Shown: positions 1 to 64,000, counted from the stretch's first letter. The stretch is 64,000 bases of DNA from Hydrolagus colliei (GCA_035084275.1 CM068762.1:3348001-3412000); one strand, 5' to 3'. The notes: a model not told the origin generated them from the letters alone. Numbers and translations: made by a program.

Positions 1-716
1 CCTCCCTAACCATCCATGAATCTCACTCTTGAAGGTGTGGGTGGATCCAGTTCAGGGCATTATTTACCCCTCCGCCCCCACCCCACCACCCCCTCCCACA
101 TCACCACCTCCCATCATCCCACTTCGCTATCTTCTCACCTTCTGTAGTGCAGAGCAGTGAACAGTTTGTTTACTCTGTGGAAAGTACAGTAACTAAAACT
201 GACCTATATTTTCACCTTCTCTTTTCTGTGTCTGTGTCAATTATAGTGGGTAAAAAAAAAGTTCACTATCCTGTACTGCAGAATGGAGAGAAGACAGCAA
301 AGAGAGATACGGGGAAGTGGTGGTTAGGGAGTAAACAATGCCTTGGATTGGATCCATCTATGCCTTAAAGATTGAGGTTGATAGATTTTTGGTAGATCAG
401 GGTATTAAGGGATATGGGGAGAAAGCGACAAAAATTTAATTGAAAGAATTAGTTGAGGTACAGATCGGCTGTGATTTAATTAAATGGTGGAACAGGCTGG
501 AAGGGCTGAATGGCCTTCTCCTGTTCTTATGTGCCTGTCCCTTTGTTCCTGTATTCCTCCGGTTGTGTCCTGAGCCGTGATTTGGATGATACGTTTTGCC
601 CACAAAATATACATTCATTTTACAGATATACTCTGTGAAATCATAATAATTTTAGACGTGATAAGGCGCTGTATCAAAAGCAAGGATCATCATCATCATT
701 ATTATTGTATTTTCAG

Positions 717-837
717 GGAAAGAGGGATGAACACGTTTCTGTTCCGCCCTCACTGCGGTGAGGCAGGAGCCGTGACCCATCTCCTGACGGCCTTCATGAC
801 CGCGGACAACATCTCGCATGGACTCAATCTGAAAAAG
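717..837 (+). CDS. AMPD1: AMP deaminase 1, internal coding exon ([18 protein letters not shown]...HGLNLKK)
   Basis: tttcag acceptor, AAG|gtcagt donor; translation matches the AMPD HCGEAG catalytic motif; MNTFLF and GLNLKK are AMPD1-like. Confidence 0.93.
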
Positions 838-1085
838 GTCAGTGTGGAGAGGGGGGGGGGGGGGGGGGTGGCCTTGCTGACGCCTGCAGCGTTCAGAGAT
901 CAGCGCGGCGAAGTGATCGGTATGAAAATAAACAGTTACAGGGGACGGTTACAGTCAGACTCTTGCCGGCTGCTTGGGGTTTTCCTCCTGGTATTGCTGG
1001 TGATGACTCAATCAAAGTGCCACCTTGGTTACCCATTTAAAGTGACTCCAATTCCAGTTTCACTTAAAGGCACGTTGGCACGTTG

Positions 1086-1310
1086 TGTCAGCCTGCCTCA
1101 GGGGTAGCGCTTTTACATCTTGAGTCGGAAACTTGTGTGTCTAAGCCTCACGTCAGGACTTGGAATCACATTGACTATGGTGATGCTCCAGTGCAGCGCT
1201 GTCAGAAGTGCCTGCCGTCCTTTGGGTGAGATGTTAAACCGAGCTCCCCGCCTGCCTGTTCAGGTGGATGTGAAAGATTTCGTAGCACTCTTTGGAAAGT
1301 GAAGGGAGCC
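1086..1310 (+). mobile_element. Older DeuSINE (SacSINE1/AmnSINE-like) fragment
   Basis: GTGCC-GTCCTTTGGGTGAGATGTTAAACCGAG...CAGGTGGATGTGAAAGAT resembles the 5' Deu domain; similar fragments near 31560-31760, 45150-45430, 50050-50340, 53270-53540 and 55990-56240. Confidence 0.65.
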
Positions 1311-2337
1311 TCTCACGAGATGTTTCTCTTTCGCACTGAATTGAGGAAAAACTTCTTCACTTAGAGGGTAATGAATTTATGGAATTCTCTACCCCAAAGG
1401 GCTACAGGCCTTGAACATATTCAAGACTGAGATTGATAGATTTCTTGTGGAAAAAAGGATCAAGGGATATGGGGATAAGGCCGGTAGATGGAGTTATATT
1501 AGAAGATCAGCCATGATCTTATTGAATGGCAGGGCAGGCTCGAGGGGGTGAATGGCCTACTCCTGCTCCTAATTCTTATGTTCTTATGTCTGGTATGACT
1601 CTTTTCAAATCAATGCCCCCATTTGCTTCCTGATTCTCTTACACATTTTGATATTCTGCTGCACAAAAGGGGCTTCATTTCAAATAAGAGTTAAATGTCT
1701 TTTGATCTGTTGTTCCCCCAAATGCCTCATTTGGTCGAGTGCTGTCTATATGTTGTCTATATTGAGTGCTGTCTTTACGGTTCAGTGCCTAGTTACCTAT
1801 TGAGATAGTGGAGTTGGCCTCAGTATCCCTCTGTTGGGGAGAGGGAAAGTCTGTCAAGTTCCTCCTGCTGTGGACAACCTGTTGGAGTCTGGAACTGTGT
1901 GGAATTTGTACACGGACTGGATCGGGTTTAAACACGCCCACTCCCAATGACTGATGCCAGCCAACACTTATTGACCAGGCTCACAGGTTTCAAAATGGTC
2001 ACTGGTGGGGAAGTGAAGGAAAAGAGCCATTTTTACCATGTGTCCTCTTTTCTCTTACTTCTCTTAACTTGCACTGATATAGTATCTTGTGCAAGGTGGC
2101 ATCCCCGAGCCCTTCAATGCAGAGCTATCAGGATAAGAGTGAAAGTTGGAGGGGTGGAAAGTCTAAATCTCATTTTAGAGCACCGGGTCTCCATGATACA
2201 ACACTGTCTGTTTAGTAGTTAGCAAGGCTGGGGTTTGATAAACAGATGTGGTGGTGACCTACTTAGATGGAACATTTTAAGTTAAAAGTTTTGTGGTTAG
2301 AGCACTCGCCTTGCAAGCGAGAGCACCTGGTTTTGAT

Positions 2338-2643
2338 ATAATAATACTTGCAATTGATGTAACGCTGTTCACGTATCTTAGACGTCTCAAAGCGCGTCAC
2401 AGAATATACTGTAAAGTGAATTAACTGTATATTTGTGGGCAAATCGCGGCAGCCAAATACGCACAGCAGTGTCCCACAAACAGTCATGGATTGAAATGAC
2501 AAATTCATTACAGTTTTTTTGTGTTTGAGGGATTATTAGGTGTGCGGAGTAAGAAACTTACCCAACGTTTTGCCCTGACCTTCCTGGATTCGAACACAGG
2601 TCTCATGCTTGTAAAGCAAGTGCTCTAACCACTGAGCTACAGC
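2338..2643 (-). mobile_element. tRNA/Deu SINE
   Basis: Reverse complement of the family consensus. Confidence 0.8.
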
Positions 2644-2887
2644 TTTCTAATATACTGTAAAGTGGATTGACTGTGTATTTTGTGGGTGAGCGGGGGATAC
2701 CACTTCGCCAGGCTGATGCACACATATGTTTTCGGGGTTGTGATTCTACTTGTGTGATGTGTGGTTGGTTGGGTTACCTGTGAAGCGCTTTGAGTTGTCT
2801 CAAAGACATGATAAGACGCTCAATCAAATGCAAGGATTATTATTGTTAATATTAAGGCTGATCAAGTTGATCTGTGACCCCCCCCAG

Positions 2888-3061
2888 AGCCCAGTCCTGC
2901 AGTACCTGTACTTCCTGACCCAGATCCCCATCGCCATGTCTCCCCTCAGCAACAACAGCCTATTCCTGGAGTATGCCAAGAACCCACTGCTGGAGTACAT
3001 GCAGAAAGGGCTGATGGTCTCACTCTCCACCGATGATCCCATGCAGTTCCATTACACCAAG
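2888..3061 (+). CDS. AMPD1: AMP deaminase 1, internal coding exon (SPVLQYL...[14 protein letters not shown])
   Basis: cccag acceptor, AAG|gtaagt donor; 174 nt, phase 0-0; contains the SLSTDDP signature. Confidence 0.95.
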
Positions 3062-3890
3062 GTAAGTGAGGGTCTCGGGCTGGGCACCAGGACTCATTGA
3101 TGTCCTTTGGTCACCACTGCAGCTACTGGCATGGGCGGAGATTTACGTCCTGAAGAATTGAGTATAAAAGTAGGGAGGTAATGTTACATTTAAATAAAAC
3201 TACATTTGCACAGTTCTGGTCACTACATTACACAAAGGATAGTAATTTTATTATTAAAGGGAGTTTAAGTGGACCTTCTTCACGCAGAGGTTGATGAGTG
3301 TGTGTCACACTCTGTGATAAAAGCAAATAGCACCCATAATAATAATTCTTATTATAATATAATTATAAATATAAAATATATAATCATAAAAATGATTATT
3401 ATTAGGAGTGTGGAGTAAGGACAGTTGCTGAAGGTTTTACCTTTCCTCGAATTGAACCGAGATCTTTCGCTTATAAAGCGAGTGCTCTAACCACTGAGCT
3501 ACAGTTTAATTGCCAAAATTGTACATCCACCTGAGTCCCATCAGTTTCCTATCAAAATCACTTTGGTTTAATGGGAGGGTGGCCTAAGGCGCGGTCGAAG
3601 AGGAAGGTCTTTAGATGTTACTTGAACGTATTCAATGTGGTTAAGAGGAAAACATGATTTGTGCGTGAGCGGGAAGGGAAGAGAGGGGGATAGCAGAGGG
3701 GAATATGAGGGTTGTTTAGTTGCGGGCATGATTGCATTAGCGCAGACTAGTTTCCAAGCCGCATCACTCGACGTAACTCTATCTAATTCTATGTTTTGTG
3801 CTGAGCTAGTAGGTTAGTGCTATTGCTAGAGCTGATATCTCTGAGATCTTGGGATTTGCAACAGGAACCAACACCAACAAGCGACGGACT

Positions 3891-4065
3891 GAAATAGAAA
3901 CAGAAGTCACTGGGAACACTCAGCAGCTCAGGCAGCAGAACTCTGATGAAAAGTCATTGACCTGAAACGTTGACTCACTTTCCTCTCTCCATAGATGCTG
4001 CCTGACCGGCTGAGTGTTCCCAGCGACTTCTGTTTATATTTCAGATTTCCAGCCCCTGCAGGGTT
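3891..4065. mobile_element. Penelope-like terminal fragment forming a 47-bp inverted repeat around a hammerhead-like core
   Basis: Arms 3891-3937 and 3996-4042; the loop contains CTGATGA...GAAACGTT. Confidence 0.65.
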
Positions 4066-4133
4066 GTGCCTTTTGTTAAATGACTGATCTCAGAGTGGAT
4101 CGACAATGGTGACTGTGTGTTGTCTGTTGGCAG

Positions 4134-4244
4134 GAACCCCTGATGGAGGAGTACGCCATCGCAGCCCAGGTCTTCAAGCTGAGCACCTGTGACATGTGTG
4201 AGATCGCCCGAAACAGCGTCCTGCAGAGCGGCTTCTCTGAGCAG
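4134..4244 (+). CDS. AMPD1: AMP deaminase 1, penultimate coding exon ([37 protein letters not shown])
   Basis: ggcag acceptor, CAG|gtacct donor; 111 nt, phase 0-0; [12 protein letters not shown] is AMPD1-type. Confidence 0.95.
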
Positions 4245-5446
4245 GTACCTCCTGTCAGCCCTACATCACAGTCAGCCCTACATTATACAGATAGCTCTAC
4301 ACAACAACAACAACAACAAAATTACATTTATAGAATATACATTATATCACATCAGGAGGCGCTGAACAGTCAGGTTGGGAACCGACCAAGGGAGAGGGGA
4401 AGGGTAGTGGGGAGGGATGGGAGAAATATGGAGGGGAGGGAAAGAGTTGGGAGGGCAGCAGAAGGCACAATCGAAGCGGAAGATCTTCAGACCGGCCTTG
4501 AAGGAGGTGAGGGAGGGAGCGAGGTGAAGGGACTGTGGGATTGAGTTCCAGAGTGTGGGAGCAGAGAGGCTGAAACAAAGGTAGGGCAGGTTGGGTGGGG
4601 ACATGGAGCAGACAGGAGCCCGCTGAATGGAGGGGCGGGCAGGTTCATAGGGGAACAACATATCAGAGAGATAGGAGGGGGCAAAGCCTTGAAAGTGAGG
4701 ACGAGGATCTTGAATTCGATTCTCGAGGATGGGGAGCCAATGGATCCTGGCGAGGGTGGGAGTGATGTGGTTGCGGAGCTTGGTACAGTCAGCCCTACAC
4801 TACATAGTCATTTCTACACTCCTTCCCCATCCTCAGGTCGAGCCTGAAGACCTTTCTCTTCGAACGCACTTATGGTCACTTTCCACCTCCCCCTGGCTGC
4901 CATTGTTCTGAGACGCTGGCGGGCGTGGAGGGCGCTATATAAATTCAAGTTGTTGTTGTTGCTACCCTACATGGTGTAAACTACACGACATATTCAGTCC
5001 TCCAAGACATACCTCCTCGTGTTATGCAGTCAATCATAGTCAGGGAGGGAGAGGCTGCTTTTAGAAGGATAACTGTTTCTATATTAAAGAAACTAAAATA
5101 TTCCTGAAGGATTCCAACCGGAGAGTTTTGAAGTTAAACCATCTCAATCGCATCTTTGTAGATTCGAACTTGCCATATACTGCGCATATAACCCAGTCCC
5201 CAAGCCTTGGCTGTTGCCTAATGCTGCGCCTAACACCCTCTGGAATTAGGTAAACAGGAAGCCTCCCTCCAGGGAGAGAGAGAGTGCGCATTCCACTCCA
5301 ACAATGTATCTCTGGGATTTCCATGTGTAGGTGGGAGACGTGGAATTCTCATCTTGGTTTGGATACTCTTAAGCATGGTGATGGGTTTCCACATGTGTCA
5401 AGACACCTGGCTGAGCAAAACAAACAAAGGACGGCACATCCTTTGT

Positions 5447-5775
5447 GGAGCTCCTGTAGCTCAGTGGTTAGAGCACTTGCCTTACAAGCCAGAGATCTGG
5501 GTTCAACTCCAGGCATGTCTGGGCGAAACCTTGGGCAAGTTTCCTTACTCCACATACCTGATAATAATTCCTCAAAATAAAACAGTGATAGATTGGTCAT
5601 TTCAATCCACGACTTTTTTGTGTGGGACACTGCTGTGCGCAATTGGCTGCTGCGTTTCGCCCACGTGTGTGTATATATATACAATCAATTAACTTTACAG
5701 TATGTTCTGTGAAGCGCTTTGAGATATCTAAAAAACGCTATATCAAATGCAAGGATTATTATTATTATTATTATC
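5447..5775 (+). mobile_element. tRNA-derived SINE with partial Deu domain and L2-like tail (dominant family, dozens of copies)
   Basis: A/B-box head GGAGCTCCTGTAGCTCAGTGGTTAGAGC...GGTTCAACTCC, core GTGGGACACTGCTGTGCGCAATTGGCTGC, (TTA)n tail. Confidence 0.88.
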
Positions 5776-6004
5776 ATCCAACAATGGGAGGCTCCCCCCA
5801 GCACTGCTGGAGCCATTACCTGCCTTTGTTGATCATATTTTCTCTGTAATTATTCTCTGTGTAGCTGCTAACCCCTCTGTGCCGATCCTCAGTACCAGCT
5901 CTAATATAGTGTGTCCTGGTTTCCTAATTCACCTCGCGACCTGACCTGTCTGTCCCATCTCCTGGTGTCTCTTTAAACTCTATCCCTTCACTCTTGCCTG
6001 ACAG

Positions 6005-6163
6005 GAGAAGAGCGATTTCCTGGGACCTAACTACCGTAAGGAGGGCCCCGAAGGTAATGAGATTCGGAAGACAAACGTGTCCCAGATCCGGATGGCTTAC
6101 CGCTATGAAACCCTCTGCTATGAACTGAACCTGATCTTGGAAGGCATTCGCGGCTCAGAGTAA
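6005..6163 (+). CDS. AMPD1: AMP deaminase 1, terminal coding exon ([10 protein letters not shown]...[14 protein letters not shown])
   Basis: Hand-translated (too short for the ORF track); gacag acceptor, TAA at 6161-6163; the C-terminus resembles AMPD1 YELNLIAEGLKSTE. Confidence 0.93.
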
Positions 6164-6340
6164 CAGCGTGAGAGTTGGCGCTTCACATTCCATCCGCGGG
6201 CTGGAATCTGTGGGATTAAGAGTCGATTGCCTGCCATTATTGAATAACACTGGAAAATCATACAATCTCCCAGTATTATTTGTTCCTAGAAACTCCAGCT
6301 TTGGTAGCTCCAGGTATACTGGGACCTAACACCCAACAGT

Positions 6341-6668
6341 GGAGCTCCTGTAGCTCAGTGGTTAGAGCACTCACCTCACAAGCGTGAGACCTGTGTTCAA
6401 ATCCAGGCAGGTCAGGGCGAAACCTTGGGCAAGTTTCCTTAGTCCACACACATGCCTAATAATAATCCGTCCCAAGAAAACCAAACACTATTGTAAAATT
6501 GGTCTTTGCAATCCACGACTGCTTGTGGGACACTGCTGTGTGTAATTGGCTGCTGTGTTTCGCCCACAAATATACAGTCAATTCACTTCACATTATATTC
6601 TGTGAAGCGCTTTGAGACGTTGATAAGATGTGAAAAACGCTATATCAAATGCAAAGATTATTATTATA
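6341..6668 (+). mobile_element. tRNA/Deu SINE, full length
   Basis: Same head, core and tail as the 5447 copy. Confidence 0.88.
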
Positions 6669-7538
6669 ACACACAATCAGACACCTGAGCGTAAGAATTG
6701 TTTGGTGAAGAAGAACTAGGTCCACCCAGTTCACCTCCCACCATTCTGGCAGTCGCATGCATGTTGTAAACTATATTCTGATATCCGTATATATTACTTT
6801 CTAGCAGAAAGCTATCTAATTTGTTCTTAAAAGCATCCACACTTTCTGCTTCCAACGTCTCCTAAGAAAGTGTTCCATATTTTAACACTCGCTCGCTCAC
6901 TGAAGTAGTGTTTCTGCAGATTTTTCTGAAAATAGCCTTCACCCCCTCCCTCCTACTTCCATCGCAGACCTTATCCTCAAGTTCTACTATTCAGTATAAG
7001 GTAAAACAGCTTGTTTAGACACTTAAAGACACATAATCATATCGTCCCTCAACCTTATAAGACCTGACAAACCTTCACATCTCGCTCTGCAGGGAGCTCT
7101 CTACCTTGAGCACTAGCATGAATTCTCACAGCACCTGAAGGTTCTATGTACTAGGGATATAACTGAGGTATTTCTCCTTCCACCTTCCCCACTGTCCCCC
7201 CGCCTCCCTCCACCCCCCCACCCCACCCCCACCTCCGGTGTGTTCTGTTTACGCAACCACTGATGGAAGTAAAGTAACAAGCTCAAGTTGTGTTTGTTTC
7301 ATTTTGTAAAAGTTTGACATAAGCACTACATAACCACTGTTTGTCGTGAGCTGCCTCTGGACAATTCGCTGCAATTTATATATCCACCTTAAACTCTGTA
7401 GGAGTCTGTCTTCAACAAGTGGCCGTGTCTCTGAGTTCGACGACCCTTTAAAAGTCAACTCAGGGAACCTAACCATTAGAAGAATATGGAACATACTGCC
7501 ATCCGAAAGCTTAGATACAGACGAGAGAGAGAGCTGTA

Positions 7539-7908
7539 CAGGTAGACCCCGCTTAACACAGTCCCACTTAACATCTTTTTGTTTTTACGCTGCTGATACA
7601 TTGGGAACATATATTCATTTAACGTTGCAACGTTCTCTATTACATTGTTGGCGCGGGTGGAAAGGGGGCACGATGAAGCTAGGACCTGGGAGTGAGCCAG
7701 GCCGGCAGCGAGTGAGTGAGCCGGGCAGGCAGTTAGGGAGTGCATATTATGGGTTTTTTAAAAGAAAATTTAGATGAAAAATATCCAAAAGAACCTAACT
7801 CCAGTTTTTACATTAATTCTTATGGGAAAAATGTATTCACTTAACGTCGTTTCGCTTAAAGTCGCACTTTTCAAGAACCAAACTACGACGTTCAGCAGGG
7901 GATACCTG
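7539..7908. mobile_element. TcMar/Tigger-like MITE (second family)
   Basis: TA-CAGGTAGACCCCGCTTAAC ... GGGGATACCTG-TA. Confidence 0.78.
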
Positions 7909-9389
7909 TACTTCGGAATTAAAGACCAGGAGGAAAGGTAGGGAAACGGGAAAAAAATGCCATGAAGCAACTGAGCAGGTTTGATGGGCTGAGTGTCCTA
8001 CCCTGACATCGGCAGAATCCTGTGGCTTGGTTGGTTGGAGCCCTCGCCTCGCAAGCGAGAGGACCCAGGTTTGATTCTTGAGCAGGGCAAAACATTGGAC
8101 ACGTTTCCTTACTCCACCTGCCTACTACTCCACCTGCCTATTTATCTCTCAGGAAGTAGGAACCCAGTTGTTCCTGGGATTAATAATCCCTTAAAAATAT
8201 ATTAATTTCATCGTTCAATCCATGACCTTTGTGGGACACTGATGTGCTCAATTGGCTGCCGCATTTCGCTCATATAGACAATTCACTTTACAGTATACTC
8301 TGTGAAGCGCTTTGAGACGTCCGGAGAATGTGATGACACTATATCGCAAGCAAGGAATATTATTATCCGTGTTTGTGATAATACACTAATATTTGTCCAG
8401 TTTGAGCAGGGGTTTGAGAATGGACTCTGAAGTCACCCAGGAGTGAAGCGTTGAATTTTTTCAACATGGATTTTTCAGTACTCCGTTGTGTTTTGGCTAC
8501 TTCAGTGCCTTGGGATGTCCTCCTGATGTGAAAGGCCCTGTACAAATGTAATTTTGTTGTATTTTGTGGTTACTTCCTGCCTCTGCCCCTCTCTCCCTCA
8601 AACACACACGCACATTGCTCATACACCACATTGGTTAGGCCTCTCCGTTTCTGTAAAGTTACTCTCCTACATAAAGAATAATAATAATAATCCATGTGTT
8701 CGAAATGGTAATAACAGCTATGAAGTGAATAACCAATTTTAATCTATGGGATTGTTGGCCAGGACACTGGGAGAGGGAAACTCCTTTCTCTTTTCCAGTA
8801 ACGCCACAGTATCTGTGATGTCCACCTGAACAGAGAGAAATGAGACCACAACAACAAATTACATTTACATGGCGCCTTTCGCATCAGGAGGACAAGAAAC
8901 GTGCTGCGCGGGCAAATCATACACGATCATCTCAAAATGTGGCTGGTGCTTACGGAGGGAGAAAGGTCCCAAGTTCCATTCCTGATCAACACCGAATCAG
9001 TTGGGTTGACCACGACAACTCTACCACTTATTGGTCAGGCTACAGAATACAGTTCTGGTTCCTGTATCAGGGCAACGCAGAGTTGGGCTGATCCCCAGTG
9101 TCAAAGGAATGAGCTACGAGCGGTTAGACAACCTAGGACTCTTCAGGCTTGAGAGAAGATGTCTCAGAAGGGACCTTTTAGAGGTTTATACCATTTTGAT
9201 TGGGGTTAAATACGGAAAGTTGAGGAACAAAAGGACAGACACCAGGAAGTTTTTCTTTACCCGGTGAGTACTTATTGACCGGAACAGGGTTTCCAGGAAA
9301 GGTGGGAAAGGCCAGGACATGGGAGCGAATGAAAATGATGAGATACAATGTATCACAGATACACAGAGCGTATCAGAGCACTTAAAGTC

Positions 9390-9680
9390 TGGGAGCACTC
9401 GCCTTGCAAGCGAGAGACCTGGGTTCGATTCCAGGCTGGGCCAAACCTCGGGCAAGATCGCTTACTCCACATACCTCCTAATAATCCCTTGAAGTAAAAA
9501 TAATAAATCGGTCATTTCAATCCACGACTGTTTGTGGGTCACTGTTGTGCACAATTGGCTGTCGTGTTTCTCCCACAAATATACAGTGAATTCACTTTAC
9601 AGCATATTCTGTGAAGCACTTTGAGACGTCGATAAGATGTGAAAAGCGCTATATCAAATGCAGGGATTATAATGATAATA
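9390..9680 (+). mobile_element. tRNA/Deu SINE
   Basis: Family head, core and tail present. Confidence 0.8.
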
Positions 9681-9966
9681 ATCCTCGCGTTTGATACGGT
9701 GCCTTATCGATGTCTCAAAAACGCCAACCCACCCTGCAGCTTACCCCCACCCCCCCCACCCCCCCCCCACCCCCCCCACCATCCAGAAGGTTCCTCCCAG
9801 CAAACGTCACTACCTCTTTCCCCAGAGAGAACCTGCTCTATGGCCTTCAGCTCCCCTCCCTCCCCAACCCCAACCTGCCTCTGCCATCTCCACAGCCGGC
9901 CCTTGCTTCACGACCACACCCTCCCCCTCTAACCACCATCGCCATTTTGCCCCCGCTCTCTGGACC

Positions 9967-11415
9967 NNNNNNNNNNNNNNNNNNNNNNNNNNNNNNNNNN
10001 NNNNNNNNNNNNNNNNNNNNNNNNNNNNNNNNNNNNNNNNNNNNNNNNNNNNNNNNNNNNNNNNNNNNNNNNNNNNNNNNNNNNNNNNNNNNNNNNNNNN
10101 NNNNNNNNNNNNNNNNNNNNNNNNNNNNNNNNNNNNNNNNNNNNNNNNNNNNNNNNNNNNNNNNNNNNNNNNNNNNNNNNTCTTTACCTCTTTCAACACA
10201 TGTCAACATCTAACTGTTTGACCGCACTTTACCCCTCCCTCTGGTCTTTGAGACATCTCCAAGAACTTCTTAGAATACACTGTTAAGTCTCTTGTCTGTG
10301 TTTTTGTGGGCAGAACGCGGCAACCCATTGTGCACAGCAGTGTCCCACAATCAGTCGTGAAGCGAGTGACCAAATTCTTCTTGTATTATTATTACACACA
10401 CACTCTTTCTCTGTCACTCCCCCCTCATTCAACAACAACTTTGTTTTATACAGCGTCCGGGCGGCGTCTCAGAGCAGATAATAGCAGACAATAGCAGATC
10501 CCGGGACCCGAGCCAGGGGCGGGGGGAGAGAGGTGACCAAAGGCGCGGTCAAAGAGAAAGGTCTTCAGCTGTGACATGAAACTGGAAGAGAGGGGGCGAA
10601 GGGAGTGAGGAAGGGAGTTCCAGAGCCTCGAGCCTAGTGGCTGAAGGCACGGCCGCCAAGGGTGGAGCGGAGGATTCGGGGGGACATGGAGGAGGCCAGA
10701 CCCAGAGGAGCGGAGGCAGTGGGTGCTGGGTTGGTGGGTTGGGGGGAGAGGAGATTAGAGAGATACGGGGGGGGGGGGGGCAGAGGAGTGGAGGGATTGA
10801 AAACAAGGGTANNNNNNNNNNNNNNNNNNNNNNNNNNNNNNNNNNNNNNNNNNNNNNNNNNNNNNNNNNNNNNNNNNNNNNNNNNNNNNNNNNNNNNNNN
10901 NNNNNNNNNNNNNNNNNNNNNNNNNNNNNNNNNNNNNNNNNNNNNNNNNNNNNNNNNNNNNNNNNNNNNNNNNNNNNNNNNNNNNNNNNNNNNNNNNNNN
11001 NNNNNNNNNNNTCCCACCCCCCTCCCCCTCCCCCGACTTCCCTCCCTCCCTGGTTCCCTCTCTATGCCCCCCCCCCCCCCGCCCCCCCTTACTACTTTGG
11101 CTTCCCAGCGCCTTGGGACGTCCTCCCGACATGAAAAGTGCTCTACACATCAAATTTGTTATTGTTACTCCCCCCCCCCCCCCCGTCACCTCTCCCCATC
11201 TCTCCCTGCTCCACTTTCCTGCTCTCCCCCCCCCCCCCCACCCCCCACCTCTCCTCCACCTTCTTCCTTCTCTCTCCACCCTTTCNNNNNNNNNNNNNNN
11301 NNNNNNNNNNNNNNNNNNNNNNNNNNNNNNNNNNNNNNNNNNNNNNNNNNNNNNNNNNNNNNNNNNNNNNNNNNNNNNNNNNNNNNNNNNNNNNNNNNNN
11401 NNNNNNNNNNNNNNN
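9967..11415. other. Three assembly gaps (9967-10180, 10812-11011, 11286-11415) flanked by poly-C/G
   Basis: N runs. Confidence 0.99.
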
Positions 11416-11439
11416 CTGTGTAATGTGTGTGTTTAGTGG

Positions 11440-12360
11440 ACCACCATACTGGTCACCCAGCTCCCCCTCCTCTGCCCACTGCTGGTGGACTCTTATCCGT
11501 ATTCCTTTACCTTGCTTTTCAGACTTTGTGTCGTTGTTCACTTTTAATTCAGGTTCTGAATTTAATTCATTGCTTTCCGCTGAATATGCTTTTTGGTCTA
11601 TATTAACCCTATCCTATCCTCCTATCCACAACATCTGTCATCCACCTCAGTGGGACCGCACTCGCCTGGCTCGAGTCCTACCTCACAAACCGCCAGCAGT
11701 ACATCTCCACAAATGGCTTTTCTTCCCGCTCTCACCCGGTTACCTGTGGGGTACCCCAGGGATCCATCCTCGGCCTCCTCCTCTTCCTCATCTATATGCT
11801 CCCTCTTGGGGATGTCATCCACAGACATGGGGCACACTTCCATATGTACGAGGATGACACCCAACTCTAATTCTCCACCTCACTTTGCGACCTCCAGTCC
11901 CCTGATGTACTGTCAGCCGGCCTGTCAGACATCAGGAGCTGGATGAGCGAGAATTTCCTGCAGCTGAATGTTGACAAGATGGGGACCATACTCTTTGGCT
12001 CTCGTCATCGTCTTCATTCACACGGCTCTCACCTCCTCCACCTTCCCGGCCTGCCCCTAAAACTCTCCGAACCTGTGCGCAACCTTGGCATCAGGTTCTT
12101 GTCCCCCGAATCCTCCGCTCCACCATCGGCGGCCGTACCTTCAGCCACTACGCCCTGACGTTCTGGAACTCCCTTCCTTACTTCCTGCGCCTCGCTCTCT
12201 CTCTTCCTAGTTTCAGGTCTCGGCTAAAGACCTTTCTGTTCGACCGCGAATTTGGTCACCTTTCTACCTCTGCCACTGGCTCGTCCACAGGATCTGTTAT
12301 TGTGATGCGCTCTGAGACGCCGTCCGGCATGGAGGGCGCTATATAAATAGAAGTTGTTGT
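11440..12360 (+). mobile_element. L2 LINE fragment with an internal deletion (same subfamily as 35821-37417)
   Basis: High similarity to the 36250-37415 sequence, with roughly 400 nt missing. Confidence 0.85.
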
Positions 12361-12569
12361 GTGTATACTGTGTTGTGTGTTTAGTGGTTGTTTTGTGATG
12401 TATGTATTTATATTAATAGTAATAATAATAATCCTTACATTTATATAGCGCTTTCCACATCTTATCGACGTGGAAAGTATACACCGTATTGGTCGTATAG
12501 TGTATCCTGTAGTGTGTGTTTATAGGTTGTGTGTATGTAACTGGATCTAGTTTTGGGGAATGAGGTGGG

Positions 12570-15126
12570 GCAAGTACAACAAGGTTTCTGTAAGTGAGCA
12601 CCTAGGAAATAGCGATCACAATATAATTAGGTTCAGTATAATTGTGGAAAGGGATAAGCAACATTCAAAGGTGAAGACACTCAACTGGAAGAAGGCTAAT
12701 TTCAGTGAGTTAAAGCGGGACCAAGCCGAGGTGGACAAGAAAGAACGATTGGCAGGTAAAACAGCTAATGAGCAGTGAGCAGTCTTCAAGGAAGAGATAG
12801 TTTGGGCACAGGTCAAAAACATTCCAACAAAGATAAAATGTAGGGCATCCAAACCTCCTTGGATGACTAGGGCAATTGGGGTTAAAATAAAGCAAAAAAA
12901 GGAGGCTTATGACAAGCATCAGGCCCACGATACAGAGGTCAACCAAGCCGAATATAGGAAGTGTAGGAGAGAACTGAAAAGGAAATTAGTGGGGCAAAAA
13001 GACTGCATGAGAAACAATTAGCAGGTAACATTAAAGGGAACCCTAAGGTATTTTACAAACATATTAAGAGTAAAAGATTGGTCAAGGGTAGGGTGGGGCC
13101 AATTAGGAGCCAAGGAGGAAATCTTATTGTGGAGGCAGAGGGCATGGCTGATGAGTTCTTTGCCTCTGTCTTCACAAGAGAAGAAGATGCAGCCAATGCT
13201 ACAGGTATTGGAGGAGAGGGTAGAAGAAATGGGTAAGATAAGCATAACCAGAGAGGAAATACTAAAAAGGTTGACGGCGCTCAAGGTAGATAAGTCACCC
13301 GGTCCGGATGGGATGCATCCTAGGTTACTAAGGGAAGTACGGGAGCAAATAGCAGAGACTCTGGCCACAATCTTTCAATCTTCCTTGGACACAGGGTTGG
13401 TACCAGAGGACTGGAGGGTTGCTAATGTTACTCCCCTGTATAAAAAGCGGCTGTTTTTCAGACTGGGGGGAAGTGTACACTGGCGTTCCCCAGGGATCGG
13501 TTTTGGGACCACTGCTCTTTTTAATATACAGGTATCCCGCTCCAACCACGAAACGCACAACCACGGTTTGCTAAATGCGACAACCCTCACAAACTGCGTT
13601 TTGTTCATTCTCGATTTGCATCCGCGGTTTAAATTTTCAAGTTTCACTCCTCCAAACAAGGGACCGCATTCATCCACATATTGGTGTATATTCATCCGTG
13701 TTTCCTGCCTATCAGCATCTTTACTACACCACGTGGTCTAGCTGTACTCATGAAATACAGGGTCTGTAAGTCAGTCAGACAGCCCCCCAGCCCTCCAATA
13801 TCATCCCCCCCCCCTTACCCTCCGTGTCTCTCTCTCTCTATTTCTGTGTAAGTCAGTCACCCCGCCCAGCCCTCTGTGTCATCCCCCCCCACCCTCCGTG
13901 TCTCTCTATCTCTGTGTAAGTCAGTCAGACAACCCCCCCAGTCCTCCGTGTCACCCCCCACCCTCCATGTCTCTCTCTCTGTGTAGAGAGTCAGTCAGTC
14001 AGACAGCCTCACGGATTGCTATGTTATAACTGTACATTTTTTTTGTGTTCAGTTTTACAAAACGCAAACTTACTCCTCGTATCCCCATGTTTGCCATAGG
14101 GCCCTGCATTTCCCAACTATGATTTTACCAGCCATGAAGGTTTACAGGAATGTATCCCTCCCGGTTGGGGAGGAATACCTACATATTAATGATCTGGACT
14201 TGGGTGTAGGGAGCACAGTTTCCAAGTTTGCAGATGATACCAAGTTAAGGAGAATAGTAAATAGTGAGGAGGATAGTAACCATCTGCAAGAAGATGTGGA
14301 TAAAATGGTAAATTGGGCAGACACATGGCAGATGAAGTTTAATGCAGAGAAATGTGAGGTGATACATTTTGGGAGAAGAAATGAGGGGAGGCAATATAGG
14401 CTAGATAGTACAATTTTAAGGGGTGTGAGGGAACAGAGAGACCTGGGGATTTGGGTTAGTGACTCTTTGAAGGTGGCAGGACAGGTTAAGAAGGCATATA
14501 GGATACTAGGCTTTATAAATAGGGGTATAAGAGTACAAAAGTCAGGAAGTGCTGACTAACCTCTATAAAACTGTGGTGAGGCCTCAGCTGCAGTTCTGTG
14601 TCCAATTCTGGTCACCACACTATAGAAAGGATGTTAAGGCATTGGAAAGGGTGCAAAGAAGGTTTACCAGAATGGTACCAGGATTGAGGGACTTCAGTTA
14701 TGGGGAAATGCTAGATAGGCTAGGTTTATTCTCTTTGGAACAGAGAGGTTGAGAGGAGATCTAATAGAGGTTTATAAAATCATGAGGGGATTCGACAGGG
14801 TGAATAAGGAAAAACTGTTTCCACTGGTGGACGAATCTTGACTTGTGGTCACAGATATAAAATAGTTTCAAAACGAAGCAGAGCGGAGCCGAGGAGAAAT
14901 TTTTTCACTCAGCAGGTTTTTCGAATCTGGAATGCATTGCCTGAAAAGGTGGTGGAGGCCGATTTGATAACAGCTTTTAAAAGAGAATTTATTTAGGGAG
15001 AACAGTTCTGTTAGGTTATGGGGAGAGAGCTGGGCAGTGGGATTGAGTTGCTCTATTCAAAGAGCCAGCACAGACTAGATGAGTCGAACGGCCTCCTTTT
15101 GTGCCGTACAATTCTATGATTCTATG
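12570..15126 (+). mobile_element. Degraded CR1 LINE with an internal deletion, interrupted by a MITE
   Basis: HLGNSDHN, KSPGPDG, FADDTK and LERVQRR motifs; ends in TTCTATGATTCTATG. Confidence 0.88.
13529..14181. mobile_element. TcMar/Tigger-like MITE inserted in the CR1 RT
   Basis: Imperfect TIRs CAGGTATCCCGCTCCAACC / GGTTGGGGAGGAATACCT; splits the CR1 LIYIND codons at a TA. Confidence 0.8.
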
Positions 15127-15687
15127 TATCCCAGCGCTTTGGGACGTCCTCCCGACGTGAAAGGCGCTATATAGTGCAATTTTGTTGTACTGTATTGTAT
15201 GTGTATAGTGTGTGCATACTGTATTATGTGTGTATAGTGTGTGTATGTATATATATACTGTATTGTGTGTGTAGTGTGTGCATACTGTACTGTGTGTATA
15301 CTATATTGTGTGCGTGTGTGTGTGTGTTATGAACACACCCACCCCTATGAACCTGCAAATCCCCTCCGTTCAGCGGGCTCTGGTCTGCTCCATGTCTCCC
15401 GCCTGACCCGCCCTACCACCGGTGGATGGGCTTTCAGCCTCTCTGCCCCCACACTCTGGAACTCTAGCCCACAGTCCCTTCACCTCACTCCCTCCCTTGC
15501 CTCCTTCAAGGCCGGTCTCAAGACCCTCCTCTTCGATCGTGCCTTTTGCTGCCCTCCCATCTCTCCCCCTCCCCACTAACCTGCTCCTCCCCCTTGCTCG
15601 AGTCCTGACCTAACAGTTCAGCGCCTTGGGACGTCCTCCCAATGTGAAAGGTGGTCTATAAATGTAATATTGTTGTTGTTGTTACAG

Positions 15688-15951
15688 AGCACTCACTGCG
15701 GTATTACTACACGGCAGTGTCTGCCAGCAATGGGTCTGGGTTGCCCGTCTTCTCCCATGTGGGGATGTTGGACGATGTACAGATCACTCGCTATGACAGT
15801 GAGAGGCCCACCAACCAGCCTATGCAGCCGTGGATGCAGGCGGCTCTGTCGGCAGAAGAGTGGGAGAGCGAGTCCGTCAAACTGGGCGAGAGACAGAAAC
15901 TCTACCTGGCCAACGTCAAGATTGCCATGAAACGCAGTAGCATCACCACAG
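15688..15951 (+). CDS. MHC class I-like heavy chain, alpha1 exon
   Basis: HSLRYYYTAVS, GMLDDVQITRYDSE and PWM...EEWESE motifs; 264 nt, phase 1-1; ttacag acceptor, G|gtcagt donor. Confidence 0.92.
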
Positions 15952-16675
15952 GTCAGTCTCTCGCTCACCCCCAGCCCGGCCTCAGGTCACCCTCCCCAAC
16001 ACCAGGGCGCTTCATCACTGGAATTTATGGTTGTTGTCTGTGTGTCAGCCAGGATCAGTGGTGACCCTGTCTCTTGCTCAGCGCGTGTCGGCAGCACTAT
16101 TACGTCCAGCAATTGTCCCACCGACAGCCATGGAGTCAGTGACCCCATTTTTAATTATTTGGGGGATTGTTGGCCAGGAACCTGTGAGAGAGAAATTCCC
16201 TTCCCTTTTCAAATAGTGCCACAGGATCTTTAGCGTCCACCTGAACAGGCAGACGGCACCTTGTTTAATGTCTCATCTGGAGGACAGCAACAAGGACAAT
16301 TCACCGCCCTCCCCCCCCACCCCCACCCCACCCCAACGCAGTCTCTCTGTCACTCACTCACCATTGGTGGGCAAGCCTTCAGCCCCCACCCTCTGGAACT
16401 CCTTCCCACAATCGCTCCACCTGGCCCCCATCCCTTGCCTCCTTTAAAATCTCCCATCTCAAGACCCTCCCTCTTCGTCCGTGCCTCTGATCACCCTCCT
16501 TCCCCCCAAACCCCACCCCCCCCACTTCCCTCCACCCACCCTCCCAGCTCGGGTCCAAAACACTGACTGTCCAGCGCCTTGGGACGTCTTCCGAAAGCGA
16601 AAGGAGATTTACAAATGTAATTTTGTTGTTGTTGTTGTTGTTGTGACACTGTGTATCTCTGGTTCCTGGGGTCAG

Positions 16676-16951
16676 GGCTGAATGTGCTCCAGTACATGTC
16701 GGGCTGTGAGCTGCGTAAGGACAACAAGGTGCATGGCATCCGCACTTACGCCTTCAATTTCCGTGACCTGCTGTCCTTCGACATGGAGACCCTGCAGTGG
16801 GTGGCGGCCTCGCCCATCGCCAAACCCACCAAAGAGAAGTGGGATCGCAACGTGCCAGAGAACAAGTACAAGAAGACGTACAGCGAGATCATCTGTGTGG
16901 AATGGTTACACAAATACCTGAAGCTCAAAGAGAAGGCGCTGCAGAATTCAG
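16676..16951 (+). CDS. MHC class I-like heavy chain, alpha2 exon
   Basis: QYMSGC...TKEKWD...Y...CVEWLHKYL with the C101/C164 pair; 276 nt, phase 1-1; gtcag acceptor, G|gtaaca donor. Confidence 0.93.
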
Positions 16952-17657
16952 GTAACAACAAAGTACATTTGTACAGGGGCTTTCATGTCTGGAGGAGGTT
17001 CCCAAGGCGCTGGACAGTCAGGGATATGGCCCCAAGCTCAGGGTTGGGATCAGGAAACATAGAGCACAAGGAGGGTGGGGGTAGGAGGGTGACCCAAGGC
17101 ATGGTCGAAGAGAAAGTCCTTGAGATGCGCTTTGAAGGAGGCACGGAAGGGAGCAAGGTAAAGGCACCATGGGAATGGAGTTCCAACATCTGGGGCAGAG
17201 AGGCTGATGGTGGGGAGGGCAGGGGTCAAGCAACAGGCCGGAGCAGACGTGTTGATATGGAGTTAGCAGGTCACGAGGTAGGGAGGAGCAAGGCCATGGA
17301 GGGCTTTGAAGGCGAGGATGAGGATTTCGAATTCACCACACAGCATGGATAATAATCCATCTCCCCCACCCTCTATTTGTTTGGGGTGAGGGTACTCAGC
17401 CGGACGTGTGACACATGCGGAAACCCATCACCATGCTTAAGAGTGTTGTCAGCAGTGCCCATGGAGAATGGTGGACCCGCCTGGCTCATGGCCTGACCTG
17501 GAGACCAGCGCACTCCAGTATTGTGTTGCCATATTCACCTGGGAGCCAATTCAGCTCCAAGGAATCCCTGCTTAACTCCCCCCTCTTCCCCGCAGATAAT
17601 CTTGCGCCCCTACACCCCCATCTGTCTTGACCTTTGCCCCCTCTCGTCCCCCCGCAG

Positions 17658-17927
17658 TGGAGCCCGAGGTGACGGTACGAGCCTCCGCGATGGGTTTCGG
17701 CCGCCGCCTGTCGTGTCTGGTGACGGGGCTGAACTCGCGGGATGTGGAGTTGACTTGGAGCCGCAGTGGGGAGGCCGTGCCCGAGACCACGAGGAGCGGC
17801 TTCCTCCCCAACCACGACGGCACCTACCAGATCACCAGCTACCACCACGTCAACCACCTCCGCCCCGAGCACACCTACACCTGCCACGTTCAACACAGCA
17901 GCTTTCCAGAGCAGAAAACCGTCTGGG
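17658..17927 (+). CDS. MHC class I-like heavy chain, alpha3 (Ig C1-set) exon
   Basis: LSCLVTG...LTW...LPNHDGTYQ...YTCHVQHSS; 270 nt, phase 1-1; ccgcag acceptor, G|gtaaga donor. Confidence 0.93.
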
Positions 17928-18089
17928 GTAAGAGAGACTTTGTGTGTGTGTGTGTGAGGGTGGGGGGGCGGAAAGTGACTGTGTGTTGGAGATGCTGAGT
18001 GTGTGGGGCGACTGTGTGGGGGGGGGTTGTGTGTGCGTGTGTGGGGAGTATGTGTAGGGGGCACAGTGTGTGGGTATGTGGGTGGGGAG

Positions 18090-18345
18090 TAGGGTCCGTC
18101 GATATGGAAATTTTCCGATATCAATATATCGGTTGGCTCATATCGATCTATACCGATATATCGATATCTCTGGGGTTTTTTGAACTGCGCATGCGCGCGT
18201 ATTTGGGGTGCGAGCGCATTCCTGTATACGCACGCATTTGGATGTGCTCTAGGCCCAGGAGGTTTGCAATGCCGGCGACAAGGTAAGTTGAAAAAGTTCA
18301 CTTTATACCGATATAACCGATATATCTATATATCGCCGGACACTA
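18090..18345. mobile_element. hAT-type MITE in the class I alpha3-TM intron
   Basis: TIRs TAGGGTCCGTCGATAT / ATATCGCCGGACACTA; perfect 8-bp TSD GTGGGGAG; subterminal CGATAT repeats. Confidence 0.85.
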
Positions 18346-18729
18346 GTGGGGAGGTAGTGTGTGTGTGTGGAGTAGTCAATGTGCATGGGTTGGGACACTG
18401 AGTGTCACTGAGTGTGTCTCTGCACTGTGTGTGCTGCTGGGGGGCGGTTGGCAGTTGCTGTGTGTATGGGTGGAGGCAGTCGTGTGTGTGTGTGTGTGTG
18501 TGGGGGGGGGGCGGGGATGCTAGTTGCTGTGTGTGTGTGTGTATGTGTGGTTGGGGGGAGTTTGGCAGTTGTGTGTGTGTGGAGGGGGCAGATGCTAGTT
18601 GCTGTGTGTGTGTGCGTGCGTGCGTGCGTGCGTGGTTGGGGATTTTTGGCGGTCGTATGTGAGTGGGGGGGTGGGATGCTAGTTGCTGTGTGTATGGAAT
18701 GCGAATCATGTTGCTGTGTTTGATCTCAG

Positions 18730-18855
18730 TGGGTGAAGAGATACCCTGGATACCCTGGTTGATCACTGGGTGTGTGCTCTCGGTTTGCATCATTGCCTCT
18801 GTCGTCACCATTGTGTTGTGGAAAATGAGAGACAGGATTAAATTATGGAAATCAG
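18730..18855 (+). CDS. MHC class I-like heavy chain, connecting peptide/transmembrane exon (VGEEIPWIPWLITGCVLSVCIIASVVTIVLWKMRDRIKLWKS)
   Basis: Hydrophobic stretch followed by a basic stop-transfer segment; 126 nt, phase 1-1; ctcag acceptor, G|gtcagt donor. Confidence 0.85.
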
Positions 18856-19071
18856 GTCAGTGAGACTCGACTCTCCTCCCCCCCTCACACACACACCGCC
18901 TCTCCACACACGCACCCAAAAATACACACGCAAAAAACACCCTGCGCACGCACGCACATAACACACATTAACAGCACACCCAAAGACACAGCACATGCAC
19001 TCATACGCACAGATATGCACACATTGTGTGTCGCTGTGTTACTCACACTGTCTCTGTTTATTTTCTTTCAG

Positions 19072-19101
19072 GTTCAGAACAAAGTGCTTCAACATCAGGA
19101 G
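19072..19101 (+). CDS. MHC class I-like cytoplasmic micro-exon (GSEQSASTSG)
   Basis: Strong ttttctttcag acceptor and G|gtgagt donor; 30 nt, phase 1-1; Ser-rich like class I tails. Confidence 0.75.
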
Positions 19102-19343
19102 GTGAGTTTGTGAGAGAGGGCGTGTGTGAGTGAGAGAGTTTGTGTGAGCGAGACAATGTCTGGAATAGGGAGAATATGAGAGGGAAAAGATTATGAGAGA
19201 AGGAGTGTGTGATAGAGTGTGTGTGTATATATGTATGTATATTTGTATGAGAGAGGCAGTGTGTGTTTGTATTTTTGCGTGTGAGAGAGGGAGAATGCGT
19301 GTGTGTATATATATACACACACATATATAAAATATATATACAC

Positions 19344-19855
19344 TAGGTACCCCTCCCCAACCTCGGGGGATACGTTCCTGAACACCTCCGCGGTTAGTAA
19401 ACCCACGGTTGGAAAATACAGGGCCCTATGGGAAACATGGGAATAGGGGGAGTAAGTTTGAGGGCATTGACTGCCAGAATCTGCAGCAATCCGCGAGGCT
19501 GTCTGACTGACTGACTGATCTACACACAGACACACAGAGAGAGAGAAATCAACGGAGAAGGTGGTGTGTTGGGTGACATGGAGGGGGGGTGGATGTGGAG
19601 AAGGCGGTGTGGGTGACACAGAGGGTGGGGGGGGATGCAGAGAAGCGATAATAAATTTACGTTTTTTACCTTAATCCTAAGAGAGAAGCGACATCGTCGC
19701 TGGTTGATTGCGACATCGCAACTGGCTAGTGTTAGTGTTAAAACCCGTGGATACGCAAAACCCATTGCCGTGGTTAGCGAGGGCTGTCACAGCGAGCCGA
19801 CCGTGGATACGTGACATTAGCGGCAGAAAAACCCACGGTTGGGGCGGGGCACCTG
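19344..19855. mobile_element. TcMar/Tigger-like MITE, same family as 13529-14181, opposite orientation
   Basis: TIRs AGGTACCCCTCCCCAACC / GGTTGGGGCGGGGCACCTG-TA; internal similarity to the reverse complement of 14040-14180. Confidence 0.8.
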
Positions 19856-21171
19856 TATATAAACTTGGATGACCAAGAGCTTATTTTTCAGCTGCCCTAT
19901 TAGCTAAAAAAATGTAATAATTGCTCTAAGACTTCTTATATATTAGGATAGTATGTGAGAGAGGGACAGTGTAGTAGAGAGTATGTGTGTGTGTTATTAT
20001 TTCTATAAATTTATATATATATATAAAGTATAATAATCCTTACATTTGATACAGCGCCTTATCACGTATTTGAGACATCTTAAAGCACTTCACAGAATAT
20101 ACTGTCTATTTTGTGGGCGAATGAATACGTGAGAGAGAGGAAGGGTGTGACATATATATATGTGAGGTTTATATAGCGTGTGGGGGAACGCAGCGGACTG
20201 AATACAGCACAGCTCAGAGAGGTTATTACTCTAACTACTTCCTGGAAGGTTTTTTTTGTATCAGGGACGACACTAAACACCTGCCCCCAACAGCAGCAAA
20301 CGTTGTTTGAGCCCCAGGACTGTTGACATAAGTCAGGCTGAGACTCTGGGTATGAGACGATTGCTCTGGGTGATGATGCTCAGTGCCTCGGGGACGAAGG
20401 GGGACACGGCAGGCGATCTGTGTCGCGCTGACAGACGTCAGTGGGGAGTCAGGCGGGACAGGGAAGTTTCTGTGGGCGGGAACCAGCTCTTGTGGTCCCC
20501 AGATTCAAGAGAGATGACAAAACCCCTCCTGGCAACAACAACAAAATTACATTTATAGAGCGCCTTTCACGCCCCAAGGCTCTGAACATTTATGTCGGGA
20601 CCCGAGCAGGGGTGGGGCGGGGGGGGTTGGGGAAGGAGAGTAGGAGATGGGGAAGAGTTGGGAGGGGAGCAGAAGACGTGGCCGAAGAGGAAGGTCTTGA
20701 AGGAGGAAAGGGAGGAAGTGAAGCGAAGGGATTGTGGGTTGAGTTTCACAGTGTGGGAGCAGAGAGGCTGAAAGCCCGGCCAACAACGAGAGTGGCCATT
20801 AACCTGAGCTCAACAATAGGGGAAGTCAAGAAATCATCAGAAAGGAAATGGGAGATTACCCACATCACAATAATCTGATGATTAACTCTCTCTCTCTCAC
20901 CCACTCCATCTCGCTCTCTTATTCCGATACACACACCCACTCTCACAATCTCTTACTCTTGGACACACACTCACTCTCACATATACTCACTCTCACGCTC
21001 GCATACACTCTTTCTCATACATATTCTCTCACTCTTCACACACACACACACACACACACACACTAATTCTCTTTCACACTCATTCCCTTTCTCACTGTCA
21101 CTCTCTCACACTTTCACACACACACGCGCACACGTACACACTCACACACTCTCTCTCTCTCTCTCCCACAG

Positions 21172-21218
21172 GCTCAGAGGAAAGTCTCCGAGTGAAGGGC
21201 CCCGAAGCTCAAATTTTG
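21172..21218 (+). CDS. Probable terminal cytoplasmic exon of the class I-like gene (GSEESLRVKGPKLKF*)
   Basis: (ct)n-cccacag acceptor, phase 1 open to TGA; followed by AT-rich UTR-like sequence with ATTAAA at 21808-21813. Confidence 0.55.
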
Positions 21219-21289
21219 ATACCTGGTTCTGATACCTCCTCAACTTCCAGCCCCCCCACCAGCCTGTGTCAAGTATAACCTCTCCCAGC

Positions 21290-21405
21290 TCGCTCTCCCC
21301 CAGCCCCCTCTCCCCAGCCACCTCTCCCCCAGCCTCCTCTCCCCCAGCCCCCTCTCCCCAGCCCGCTCTCCCCCAGCCCCCTCTCCCCAGCCCCCTCTCC
21401 CCCCC
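21290..21405. repeat. C-rich tandem repeat (CTCTCCCCCAGCCCC) in the class I-like 3' region
   Basis: About 7 degenerate 15-16 bp units. Confidence 0.75.
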
Positions 21406-22739
21406 ACCCACCCACCACCCCAGGAGGCCCTCCTCCCCTCCCTCAAGCCAGATATCATACGGATATCATACGGCCTGCTGCATAAGCAATAGTTTGGGGC
21501 TTTTGGTAGGACTAGCTCAATACGCATTACATAGAAATCCTTTATTTTAGATTGTGTCCACTGTAAATTGTATTCCTGAATTTCACTCTGTATTTTTGGC
21601 CTACATAGCTAACTTTAAATAGGAGATATCAAACTTCTGACATACTTGAAAACAATGCGCTTTTTGGGAAGACTCATCCAGTCAGTGAAAATCATTTCTC
21701 TTCCATCTCTAAATGAGAAAAATCTATGGATAAAGGAAAGTGAGTCAATGTTTCCAGTCATCGCTCCTGTGTTTTTAAAATACTTGTCTTTCTGCTGGCT
21801 CATGGCAATTAAATATACCTTATAATAATAATGTATATATAAATATAATTTACATTTTTGATTGTAACTTTACAATCAATATTCAATTGAAACATGTTCA
21901 TGTGAATGTGATGCATTGTGCTATTTGTAACATTGTGTAGCACCTTGGGACTGTTTTCCCAGATCATTGGGATCTCCTCCCGATGTGAAAGGTGCTTTAT
22001 AAATGTAGTTTTGCTGTTGTTGTTGTGTTTTCCCCCTTCCCTCCCTCTTCCCTCTTACCCCCCTTTCTCCCCATTTCTCCCTGATTTTGCCCCCCACCCA
22101 CCTTTCTCTCCCTCTCCCTCCTTACCCCACTTTCTCCCCCCTCTTCCTCCCTGACTTCACCCCACCCCAACTTTCTCTCCTTCTCCCCCCTTACCCTCTT
22201 TTCCCCCTTTCTCCCCTGGCCTCATTTCCGCAACTGTTTGTGGGACACTGCTATGCGCAAGTTGGCTGCCGTGTTTCGCCCACAAATATACAGTCGGCTT
22301 TCCTGCTCTCTTTCCCCCTACCCCGACCCCTCCCCTTGCCATCTTTCCTCCCCTTCTCCCCTAACCCCACTTCCATGACTGTTTGTGGGACACAGCAGTG
22401 CATATTTGACTGCAGCGTTTCACCCACAAATATACAGTCAATTTTCCTTCTCTCTTTCCTCCGACCCTCCCCCCTGCTCTGATCCTTACCTGACTGTTCA
22501 GCGACTTGGGACGTCCTCCATCAATGTAAATTGGGACGTCAATATAATAATTGATCGATTATATAGAGCAAAACTTGTCTATGTCTGATCTGTATAAATT
22601 GTGTTAAAAACTTGAATTTGCTATTAAACCCGCTTACCAGATACTTTTATCTGCACTAGTCGTATTACAATAATAATAATCCTTGCATTTGATATCGCTC
22701 CTTATCAGGCTTTCGAGATGTCTCATGTCTATGCTGCTA

Positions 22740-24160
22740 TTTTGAGAGCTATCCTCTCAATCCTGTCCTGTCCTCTCCTTTACACAGAGGTTACCTGGAC
22801 GCTTTCCTGCTTTCAAATTACTGCCCCATCTCCAACCTCCCTTTACTTTCCAAGGTCCTGAAACGAGTCGTTGTTTCCCAGCTTGTTCCTTCCTCTCCCG
22901 TTACTCTCTTCACGAACCCCTCCAATTGGGTTTCCGTGACGCCCACAGTATAGAAATAGATCTGGTCAAATTGTCAAATGACATTCTATTCATCAGCGAC
23001 CACGGCTCCTTCTGCCTCCTCATCCTCCTTGACATCTCTGCTGCCTCTGTTGACCACTCTATTCTCCCCCACCGCCTCTCCTCTCACCTCAACCTTCATG
23101 GTTCTATCGTTGAGTGGTTCTGATCCTTGCTCTCACACTGCCTCCACATCTCCACAAACGGTTGGCTCCTCTAGCCCCCACACCATCCTGTGCAATGTTC
23201 CTTAGGATTATGACCTTGGTCCCCTCCTCTTCAACATCTACATGCTCCCTCTTGGTGACGCCATCCACAGACATGGGGTCAACTTCTACATGTACGGGCT
23301 TGACACCCACTGTATCTCTGCCTCCATCCTCGACTCCAGGACAAATGACGTCCTGACAGTGTCCGTCAGACATCAATTCCTGGGTGAGAGCTATCTTTCT
23401 GCAATTGAACGTCAACAAGACCGAGGCTCTCCTGATTGGTTCCCTTCAGCGCCTCCACACCTCAGGCGCTGACAGCATCACCATTCATGTATGCAGAATA
23501 CGGAACAAGGGCATCTTGTTTGACCTTCAATTACTTTCTACCCCAGATCCGTGCCATGACCTGCTCTGCTTTCCCTCCACAACATTGTCCAGCTCCATCA
23601 CTGTCTCACACAGCAGATCTCTGAGCTGCTTCATACATGGATTCATAACATCCAGGCTTGTCATCCCAAACTCTGCACCCTGTGTCCTCTCCCGCACTGG
23701 ACCCTAGCACTCCAATCCTCGCCCGACTCTATTGGCTTCCCATCACACAGACTGCAGTTCAAGTTTATGATCCTCACCTTAAAAGCCTTCCATGGCCTTG
23801 CTCCCCACTACCTCCGCCACCTGCTAACCCCCTATCAACCTGCCCACTCCCTCCACTCAGTAACCTGCTTCCAGTCCCTCATTTGGCCCGCCCCACCATT
23901 GGCAGGCCGACCTTTAGACACTTTGCCCCCACCCTCTGGAACTTCATCCAGCAATCCTTCTGCCTCGCCCCCTCCCTTGCCTTCTTGAAGACCTGTCTCA
24001 AGACCCTCTTCTTCGACCATGCCTTCCGTCACCCTCCTTCCACCCTCTGCCCTCTGGACCCCAGCTTGGGTCCAAAGCATTGATTGACCAGCACCTTGGG
24101 ATGTCCTCCTGATGTGAAATACTGTACAGGTAATTTTTGTTGTCCTTGTTATTGTTGTAA
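22740..24160 (+). mobile_element. Degraded L2 LINE
   Basis: Frameshifted RT remnants and an L2 3' stem-loop tail. Confidence 0.8.
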
Positions 24161-26826
24161 TATAGTTTCCGTCCGGAAGACTGCTCCCGGCAGGAGTCCA
24201 GACCCTAACCCACTCCCACTGTGTGTGAAAAACATTCTGTAAACTCCCTGTTTGCATCTCCCAATTTACCCATTCACTATAATAATAATAATCATAATCC
24301 TTGATATAGCGCCTTATCACGTCTTCGAATCGTCTCTAAGAGATGTGCTTTGAATTGATTATATATTTTGTGGGCGAAACTCAGCAGCCAATTGTGTCTG
24401 ACACTGACCCACAAACAGCTGTGGATTGATTAACCAAAGTATTATTATTATTTTTGATGGGATTATTACCCCAGGAAAGCGATCGACCAACAACCAGGTT
24501 CCTATTCACTGCTGGGTAAACGGAGGTGTGTGGAGTCAGGAAACTTATTCCAACATATCGCCCTGCCCGGGAGTCAAACCCATGTCCGCTCACTTGCCAG
24601 TGTTCTAATCATTGAGCTGCAGGACTCCACATCCTCCTGTGTTATCTCTGATCACCACATAGGGCAAAGTACTCAGAGAGATTACAATGGAGCTCTCTCC
24701 TCCCAGGACTGAAGTGTCAGGTTGGACTGGGAGCTTGGTAGTCCCCAGGGTAGTTCAGGGCCAGGCTGCGAGGGCTTTGTCATGGGCTGATCCTATTTGC
24801 AGAGAGATAAGGAGGCAGCGAGGGCAAGGGTTGGGAGGAGGAGGGGTGCAGTGGGGTTGGAGTGTGAGTGTTGGGTGGCCTGCCTCAATAACAAGGCCCA
24901 AATCTTTTGCTTTCAGTTTCACACTTAACAAACAGCAGTGATAGAGTTTGTGTAACTAACCCTCCCTCCCCACAAGCCATAACTGGTTTATTTCCATAAC
25001 CTATAAACTTGTTTATGTAACCTGCCTGGTTGCACAATTGTTTTTTTCCTTTCAGCTCCTCCTCAAACTTTAGCAACGTCGGAAGTGAGAGCGGACTTGC
25101 CAGCTTTGCTCAGACCTCCAGCTTGCACTCCCCCACCCCCACCCCCACCCTCGAGCCTACCCCACCAGTCTGGTTTCCGTCAATCAATCAAAACTTACAT
25201 TTATATAGCGCCTTTCACGCCTCTTTCTCCCTTTTCCTCCCTCTTGTTTTTCTTCACCCCTACCCTCTATATCCTCTTCCCTTCCTTTCCCCTCCCTCTC
25301 CATCCCCTTTCTTCCCGTTTTTCTTCCCTCCCCCTCTTCTCCCTCTTCCTTCCCTCTGCTCCCTTTTCCCCCATTTTTTTCCCTCACCCCCTTTCCACCC
25401 CTTACCCCCCTTTCTCCCTGATGTTAACCCCCCCACGTTTCCCTCCCTCTTCCCCCTTACCCCCTTTCTCCTCCCTTTTCCTCCGTGACTTTACCCCACC
25501 CCATCTTTCCCTTCCTCTCCCCTCTTACCTCCTTTTCCATGTTTCTCCCCTAATCCCACATGACTGTTTGTGGGACACTGCTGTGTGCAATTTGGCTGCC
25601 GCATTTCACCCACAAATATACAGTCAATTTTTCCTACTCTCCTTCCCCCTGCCCGGACCCCTCTCTCACTGCTCTGGTCCCTATCTGACTGTACAGCACA
25701 CTGTCCAGGGGGAAAAGGGGGGAGGGAAAAAAATGGGAGAAAAGGGAGCAGAGGGAAGGAGCTTCCCACCTCCCCCAGCTCAGCTCCCACCTCCCTCAGC
25801 TCAGGTGCCCAGCCAACAGTGTCAAGCACTTCGGCACATCCATCCAATGTGAAAAAGGCGCTGTGTAAATGTTTTTGTTTAATAAGACTAATCCATGCAT
25901 TTGGTACAACGCCTTATCACATCTTCTAGATGTCTCAAGGAGCTTCACAGAATATACTGTAAAGTGAATTGACTATATATTTGTGGGCAAAACGCGGCAG
26001 CCAATTGCGCACATTGATGTCCCACAAACAGTCGCAGTACAGATGACCAAGTTATTAGTTTTTTTGAAGGAATTATGAGCCTGGAAAAGCGATCTGTCAA
26101 TCTACCAACAACCAGGTTCCTTCTACTGCCCCTACACTTTAGGCCTCCATCCCACACCTTGCTCCTTCCCTTGCCTCCTTCAAGGCCGGACTCAACACTC
26201 TCCTCATCGACCGTGTCCTCATCGACCGTGCCTTCAGTCGTTCTCCTACCTCTCTGCCCTCCCTCAGTGCAACCCTGCCCCCCATCACCACTTTGGTCCT
26301 GACCCCTGACTGTTCAGTGCCTTGGGAGGTCCTCTGACATGAAAGGGGCTCTACAAATGTAATTTTGTACCATAAGTTATATATTTGTGGGCGAAACTCA
26401 GCAGTCAATTGTGCACAGCAGTGTCCCACGAACAGTCATGGATTGAACTGACCAATTGATTTTTTCACTTCAACCCCTGACTGTTTGTGGGACACTGCTG
26501 TGCGTAATTGGCTGCCGCATTTCACCCACAAAATGTAGTCAATTCACTTTACAATTTTTGAAGCTCTTTGAGCCGTCGCAAAGACATTATAAGATGCTAT
26601 ATCAAATGCACGGATTGTTATACAGTATTATTATTGGTTGTGGCTGAGGGAGTTTCAGTCTGAACAGCCAACGTCTGTGACTGTGATCTGAAATCAGGGA
26701 TCAGGTTCCACTGTCGAGTTTGTGCCTAGAAGTTGCTGTTCTATTTACATTTTATATGGTTTAGTTTGCACAATATTTATTCAGTGTTGGCTTCAAAATT
26801 GCGTATTAATACACAATTTTACACAA

Positions 26827-26904
26827 TCTTAAGATTATATTATTAGCACCCTGATTCACGGTCAGGGGACCATGAATCAGGGTGCTAATAATATAATCTT
26901 AAGA
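26827..26904. repeat. 78-bp near-perfect palindrome
   Basis: 37-bp arms with one mismatch and a 4-nt loop. Confidence 0.9.
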
Positions 26905-29900
26905 GCATTAAGAGGATTCAATGCAGTCAGTGATCAAGTGCTTATCTAAGAACGCTGATCCAATTGGGAGCAATGTTTACGTGCATTATCTAACCCTGTG
27001 AGTTTAATTTTTTTAAATCCTTACACCTTGATACAGCGTTTTTCACGTCAGGAAAACTGGAGTGACTGTATTTTGTTGACAAACTCGGCAGTCAATTTGT
27101 ACACCGTAGCTTGGCTTCTTACTTAACCCTCTACTGTCCTTTCTACCCCATATCTGGGCCGTGATCCGCTCAGCCTTCCCCCACCTAAAATATATCATAA
27201 TTTCCTTAAGATTTATTAGAATAAATAATCAATTTATTATAATAAATAGTATAATAGTATCGCGACTTTTTGGTCACCAAGTATAAGATGAGTGGTTTGA
27301 TGTGACTCACCATTCGCGCATCCAGACACGAGACTCCTAGAGTAGGGTCTGCAGGTGATGAGATCAGTCTCAAAGTTCAAAAGTGAGCCTGGAGCTCAGA
27401 TTATTGTGAGTCAACTTTGTAACACTTGAGTGACAGGCAGTCCTGGGACTGTGATCTGTGACCTTCTGATTCATGTTGAAATTTTAGTGTCTGCACTTAG
27501 TCAGTGATCGTAACCTTGTTGGTAAAAATACCAAACGACATTTCTGCAACCCTTGATCTTCCCATGTTCACCACAGAGACTGAGGCTCCCGTTCCCTCTC
27601 CTGATGGGTCGACTTCAGGCTCTTCATCTTCATCGATCAATCCTTTCACGTCTCCCTATCTCTCTGATCTCACCCCTCACTCCTCTGCTCGCCTGACCCA
27701 ACCACACCACAAAGTGACCGAGTCTTCAATCACTCCCTGGATCTATACCTCAGTCTCACACCCTCTCTAACTGTCTTGTTTCACCCCTTCCCAAACACTC
27801 CCCTCCCAGCTCGGGTCACACGCCTCTTGTTTAGCGCCTTGGGACGTCCTCCCGACGTGAAAGGCGCTATATAAATGTAAATTGTTGTTGTTGTTGTTGT
27901 TGTCTTTAAACCCCACCTTGAAACCTACCCCTTTGACCACCCCTGCCCCTCCACTCAGCATGCTCTGGCCTGCTCCACGACCCCGCCTGGCCCGCCCACC
28001 ATCAGAGAACAGCCTTTCAGCTACTTTGCCCCTCCCTTTGCAACTCCATCCCACATTCTCTTCATTTTGCTCTCTCCCTTGCATCCTTCAAGGCATGTTT
28101 CGGCAGTGAATTGACTGTATATTTGTGGGCAAAACGCGGCAACCAATTGCGTACAGCAGTGTCCCACAAACAGTTGTGGATTGGGTGACCAAATTGTTAA
28201 GCCTTACAAGCATGAGACCTGTGTTCGAATCCAGGCAGATCAAGGTGAAACCTTGGGCAAGTTTCCTTACTCCACACGCCTAATAATAATCTGTCCAAAA
28301 AAAACCACAATAACAAAAATTGTTCATTTTCAATCCACGACTGTTTGTGGGACACTGCTGTGCGCAATTGGCTGCTGCGTTTCGCCCACAAATATCTGTG
28401 AAGCACTTTGAGTTGTCGATAAGATGTGAAACACACTATATCAAATGCAAGGATTATTATTACATGCATTGTGTGAACGTGGAAATATCCCTGTGACAGG
28501 AATAGAATGCACCCTCTCTCTCTCTGGAGGATCTATCCCCAGAATTATCTATTCCCAGAGAGTGAGGTTTCAGTTGGCAAAAGGTTTGGGAAACCCAGAC
28601 TATGTTTTGGGGTAACTGCTAGAGTGAGACACTGTCTAGCCAAGCTTCCCGCTGCTTGTCCAGCCAGGAACTCTGTACCCATTCTGGCTTTATTTTTCAG
28701 GGTTAATAGTAGCTGAGTGGGAAGAATCCTCGTTCCCAGTTCCTCCTGGTGAGCCAGGGCTGGTTGGTCTGTCATCAACATCGCTGACAACACTAATGCT
28801 ATTTCTTGTCAAATCCTGCTTGGGTCCAGGTCAGGGGAAAATAAAGCTACTTTCTGTTGGAAAGTGGAGCAAAGGGACTGAGAGACAGACATTGTCTGGG
28901 AAACAGGAAATGACTCCAGCCTGTGCTGGGGGAGATATGGCCCTGAACTGACACTGAGTACAGTGGAAACCAAAACAGGAGATGAATTAATCAGGAGCCC
29001 AGTGGCTACAGTCCCCTACCTCACCACTCAGGTTTGGAAGTTGCTTGGAGTCATTTGTAATGATAATAATAATAATCCTTCCATTTGATATAGTGCCTTT
29101 CACGTCTTCCAGACATCTAAAAGTGCTTCACAGAATATGCAGTAAAGTTAATTGACTCTATATTTGTGGGCGAAACGTAGCAGCCAATTGCTCAAAGCAG
29201 TGTCCTACAAACAGTCGTGGATTGAAATGACAATTTAATTATTTTTTTGAGGGATTATTATTAGTAGGCATGTGAATGTGAATCCATATAAATTTAGCTC
29301 TCACTATATCTATACTAGCGCTCCCCCCCCCACCCCCCCCCCCCACTGGAGCTCTCTAACCCCATTCCCTGCTCTCTCCCCATCTTGTCTGTGCTGGTGC
29401 GCGCTCCCCCACTACAGCTCTCGACTCCAATCTGCTGCCCCTCAGGACATAGCCTGCTGCCGAGGTGATCTTGTGATAAGGTAATGGCCAGATCTTGAGA
29501 TTTCCCCCAACAGATTGCGGTGACCAAAACCCGGCTGGCCATGAGCTGTGGAATGTTAATTCAACAATCCAGACAGCAATGATCACGGTGTTGTAGATCG
29601 AGGGTGGAGCGTGGGGTGGGGGGCTAATATCAGGGTTGTGGGGAGGACGGGGAGGGTTTGTGGAGGTGGTGGGTGGGAGAGGGAGGTAGTGGGGGAGAGT
29701 TGATCAAATGGAATTTGGTAAGAGCTTACAAGAAAGCAAACAAATGGAAACCGAATCTGGTTTGTTTTTATTTTCTACTTTAAATCTTTCTGATTCAGAA
29801 GTACAACATGTTACCAACATTATGGTAAATGTAGCCCTTCTGTTTGTGTCAAAGTACAGGTACTACAGAAAGATAGTGTGAGAGAGCGTTTTAGTGCTGA

Positions 29901-29934
29901 CCAGAGAGAGAGAATGGATTTAAGAGGGTTTTTA

Positions 29935-30215
29935 ATAATAAATAATCCTTGCATTTGCCATCGCAGTTTTCACATTTCCTAAACATCTCAAAGCGCTTCA
30001 CAAATTATACTGTAAAGTGAATCGACTGTATATTTGTATATATCGTGGCAGCAGTGTCCCACAAACGGTCGTGGATTGAAGTGACCTATTTATTATTGTT
30101 ATTTTTCCTTGAGGGATTATTATCATTCATGTGGAGTAAGGAAACGTAGGTGCCCAAGGTGCCAGGAATGAACCCTCTCACTTGCGAGGGGAGTGCTCTA
30201 ACCATTGAGCTACAG
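29935..30215 (-). mobile_element. tRNA/Deu SINE
   Basis: Reverse complement of the family consensus. Confidence 0.75.
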
Positions 30216-33200
30216 GATTAGTTTTGGAAAGAGTGGTCAAAGAAGGTCAGTTTGAGAGAGTTTCAGAGAAAACATGAAATAAAGCTTTGCCCAACGAAAG
30301 CGTAATAATAATCCTTGCATTTTGACATAATGCCTTATTATGTGCTTGAGACGTCTCAAAGTGCTTCACAGAATATACTGTAAAGTGGAGTGACTTGTGT
30401 TTCAAATCCAGGCAGGTCAGGGCGAAACCTTGGGCAAGTTTCCTTATTCCACACGCCTAATAATAATCCATCAAAAAGAATCTATAATAAATTGGTCATT
30501 TTCATTCCACGACTGTCTGTGGGGACGCTGCTGTGCACATTTGGCTGCCGTGTTTTGCCCACAAATATACAGTCAATTCACTTTACAGTATATTCTGTGA
30601 AGCGCTTTGAGACGTCTAGAAGATGTGAAAAGCGCTATATCAAATGCAAGGATTATTATTATTACTGTATTATTTTGTGGGCGAAATGATAGGAGGAACA
30701 AAGGGAGTGACTGGGAAATGAGCTGTGCGCCAGGGGTGGAGGAGGAAGGAAGCGCTGGTGTGTGGGTGAGATACAGGGGCCTGTGGGTGGGATACAGGGA
30801 CCTGTGATGTGTTGGTGAGCGGGGGGATGGGCTTGAGGCACTGAGCTGAAGTCAGCCATTAGTGCTGCTGGTGGCACAGAGATCAGCAAAGCCTATTCAC
30901 CATTACATGGAGTACAGTAATTACTTTAATGTTGCATTTCCTTGTCTCTGTGCTGTATTACATCCTGTTTATGTTCCACCCTGAGGTTAGTTGGGGCTGT
31001 ATCTGATTCACGAGTTGAGGAAACCTCCTTCAATTTATTGTCTTTATTTGGGAATAGTTTAATCTGTGCTCAGAGGGTAAATCCCACCAGTGATTCAGTA
31101 AAAACCCTATAATATAATAATATAATGAAGCAGGTCAAAGCTTCAGGGTGGTGATTTTTTATTAATAATCTCTGCGTTTGATATAGCGCCTTATCATTTC
31201 TTCTAGACTTCTCAAAACACTTTGCGGAATATACTATAACGTGAATTGACTATTTTTGGGGTGAAACTCGGCAGCCAATTGCGCACAGCAATATCCCTCA
31301 CACAGTTTTTTTTTAAAAAAGGGAATATTACTCCCAAAAAGCGATACGTCAAAAACCAGGTTCCTACTTATTGCTCGATAAACAGGCATATGAAGTAAGG
31401 AAACTTGCCTTATAATCCCTTGAAAAAAACCTACAATAAATTGGTCATTTTCAATCTACAACCGTGTGTGGAACACTGCTGTGCACAATGTTGCCAAACC
31501 CGGGAATCGAACCCGTGTTCTCTCATTTGCGAGGTGAGCGCTCTAACCACCACCTTATAGGACTCCACTCTGCCTCCGAGGCAGAAGTTTGTTCGAATCC
31601 CACATCGGAACTTGAACTCACAGTCTAAACTGAGGCTCTGATCAGTGCTTGCTGCTTTGTCAGAGTTGCCATCCTTTGGATGGTGCATTAAACTGAAGTC
31701 CGGTCTGCCTATTCAGGTGGACATTAAGGATCCCAATGGCGGTGTCTCCTGGTGTCACTACACATTACACATTACTGAAATTTCTCTTCGAGACATTTTG
31801 ATATTTCAGCCCTATATAAATGTTACACAATGCTTCACAGGTAATTGCTATCCGGTGTAGTGACTGACCATAATAATCCTTGCATTTGTTTGTTGGGTGT
31901 CAGTCGGGTTTCTGACACTCGCGGAAACCCATCCCCATGCTGAAGATTATCCAAAGAGATAGATTATTGGAATGGAATGCGCACTCTCTCCGCTCACCTA
32001 ATTACAGAAAGTATTACAACACAAGTTGACAAGAGCCAAAGCTTGGGGTCCCCAGAGTGTGCGTTGGGGTAACTGCTCAAACCACATTGCTTGTTATTGA
32101 TATTGGTGTCTGGCAAGCTTTCTCACTGCTTTATCAGTTAGGAGCATCCAACCCTACATGTGGCTTCCAGGGTAACAGGAGCTGAGTGAGATGATTCCCT
32201 GCCCCTCAAATGCCCCTCCGTATCCTGCTGATGAGCCAGGCTGGGCTGGGCTGGGATACTGAGGATCGCCACCAGAAGCGAAATAGAGACAGGCGTAGAG
32301 GGCTGGCTCGATTCCAACATTCCATGTCCAGGCATGTCACCTTGAAGCCAGTTCTCTGAGGAGACCTGACTTACCTTCCCCCCCCCCCCAAGGAGGATAG
32401 ATGTCCAACAAGCGTGAGTTTGAGCCCTCGCCAGGCGGATGGTGGGTCACAATCTTCCTGGTGGGCAGGCAACACAGCTCAGCATGAAACGCAGTGAGAG
32501 CCTCGCCAACATGTCCCTGTCTGTACCGGGGGCACACATCCCTTCCCATTGAGCGCTGGTTCCACCAGTCGGAGGTGCGGAGTCTACGCGGCGGCCTCTC
32601 TGCAGGCCGGTCAAGGTTGATTCCAGATGCTGGTGTACGAACGTGTGTCCACAATCCCAGGCTCCAGGTAACGCCTTCCAGCAGCCGTCACCCCAAGCCC
32701 TGAGAGAGAACATAACTAGGATTACGGTGGGGGTAGAGCCTCGTCAGGTTATTTATTATTGCTGTGACCCGGTTGAAGGCAAGTTCCTGCAGTTGTACGC
32801 AATCTCACAAATTTGTAGACGCCAGCGATGCCGGGGCTAAAACCTGAGTGAAAATTCTGGGCGCGAAGACAGGAGAGAGGAGGCGGAGGAGGGTTAAACC
32901 TGGTTGAAGGGATAGACCGCTGGGGGGGGGGGGTGGGTGGGGGTGCTGGAAGGGTTAAATCTGTCTGTTTCCAAAGGTCTGTCCCCTCCCCTCTCCCTCC
33001 CCACTTCCTCCCCTCCACCCTCACTCTCCCCTCCCCTCTTCCTCCCCCCTCCAATCTCTCTCCCCCCCCCCCCCCCCCCCCCACCACCACCTTTCCATGC
33101 CCTCAGTGCCGAGCGGATTGACTCAGTAATTCCTGCTAATTACACATGTTGTGGGCTGACCCACTGCAGTCGCCTGTTTGCCCAGGACTGGCTGAGAGCC

Positions 33201-34284
33201 CGGCTGTGTCTCAGTACAGCCATTTCCCCCACTGCACACACAGCATCGCTGCCTCTCCACTGCCCGGCCCGCAGCCTCCCAGAGACGCCGCGCTCTCCTG
33301 CTCATCACTGGAGCACAGATCAGCACCTGTCACTGTCCACACACACACACAGACACGGCTGCCTGTCCCTAGTCTGGACACTGACTCAGTCTTGTTGTAC
33401 AGTAACATTGCTTCCTCCCTCTGGTGAGTACCCAATGCTAGCCCACACTGCCCGGTCAGTGTAGGAGGGCAATCCATGTGTTTTCTTATTTAACCAGTTC
33501 TTTCCCTGAAGAGCAATTTGTTCGCAAGCCTTGTGTGTGTGTGTGTGTGTGTGTGTGAATGTCTACATCTGTGTGTGTTTCTGTCTGTGTCTGTGTGAAT
33601 GTTGGAATGTATGTGAATGTCTCTGTGTGAGTGAGAATGTCTGCGTCAGTGTGCCTGTGTGTGTGAGTGAGTGAGTGGGTAAGTGAGTGTGTTTAATGAC
33701 TGCTGGTCAGACTGCTGTTTGATGAGGAATTCTGTCAGTTGCAAGGTTAATGTCCTGATGCAATGCAGTAGCAGTGAATTGACAGGGTGGTGTGGTGCTG
33801 TGTATAGAGTGCCCAAGAGTTTGCCTAGAGACACCCAACCTCAGCCCTGCCCTGTCTATTCTAGTCCGGTGGTGTGGGAGTGAGCTGTACACAGAGTGAG
33901 TGAGGGAGGGAGGGTGGGTAGGGTGGCAGGCTCTCCTGGCTGCTTGCCCGGCTCTGGCTCTCTGTGTCCTCCATAGAATGAGGACGAGGAGGACGAGAAA
34001 GTAGCGTCTTCACCAAACATCTCTGCATTTCATACTTCAGGACTATTTGTGTAGAACCCCCATCAATGCCTCAAACCTCAAGTCGCTTGGATGCTGAAAC
34101 ACTGGGAATGGCGGAATGCTGATCCCCAAAAGGCTGGGATGAGCTGCTGACAGCCGCTGGAACAGCTGAATGTATGGATCACTTTCCTGACGCACTTTTG
34201 TTTAGTTCAGCCGGGTGTCCGACATGTGCAGTATCCAAACCAAGCTCGGTTTCCAATGCGTTCCACCTACACACGGAAATACCA

Positions 34285-34535
34285 GAGATAGATTGCGGGA
34301 AAGGAATGCGCACTGTCTCCCTGGTGGGACACATCCTGTTTAAATAATTCCGGAAAGTATTAGACGTAAGTGCCAAGGCTTGGGGACCCCAGAGTGTGCG
34401 TTGGGGGGGGAGGGTAACTGCTGGAGTCGAACCAGCGAATACCACACAGATTGCCATTGATATTGCTGTCTGACAAGCTTTCCCACTGCTTGGAACACTC
34501 CACCCTACACACGGCTTGCAGGGTTAACAGGAGCT
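34285..34535 (+). repeat. Unclassified interspersed repeat, exemplar copy
   Basis: CCAGAGATAGATT...GGAATGCGCACT...AAGCTTTCCCACTGC...GGGTTAACAGGAGCTG recurs near 5170-5330(-), 28540-28790, 31950-32270, 40575-40665 and 42765-42930. Confidence 0.7.
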
Positions 34536-34817
34536 GTGATAATCTTTTTATTTATTATATTATAGATTGTTATTACACGATTATAATCTTTTCATTTGAT
34601 ACAGGGTCTTATCGGGTCACCAGTAATTGTCGTCAAGTGTAGTAATAATAAGAATAACCCTTGCATAGCGCTTTTCATATCTTCTAAATGTCTCAAAACG
34701 CTTCGCAGAATATACTGTAAAGCGAATTGATTGTATATTTGTGGGCGAATCCCCCGCAATGTAGTGACTGTGTATTGTGTCGGCTCACGTGACAAGCACA
34801 GCAACGACACACACACA

Positions 34818-34854
<37 letters not shown>

Positions 34855-35654
34855 CGTTAAAGTGAGAGACCAATTCTATCTGGAGGATGGTTGGCCAGAA
34901 CACTGGGAGATAGAAACTCCCTCCTCTTTTTTTGCTGAGCGTTGCAGGGTCTTCAACCTCCACCTCAGCGGAGAGACAACACCGCACAGCATCTCCCCCC
35001 CCAGCGCTACGCCTGCAGCGTCAGCACAAACTGCGAGCTCAACGCCCCGAGGTGGGGCTGGGATAAAAACGGTCATTCAATTGACGAATGCTGGTGTGTG
35101 CAACCGGCTGCCTCGTTTCGCCCACAAAATGTACGGTCAAAAACCACAGCCACAAAATGACGTTATTACAGACTATTCTGTGAAGTGCTTCAAGACTTCC
35201 CAACGATGTGACAAGGCGCTACATCAAATGCAAGGATTGTTATTGTATTATTATGACTCAGTAGCGAGAGCGTCAGTGACTTTGAGGCTGCCTCAGAAAC
35301 TGCTCATCCATCGCACCCTGTCAGCCAACAAGCCAATGCCATGTATTTGATCATATGTCACATGGATGTAACCAGCCGTGTTGTAGCTGTAGCCTGGTAT
35401 CCAGTGCTGGTGCTGGAGCCTCGGGTGGGGGATGGGGGGATGGGGGGATGCGGGGGGGGCGGGTGTGACACGCTGGTGAGGACTGGGGAGCGCGGCTGCT
35501 CAAGGTCAGTCAGATAGAAAGGAGAGGATTTGGGAGTTTGCAAACTTCGGCTCAGGGTGATTAGTGCTGCCCACTGAGTGTGAGCTCGGTCTCCAACACT
35601 TCCTGTGGGAGCTCGGTCAGCCTGGAGACACTGCAGAGCAGTGCACAGCCTGGC

Positions 35655-35820
35655 AGTCAGTGTGTGTGGGTCAGTGTGTGTGGGTCAGTGTGTTGATCAG
35701 TGTGTGTGGGTCAATGTATGTGTGCTGGTCAGTGTGTGGGTTAGTGTGTGTGTGGGTTAGTGTGTTGATCAGTGTGTGTGGGTCAGTGTGTGTGTGGGTT
35801 AGTGTGTTGATCAGTGTGTA
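35655..35820. repeat. GT-rich minisatellite (CAGTGTGTGTGGGT / GTTGAT variants)
   Basis: Visible tandem units. Confidence 0.8.
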
Positions 35821-37417
35821 TTGCCTCGATCCCATCCCCACTAACCTACTGCTCACCCAACTCCCCCTCCTCTGCCCACTGTTGGTTGATATCATCAACC
35901 AGTCCCTCTCCTCCGGATCAGTCCCTGCCCCCCTCAAAACTGCCGTCATCACCCCCCTCCTTAAAAACCCTCCCTAGATCCCTCAAACCGCCCTAGCTCA
36001 AAACAGCCCTTCCTCTCAAAAGCACTGGAACGCGTTGTTGCAAACCAACTCCGCACCCACCTCTCCTCCCACTCCCTCTTCAAACCCCTCCAGTCCGGTT
36101 TCCGCCCTGCCCACAGTACAGAGACTGCGCTTGTGAAAGTCACAAACGACGTCCTCTCTATCTGTGACCAGGGTTCCCTCTGCCTCCTTCTCCTGCTGGA
36201 CCTGTCGACTGCCTTTGACACAGTCGACCATGCCATCCTCCTCCACCGCCTGTCCTCCGCCATCCACCTCAGTGGGACCGCACTCGCCTGGTTCGAGTCC
36301 TACCTCACAAACCGCCAGCAGTACATCTCCACAAACGACTTTTCCTCCCACACTCACCCAGTTACCTGTGGGGTACCCCAGGGATCCATCCTTGGCCCCC
36401 TCCTCTTCCTCATCTACACGCTCCCACTTGGGGATGTGATCCGCAGACATGGGGCACACTTCCACATGTATGCGGATGACACCCAAGTCTATCTCTCCAC
36501 TTCACTTTGCGACCCCCAGTCCCCCGATGTTCTGTCAGCCGGCCTTTCAGACATCAGGGGCTGGATGAGCACAAATTTCTTGCAGCTGAATGTTGACAAG
36601 ACAGAGGCCATACTCCTTGGCTCTCATCAACATCTCCATTCCCATGGCTCTCACCTCCTCCACCTTCCCGGCCTGCCCCTAAAACTCTCCGAACCTGTGC
36701 GCAACCTTGGCATCAGGTTCGACCCCCAACTGTCCTTCCTCCCCCACATCCGGTCCCTCACCAGCACTGCCTTCTACCACCTCCGACGGATCGCCCGTCT
36801 CTGGCAATACCTCACCTTAAAAGCCGCTGAAACCTTGGTCCACGCCTTTGTCACCTCTTGGCTGGACTATTGCAACGCCCTCCTCACCGGTCTCCCTTCC
36901 ACCACAATCCACAAAATCCAGCTTATCCAGAACTCTGCCGCCCGCATACTCACCTGCTCTAAGCCTCGCTCCCCCATTACCCCAGTCCTTGCCAGACTTC
37001 ACTGGCTCCCTATCCCAGAGAGGATCGACTTCAAGATCCTCACCCTTGTTTTCAAATCCCTCCACTGCTCTGCACCCCCCTATCTCTCTGATCTCCTCTC
37101 ACCCCAACCCAGCACCCGCTGCCTTCGTTCCTCTGGGTCTGGCCTCCTCCATGTCCCCCGAGTCCTCCGCTCCACCCTCGGCGGCCGTGCCTTTAGCCAC
37201 TACGCCCCGAGGCTCTGGAACTCCCTTCCTCACTCGCTTCGCCTCGCCCCCTCTCTTCCCAGTTTCAGATCACAGTTGAAGACCTTTCTCTTCGACCGAG
37301 CTTTTGGTCACCTTCCTGCCCCTGCCCCTGGCTCGGTCCCGGGACCCGTAACTGTGAAGCGCTGTGAGACGCCTTCTGGCATGGAGTGCGCTATATAAAT
37401 CGAAGTTGTTGTTGTTA
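35821..37417 (+). mobile_element. 5'-truncated young L2 LINE with a 421-aa uninterrupted RT C-terminal ORF
   Basis: PQGSILGP and YADD motifs, stem-loop 3' end, (GTT)n tail; TTGATCAGTGTGT on both flanks. Confidence 0.9.
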
Positions 37418-38659
37418 TTGATCAGTGTGTGCCAGTCGGTCTCTCTTTGGTGGGGAGAGGTGGAGAATCACGTGGTGGGATGTAAATTAAACACATCATC
37501 TAATGGGTAGGGTTGTCCTAGCTGGAAAAGCCACAGGAAAGCTTACCAGAGAATGGGGAGCTATGCAATGTTAGCTGGCTAGACTCCCGGAGTTACCCTA
37601 ACACACAATCTACAGTCCCCTCCGGTCTATCATCGGCAATCGTGCTTTCAGCAACGTGAGACTCTGGGACTATCTGCCTGATCCCCTCTGCCTTGCCAGC
37701 TCTTCGTCCATTTTTACATTCCATCTGAAAGCCTTCCTCTTCGACCGTGTAAATAGTCTCCTCCGCTTCCTTTCTGGCTCGGAGTAGAGCTTTGTCACAT
37801 TAAGTGTTCCGAGACGCTACCTTGCAAGAAGGACGCAATATAAATGCATTGACAGACATACACCTGAGGATGGGACAGAAGGGAGTGAAGAGAATGGGTT
37901 AGGGAAGGGAGTTCCAAAGTTTCTGGGCATGGATTCGGGGGGACAAGGAGGAGGCCAGACCCAGTAGAGCGGAGGCAACGGGTATTGCTGTGAGGAGAGA
38001 GGAGGTTAGAGAGGTAGGGGGGTGCTGAGGCGTGGAGGGATTTAAACACTAGAGTGAGGATCTTGACGTTGATCCGCTCTGCAACAGGGAGTCAGTGCAG
38101 TTTGACGAGGTATGAAGTCTGGATGTTGAAGATCCCGTATTTCGAAAAAAAAAGAGAAGGGAGTTTCTCTTTCCCATTTCCTGGCCATCAATCCCCCAAA
38201 TACAATTGGTCACTCACTTCATGGCTGCTTTTGGGACATTGCAATGCGCCTGTTTACTGGTGTGTTTGCCTACAAATACACAGTCACTCCATTTTACAGT
38301 AATTCCTGTGTCGAGTCGTCCTTCTGACCTTTTACCAAATACAGGATGAGTAGATTTCAACCTAATTCATTTGTGGGATGGAACAAATCAGTTGCTTTGA
38401 TTGTCTTATGACAGTCACTACACCTCGGACTAACTTGCGGTGGGGAGGGAGATGGGGAGATTACATCCTTGTTTGTACATCAGCCATGAAAATAGGTCTC
38501 TGTTTACAATGACGGTTCCAATTGCAAGGTGTGAGCAGTGACAATGTGATTAACTGCGGGAACAAGCGCTGGGATTATTACTGTCTGTTAAATTTACAGT
38601 TAATCCACTTTACAGTATTAATATTAATCCTTGCATTTGATATAGCGCTTTTCAAGTCT

Positions 38660-39328
38660 TTTCACGCCTCACCCCCCCCAAGCTGCCGAAACTCTCATCG
38701 ACCATTCATCACATCCAGGCTCGACTACGGGAACTCTCTCCTCGTCGGCTTCCCCAGCTCCTCCCTTCACAGGCTGCAGATCATTCAGAACCCTGCAGTT
38801 CATGTACTCTCCCGCACCAGGCTTCGTGACCACATCACTCCCACCCTCGCCCGTCTCCACTGGCTCCCCTTCACCCAGAGGATCGAATTTAAGATCCTTG
38901 TTCTCACCTTCAAAGCCATTCACGGCCTTACCCCCGCCTACCTCTCTGACCTACTGTCTATCAGCCTGTGCCCGCCCCCTCCGTTCAGCAGACTCAGGCC
39001 TGCTCCGCGTCCATCGCCCTAACCCCTCAACCATCCGCGGCCGGTCTTTCAGCCTCTCTGCTCCCACACTGTGGAACTCCATCCCGCAGCCCCTCCGCCT
39101 CGCTTCCTCCCTTTCCTCCTTCAAGGCCGGTCTCAAGACCTTCCTCTTCGATCACACCTTCGGCTGCCCCACTAACTCTTCCCCCTCTCCCACTCTCCTT
39201 CCCCCTACCCCTCCCCCCCCCTCCCCCCCACCGCACTGGCTCGGATCCCGACCAGACTGTTCAGCGCTTTGGGACGTTCTCCCAACGGGAAAGGCGCTGC
39301 ATAAGTGCAATTTTGTTGTTGTTGTTGT
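38660..39328 (+). mobile_element. L2 LINE 3' fragment
   Basis: RLDYGNSLL...LHWLP...; (TTG)n tail. Confidence 0.82.
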
Positions 39329-39329
39329 C

Positions 39330-39625
39330 TTCTAGACGTGTCAAAGTGCTTCACAGAATATACTATAAAGAGAATTGACTGTATATTTGTGGGAGAAACA
39401 CAACAGCTAATTGCGCACAGCAGTGTCCCCACAAACAGTCGTGGATTGAAATGACCAATTTTATTATTTTGTTATTTTGTTATTGTGGTTTTTTTTGAGT
39501 GATTATTATTAGGCGTGTGGAGTAAGGAAACTTGCCCATGGTTTCGCCCTGACCTGCCTGGATTCGAACAAAGGTCTCATGCTTGTAAGGCGAGTGCTCT
39601 AACCACTGAGCTACAGGAGCTCCAC
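39330..39625 (-). mobile_element. tRNA/Deu SINE, tail-to-tail with an L2 3' end
   Basis: Ends in ...ccactgagctacaggagctccac. Confidence 0.85.
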
Positions 39626-41427
39626 ATTCTGTGAAGCACTTGGAGAAGTCTAGAAGTTGTGAAAAGTGCTATATCAAATGTAAGGATTACTATTATTATT
39701 ATACAACAACAACAACAATATTTACTCAGTACCTTTCACATCGGGAGGATGTCCCAAGGCGCTGGATGATCAGGGATATGGACCCGAGCTGGGCATTGTG
39801 ATCAGGGGGCGTGGAGGGCAGGGAGGGTAGGGGGGTGACTGAAGGTGCCGTCAAAGAGTAGGGTCTTGCGATGTTGTGTCTTGAAGTAGACAAGGTAGGG
39901 GGTGAGGCGGAAGGATGGTGCGATTGAATTCCAAAGGGTGAGGCTTTACTATATTTATATAATACACAGTAATTATATACTATGTCTATTATTATGATCA
40001 TGGCTGCCTACCCCACAGAGCCTCACGATGAGCGGAGTCTGGTTGAAGCCGGAGAGTTGCATTGACCGGCATCTCTTTTATGCTGTTTAATCCCAGAGAT
40101 CGTCAGTTCACACCACACACAGACACACAGAGACACACACAGACAAAAGGTTTAGAGAAGAAAGGCCAGACAGGACAAAGCACATCAGTCACTGCTCCCT
40201 TTGTTCACCCGGCAGAAACGTAAACGCTGCACTTTGTGGGGTTTATTTTGACCGGATGATTAAAGGAAAAGGGTTTAAACTGCCTGGACCAACGAGCTGT
40301 CAGCTCCCAGTGTTCTGCCCAACAATCCTCCAGATAAAATTGATCTCTCACTTCATGGCTGTTTGTGGATGGTTGCTGTGCGTGGCATGTGAGCTGACAC
40401 AATATTACAGGCACTACACTTACCCAGACTACCCAGCTTCCGTGGAGCTCTTTGAGACACCTTGAAGATGTTATAAGGCACCACATCAAATGCAAGGATG
40501 ATTATTGTTATTGTAAAAACACCTAAAAGTGAACAGATAAACACATGAGAAGGAGTATTAGATTTATTGGGAATCCTAGAGATAGATTGTTTGGAATGGA
40601 ATACGCACTCTCTCTCCCTGAGGGACACAGCCTGCTGAGCTCATTCCAGAAAGTATTACAACAACAACTTGTATTTATATAGTGACGGGGGGTGGGTTGG
40701 GATCAGGGAGGGTGGATGGTAGAGAGGGTAGGAGGGCAGTTGAAGGCACAGTCAAAGAGGAGGATCTTGAGGCATGTCTTGAAGGAGGCAAGGGAGGGAG
40801 CGAAGCAAAGGGAATGTGGGATGGAGTTCCAGGGTGTGGGGACAGAGAGGCTGAAGGCCTGACTTTCGTTGGTGGGGTGGGAGGGGGACATGGAGCAGGC
40901 CGGAGCCTGCTGAGTGGAGGGAGTAGAGTTCATAAGGGGTAAGCAGGTCAGAGAGATAGGAGGGGCAAGGCCATGGAGAGTCTTGAAGAAGAGGACGAGC
41001 ATATTGAACTCTATCTCTCAGAGATGGGGAGCCAGTGGAGCCAGACAACGGTGGGTGTGATGGGAATCATGGAGACTGATGTGAGAGAAGACAGGAGCTG
41101 TAAAGCTCTGGATGATCAGCAGCTTGTGGAGGGAAGACTTGGGAAGGCCATCGAGCCAAGGAGTTGGTGTAGTCGAGCCAGTGATATTTCAGTTCAGCTA
41201 ACAAGTGACTGTGACAATTGAGGGGTGTGGTGGTGGTTTAGTCAGTCAGTCTGTGATGTTGCTACAAAGGCTTGTTGTCGTCAGTTTGAAAAAGATCAAT
41301 TTTTTCCCCCCTATTTGTAATCCCAGGAGAGAGAAGACTAGATGCTCAGCTCCGTGGAGAGACTGCAACCAATCATCACTTCATGAAGGTCCAGCACTGA
41401 CCCCTCCCCCACTCCCTGCCCCGCAGG

Positions 41428-41530
41428 ATGGAGCTCAAGGTCTGGGTGGACGGAATCCAGCGAGTGGTGTGTGGGGTGAATGAGAACACCACCTGTCAGG
41501 AGGTGGTCATCGCTCTGGCACAAGCCATGG
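41428..41530 (+). CDS. RASSF8-like: N-terminal RASSF7/8-type protein, first coding exon ([35 protein letters not shown])
   Basis: Close to the RASSF7/8 RA-domain start; in-frame TGA upstream at 41398; G|gtaagg donor. Confidence 0.92.
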
Positions 41531-43450
41531 GTAAGGGCAGCGTCTCCGCTCTCTGTTTGTGTGTTTTCCTCCGACTATCTCTCTGACCTGTCATTTCCCT
41601 ATGAACCTGCCCGTCCCCTCCGTTCAGCGGGCTCCGGTCTGCTCCATGTCCCACATGCCCAACCCGCCTTATCATCGGTGACCGGGCTTTCAGCCTCTCT
41701 GCCCCCACACTCTGGATCTCCATCCCACAGTCCCTTCGTCTCGCTTCCTCCCTTGCCTCCTTCAAGACTGATCTCAAGACCCTCCTTTTCGATCGTACCT
41801 TCTGCTGCCCTCCTAACTCTCTCCCTCCCCTCCCCCCTACCTTGCGCCTCCCCCATGCTCAGGTCCCGACCTGACTGTACAACTCCTTGGGTTTCCTCCC
41901 AATGTGAAAGGCGCTGAATAAATGTAATTTTATTGTTGTTTATAACAATAACACATATAATATTTCATATTTGCCTCATCACATTGTAGAAATGTTTCAA
42001 AACGCTGCAAATATATGTTTGATTGTATTTTGTGAGAGTAACAGCAGTCAGCTGAGCACAACAGTGTCCGAAGAACATACAACAACAACAACAACAACAA
42101 ACAACAACTTTGATTTATATATCGCCCTCCACACCAGATGGCGTCTCAGAGCGCTTCACAATAGCAGATCCCTGGACCGAGCCAGGGGTAGGGGTAGAAA
42201 GGTGACCAAAGGCACGGTCAAAGAGAAAGGTCTTCAGCTGGGACCTGAAGCTGCGAAGAGAGGGGGCGAGGCGAAGGTAGTGAGGAAGGGAATTCCAGAG
42301 CCTCGGGGCAAAGTGGCTGAAGGCCTGGCCGCCGAGGGTGGAGAGGATTTTCAGGGGACATGGAGGAGGCCAGACCTGGTGGAGCGAAGGCAACGGGAGC
42401 TGGTTTGAGGTCCCATTGCTAGCCAATAAATGCTAATAAACGCTAGCCAAAAAAAACCCAAAGTCCATTTAGTTCACCTTCCACCTTCCTGCCACTTACT
42501 GGCACATATGTCCCAGACTCCCTATGTAATATTTCCCTTAACTATCTAATCTGTGTTTCAAAGCAGCAACACTTCCTGCTTCAACTGTCTCCCCAGGGAG
42601 CCTGTTCCACAGGTTCGCTATTCGTTCACTGAAATAGCGTTTGCGTAGATTTGTTCTGAATCGCAATTGTAAATGTCCCACAAACAGTTGTGGATTGAGT
42701 GACCAAATTATTATTTTTTGGGGAGGGATTATTAGCCCCAGAAAAGCGTTTATTGTATCGCTGTCCAGTAAGCTTTCCCACTGCTTGTCCAGATAGGACC
42801 ATTCCCCTCATTAGGGTTTTGGCTGCAGGGTTAACAGGAGCTGAGTGGGATGACTCCCTGTCCTCAGTGACTGTCTGCCCTTCCAGCTCCTGCCAATGAG
42901 CCAGGCTGGGTTCTGCTGTCATCAGCAGTGAGAGCCCTGGAATACCGTGGACTTGCCTGGCTCAGGAACTGGACTAGAAGCTGTGACAGAGGTGGGGCTT
43001 GATTCTGACATTCTGTTGCCAACAACAACAAAATTAAATTTGTATAGTGCCTTTCACATTGGGAGGACATCCCAAAGTGCTGGACAGATAGTATTTCAGA
43101 CCCGAGCTGGGGGTAGAGACCGGGCAGGGTGAAGAGCAGGGGGGGCGAAGGAGGTTGATTAAAAGCACGGTCAAAGAGGAGGGCCTTGATGTGGGTCTTG
43201 AAGGAGGCAAGGGATGGGGAGAAGTGGTGGGACTGCGGGATGGAGTTCCAAAGAGTGGGGATAGAGCGGCTGAAAATGCCCACCTGCCAATGGTGGGGCG
43301 GGCGAGTGCGGGAGAGGACACGGGCTGCAGAGCTCTGGATGATCTGCAGTCGGCGAATGGAGTAGTTGGGGAGGCCGACACTCCAAGCAGGTCACCTTGC
43401 AGCCAGTTCTGCCTTCAAGGAGACCCAAGGAGACAATTGTAGATCATTGT

Positions 43451-43755
43451 GGAGCTCCTGTAGCTCAGTGGTTAGAGCACTCGCCTTACAAGTGAGAGAC
43501 CTGGGTTCGATTCCAGGCAGAATGAAACCTTGGAGAAGTTTTCCTTACTCCACACGCCTGATAATAATCCCTCAAAAAAAATTGGTCACTTCAATCCACG
43601 ACTGTTTGTGGGACATTGCTGCACACAATTGGCTGTCGTGTTTCGCCCACATATATGCAATCAATCCACTTTACAGTTTATCCTGTGAAGCGCTTTGAGA
43701 CGTCTGGAAGATGTGAAAAGCACTACATCAAATGTAGGTTTTATTATTATTATTT
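43451..43755 (+). mobile_element. tRNA/Deu SINE, full length
   Basis: Family head, core and tail present. Confidence 0.87.
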
Positions 43756-43989
43756 ATTAAGCAAAACACAGCCTGTTAAGGGTGGCAGCTCCCTCGGGTG
43801 GAAGAGAGACGACACTGCATTCCTGAAGGCCAGATTTCTTGTAGATCAGTATTTTGGGTTGTTTGTTGCTTAGATTTGTTTTGGTTTCCGTCTTCACACA
43901 CTTTGCGTCGTCTCCAGACTCATTTTTGTGATTTTACTCAACGTAAAAGTTTTTAACTCAACGCAGAGTTTGGAGTAATTTAGGATATT

Positions 43990-44740
43990 ATTTGTCGCAT
44001 ACATCAGGCCCTGGCAGCATCAACCTCCATGGTTGCACATTCAACGTCAGCAAGCTAGTCAGGAATCTAGATGTCTTGTTCGATTCTCAACTGTCTTTCC
44101 TCCTCCACATCCAAGCCCTGACCTGCTCTGCCTTCCCTCACCTCCGCAATATTGCCAGTCTCCGCCACTACCTCACCCCTCAGGCCGCTGAAACCCTCAT
44201 TCATGTCTTCATGAAATCCAGGCTTGACTACACAAATGTCCTGCTTATCGGCCTTCCGAACTCTGTCCTCCATAGGTTGCAGATAATCCAGAACTCTCCA
44301 GCCTATGTTCTCTATTGCTCCAAGCTTCGTGACCCCATCGCTCCCATTCTCACCCGACTCCATTGGCTCCCCACCCCCAGATGATTCAGTTCAAGATGCT
44401 GGTCCTCACATTCAAAGCCCTCCATGGCCTCGGCCTACCCTACATCCATGAGCTCCTAAACCCCTACCCAGCTGTCCGCCCCCTCGGCCCAGCAGACTCC
44501 AGGCCTGTTCCATGTCCCCTGACCCACCCGCCCCACCATTGGCAGGCGAGCCTTCAGCCACTCTCCTCCCTAACCTGTAGAACTCCATTCCGCAGTCCCT
44601 CCGCCTTGTCCCCTCTCTGGCCTCCTTCAAGTCGTGCCTCAAGACCCTTCTCTGCGACTGTCCCATCGGTCACCCCAAATTCCCACCTTCTCCTACACCC
44701 TCTCTATCCCCGACTCCAACTCCGACCCCAGCTCGGGACT
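43990..44740 (+). mobile_element. L2 LINE 3' fragment
   Basis: SRLDY and LHWLP remnants. Confidence 0.8.
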
Positions 44741-45914
44741 GAAACAATGACTGTCCCCCAACCTCTGACTCCCTCCCTGCAGATCTTTAACCCCATTGTG
44801 ACAGTCCAGTGATCCAGGGATGGTGTGGTGTAGTGCAGGACATGTAGAGGTTTAGAACAAGAAATAACTCAGAATTTTGTAGAACGTCATTACACCCAAA
44901 CATCTAAGAGCTTCAGTGTAAAGCACATTACCCTTCTCTCAGCGCTCACAGTGGGGTTGGATTCCACAACAAACTCACATCTACCAGCATCCGACTCTGC
45001 TTGTTGGGGGAAGAGAATGCTTTCAGATCAAGTTACACTCAATGTATTGCAGATCAATTATTACTCTGCGTTAACCCAATATTTTCGTTACTCCTAGACG
45101 TCTCAAAGTGCTTCACAGGATATACTGTAAAATAGAGTGACTGTATTTTGTGGATGAAACACAGCAGCAATGTCCCACAAACAGCCATGGAGTGAGTGAC
45201 TAGTTATTTAGGAGTGATTGTTGGCCAAGACACCAGCAGGACAAACTCCCTTCTCATTTTGAATAGTACTTTTTCGACATCCACCTGAAAAGGCAGACGG
45301 GTGCCTCAGTTTACTGTCTCATCCAAAGGACAATTTGTACACCCCCCAGCCTTGCACTGCAGTGTCAGCTAAGAATATGTGAATCCATGTCCACTACAGT
45401 CTTTTGACTGGAGACATTGTGAGAGTGCTAGGCTGTCACACCAGCTGAGAAGCCAGCAGAGCAGAGTGGGGAAAATATAATAATAATAATAATAATAATA
45501 ATCCTTGTATTTGATATAGCTCTTTTCACTAAGAAAAGGCTTGAAATGGGACTGAATGGACTGTGAAGGCAAAGGTGAGACATTTTTAAAAAAATCAAAC
45601 ATGTAAAAAAAAATTGGTCACTCAATCCATGACTGTTTGTGTGGACATCGGTGTGCACAATTGGCTGCCACGTTTCGCCTACAACATGCACAGTCACTCT
45701 CCTCGACAGTATATTCTGTGAAGCGCTTTGAGTCGTCTCAACGACATGATAAGGCACAAAATCAAATGCGAGCCAGATTATTTTATTTTTACAACACAAT
45801 AAAAACAAGTTCTGTCTCTTTCCTCCACACTTCCTTCCCCCTGTTCCACCCCCCACCCCCCCCCCACCCACCCCCCACCCCCCCCTACCCCCCACCCCCC
45901 ACCACCCCACGCAG

Positions 45915-46780
45915 GCTGCCCAGGACGCTACACTCTGAAAGAGAAACGGAAAGACGTTGAGAGGCATTTCTCCCCAGATGAGAAGCTGTTGGCGTCACTG
46001 AGTAAATGGGGGCAGCAGGCCAAGGAGGTGCAGCTGATCCTGAACCGCACTGGACCGTCCCTCAGCCAGAGGGCTCCGGTGACCAAGGCCTGGGGGCCTG
46101 AGAGGAACCCGCATCGACAGAGCCTCCCCCCGCTGGCCAAGCTGCGCAACAAGAACGAGAGAGCCCACCACCCCGCCAAGGAGCCCAAGAGGAAGTCGCT
46201 GACCTTTGCGGAGGGGGCGCGAGAGTGGCTGGAGTCACTGGGCAAGAGCAGGGAATATAAGGTCAAGGAGCCCGAGAAGAAGGCCCCACCGGAGGGCGAG
46301 GGCGAGGACACGGCCCTGGGTCTGAGCCAGCGCCTCGCCGGCCAGCAGGAGAAGCTGCAGAGTCTGCAGGCACAGGTGGAGGCCAGCGAGGGGGAGATCC
46401 TGCAGCTGGAGGCCAGGGTAGAGCTTGAGGAGGTGGCTCATCTGCAGGAGACCGAGGACGAGCAGGTGGAATTCTGGGAGAATGAGCTGAAAGGGGAGGA
46501 GCACCATGGGGAGGAGCTGAGGCAGCAGCTGGAGGAGGCGGAGAGCAGGCTGAGGGAGTGCGAGGAGAGGCTGGAGGAGTGCGAGGGCAGTGCTCGGGGA
46601 CTGGAGGAGGCTCTCGAGACTCATGGGGAGGCTCTGAACCTCGGGGAGGGGGTGGTGCTCGCTGACAAGCTCCACGAGTTGCAGGAAGAGCTGAGGCTGA
46701 TGGTTGAGGAGGGCCTGAGGCTGGGGGAGGAGGTGCAGGAGGTGGAGGCGGACATTGAGACGGTGCAAGAGGAACTGCAG
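45915..46780 (+). CDS. RASSF8-like: RASSF7/8-type protein, large exon (end of RA domain, RQSLPPLAKLR, EPKRKSLTF, acidic coiled coil)
   Basis: 866 nt open, phase 1-0; RASSF8 motifs TGPSLS, RQSLPPLAKL, EPKRKSLTF and EFWENEL; cgcag acceptor, CAG|gtcagt donor. Confidence 0.92.
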
Positions 46781-47769
46781 GTCAGTGGGTCGGTCACATC
46801 AGCTTCTCATCAACTGCTCTTGTTGCCGCCTCCTTGTAGACTCCTGTAGCTCAGTGGTAACACTCTCACCTCGCAAGCGAGAGGACTTGGGTTTGATTCC
46901 CAGGCCGGGCGAAATGTTGGACAAATTTCCTTACTCAAAACTCCTCTGTCTACCAGCAGTAACTAGGAACCCAGTTGTTAGTCAATTGGTGGTATAATAA
47001 TAATAATAACCCTTGCATTTGGGTTCTAGACATCTTCTAGACGTCTCAAAGCGCTTCACAGGATACACTGTAAAGTAAATTGACTGTAGTGTATATTTGT
47101 GGGTGAAACACAGCAGCCAATTGCGCACAGCAGTGTCCCAAAACTTGGATTGAGTGACCAAATTTGTTTTCTCTCTCTCTCTCGGGATTATTATCAGGCG
47201 TGTGGGGAGTAAGGAAACTTGTCGAGGGTTTCAAATACAAAGATTATTATTACCTTAGCGCCCGTGAATGGTACTCATATCTCAGCTTTAGCTACAGACA
47301 GATCTTTGCAGCTTCCACCAACTCAGGTTGATGAAGCAGGAATCCCTGGGGCAATGTTCCTTGGACATCTGCCTGGACAGGTGGATGGTAAAGATCCCAC
47401 AGGAAACTCAATTTGATGCCTCATCCAAAGGACAGCACCTCTGACATTGCAACACACTACCCAACTTTGCTTTGGAGCGTGATCTTAGACCCTGTGAGAG
47501 TGTTCGCCCTGTGCCAGGCTACCACACTAGAGAGCAATCACAGGCGCTGGGTGATTCCCGCAGTTATCAGGCGTGAGCTGTGACATTCACACACGCACTG
47601 GGACTGAGCATTGAGGCAGAACTTGGAGCTGGGATGTTGTGGACACATTGGGCTGTGTGTTTAGCTCTGGGACATTGATTTTCCCCAACAATATGAATCC
47701 AACAAGGTTATGCAAACAGGGTTGGGGCAGTCCTGCTGCGTGTGAAGGTCTGTATCTAATACTCCCCCT

Positions 47770-48772
47770 TACTCCCCACTCTCGCCCTCCTGCCCCAACA
47801 GTCAGAGGGTCTGAGACCCCCAGACCATCGTTGTTCTGACAGCATGTCTGTCCGACATTGAATCCTGGACGAGGGACAACTTCCTGCAATTGAACGTGAG
47901 TAAGACCGAGGACCTCCTGATCGGCTCAAGCCAGCGCCTCCGCACATCGGGCGCTGCCAGCCTCAACATCCAAGGCAACATCCACCTCACAAAGCCAGTC
48001 AGGAACCTCGGCATCACGTTCGACCAAAAACTCTCCTTCCTCCCCTACATCCGTGCCTTGACCGGCACCGCTTACTTCCACCTGCGCAACATTGCCAGGC
48101 TCCACAACTATCTCACCCCCCGCGCTGCCGAAACACTCGTGCACGCGTACATCACCTCTAGGCTGGACTACGGAAACTCTCTCCTCATCGGCCTCCCCAG
48201 TTCCTCCATTCACAGGCTGCAGGTCATCCAAAACTCTGCAGCCCGTGTATTATTCCGCACCCGCCTCCGCGACCATATAACCCCCACCCTCGCCCGTCTC
48301 CACTGGCTCCCCATCCTCCAGAGGATCGAGTTCAAGATCCTCGTCCTCACCTTCAAGGCCTTACACGGCCTTGCCCCGCCCTATTTAACCAATCTACTTT
48401 CCCCCTACAAGCCCACCCGGACCCTCCGTTCAGCAGGACTTGGCCTGCTCCAAGCCCCCCGCCCGAACCGCCCCACCATCGGAGGCCGGGCCTTCAGTTT
48501 TTCTGCTCCGACTTTATGGAATTCCATCCCCCATCCCTCCATCTCGTTTCTTCCCTTTCCTCTTTCAAGGCCGGTTTGAAGACTTTCCTCTTCGACGGTG
48601 CCTTTTGATCCCCCCCGAATTCTTCGACCTCCCCTACTTGTCTCACCCCTTCCCGTACACTCCCCTCCCAGCTCGGGTCACACGCCTCATGTGCAGCGCC
48701 TTGGGACGTCCTCCCGACGTGAAAGGCGCTTTATAAGTGTCATTTGTTGTTGTTGTTGTTGTTGTTGTTGCC
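47770..48772 (+). mobile_element. L2 LINE 3' portion with a 229-aa open frame
   Basis: FLQLNVSKTE...SRLDYGNSLL...LHWLP; (TTG)n tail. Confidence 0.87.
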
Positions 48773-51225
48773 TGACATTGCTGTGGTCACCAAGCATTCT
48801 CTGGACACTAACAGACAAAGTTATCTGAACAAGTTCACCAGATGAGGGCACTGCAGGGCTTCTCCATTGCGTCCCATCTGGTCTGTATCAGCCACTCACT
48901 CTGTGCAGGCAAACAGCCTTGATCCCTGTCAACTGATCCAATGTCTATTATAAGTGGAAATGTCTGTTATAAGCACATTTCAAAGTGCTTTTCTTTAAGG
49001 CCTGGGGGAAACCATGGAGTGCCTATTGTCACTAAATTCGGCAACCAGTTTGTCCCTCAGCGACATCTCATAAACAACCATGAACAATCAGCTTTACCTG
49101 AAGGTTTGTTGGTCAGAACACTTCTCTTCACGTGATGTGGTGGGATCTTTAACATCCAACTGTACAGTCAAGCAGGCAGTCAGGGAGGCAGTCAGGCAGG
49201 CAGATCTGGGACACTGATTCACCCCAACAATATGAATCCAACAAGGTAATGCATACAGGGATGGGGCGATCCAGACAGGCAAGGAAGATTGGCAAGGATT
49301 CCTGATACATGAACATAATATTAATATTAATATTAATAATCCTTGCGTTTGATTAAAGTGCCTTATCAAATCATTGAATCAGTCTCAAAGAGCTTCACAG
49401 AATATATTGCAAATTTTGTGCATGAACTACAGCAGTGGATTGAAGTGGATTGAAGTGTTTTTGAAGGGATCATTACCCCCGGAAATGCGATCCCACAATC
49501 GACTAACAACTGGGATCCTACTTACTGCTAGCTAAACAGAGGAGTGTGGAGAAAGGAAATTCGCCTAAGGTTTCATCCTGCCAGGGAATCAAACCCGAGT
49601 CCTCTCGCTTACGAGGCGAGGTGCTAACCATTATGCTATTGGACTTTACATGAATTATGGGGAGCTGTGATGGTCTACGTGTAGCTGACACTTATGTCAG
49701 AGCATAACCAACAGCCTGACTCCATCTCTAACTTCAAACACATTTGCTTAATTAATACATTGAAACGGAATGACCTTTTGGGGTCAGAGAGCAAACTGGA
49801 CAGGAAGCGTGGAGCTGTCAATCAAACTCTAGCAGGAGTGTCATCCCAGGGATTGCTTTCATTCGTTTTCCATGGCAACGATGGAAACCATCTCTCCAAC
49901 ACGGTTACAGATTTGCCTGACAGACAGGCTTACTGTGCCTAGCGGGAGCCACAGAGGAGCTGAGATAATGCCAGTCAGGTTGCAATCACGAGGTAGGCCA
50001 TTGTGTTAAGAGTTAAGAGTTATGAAGAGTTTTTTTTACACCTTTCTGAGCTCACATTGTAAACTGAGGCTCGGTGTTACGGATTGTCAGAGGGGATGTC
50101 GTTCAGTGGAGAAGTTAAACCGAGGTCCCGTGTGCCTGCTCCAGGTGGGCATTAAAGATCCCACGGCACTATTGGAAAAGAGAAGAGAATTTCTCTCCTG
50201 GTGTGTTGGTCGACAGTCCCTCAAATAAAATTGCTCACTCGCTCCATGGCTGTTTATGGGAAACTGCTGTGCACAACTGGCTGCTATGTTTGTATACTAA
50301 CACTGACTGTACACAGTCACTACACTTTACAGTAAATACTGTGAAATATTTTCAGAAGTTATAGATGCTAATAATAATCCTTGCACTTGATACAGCACCT
50401 CATCAGAGGATCGAACACAAGATCCTCGTCCTCACCTTCAAGGCCATTCACGGCCTTGCCCCCCACCCCCCTCCCCCAACCTCTCTGACCTGCTGACCCC
50501 TTACGAACCTCCCCGCCCCCTCCATTCAGTGGGCTCTGGCCTGCTCCATGTCCCCCACTCGACCCTCCCTACCATTGGCAGATGGGCTTTCAGGATCTCT
50601 GAGCCCACCTCGCACTCTGGAACTCCATCCCACAGTCCCTTTGCCTCACTCCCTCCCTCGCCTCCTTGAAGGCCAGTCTCAAGTACTTCCTCTTCGACCG
50701 TGCCTTCTGCTGCCTTCCCAACTCTGTCCCTCCCCTCCCCCCTACCCTGCCCCTCTCCCTTCCTCCGGTCCCAACCTGACTGTTCAGCGCCTTGGTATGT
50801 CCTCCCAATGTGAAAGGCGCTCTATAAATGTAATATTGTGTTGTCTTTGAAGATGACAACATGCATAACAGTATTCAGTTGTTGAGAAGTCTCAAATACT
50901 AACATCACATGCACTGATTATTTTTGCAGCTCTGTTTAATTAATCCCAACTCCCCAATAGACACTGCTGTGCGCAATTGGCTGCTGGCGTATTGCCCCAA
51001 AACTATACAGTCTTTACAGGATATTCTGTGAAGCGTTTTGAGACGTTTAAATACCTTGATTTAAATACTGTAGTTGAAATATCTCAATTGATTCTGCATT
51101 AATCGCAGCCAAATCTGAATGTGCCTTCTCTCAGCGATGCCCAACGCTGTAAGGGGGGTGCGAGTGCATGCATCATGTCTATAGTAGAAAGTACAGACAT
51201 GCTGGGTTTTCTTTTCCTGATGCAG

Positions 51226-51358
51226 AGGAACCAACAGGAGCTGGAGGACGTGACCAAGGACCTGCGACAGATAAACCTCCTCCAGTTCATTCAACGCACA
51301 GGCTCAAGGATCAGCATTCTCCCCTCGGAGGAGGCGCCCGCTCAGGCGAATGGAAAAG
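51226..51358 (+). CDS. RASSF8-like: RASSF7/8-type protein, third coding exon (RNQQELEDVTKDLRQINLLQFIQRTG...)
   Basis: Matches RASSF8 [23 protein letters not shown]; 133 nt, phase 0-1; G|gtgagt donor. Confidence 0.9.
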
Positions 51359-51386
51359 GTGAGTGAATGCAGACCTGAGTCCTGTA

Positions 51387-51675
51387 ACTCACTAGTTAGA
51401 GCGCTCACCTAACAAGCGAGTGACCTGGGTTCAATTCCAGGCAGGTCGGGGCAAAATCTTGGGCAAGTTTCCTTACTCCACACACCTGATAATAATCCCT
51501 CAAAAAAAAATTGGTCATCTCAATCCACGACTGTGTGTGGGACGCTGCTGTGCGCAATTGGCTGCTGCGTCTCGCCCACAAGTGTACGGTCAATTCACTT
51601 TACGGTATATTCTGTGAAGCGCTTTGAGAAGATGTGAAACTCATTATGTCAAATACAAGGATCATTATTATTATG
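51387..51675 (+). mobile_element. tRNA/Deu SINE
   Basis: Family head, core and tail present. Confidence 0.82.
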
Positions 51676-53615
51676 CGAGAGTATCCACTTTCAATTCCAG
51701 GGCAGAGTGAAACCTGAAGCAAGTTTCCTTACTCCACACGCCTCTGCTTACCCAGCAGTAAGTAGGAACCCAGTGGTCAGTCGATTGGTGGATCGCTTTT
51801 CTGGGAGTAATAATCTCTTCAAAAACAATGTGATATATCAAATGCCAGGATTCTTCTTCTTATTATTATTACTAAAGTCTCTGACCAATAGTTTCAGTGA
51901 TTCTTAACCTTGCTCCCGTGCTTGTGCTCTCGCCTCTAGGTCAGAATGAGCGCTGCTTTGACAGAGGTGCCGTCTTTGGGTGAGATGTTAAACTGAGATC
52001 CTGTCTCCCAAACATTGCAGCCAATTTGGCACAGCAGTGTCCCCAAAACAACCATGAAGTGGATGATCAATTGCATCAGGGAGATTGTTGGCCAGGGGAG
52101 AAATTAATGTCCATCTGAACAGGCAGTCAGGACCTTTCTCATCCAAAGGGCAGCACCTCCAACAATGCAATAACCCCCAGGACTGTATTGGAGTGACAGT
52201 CTAGAACTTGTAAGTTAAAGTCACGACATGGGGCTTGAACCCACCACCTTCTGACTAAAGCCTATTTGAAAGGAAAAGAGAGTTTCTTGTGTTGTCCTTC
52301 AATGCCTGTCTCAAGACCTTCCTCTTTGACTGTGCCTTCTCTCATCCTCTCACCTCATCCCCCTTGGCTCCCAGCCCACTTGATTCTAACCCCCAGCCCG
52401 GAGGCAAATGTTTGTTTGTCCAGCGCCTTGGGACGTCATCCATTTGTGAAAGGTGTTGCATAAGTGCAAGTTGTCGTAGTAGTTGTTCTAACTATCAGGA
52501 GAGGCATTGCTGTAAGTTGGCCTCTTGCCTACAAGTAATAATCATTTGTATATTTATATTTAATATCACCGCATTTCCCAAAGTGCTTCACAGGATTTGT
52601 GTAGTGATTGTGTATTTGTAGGCAACCACATAGCCTTCCTTACCGGTCTCCACTTGCTCCCAGTGAATTCACTTTAACAACAACAACCAAATTACACTTA
52701 TATAACGCCTTTCATGTCAGGAGGACGTCCCAAGGCACTGGAATAATCCTTTCAATCCAATTTATCTGGCTTTCCCTCCTATACCCCTGTAACTGACCCT
52801 TTTTACACAGGCACTCCACTTATATTCACTCCAGTAGATTCTGTGTAGCGCTTTGAAACACCTCCACGACGTGAAAAGGCACTGCATTGAATGCAGGATA
52901 TATTATTATTATTATTTATCCAGTTGCTTCTTGAAGGACAATATGGATTCTTTAAGAAGAACAACAACAGCAATGTGCACTTATAAAGAACCTCTTTCCA
53001 ACTTTAATTGTCTTCACGGCCTTGAGGGTATGCCAACGCTAAACAAGAAATAATAACCAATATAGTCATAATAGTAATAATCCTTTGGTATAATAATAAT
53101 CTTTGCATTTGATATAACTCCTTAGCACGTCTCAAAGCACCTCAACAAATATACAACAAAGTGAATGGACTGTATTTGGGTATGGGTATTGTACCTTATC
53201 ACATTGTTCAAAGCGCTTCACGGGACTTTACCATGACGTGTCATGACTGTGTTTTGTAGGCAAATGCAGCAGTCACTTTGCACACAGCAAAGTCCCACAA
53301 AAAAAACATCAAGTGAATGACCAATTTTATAAGTGAGATTTCTAGCCAGGACACCGGGAAAACCTTCCTTCTCTTTACGGACCTGAACAGTCAATTTAAT
53401 ATCTCATCAGAAGGAAGACACCTCCAACATTGCAGGATTCTCAAGTACTGTATTGGAGTGTCAGCCTAGGCTGTGAGTTGAACATCCTGATTTGGGCCTT
53501 GAACCACAAACCTCTGACTCAGAGGTGGAATGCTAGCACAGATTGATCCTCTGATTATATGTGGACCAGTTATGTACCAATCTACTTATTTCACTCATGT
53601 ACTCTCCCTCCTCAG

Positions 53616-53716
53616 AGTTTTTACTCCATCCTCCGCCCCTCAATTATCAATTGGATCCTGCCAACATGAACGATTTCCACAGCTCCAACTTCAACCAGGA
53701 AGGAATCTATGTGTAA
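53616..53716 (+). CDS. RASSF8-like: RASSF7/8-type protein, terminal exon (...SSNFNQEGIYV*)
   Basis: Hand-found; ctcctcag acceptor, phase 1; ends FNQEGIYV like RASSF8 FNPEGIYV; the four exons sum to 1203 nt (400 aa plus stop). Confidence 0.88.
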
Positions 53717-54329
53717 ACCCTGCATTTCCTGCTCAGTGCAACCCACAGAAATACCACAACCCTCCCTCCTCATCCCAGCATCAGCACCGCCGGTGCCAGA
53801 TCTGCTTCCTTTCCAATGGGACGAAACAAGTACTGCAGAGAACGGTGTTTATTTGGCAGCATACAACGCACTCTTAAAATCTCCTGCCACCTAATCTGTG
53901 GCCAGTGGTAACTTGGCTCCAGGGAAACTTGCATGGATGTCCCCAACAGTTGACAACAATCCAGGAGGCCATTCTGTGTCTTTGGATCTGGGTTTGAGAT
54001 TGAAATGGAAACTAATGACATGTCCAATGTACTGGTGGACTCCATTGAGTAACTGTGAGTGTATGTTGCATCTGGGACTAGGATAGTGGGCACACACAGT
54101 GATAGTCTATTGTTGACCACTGCCAACAACACCTGCATTTATATAGTGGCCTTCACACAAGTCATATCTCACAACCACAGAGAATGTTTTAGTCAAACTG
54201 TCAACTCGGTCTATTTAAAAGGATTAGCACCATTAGTATGGCTGGTGCCAATTTTTAATGAATCTGGTATTGCGAGCAGTGCGATCCATTATGAGCTTGT
54301 GAGTGTGTAAAGGTCTTACATTTGAGACT

Positions 54330-54960
54330 GAGACTGATAGTGGCTAGACTGTGTGGATATAATCCATTGTCTGTGTGTCTGACGTCTCATAGAACAGCCT
54401 ATTGTCACAGAAGCACCTTGGCTGCCAATGCTGTGAAATGTAGCCTCTTTACACCTTGGCTTCACACATACGTAACCACACATGTGCCAAACTTGTCTAT
54501 CTGTCTCCCAGGGTTGATGTGTGTAGGTCATTCATTATTGGTGAGCAGAAGACCTTGGCTTGTAAAATACTGGCAGGTAGGAGACCTTTCTCGCCTCCCT
54601 CCAACGCTACCAGAGTAAAGCCAGCGCTTGGAGTGGTTGTGTACTCTCCACCTCCTCAGACAGGGCTATCAGCATAGTTAAGAAGGCTATTGGCAGCAAT
54701 ATTGCCAAACACTGTGCCTCACTGTCCAGTACAGTTTGATAAGCGCGAGTTGTTGGCCCACTGAGTGCCTGGTGTGCACAGGAAGAGCGTATTGTGTGGA
54801 TCAGTGAACACACAAACCCCAGTGTGTGCATTGGTGTACGCAGAGAGCTCATTGCATGCATGGTGTATAGCTCTGATGATATATTGGTCTTATGAGTCTC
54901 TGCGGCTGTGCACACACCTTAGACTGAGATGGAAGCCACATTTGCAGACTTCGATCTGAG
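54330..54960 (-). mobile_element. Highly degraded non-LTR LINE fragment
   Basis: Minus strand IKLYWTV...QYCC remnant and a short tandem tail (TCAGTC)n. Confidence 0.4.
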
Positions 54961-56594
54961 TGCTGTACTGTTGCAAACTCCTTAGCTTCTGTTGGAACAA
55001 CCACAACAACGACGACAAAATGACATTAGTACAGCGCCTTTCACATTGGAGGATGTCCCAAGGTGCTGGAATGTCCTCACACGGTTATGCTCCCCCAGTT
55101 GGTTGTTGCAATGTGGTTGGCTAACTAGAGGAGAAATCTGACCACTTCTGGGAAACGCTGTGTAAATGTGCAAGGTTTAAAGAGCCTCTGAAAAACTTAG
55201 AGTTGATGCATTTATTTTTTCACAAATAAATTCCAGATTTTTTCCATTTTATCCCAGTCAGTGGTGGGTGAGGTGAAAATTCAACGCCATCATCGTCAAC
55301 AGTGAATGAATAACCAGTTTCAGGTCTTGGTTTGGTGTTGACCTCCTGTTAATGTACGGTCTCCTGGCCTATTCCCAGCGCGGCAATGTTGCGAGCTGAA
55401 TGCACAGAATATTTTAGTGAAGCATCTGTAGTTGATGCAGAGGGGACTCAGCCACGAGATCAAAGGGGTGAGGTTGCCCTCTGCTAGTTCAGGTGGACGT
55501 TAATGATCCAGTGAGACTATTGGAAAAGAGAAGGTGAGCTTAAATAATAATGCGATAAAAATATATAAGTACTGTACTTTCTTATTACAAGGAATTCGCT
55601 GATGTGTGGTGTCAGCAGAGCACTCACTGCCTGATCTGTCAAGATAATGGAAATGTACTTTCTGTATCTCAGACATTCCTCCTGACTGCGTCTGACCGCA
55701 CCCGGGCTCTGCAGCAAACCGTGGAAAATCTAATGCCAGGACTACTCAACTGAGACCATTTATTATTCATGTCCTCCTTGCAGCTATCAGTCTGTCATCT
55801 CTCTGGGCTCAGCAGATTGACAGACGGAATGGTTGCAACGAGGCTGAATGGTCAGCCTGTGCCTGGCCAATGACATCCTGAGAGTTAGAAGCACCAGTGA
55901 TTAGTGAAGTGTTTCCCATTCAGGTACTCACAGTGATTGTGGGGCAGGGTCACAGCATGTATGCAACTGCCAACATCAAGCAGCGTGCCACAAGCAGGTG
56001 AATAATCCATTACTCCGGGGATTGTAAAGTAGGACAAAGGCAGAAACTCCCTTCTCTTTTCCAATAGCCCCCTGGGATCTTTATCGTCCACCTGAACAGA
56101 CCTCGGTTTTAACATTTCCGATGAAGAACGGTAACTCCCAACAATTCTTCCATTGGAGTGTCAACTTGGATCCTCACAGTGGGGATTGAATCCACAACCT
56201 TCAGACCCAAAGGTCAGAGTGCTATTGATTAAGCCAAGCCGACACTTGGCTTATTTCAGCACGTTTTGTGTTCTTGGGTTACAGTAAATTGTTCCAAATT
56301 GGCCCCAGCAGGAATAGCACAATCTGCGCTGTCACTCTCGCCAGATTTGGGGAATTCACTGATCGGCTCCGAACTCTAATTGGACACATAAGGCTACAAC
56401 CTTCCACGTGACACATTAGTTATTATACAGGTCTTTGGCAGGAAAAAACGCAGGATTATGTGACTCAAACACTTAGGGATTTATCAGAAGCTGCAACTAG
56501 ACTTTGAGTTTTAGTAGCTCTATGTGACTGAATTTATAATAATAATAAGGCCGAAACATCACAGAGGGGATTTCTGTCAGCATCTTGTCAACTT

Positions 56595-56695
56595 GAAATA
56601 AAAGCAAGTTGGGAACACTCAGCAGGTCAGGCAGCTACTACAGAGAGAGAGGAAAGTGAGTTAACGATTCCAAGTAGATAATCTTTTCAGAACTG
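56595..56695 (-). mobile_element. Degenerate Penelope-like terminal fragment
   Basis: Shares gggaacactcagcaggtcaggcagc with the 3891 and 61120 copies. Confidence 0.5.
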
Positions 56696-57343
56696 GTCAA
56701 GAACAAAGAACTTATATAGTGCCCTCCACGCAGGATAGCGTCTCAGAGTGCTGAGTCAACCTGCCTGCAAGTCTGGCAGTAAACATTGGAACCATCCAGG
56801 AAAGGAGCTTGCTCCGAAAAGGAATAATTGTACAACAGATGGCAGGGTATTACATAGAGGACAATTAATAGGTGTAGAGTGTCACAAACAATTTAAATGC
56901 AGTTGTAACACCCAGTTTTAGGCCTGGCTAAGATGAATTAATGCAGCACAGTCCGAAATTTGAATCTGGATTTTATCTAATTTGTGCAGAAACTTATCAA
57001 ATGCCTTTATATGAGCCATTTGATAAGGTTCCGCACGAGAGGGTATTGGGAAAAATAAAAGTGCAAGGAATTGGAGCTAATCTGGCAATGTGGTTTAAAC
57101 GTGGCATCATTTTAAAATTAGAGCTGGGCCATTTAGGAGTGAAATTAGGAGACAGTTTTTCACTCAAATCTGGAACTCTCTCCCCCAAAAAGCTGTGGAT
57201 ACTGGATCCATTCACACCTTCAAGACTGAGGTGGATAGATATTTGTTAGGTCAGGGTATCAAGGGATAATAATAATAATCCTTGCATTTGATATAGCAGC
57301 TAATCAAGTCTTCTATACGTCTCAAAGCGCCTCACAGAATATA

Positions 57344-58273
57344 CAGGTAGACCCCGCTTAACGAAACTTCACTATAACGAGGGTTTCTATTTGTACCACT
57401 TCTCCCCTTAACAAAGGCTGCTTTCACTATAACGAATATGTACACACACTTTAAATCTCGCCGGCTTCTCGTGCGCAGCTTCTCTCTGGTTGCCCCAGCA
57501 ACACACACTCAGTCTTTAGCGTGCCTCAGTTAAAGTGCAGCCCCTCCCATATGGGAGGAGCTTAAGCGGCAGGATGCTTCGTGGCTTCAATAATAGTAAG
57601 TCGAGATGGGGGGGATAGAGAGATAGAGAGGAGGGGGGGGGGGGTAGAGAGGGAGGGGAGGGGGGATAGAGGGGAGGGGGGATAGAGGTGAGATAGAGAG
57701 GAGGGGAGGATAGAGAGATAGGGAGGGAAGGGAGAGGGGGGAATAGAGAGGGAGGGGAGTGGGGATAGAGAGAAAGAGAGGGGTGTAGAGAGATAGAGAG
57801 GAGAGTGGGGGGGCGGGGGTGGTGGAGGTAGAGGGAAAGAGAGGAGTGGGGGGGCGGTGGAGGTAGAGGGAAAGAGAGGAGGGGGGGTGGGTAGAGATAA
57901 AGAGAGTGGAGGGTGGGGGGGGGGCGGAAGAAAGAAGTGTGTCACATGTCCTGAAATGCCTGGGTCCAGGTTGCGATATTTCAGTGCGGTGACTGTGCAG
58001 ACCTGGCCTAGAGCAGGTAGGATTGGCGTTTTTATTCCTGCAATTTTTGTCACATTCCGGATTCCGGACTTTTGGCCGCTCAACCTGTACACCGAAAATG
58101 TTAGCGCTAGGAACCGCTGGGAACTAAACTGATGTTAGCGGGGAGGCTCGGGTCGGGGCGGCATTTTGGCTGCGACCAAATACAGTAATACAGTTAAACT
58201 CTCGCTTAACAAAATTTTCACTTAAAGAAGGGTTTTAAAGTCCCTAACCCCTTCGTTAAGTGGGGTCTACCTG
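57344..58273. mobile_element. TcMar/Tigger-like MITE nested in a SINE
   Basis: 22-bp TIRs with one mismatch (CAGGTAGACCCC(G/A)CTTAACGAA), TA duplication; the SINE sequence resumes on both sides. Confidence 0.88.
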
Positions 58274-59397
58274 TACTATAAAGTGAATTGACTCACTTTG
58301 GCAGCAGCCAATTGCGCACAACAGAATTCCACAAACAGTCATGGATTAAGCCGGCACAGACTAGATGGGCCGAATGGCCTCCTTTTGTGCCGTAAAATTC
58401 CATGAATCTATAAGTGATTAACAAGAGCAGGTAACTGGACATCAGCTCAGGAGGTTGAATGGCCTACTCCTGTTTCTGTGTTTCTAATGATCAAAGGAGG
58501 AAAAATTTGGAAGGGCACTGGGGGCAGGGAATCCTCCCACTCCTGTTAACTCTGCATGTCAGCCCTAACGAGTTGTATGGTCCAGCCAGATAAGCAGTAC
58601 TATTAATGGCAAACCATGTGATTTTAGCTAGTTAGATTCTAGTAAAATCTGTGAAGCGCTTTGAGACATCTAGAAGATGTGAAAAGCGCATATCAAATGC
58701 AAGGATTATTATTATGCAGCAGGCCAGAGTCAGCTGAAGTCACAAATAACAATGAAGAAAAGCTAATTTTTCTGCGATTTTGATGAGGATGGAAACTTGG
58801 ACGCGCAGGAGACACTCCTCATTTGCCCTGAGAATCGAATTCAAGATCCTCATCCTCACTTTCAAGGCCATTCACAGCCTTGCCCCTTCCTATCTCTACG
58901 ACCTGCTGACAACAACAACAACTTTTTATAAAAACAAAAAAAAACTATTAATATAGCGCCCTCCATGCCAGATGGAGTCTCAGAGCGCTTCCCAATAACG
59001 GATCCCGGAGTCTACCCGGGGGAGGGGGATAAAGATGACGAAAAGTGCGATTGAAAAGAAAGCTGAGATCTGAAAATAGGAAGGTCTTTAGCTGAGACTT
59101 GAAAATAGGAAGAGAGGGGCCAAGGCGAAAGGAGTGAAGAAGGGAGTTCCAGAGCCTTGGGGTGTCGTGGCTGAAGGGACGGCCGCCGTTGGTGAAGCGG
59201 AAGATTCGGGGGACAAGGTGGAGGCCAGACCCGGTAGAGGATAGAGGAGGGAAGAGAGATAGGTGGAGTGCAGAGGAGGGCAGAGATTTGCAAACAAGAG
59301 AGAGCATCTATCGATCCTCTCAGAGACAATGCAGTCTGGCAAGAACTAGGGTAATCGGGGTGGGGGGGGGGTTTGGGTGGGGGAGGTTTGATGAGAC

Positions 59398-59915
59398 CAT
59401 AAGAATTAGGAGCAGGAGCCTGCCCCGCCATTCAATAAGATCATGGCTGATCTTCTGACCTAACTTTAATTACCTGCCCTAGCCCCTAATCCCTCTATTT
59501 TTCAAAAATCTGTCAGTCTCAGCCTTGAAATTGTTCAGGGACTGAGCATCTACAGCCTTCTGGGGTAGTGAATTCCATAAATTCACTACCCTCTGAGTGA
59601 AGAAATGTTTCAACTCTGTTCTAAAAGGCTGACCCTTAATTTTAAGACTGTGACCCCTGGTTATAGATTCTCCTACCAGGGGAAACAGTCCCTCAGTGTC
59701 TACTTTATCCACCCCTTTAAGAATCTTATATGTTTCAATAAGATCCCCCCTAATTCTTCTGTACTCTAGAGAATACAGCCCTAGTTTATTCAACCTATCC
59801 TCAAAGGTCAGTCCCCTCATCCCAGGAACTAACCTAGTGAATCTACGCTGCACCCCCTCTAAGGCAAGTATGTCCTTTATTAAATAAGGAGACCAAACTG
59901 CACACAATACTCTAA
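59398..59915 (-). mobile_element. CR1 LINE 3' fragment
   Basis: VWSPYL...LEGVQRRFTRL...RRIRGDLIETYKI; TTCTTATG tail. Confidence 0.85.
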
Positions 59916-60294
59916 GGGTGAGAATCCTGACTCCCTACGAACCTGCCCACTCCCTCCGTTCAACTGGCTCCAGTCTGTTGTATGTCCCTCGCCCGACCAA
60001 CCCTACAATCGGTGGCCGGGCTCTCAGCCTCTGTGCCCCACACTCAGGAACTCCATCCCTGAGACCCTTCGCCTCGCTTCCTCCCTTACCTCCTTCAAGG
60101 CCAGTCTCAAGACCCTCCTCTTTGATCGTTCCTTTCTCCGCCCTCCCATCTCTCTCCCTCCCCTCCCCTCTACCCTGCCCCTCCCCCTCCCCCTTGCTCG
60201 GGTCCCGACCTGACTGTTCAGCACCTTGGGACATCCTCCCAATGTGAAAGGCGCTGTATAAATGTAATTGTGTTGTTGTCTTTAAAGATGAAGA

Positions 60295-60490
60295 GGGGGG
60301 GGGGAGGGCTGGGGAGGGGAGGGGAGGGGGAGGGAGGGGGAGGGGAGGGGAGGGCTGGGGAGGGGGAGGGCTGGGGAGGGGAGGGGGAGGGAGGGGGAGG
60401 GGAGGGCTGGGGAGGGGGAGGGCTGGGGAGGGGGAGGGAGGGGGAGGGGAGGGCTGGGGAGGGGGGGGATGGGGGAGGGGATGGGGGGTA
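60295..60490. repeat. G-rich (GGGGAGGG/GGGCTGGGG) low-complexity tract upstream of BCAS2
   Basis: Dense runs of three or more G. Confidence 0.8.
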
Positions 60491-60621
60491 TTAAAAATCT
60501 AAAAGTTAGATACCCACCTGACGCAGTGCTTTCCCCAACCAAATAAACCGCCCAATTGGGCGTGAAACCCGCCCAACATGATCATGGTGACTGTAACAGG
60601 CAGGAGGGGTGGGGGGGGGGA

Positions 60622-60809
60622 AAGCTGCGCAGGCGCGGTGTGTCAGTGAGGGCAGGGGAAGCTGCGCAGGCGCGGTGTGTCAGTGAGGGCAGGGGAAGCT
60701 GCGCAGGCGCGGTGTGTCAGTGAGGGCAGGGGAAGCTGCGCAGGCGCGGTGTGTCAGTGAGGGCAGGGGAAGCTGCGCAGGCGCGGTGTGTCGGGGTAAG
60801 ATGGCGGGC
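60622..60809 (+). promoter_or_regulatory. BCAS2 promoter/5' region: 37-bp tandem repeat with five NRF1-like motifs and a YY1-like AAGATGGCG over the ATG
   Basis: Units start at 60622, 60659, 60696, 60733 and 60770 (partial); each has TGCGCAGGCGC; CpG-rich. Confidence 0.75.
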
Positions 60810-60893
60810 CCGCTGGCAGTGGCGGGTGATGTGGTGGTGGACGCGCTGCCCTATTTTGACCAGGGATATGATGCGCCGGGAGTGCGTGAGGCG
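60801..60893 (+). CDS. BCAS2: Pre-mRNA splicing factor SPF27/BCAS2, exon 1 ([31 protein letters not shown])
   Basis: [20 protein letters not shown] is the BCAS2 N-terminus; GCG|gtaagt donor; exon 2 was not found before 64000. Confidence 0.93.
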
Positions 60894-61119
60894 GTAAGTG
60901 CTGAGGATCGATGGGGGAAAGTCTGGGAGAGGCCGCTGTGTGGGAGCGGCGCCGGGGGAAGGGGGGGGGGGAGAGTGAGGCCTGTACCGGGGGGCAGTGT
61001 GTGTCAGCCTGGCTCAGTGGGAGCCGCTCTCTGAGTTCAAGCTCCACATCAGGACAGTCCCGCCTTGTATTATATACTGTACATAATAATAATAATAATA
61101 ATAATCCTTGCACAAACAA

Positions 61120-61215
61120 CAGAGATCACTGGGAACACTCAGCAGGTCAGGCAGCATCTATGGAGAGAGCAAAAGCATATCAACCTTTCGGGTCCTCGAC
61201 CCTTCGTCAGAACTG
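61120..61215 (-). mobile_element. Penelope-like terminal fragment with a hammerhead-like remnant
   Basis: Minus strand CTGACGA-A-GGGTC-GAG-GACCC-GAAA followed by GATGCTGCCTGACCTGCTGAG. Confidence 0.6.
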
Positions 61216-61339
61216 GGGCATGTTGGGAGGGAGAGGCTTTTAAGGACAAACAGAGGCAGGGCAACGGAGACAAAGGAGAGAATGGGGGTAGAGGGCAGGA
61301 GATGATGGGGTTAACGTGGTGTTAATGTTGTACGTTAAC

Positions 61340-62050
61340 GGGTTTCACAACATGGTTGAGAGAACAGATGAGAGTTGTCTCAACCAGACATCAAGACCCT
61401 CCTATTGACTCGGGCCAGCGCCTCCACACCTCAGGCATTGGCAGCATCAGCATCCGCGGACTCCACCAAGCCAGACAGGAACCTGGGCAACTTGACCCTC
61501 AACTTTACCTTTTTGCCTCCACCCTCGACTCCAGGACCACTGCTGTCCTCACAGATTGCCTGTCGGATATTAAGTCTTGTACGGAAGCAAACTTTCTCCA
61601 ATTGAATGTCCTTCTGCTTGGCTTCCATCAGTGCCTCCATAACTCAGGCACTGATGGCATCACCATTTGTGGATACACTATCCCTCATGGAGCCAAGACG
61701 GAACCTCAGCATCCTGTTTTCATCCTCAACTGTCCTTCATACCCCACATCGGTGCTATGACCCATTCACACCTTTCCCCACCTGCGCAACATTGCTCAGC
61801 TCCGCCACTGTCTCTCATCACATGCCACCAAGACCCTCATCCTTTGTGACCTTCTAGCTCCCTAGCAAACATTCAGCGAGCCTACAACCTACTTCACATC
61901 CCCGGCCTCACCCTCCTCAACATTTTTGGGTGCTCCTTCAGCCTCTCTGAACCTACCCTCTGGAATTCCATACAGTGTTCCATCTGGCTCGCTCCCTGCC
62001 TTGCCTCCTTCAAGACCAATCTCAAGACCCTACTCTTCAACCATGCCTTC
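61340..62050 (+). mobile_element. Degraded L2 fragments
   Basis: FLQLN and L2 3' similarity. Confidence 0.65.
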
Positions 62051-64000
62051 AGTATCCCTTCCACCATGGGGTGGAGAAGAAACCAGGCATTATCGATCTT
62101 AGAAAAACTACCTGAGCTGTTTGCCTTGACATATCCTTCCTGCCCTCCACCCCACCTGATCTCAACCACCAACTCAGTTGTGGATCCCTCACTGTCCAGC
62201 AGCTTGGTACATCCTCCTGATGTCCAAGGCACTATAAACATGTAAATTTGTTCTTGTTATGATTTGAGATAAATTTTCAGATTAAACAAAAATAATTCCT
62301 GTCACAAATCAAACTTGTTCTTTTGATGCGGTTGTGAATTTAAGCACTCAACCAGCAGTGATGTGAAGAAGATCAGTCAGATACAGTTCTGAACAGATAA
62401 AACCCCAGGTAGCCGGACTAATGAGGGGAGATCTGATCCGAGCTGGAATTTCCAGCTATGGGTAATTACAATGTTGGTAATGTAAAAAATGCATAGGTAG
62501 TGCTAGAAAATACTGTTAATGTATTTACTGGCCTTACCGGCAATCCATGTGAATTTCTACCACTGTAAACTACAACAACTTGCATTTAGATAGCGACTCT
62601 GAGGCAGAATAACATCCCAGAGCGCTTGACAGTGCTGGAGCACAATGTCGAGTTGGGGGAAGCACGGCCTGAAGATGGGTAAAGAAGGGGCAAGGAGGTG
62701 ACATCGAGAAAGGTGTGTTCCAGAGTTTCAGGGTGTAATGTAATGATGTAGCCGCTGCTGATCTTGATCTTTTTGATTGAGTGGTGTTTTCACGAATAGC
62801 ATTAATTACAGATGGCTGGAGCCGGCCGAGCAGAGGTTGAGGTGTAGGCAGCTTGGAGAGGTAGGGAGGTGCCAGCGCATGAAGGGATTTGAAAACGAGT
62901 GTGAGGATCTTGTAGTTGCTCAGAACGTAGTTACGCACCCTCATTCAGATGCCTGGAGCTGGGTGTTTACTCTATTAACACAATAAATCAGCCCTCAATA
63001 ATTTACAATTAGCAACCTCCCCCTCACCTGTGGCAATGCCACACTGCCATCCATGCCAAGCCTCTGAGCAGGATGTCAGTTCGCACTCAGCGAGCATTCT
63101 GGTGCTGCAAGCTTGTGTCCAGTGGGAGTGAAGCCAACACCTCCCCCAATTCATTCTGTGTCTGACTGAAGAGCAGCCAGCAAGGTTTGTTTGTTCTGTC
63201 AGCCTGGCTTGGATTCAAAGCCGGAAATTAGATGAAAAAAAGACAGTGTGCTGCTGTGTTCTTCCCCCCACAAAAAGTGCATGTCTCTCCCTGCTGTGAT
63301 ATCTGCTAAATTCAACACCTGGAGAGGTGAGAGCTGAAATGAGAACTTACTTTAAACCTGGACCACACAACGTAATTATATTCACAGTGGGCTTTATTAT
63401 AGTCATTGTGGGTTGTTTTGTTTGCAGAAGCTATTGAACAGTTGTCCCGTTGTCCAGTGTGATTGAGGGCATTTGCAATTAAACTTCCAGTATATAACAT
63501 TATTACACTTGGCTATTTTTATGCAGCTGAAGGATTTTACATCTGAATACATGTGGGTCTGATCAAATTCATCTTAGATTTTTGGGACAACGAAATCAGG
63601 AATGAGATCCCAAGTATATAAAGTGCAGTCTTGTAACCAATATGAATAATCCAAAACTCAAAAAGATTTATTTCAATATAAAATGATGCATTTACAGCAT
63701 ATTAAACCTTATAAGACAGTAGCTGGGATCGTCTGGCTATTCTCCATGTTCTAAAGTTTTATTTTGCAATTTTAAAGCATGTTATGTGGGTATTGTTGGG
63801 TTTCATCATTTAACTGATCAACCTCTAACCAGGCAATTGCATTGTGATTGGATGACTGTACGCCTACTCCTATTGAGAGAGAATGACTTAATGTTTTTGT
63901 TGAAAACATCACTCGATCAAAAAGATTGTTAAAAGATTCATGAGTGTTCTAACATTATCAACTCCCTTTATCAGGGGAAAAATAGCACTCTTTCACATTG

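Follow-up and report, generated by a model that had tools for sequence, protein, structure and literature searches.

A single MHC class I-like gene lies between AMPD1 and the RASSF/BCAS2 genes in the genome of Hydrolagus colliei, and its position raises the question of whether it represents an ancient class I lineage outside the MHC or a copy that was translocated. Both alternatives were left standing in the original prediction, as was the question of whether the gene had already been named. The gene and its surroundings were analyzed in a stretch of 64,000 nucleotides, hereafter the window, and the identified features are listed in Table 1.

Table 1. Features identified in the window, with coordinates counted from its first nucleotide.
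Feature	Coordinates	Strand	Evidence and remarks
AMP deaminase gene, 3' part	1-6332	+	ORF 577-1107, Pfam AMP_deaminase 2e-18; assigned to AMPD1 by BCAS2 synteny
N runs (9967-10180, 10812-11011, 11286-11415)	9967-11415	+	Predicted site of leader exon and promoter, by colinearity
LINE reverse-transcriptase fragments	13127-14559	+	Pfam RVT_1 on ORF 14119-14559; adjacent ORF 13127-13741; presumed intron 1
Class I alpha1 exon	15688-15951	+	HSLRYYYTAVS...KRSSITT; 97% nt identity to contig L001 217-481; Pfam MHC_I
Class I alpha2 exon, with C101 and C164	16676-16951	+	98% nt identity to L001
Class I alpha3 exon (C1-set Ig domain, C203 and C259)	17658-17927	+	C1-set 2.7e-13; L001 match
Connecting peptide, TM, and start of cytoplasmic tail	18730-18855	+	94% nt identity to L001
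Small cytoplasmic exon (GSEQSASTSG)	19072-19101	+	Translation and L001 alignment
Last coding exon, ending in ...EAQILIPGSDTSSTSSPPTSLCQV	21172-21277	+	TAA at 21275-21277; L001 1181-1328 aligns to 21170-21317, 95%
RASSF8-like gene	41428-53713	+	Coding exons 41428-41533, 45914-46780, ~51220-51357, 53603-53713; tblastn
BCAS2 exon 1	60801-60902	+	Pfam BCAS2; tblastn 79% over residues 1-34; 85% nt identity to sawfish exon 1

The class I gene consists of six plus-strand exons, all of phase 1 and with AG/GT borders, and their translation yields a mature chain of 356 residues without stops. The exon plan is that of MHC class I, with each domain in a phase-1 exon of its own and the TM and short cytoplasmic exons after them. 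Pfam domains MHC_I (PF00129, 8.8e-38, residues 1-174) and C1-set (PF07654, 2.7e-13) were identified in the chain, and the closest solved structure by sequence was nurse shark UAA (6LUP, 7e-48). Among the features expected at the level of the class I family, the alpha1-alpha2 peptide-binding superdomain, the membrane-proximal C1-set Ig domain, and the cysteines of the alpha2 and Ig-domain disulphides (C101-C164 and C203/C259) were found. An AF2 model (mean pLDDT 89) adopted class I topology, with two four-strand-plus-helix units at pLDDT >90, and its best Foldseek matches were all class I/MR1. The alpha3 motif GFYP is changed to GLNS.

Evidence for splicing of the gene came from the RNA of a close relative (SRR6291258, contig L001). 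This spliced contig of 1328 nt contains a 374-aa ORF with 91% amino acid identity to the window gene, and its alignment covers exactly the six window exons at 94-98% nucleotide identity, with nothing from the introns. The Callorhinchus entries with V9K accessions are spliced transcripts too. Hence, on RNA evidence from a close relative, the window gene is real, spliced, and expressed, and the absence of a spliced transcript, named beforehand as a finding that would speak against the gene, was not observed. The predicted series of intact phase-1 exons without stops held from alpha1 to the cytoplasmic tail, but did not extend to the leader: the first 216 nt of L001, comprising the leader exon and 5' UTR, had no match in the readable window. 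Similarly, the predicted start of 15688 was exact, while the predicted end of 21218 fell about 60 nt short of the stop codon, and the 3' UTR reaches at least 21317. In Callorhinchus, the leader exon falls between anchors equivalent to window positions 9335 and 15680, and the window leader exon is predicted at about 10-11.5 kb, among the N runs.

The predicted neighbors AMPD1 and RASSF/BCAS2 were recovered by Pfam and tblastn (Table 1). For the RASSF8-like gene, a RASSF8 sequence and Callorhinchus XP_042198081.1 served as tblastn queries, and in the homologue search it showed 80% identity to the 'RASSF8-like' protein of Callorhinchus and 48-56% to those of elasmobranchs. The gene is also solitary, as had been claimed, since no second set of class I exons was found by tblastn in the 64 kb; the window contains no beta2m gene. 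The AMPD, class I, RASSF8-like, and BCAS2 genes were the only window segments conserved with the chimaera or sawfish loci, and none of these is an antigen-processing gene.

In Callorhinchus milii (assembly GCA_018977255.1), the class I gene XP_042197998.1 (UniProt V9KZF7) follows an AMP_deaminase gene on MU249850.1. Window positions 535-6332 are colinear with this AMP_deaminase gene, whose end is 3.3 kb away from the class I gene downstream, and the colinearity of the two loci extends over exons as well as non-coding DNA, at 70-87% identity. The Callorhinchus RASSF8-like protein XP_042198081.1 comes from a record of identical length, 13,258,914 bp, and its EukProt number adjoins that of the class I gene. 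XP_042197998.1 is the orthologue of the window gene, with the AMPD-class I-RASSF8-like order in common. The two genes are alike in flanks, exon plan, and colinear non-coding DNA, and share 63-70% amino acid identity at a dS of 0.3-0.4. In contrast, the TM and tail have diverged, the alpha3 motif is GFYT in Callorhinchus and GLNS in the window gene, and the leader exon is visible in Callorhinchus only. The orthologue was already annotated at the same locus, under the labels 'MHC class I protein' in UniProt and 'MHC class I-related gene protein' (MR1-like) in RefSeq.

Phylogenetic placement was assessed with two careful maximum likelihood (ML) trees. The window gene fell within a holocephalan clade (support 100/100), which was joined by an elasmobranch nonclassical clade including nurse shark QGX07421.1 (100/99). 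The combined clade was separate from the UAA/UBA-type chondrichthyan genes, among them Callorhinchus V9L0X9 and V9KZ04, and it lay outside the U/UAA-type assemblage (95/97 and 99/98). In one of the two trees it was sister to the Z lineage of ray-finned fish (95/82). An AU test did not reject a chondrichthyan-only origin, in which UDA-type and UAA genes form one clade (p = 0.088), and the deep placement of the lineage is therefore soft. No closer relatives of the window gene were found in an exhaustive HMMER scan. The phylogeny that had been proposed as a check thus sets the window gene apart from UAA and MR1, and places it as the holocephalan branch of a chondrichthyan-wide nonclassical class I lineage rather than as an unnamed one. 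At its source, QGX07421.1 carries no more specific name than 'nonclassical MHC class I antigen'. The lineage that holds it is probably the one published as UDA (Almeida et al., 2020, J Immunol 204:892), a reading for which the accession date also speaks.

The groove was compared as a set of 43 positions against a background of the other 129 positions of alpha1-alpha2, using the Fisher test. Identity to Callorhinchus was 41/43 in the groove and 88/129 (68%) elsewhere (p = 2e-4), and identity to the nurse shark sequence was 33/43 and 57/129, respectively (p = 2e-4). The near-invariant, lineage-specific groove residues that mark members of the lineage were hence present in the window gene. No excess of groove conservation over these 43 positions was observed relative to UAA or Z. 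Total identity to the elasmobranch sister clade is only 44-52%; the groove residues common to both are L5, Y7, Y9, F22, H24, I33, E63, L67, R70, N77, I80, A81, R84, Y97, S99, R114, Y116, T143, K146, W147, Y159, W167, and Y171. The elasmobranch lineage retains Y59, with some exceptions, as well as the N86 glycosylation sequon, whereas the window gene lacks both; the sequon is also absent from Callorhinchus, and the three holocephalan sequences all carry E at position 59. Eight residues anchor the peptide ends (Y7, Y59, Y/R84, T143, K146, W147, Y159, and Y171; PMC4364491), and seven of them are kept in the window gene, the exception being Y59E.

The dN/dS relative to Callorhinchus was 0.44 in both alpha1 and alpha2, 0.98 (almost neutral) in alpha3, and 0.79 in the TM/tail, with the ORF intact at a dS of about 0.4. 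Relative to the close relative, it was 0.8 overall, from only 45 differences, and 1.95 in the TM/tail. In contrast to classical class I, where high polymorphism is concentrated in the groove, the groove of the window gene is its most conserved part between species.

The elasmobranch members of the lineage share chromosome-size records with UAA-type genes in Mustelus, Hemiscyllium, and two Chiloscyllium species, and in Heptranchias, Rhincodon, and C. punctatum they have further class I genes as neighbors. UDA was located in the MHC-Ib cluster, and no class Ib gene was found outside the elasmobranch MHC (PMC10751288). Thus, while elasmobranch members lie on the MHC chromosome amid other class I genes, the window gene is solitary beside AMPD1, and the MHC linkage characteristic of the lineage was not found on the scale of the window and the Callorhinchus locus, where the neighbors are non-MHC genes. 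The title of the 2020 study by Almeida et al. reportedly refers to the MHC linkage of UDA. The UAA-type proteins of Callorhinchus were not located on any record. In those same elasmobranchs, RASSF8-like and BCAS2 sit on other records than the class I members. In sawfish, they are on CM019874.1, and MHC-Ia is on CM019888.1. With a length of 43 Mb, CM019874.1 is not the sawfish notch2/pbx1/rxrg chromosome, as chromosome 3 needs >65 Mb. Since CM019874.1 is neither chromosome 3 nor the MHC chromosome, the RASSF8-like/BCAS2 block is on none of the MHC-paralogue chromosomes listed in PMC10751288. Additionally, neither the introns of sawfish RASSF8-like nor the 10 kb upstream of this gene contained a class I exon. 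The original prediction had named as evidence against itself that the gene nests in a lineage both described and mapped to this position. This was observed by half: the lineage is described, but the literature consulted maps it to the MHC.

We consider it probable that the window gene belongs to a known class Ib lineage of the monomorphic type and was relocated, the likeliest history being an exit from the MHC in the holocephalan stem. Of the two alternatives posed at the outset, a relocated copy is favored over an ancient non-MHC lineage because the elasmobranch members lie on the MHC chromosome among class I genes. The whole intron-containing gene would have left the MHC, presumably in that direction, before the split of Callorhinchus and the chimaerids. 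The relocation is old, as it is common to two holocephalan lineages at a dS of about 0.3-0.4. The gene lineage is already known, and the notable part is its apparent location outside the MHC in holocephalans.

It is unlikely that the position beside AMPD1 is ancestral, such that an old lineage was never in the MHC and elasmobranchs later moved a copy into their MHC class Ib cluster. This history would agree with the placement outside the U/UAA-type assemblage in both trees, and the Z sister relationship in one of them points to an origin close to, or earlier than, the chondrichthyan-osteichthyan split; also in its favor, human 1p13 is frequently assigned to the MHC paralogous region of chromosome 1. 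However, a chondrichthyan-only origin is left unrejected by the AU test, the sawfish RASSF8-like/BCAS2 block is on no listed MHC-paralogue chromosome and its searched surroundings hold no class I exon, and both an insertion into the MHC cluster and loss elsewhere would be required. Nor is the human AMPD1-DENND2C-BCAS2 interval known to contain a class I gene, which also counts against an ancestral position. An assembly artefact, in which the class I gene was misjoined to the AMPD1/BCAS2 region, is scarcely credible. Although three N runs lie directly upstream of the gene, the independent C. milii assembly has the identical order and orientation, with non-coding blocks alignable within the gene and on both sides. 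The AMPD-class I-RASSF8-like join is therefore no misassembly, contrary to a concern raised with the original prediction.

A decaying or functionless relic, transcribed but with no working antigen presentation, appears distinctly improbable. Such decay could account for the dN/dS values of alpha3 and the TM/tail, the GLNS motif, the lost N86 sequon, the E at position 59, and the leader exon not found in the readable window. Yet the unseen leader coincides with N runs, all 356 codons are free of stops and frameshifts in three species at a dS of up to about 0.4, splice sites are intact with spliced transcripts in existence, and the four domain cysteines are kept; the groove is held far above its background, and alpha1 and alpha2 show the lower dN/dS. 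Orthology to MR1 in a chromosome 1-type region is exceedingly improbable, even though the RefSeq pipeline gave the Callorhinchus gene such a name and MR1 chains are among the top PDB sequence and fold matches. MR1 is a monomorphic, class I-like molecule whose gene lies outside the MHC, and its pairwise scores to the window gene are high, but the two are kin at the family level only. PDB and Foldseek scores were nearly tied among MR1, shark UAA, frog, and chicken class I, and both trees joined MR1 to the class I genes of mammals (98/90 and 99/92), at a distance from the window clade. The Schiff-base lysine K43 is replaced by N in the window gene, and its T143, K146, Y159, and Y171, which are of the peptide type, correspond to I, A, W, and F in MR1. 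MR1 identity was rejected on these grounds.

Comparison with other class I systems further defined the relocated gene. UAA (nurse shark 6LUP and Triakis O46840) has in common with the window gene its fold, its arrangement of domains and exons, and seven of the eight anchors, but it belongs to a different clade, and its Y59 is E in the window gene. Classical class I genes are tightly linked to TAP, PSMB8/9, and tapasin, in contrast to the AMPD, RASSF8-like, and BCAS2 neighbors in the window and in Callorhinchus. Classical (class Ia) membership was rejected, as the window gene has neither all eight anchors (7/8) nor, on the scale of the window and the Callorhinchus locus, the antigen-processing linkage. 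The Z lineage of ray-finned fish and lungfish is nonclassical, with peptide-end anchors and a groove nearly invariant over hundreds of millions of years, and no Z sequences were reported in sharks (Grimholt et al., 2015; PMC4364491). Its behavior resembles that of the window gene, and it is a possible sister clade, although this relation is not robust. Membership in Z was rejected, with 18/43 groove positions identical, no more than background (p = 0.86).

The window gene is predicted to encode a type I membrane protein, a heavy chain of normal class I fold that would pair with beta2-microglobulin. Going by its residues, the groove would grip a single short, conserved ligand by its ends, most probably a peptide, through putative contacts at Y7, R84, T143, K146, W147, Y159, and Y171, and its N-terminal pocket would be altered through Y59E. 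The molecule may act as a monomorphic sentinel, comparable to HLA-E/Qa-1 or fish Z, that displays this ligand to receptors on T or NK cells, and the role of a polymorphic classical presenter appears disfavored in comparison. An acidic dileucine-type motif was found in the tail (EAQILI in the window gene and EFDKLM in Callorhinchus), suggesting endosomal trafficking.

The reading of the 15.4-21.5 kb stretch, with translation of candidate exons, identified six exons of an MHC class I-type gene, all in one orientation and in phase 1. The original prediction of intact alpha1, alpha2, alpha3, TM, and cytoplasmic exons thus held, with six AG/GT-bounded exons and an ORF intact in three species; its start at 15688 was exact, but its end at 21218 fell about 60 nt before the real stop revealed by exon translation. 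The product of 356 residues matched the Pfam families MHC_I (8.8e-38) and C1-set (2.7e-13), and its best solved relative by sequence was the nurse shark UAA structure 6LUP (7e-48). An AlphaFold model built with 35 homologues showed a class I topology with a mean pLDDT of 89. A Foldseek search with this model returned class I and MR1 chains only, and it did not separate class I subfamilies, as all E-values were tied.

Features of the window and segments colinear with the Callorhinchus milii locus
Feature	Position	Strand	Remarks
alpha1 exon	15688-15951	+	phase 1, AG/GT borders
alpha2 exon	16676-16951	+	phase 1, AG/GT borders
alpha3 exon	17658-17927	+	phase 1, AG/GT borders
Connecting peptide/TM exon	18730-18855	+	phase 1, AG/GT borders
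Cytoplasmic exon	19072-19101	+	phase 1, AG/GT borders
Cytoplasmic exon with TAA stop	21172-21277	+	phase 1
RASSF8-like coding exons	41428-41533, 45914-46780, ~51220-51357, 53603-53713	+
BCAS2 exon 1	60801-60902
N runs	9967-10180, 10812-11011, 11286-11415		all inside the 9.3-15.7 kb stretch
Colinear with Callorhinchus, AMPD 3' part	535-9335
Colinear with Callorhinchus, three ectodomain exons			with flanking intron sequence
Colinear with Callorhinchus, three blocks downstream of the class I gene	27.2-31.4 kb

In a collection of 5.8 billion sequences, the closest protein was P0001 (91% identity, 374 amino acids), the product of a 1328-nt Logan contig in run SRR6291258. This contig aligned to the window in six blocks that correspond to the six called exons at 94-98% nucleotide identity; hence, it is spliced mRNA from a very close relative, and every exon junction is validated, including that of the distant last exon. 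The gene predicted from genomic DNA is real and spliced, a transcript being present in the close relative. The 216-nt 5' end of the contig, comprising the 5' UTR and the leader MLWVLILTCLCLSSVHG, had no match in the readable window by blastn-short or tblastn. In Callorhinchus, the leader exon is flanked by colinear anchors whose window counterparts enclose 9.3-15.7 kb, and the absence of the leader exon from the readable window was attributed to the N runs.

The next relatives after P0001 were V9KZF7 and XP_042197998.1 of Callorhinchus milii (63-70% identity). On MU249850.1, the XP_042197998.1 gene follows an AMP_deaminase gene of the same orientation, with 3.3 kb between them. The window and this locus were colinear over several segments at 70-87% nucleotide identity. 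The window would thus come from a different holocephalan, not Callorhinchus itself, in line with a dS of 0.29-0.43 in the ectodomain exons, and the class I gene is orthologous to the annotated Callorhinchus gene at the same locus. The AMPD-class I-RASSF8-like order is therefore not an assembly artefact, and the join between the gene and its flanks, which the original prediction had considered open to misassembly, was upheld.

The setting originally described, a solitary class I gene flanked by AMPD, RASSF, and BCAS2 genes, was likewise confirmed by Pfam and tblastn searches, and no second class I gene was found by tblastn in the 64-kb window. The upstream neighbor is an AMP deaminase gene (Pfam 2e-18, ORF 577-1107), which was named AMPD1 on synteny only. 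Downstream, a 286-amino-acid ORF (45989-46849) represents the large RASSF8-like exon, sharing 80% identity with the Callorhinchus "RASSF8-like" protein and 48-56% with a distinct elasmobranch "RASSF8-like" paralogue, versus 35-40% with RASSF8b. This paralogue was observed in chimaeras, sharks, and rays, with an additional match in the coelacanth. RASSF7 lies near HRAS and RASSF8 near KRAS, and the RASSF8-like gene looks like an NRAS-region ohnologue lost in mammals. In sawfish, BCAS2 directly follows RASSF8-like, so this synteny is chondrichthyan-wide. A candidate BCAS2 exon 2 at 62076-62123 was rejected as a chance match, as it contains an in-frame stop and lies within a SINE-like repeat; the sawfish exon 2 sits 9 kb from exon 1, and the real one is probably beyond the window end. 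The window showed no DENND2C exons in the AMPD1-BCAS2 interval, and a comparison of window 21-41 kb with sawfish found no further conserved coding segment.

Relatives were collected with HMMER by scanning 1.84 billion representatives exhaustively; the nearest outside the gene's own 50% cluster were elasmobranch proteins, for example from Mustelus (P0005) and Heptranchias (P0007 and P0199). Two careful IQ-TREE analyses, of 60 and 51 sequences, gave results that agree. In both trees the holocephalan class I sequences formed a clade (100/100), whose sister at 100/99 was an elasmobranch clade containing the nurse shark protein QGX07421.1 ("nonclassical MHC class I antigen") along with orthologues in Chiloscyllium, Hemiscyllium, Mustelus, and Heptranchias. 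QGX07421.1 is probably a member of the UDA lineage that Almeida et al. 2020 described, reportedly a class Ib lineage found in both holocephalans and elasmobranchs. Both trees set this UDA-type union apart from the chondrichthyan UAA/UBA-type group, which included Triakis UAA, 6LUP, Heterodontus O19480 and O19481, Squalus Q8HWH7, and the Callorhinchus UAA-type V9L0X9 and V9KZ04. The class I gene is part of a class Ib lineage that spans chondrichthyans and has a conserved groove, and it is another species' orthologue, a new member of a lineage already known. That some class I lineages are common to holocephalans and elasmobranchs has been noted, citing Almeida et al. 2020 (PMC10751288). Orthology to MR1 was discarded, as MR1 nested with mammalian class I apart from the UDA-type clade in both trees and the K43 of MR1 is replaced by N in the window protein.

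The location of the lineage differs between the two groups. All shark and ray class Ib genes were reported inside the MHC and none outside (Verissimo et al. 2023; PMC10751288), with a single-copy UDA placed together with UEA in a class Ib cluster beside the adaptive MHC (PMC10751288). Consistently, UDA-type and UAA-type genes shared one chromosome-size record in four elasmobranch species: Mustelus asterias (140,552,254 bp), Chiloscyllium punctatum (81,297,441 bp), Hemiscyllium ocellatum (49,326,738 bp), and Chiloscyllium plagiosum (35,007,441 bp). The UDA-type gene adjoins other class I genes in Heptranchias and Rhincodon (a fused tandem model was called in the latter), and an alpha1-like relic lies 8 kb upstream of it in C. 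punctatum. The elasmobranch UDA-type members are on the MHC chromosome, while the local neighborhood of the class I gene is non-MHC in two holocephalans. RASSF8-like was on records other than those of the UDA-type and UAA-type genes in the Mustelus, Chiloscyllium, and Hemiscyllium species. In sawfish, MHC-Ia (P0011) is on CM019888.1 at 17.17-17.20 Mb, some 85 kb away from the psmb8 coordinate on chr34 (PMC10751288 Table S1). The sawfish RASSF8-like and BCAS2 genes are on CM019874.1 (43 Mb), a record too short for chr3 (notch2/pbx1/rxrg); in this one ray, the AMPD1/BCAS2 block is therefore off the MHC and the listed MHC-paralogue chromosomes. No class I exons were found within 10 kb upstream of the sawfish RASSF8-like gene, AMPD1 being beyond that stretch.

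The original prediction had offered either an ancient non-MHC lineage or a relocated copy, and the trees placed the gene in the known UDA-type lineage, the deep relationships of which are soft. Both trees put the UDA-type clade toward the Z lineage (95/97; 99/98), one of them as its sister at 95/82, which would suit a single nonclassical lineage of UDA-type and bony-fish Z genes predating the chondrichthyan-osteichthyan split, with the holocephalan AMPD1/RASSF8-like site, of an NRAS-type paralogon, preserving its original non-MHC home. This scenario appears improbable. An AU test did not reject UDA-type and UAA as one clade (p = 0.088), and Z genes were reported to be lacking in sharks (PMC4364491). 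The groove of the window protein shared no excess identity with Z (p = 0.86), nor with UAA (p = 1). On parsimony, the class I gene more probably left the MHC in the holocephalan stem, because all other chondrichthyan genes of classes I and II, as well as beta2m, lie in the MHC, and the human AMPD1-BCAS2 interval is not known to hold a class I gene.

By alignment to HLA-A2 numbering, the window protein retains Y7, R84, T143, K146, W147, Y159, and Y171, or seven of the eight anchors that PMC4364491 lists; all three holocephalans have E at position 59. The groove-lining positions were identical at 41 of 43 with Callorhinchus and 33 of 43 with nurse shark, versus 88 and 57, respectively, of the 129 positions in the rest of alpha1-alpha2 (Fisher p = 2e-4 for each). 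Classical class I demonstrates the reverse of this pattern. Conservation of the groove above background favors a single conserved ligand gripped at its termini, the behavior of monomorphic presenters, and the sequence suggests a product that would pair with beta2m and present one conserved peptide-like ligand. The cytoplasmic tail encoded by the last exon carries an acidic dileucine-type motif, EAQILI (EFDKLM in Callorhinchus), ahead of a Ser/Thr-rich end, and this motif is a possible endosomal sorting signal.

The dN/dS against Callorhinchus was 0.44 in both alpha1 and alpha2, 0.98 in alpha3, and 0.79 in the TM/tail, while that against the close relative was 0.8 overall, from 45 differences that are too few to interpret. 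The ORF intact in three species, the spliced RNA, and the frozen groove speak for function; alpha3, relaxed at a dN/dS of about 1, is noted as evidence against it. The alpha3 motif GFYP, near-universal in C1-set domains, is GLNS in the window and the close relative and GFYT in Callorhinchus. The window (SSIT) and Callorhinchus (NIN) lack the N86 sequon, which the close relative has (NIT), and an N-G-S sequon near residue 14 was observed in the window alone.

In holocephalans, the sole class Ib lineage common with elasmobranchs thus sits amid ordinary housekeeping genes. Class Ib escape from the MHC would therefore have happened in cartilaginous fish too, and MHC linkage would be dispensable for a ligand site frozen over >400 million years. 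The literature that was searched contained no mention of the AMPD1-side location, which adds modestly, but genuinely, to the 2023 elasmobranch picture. The gene also offers a single-copy, compact target for learning what an invariant groove binds.

An ISRE scan, conducted in Callorhinchus only, identified one GAAAGTGAAA core within a CT-rich repeat. This core (TTTCACTTTCAC, the same on the other strand) lies at ~9809-9820 of the Callorhinchus locus, ~190 nt ahead of the start codon of the class I gene and just upstream of the stretch matching the relative's 5' UTR. It is weak evidence, as a CT-rich repeat may yield a chance match. The window counterpart would lie in or near the N runs.

Most long ORFs of the window were LINE reverse-transcriptase and SINE repeats, the former at 36133-37398, 13127-14559, 47890-48579, and elsewhere. 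One or two SINE families, common to Callorhinchus, were present in many copies. An abundant SINE-like element, which has a (TTG)n tail, has copies at 15362-15684 and 16374-16640 that end at the alpha1 and alpha2 acceptor sites. Window 15362-15682 aligned to 13041-13361 of the Callorhinchus locus at 82%, an element copy at the matching site upstream of alpha1, and at least this insertion therefore seems to predate the divergence of the two holocephalan lineages.
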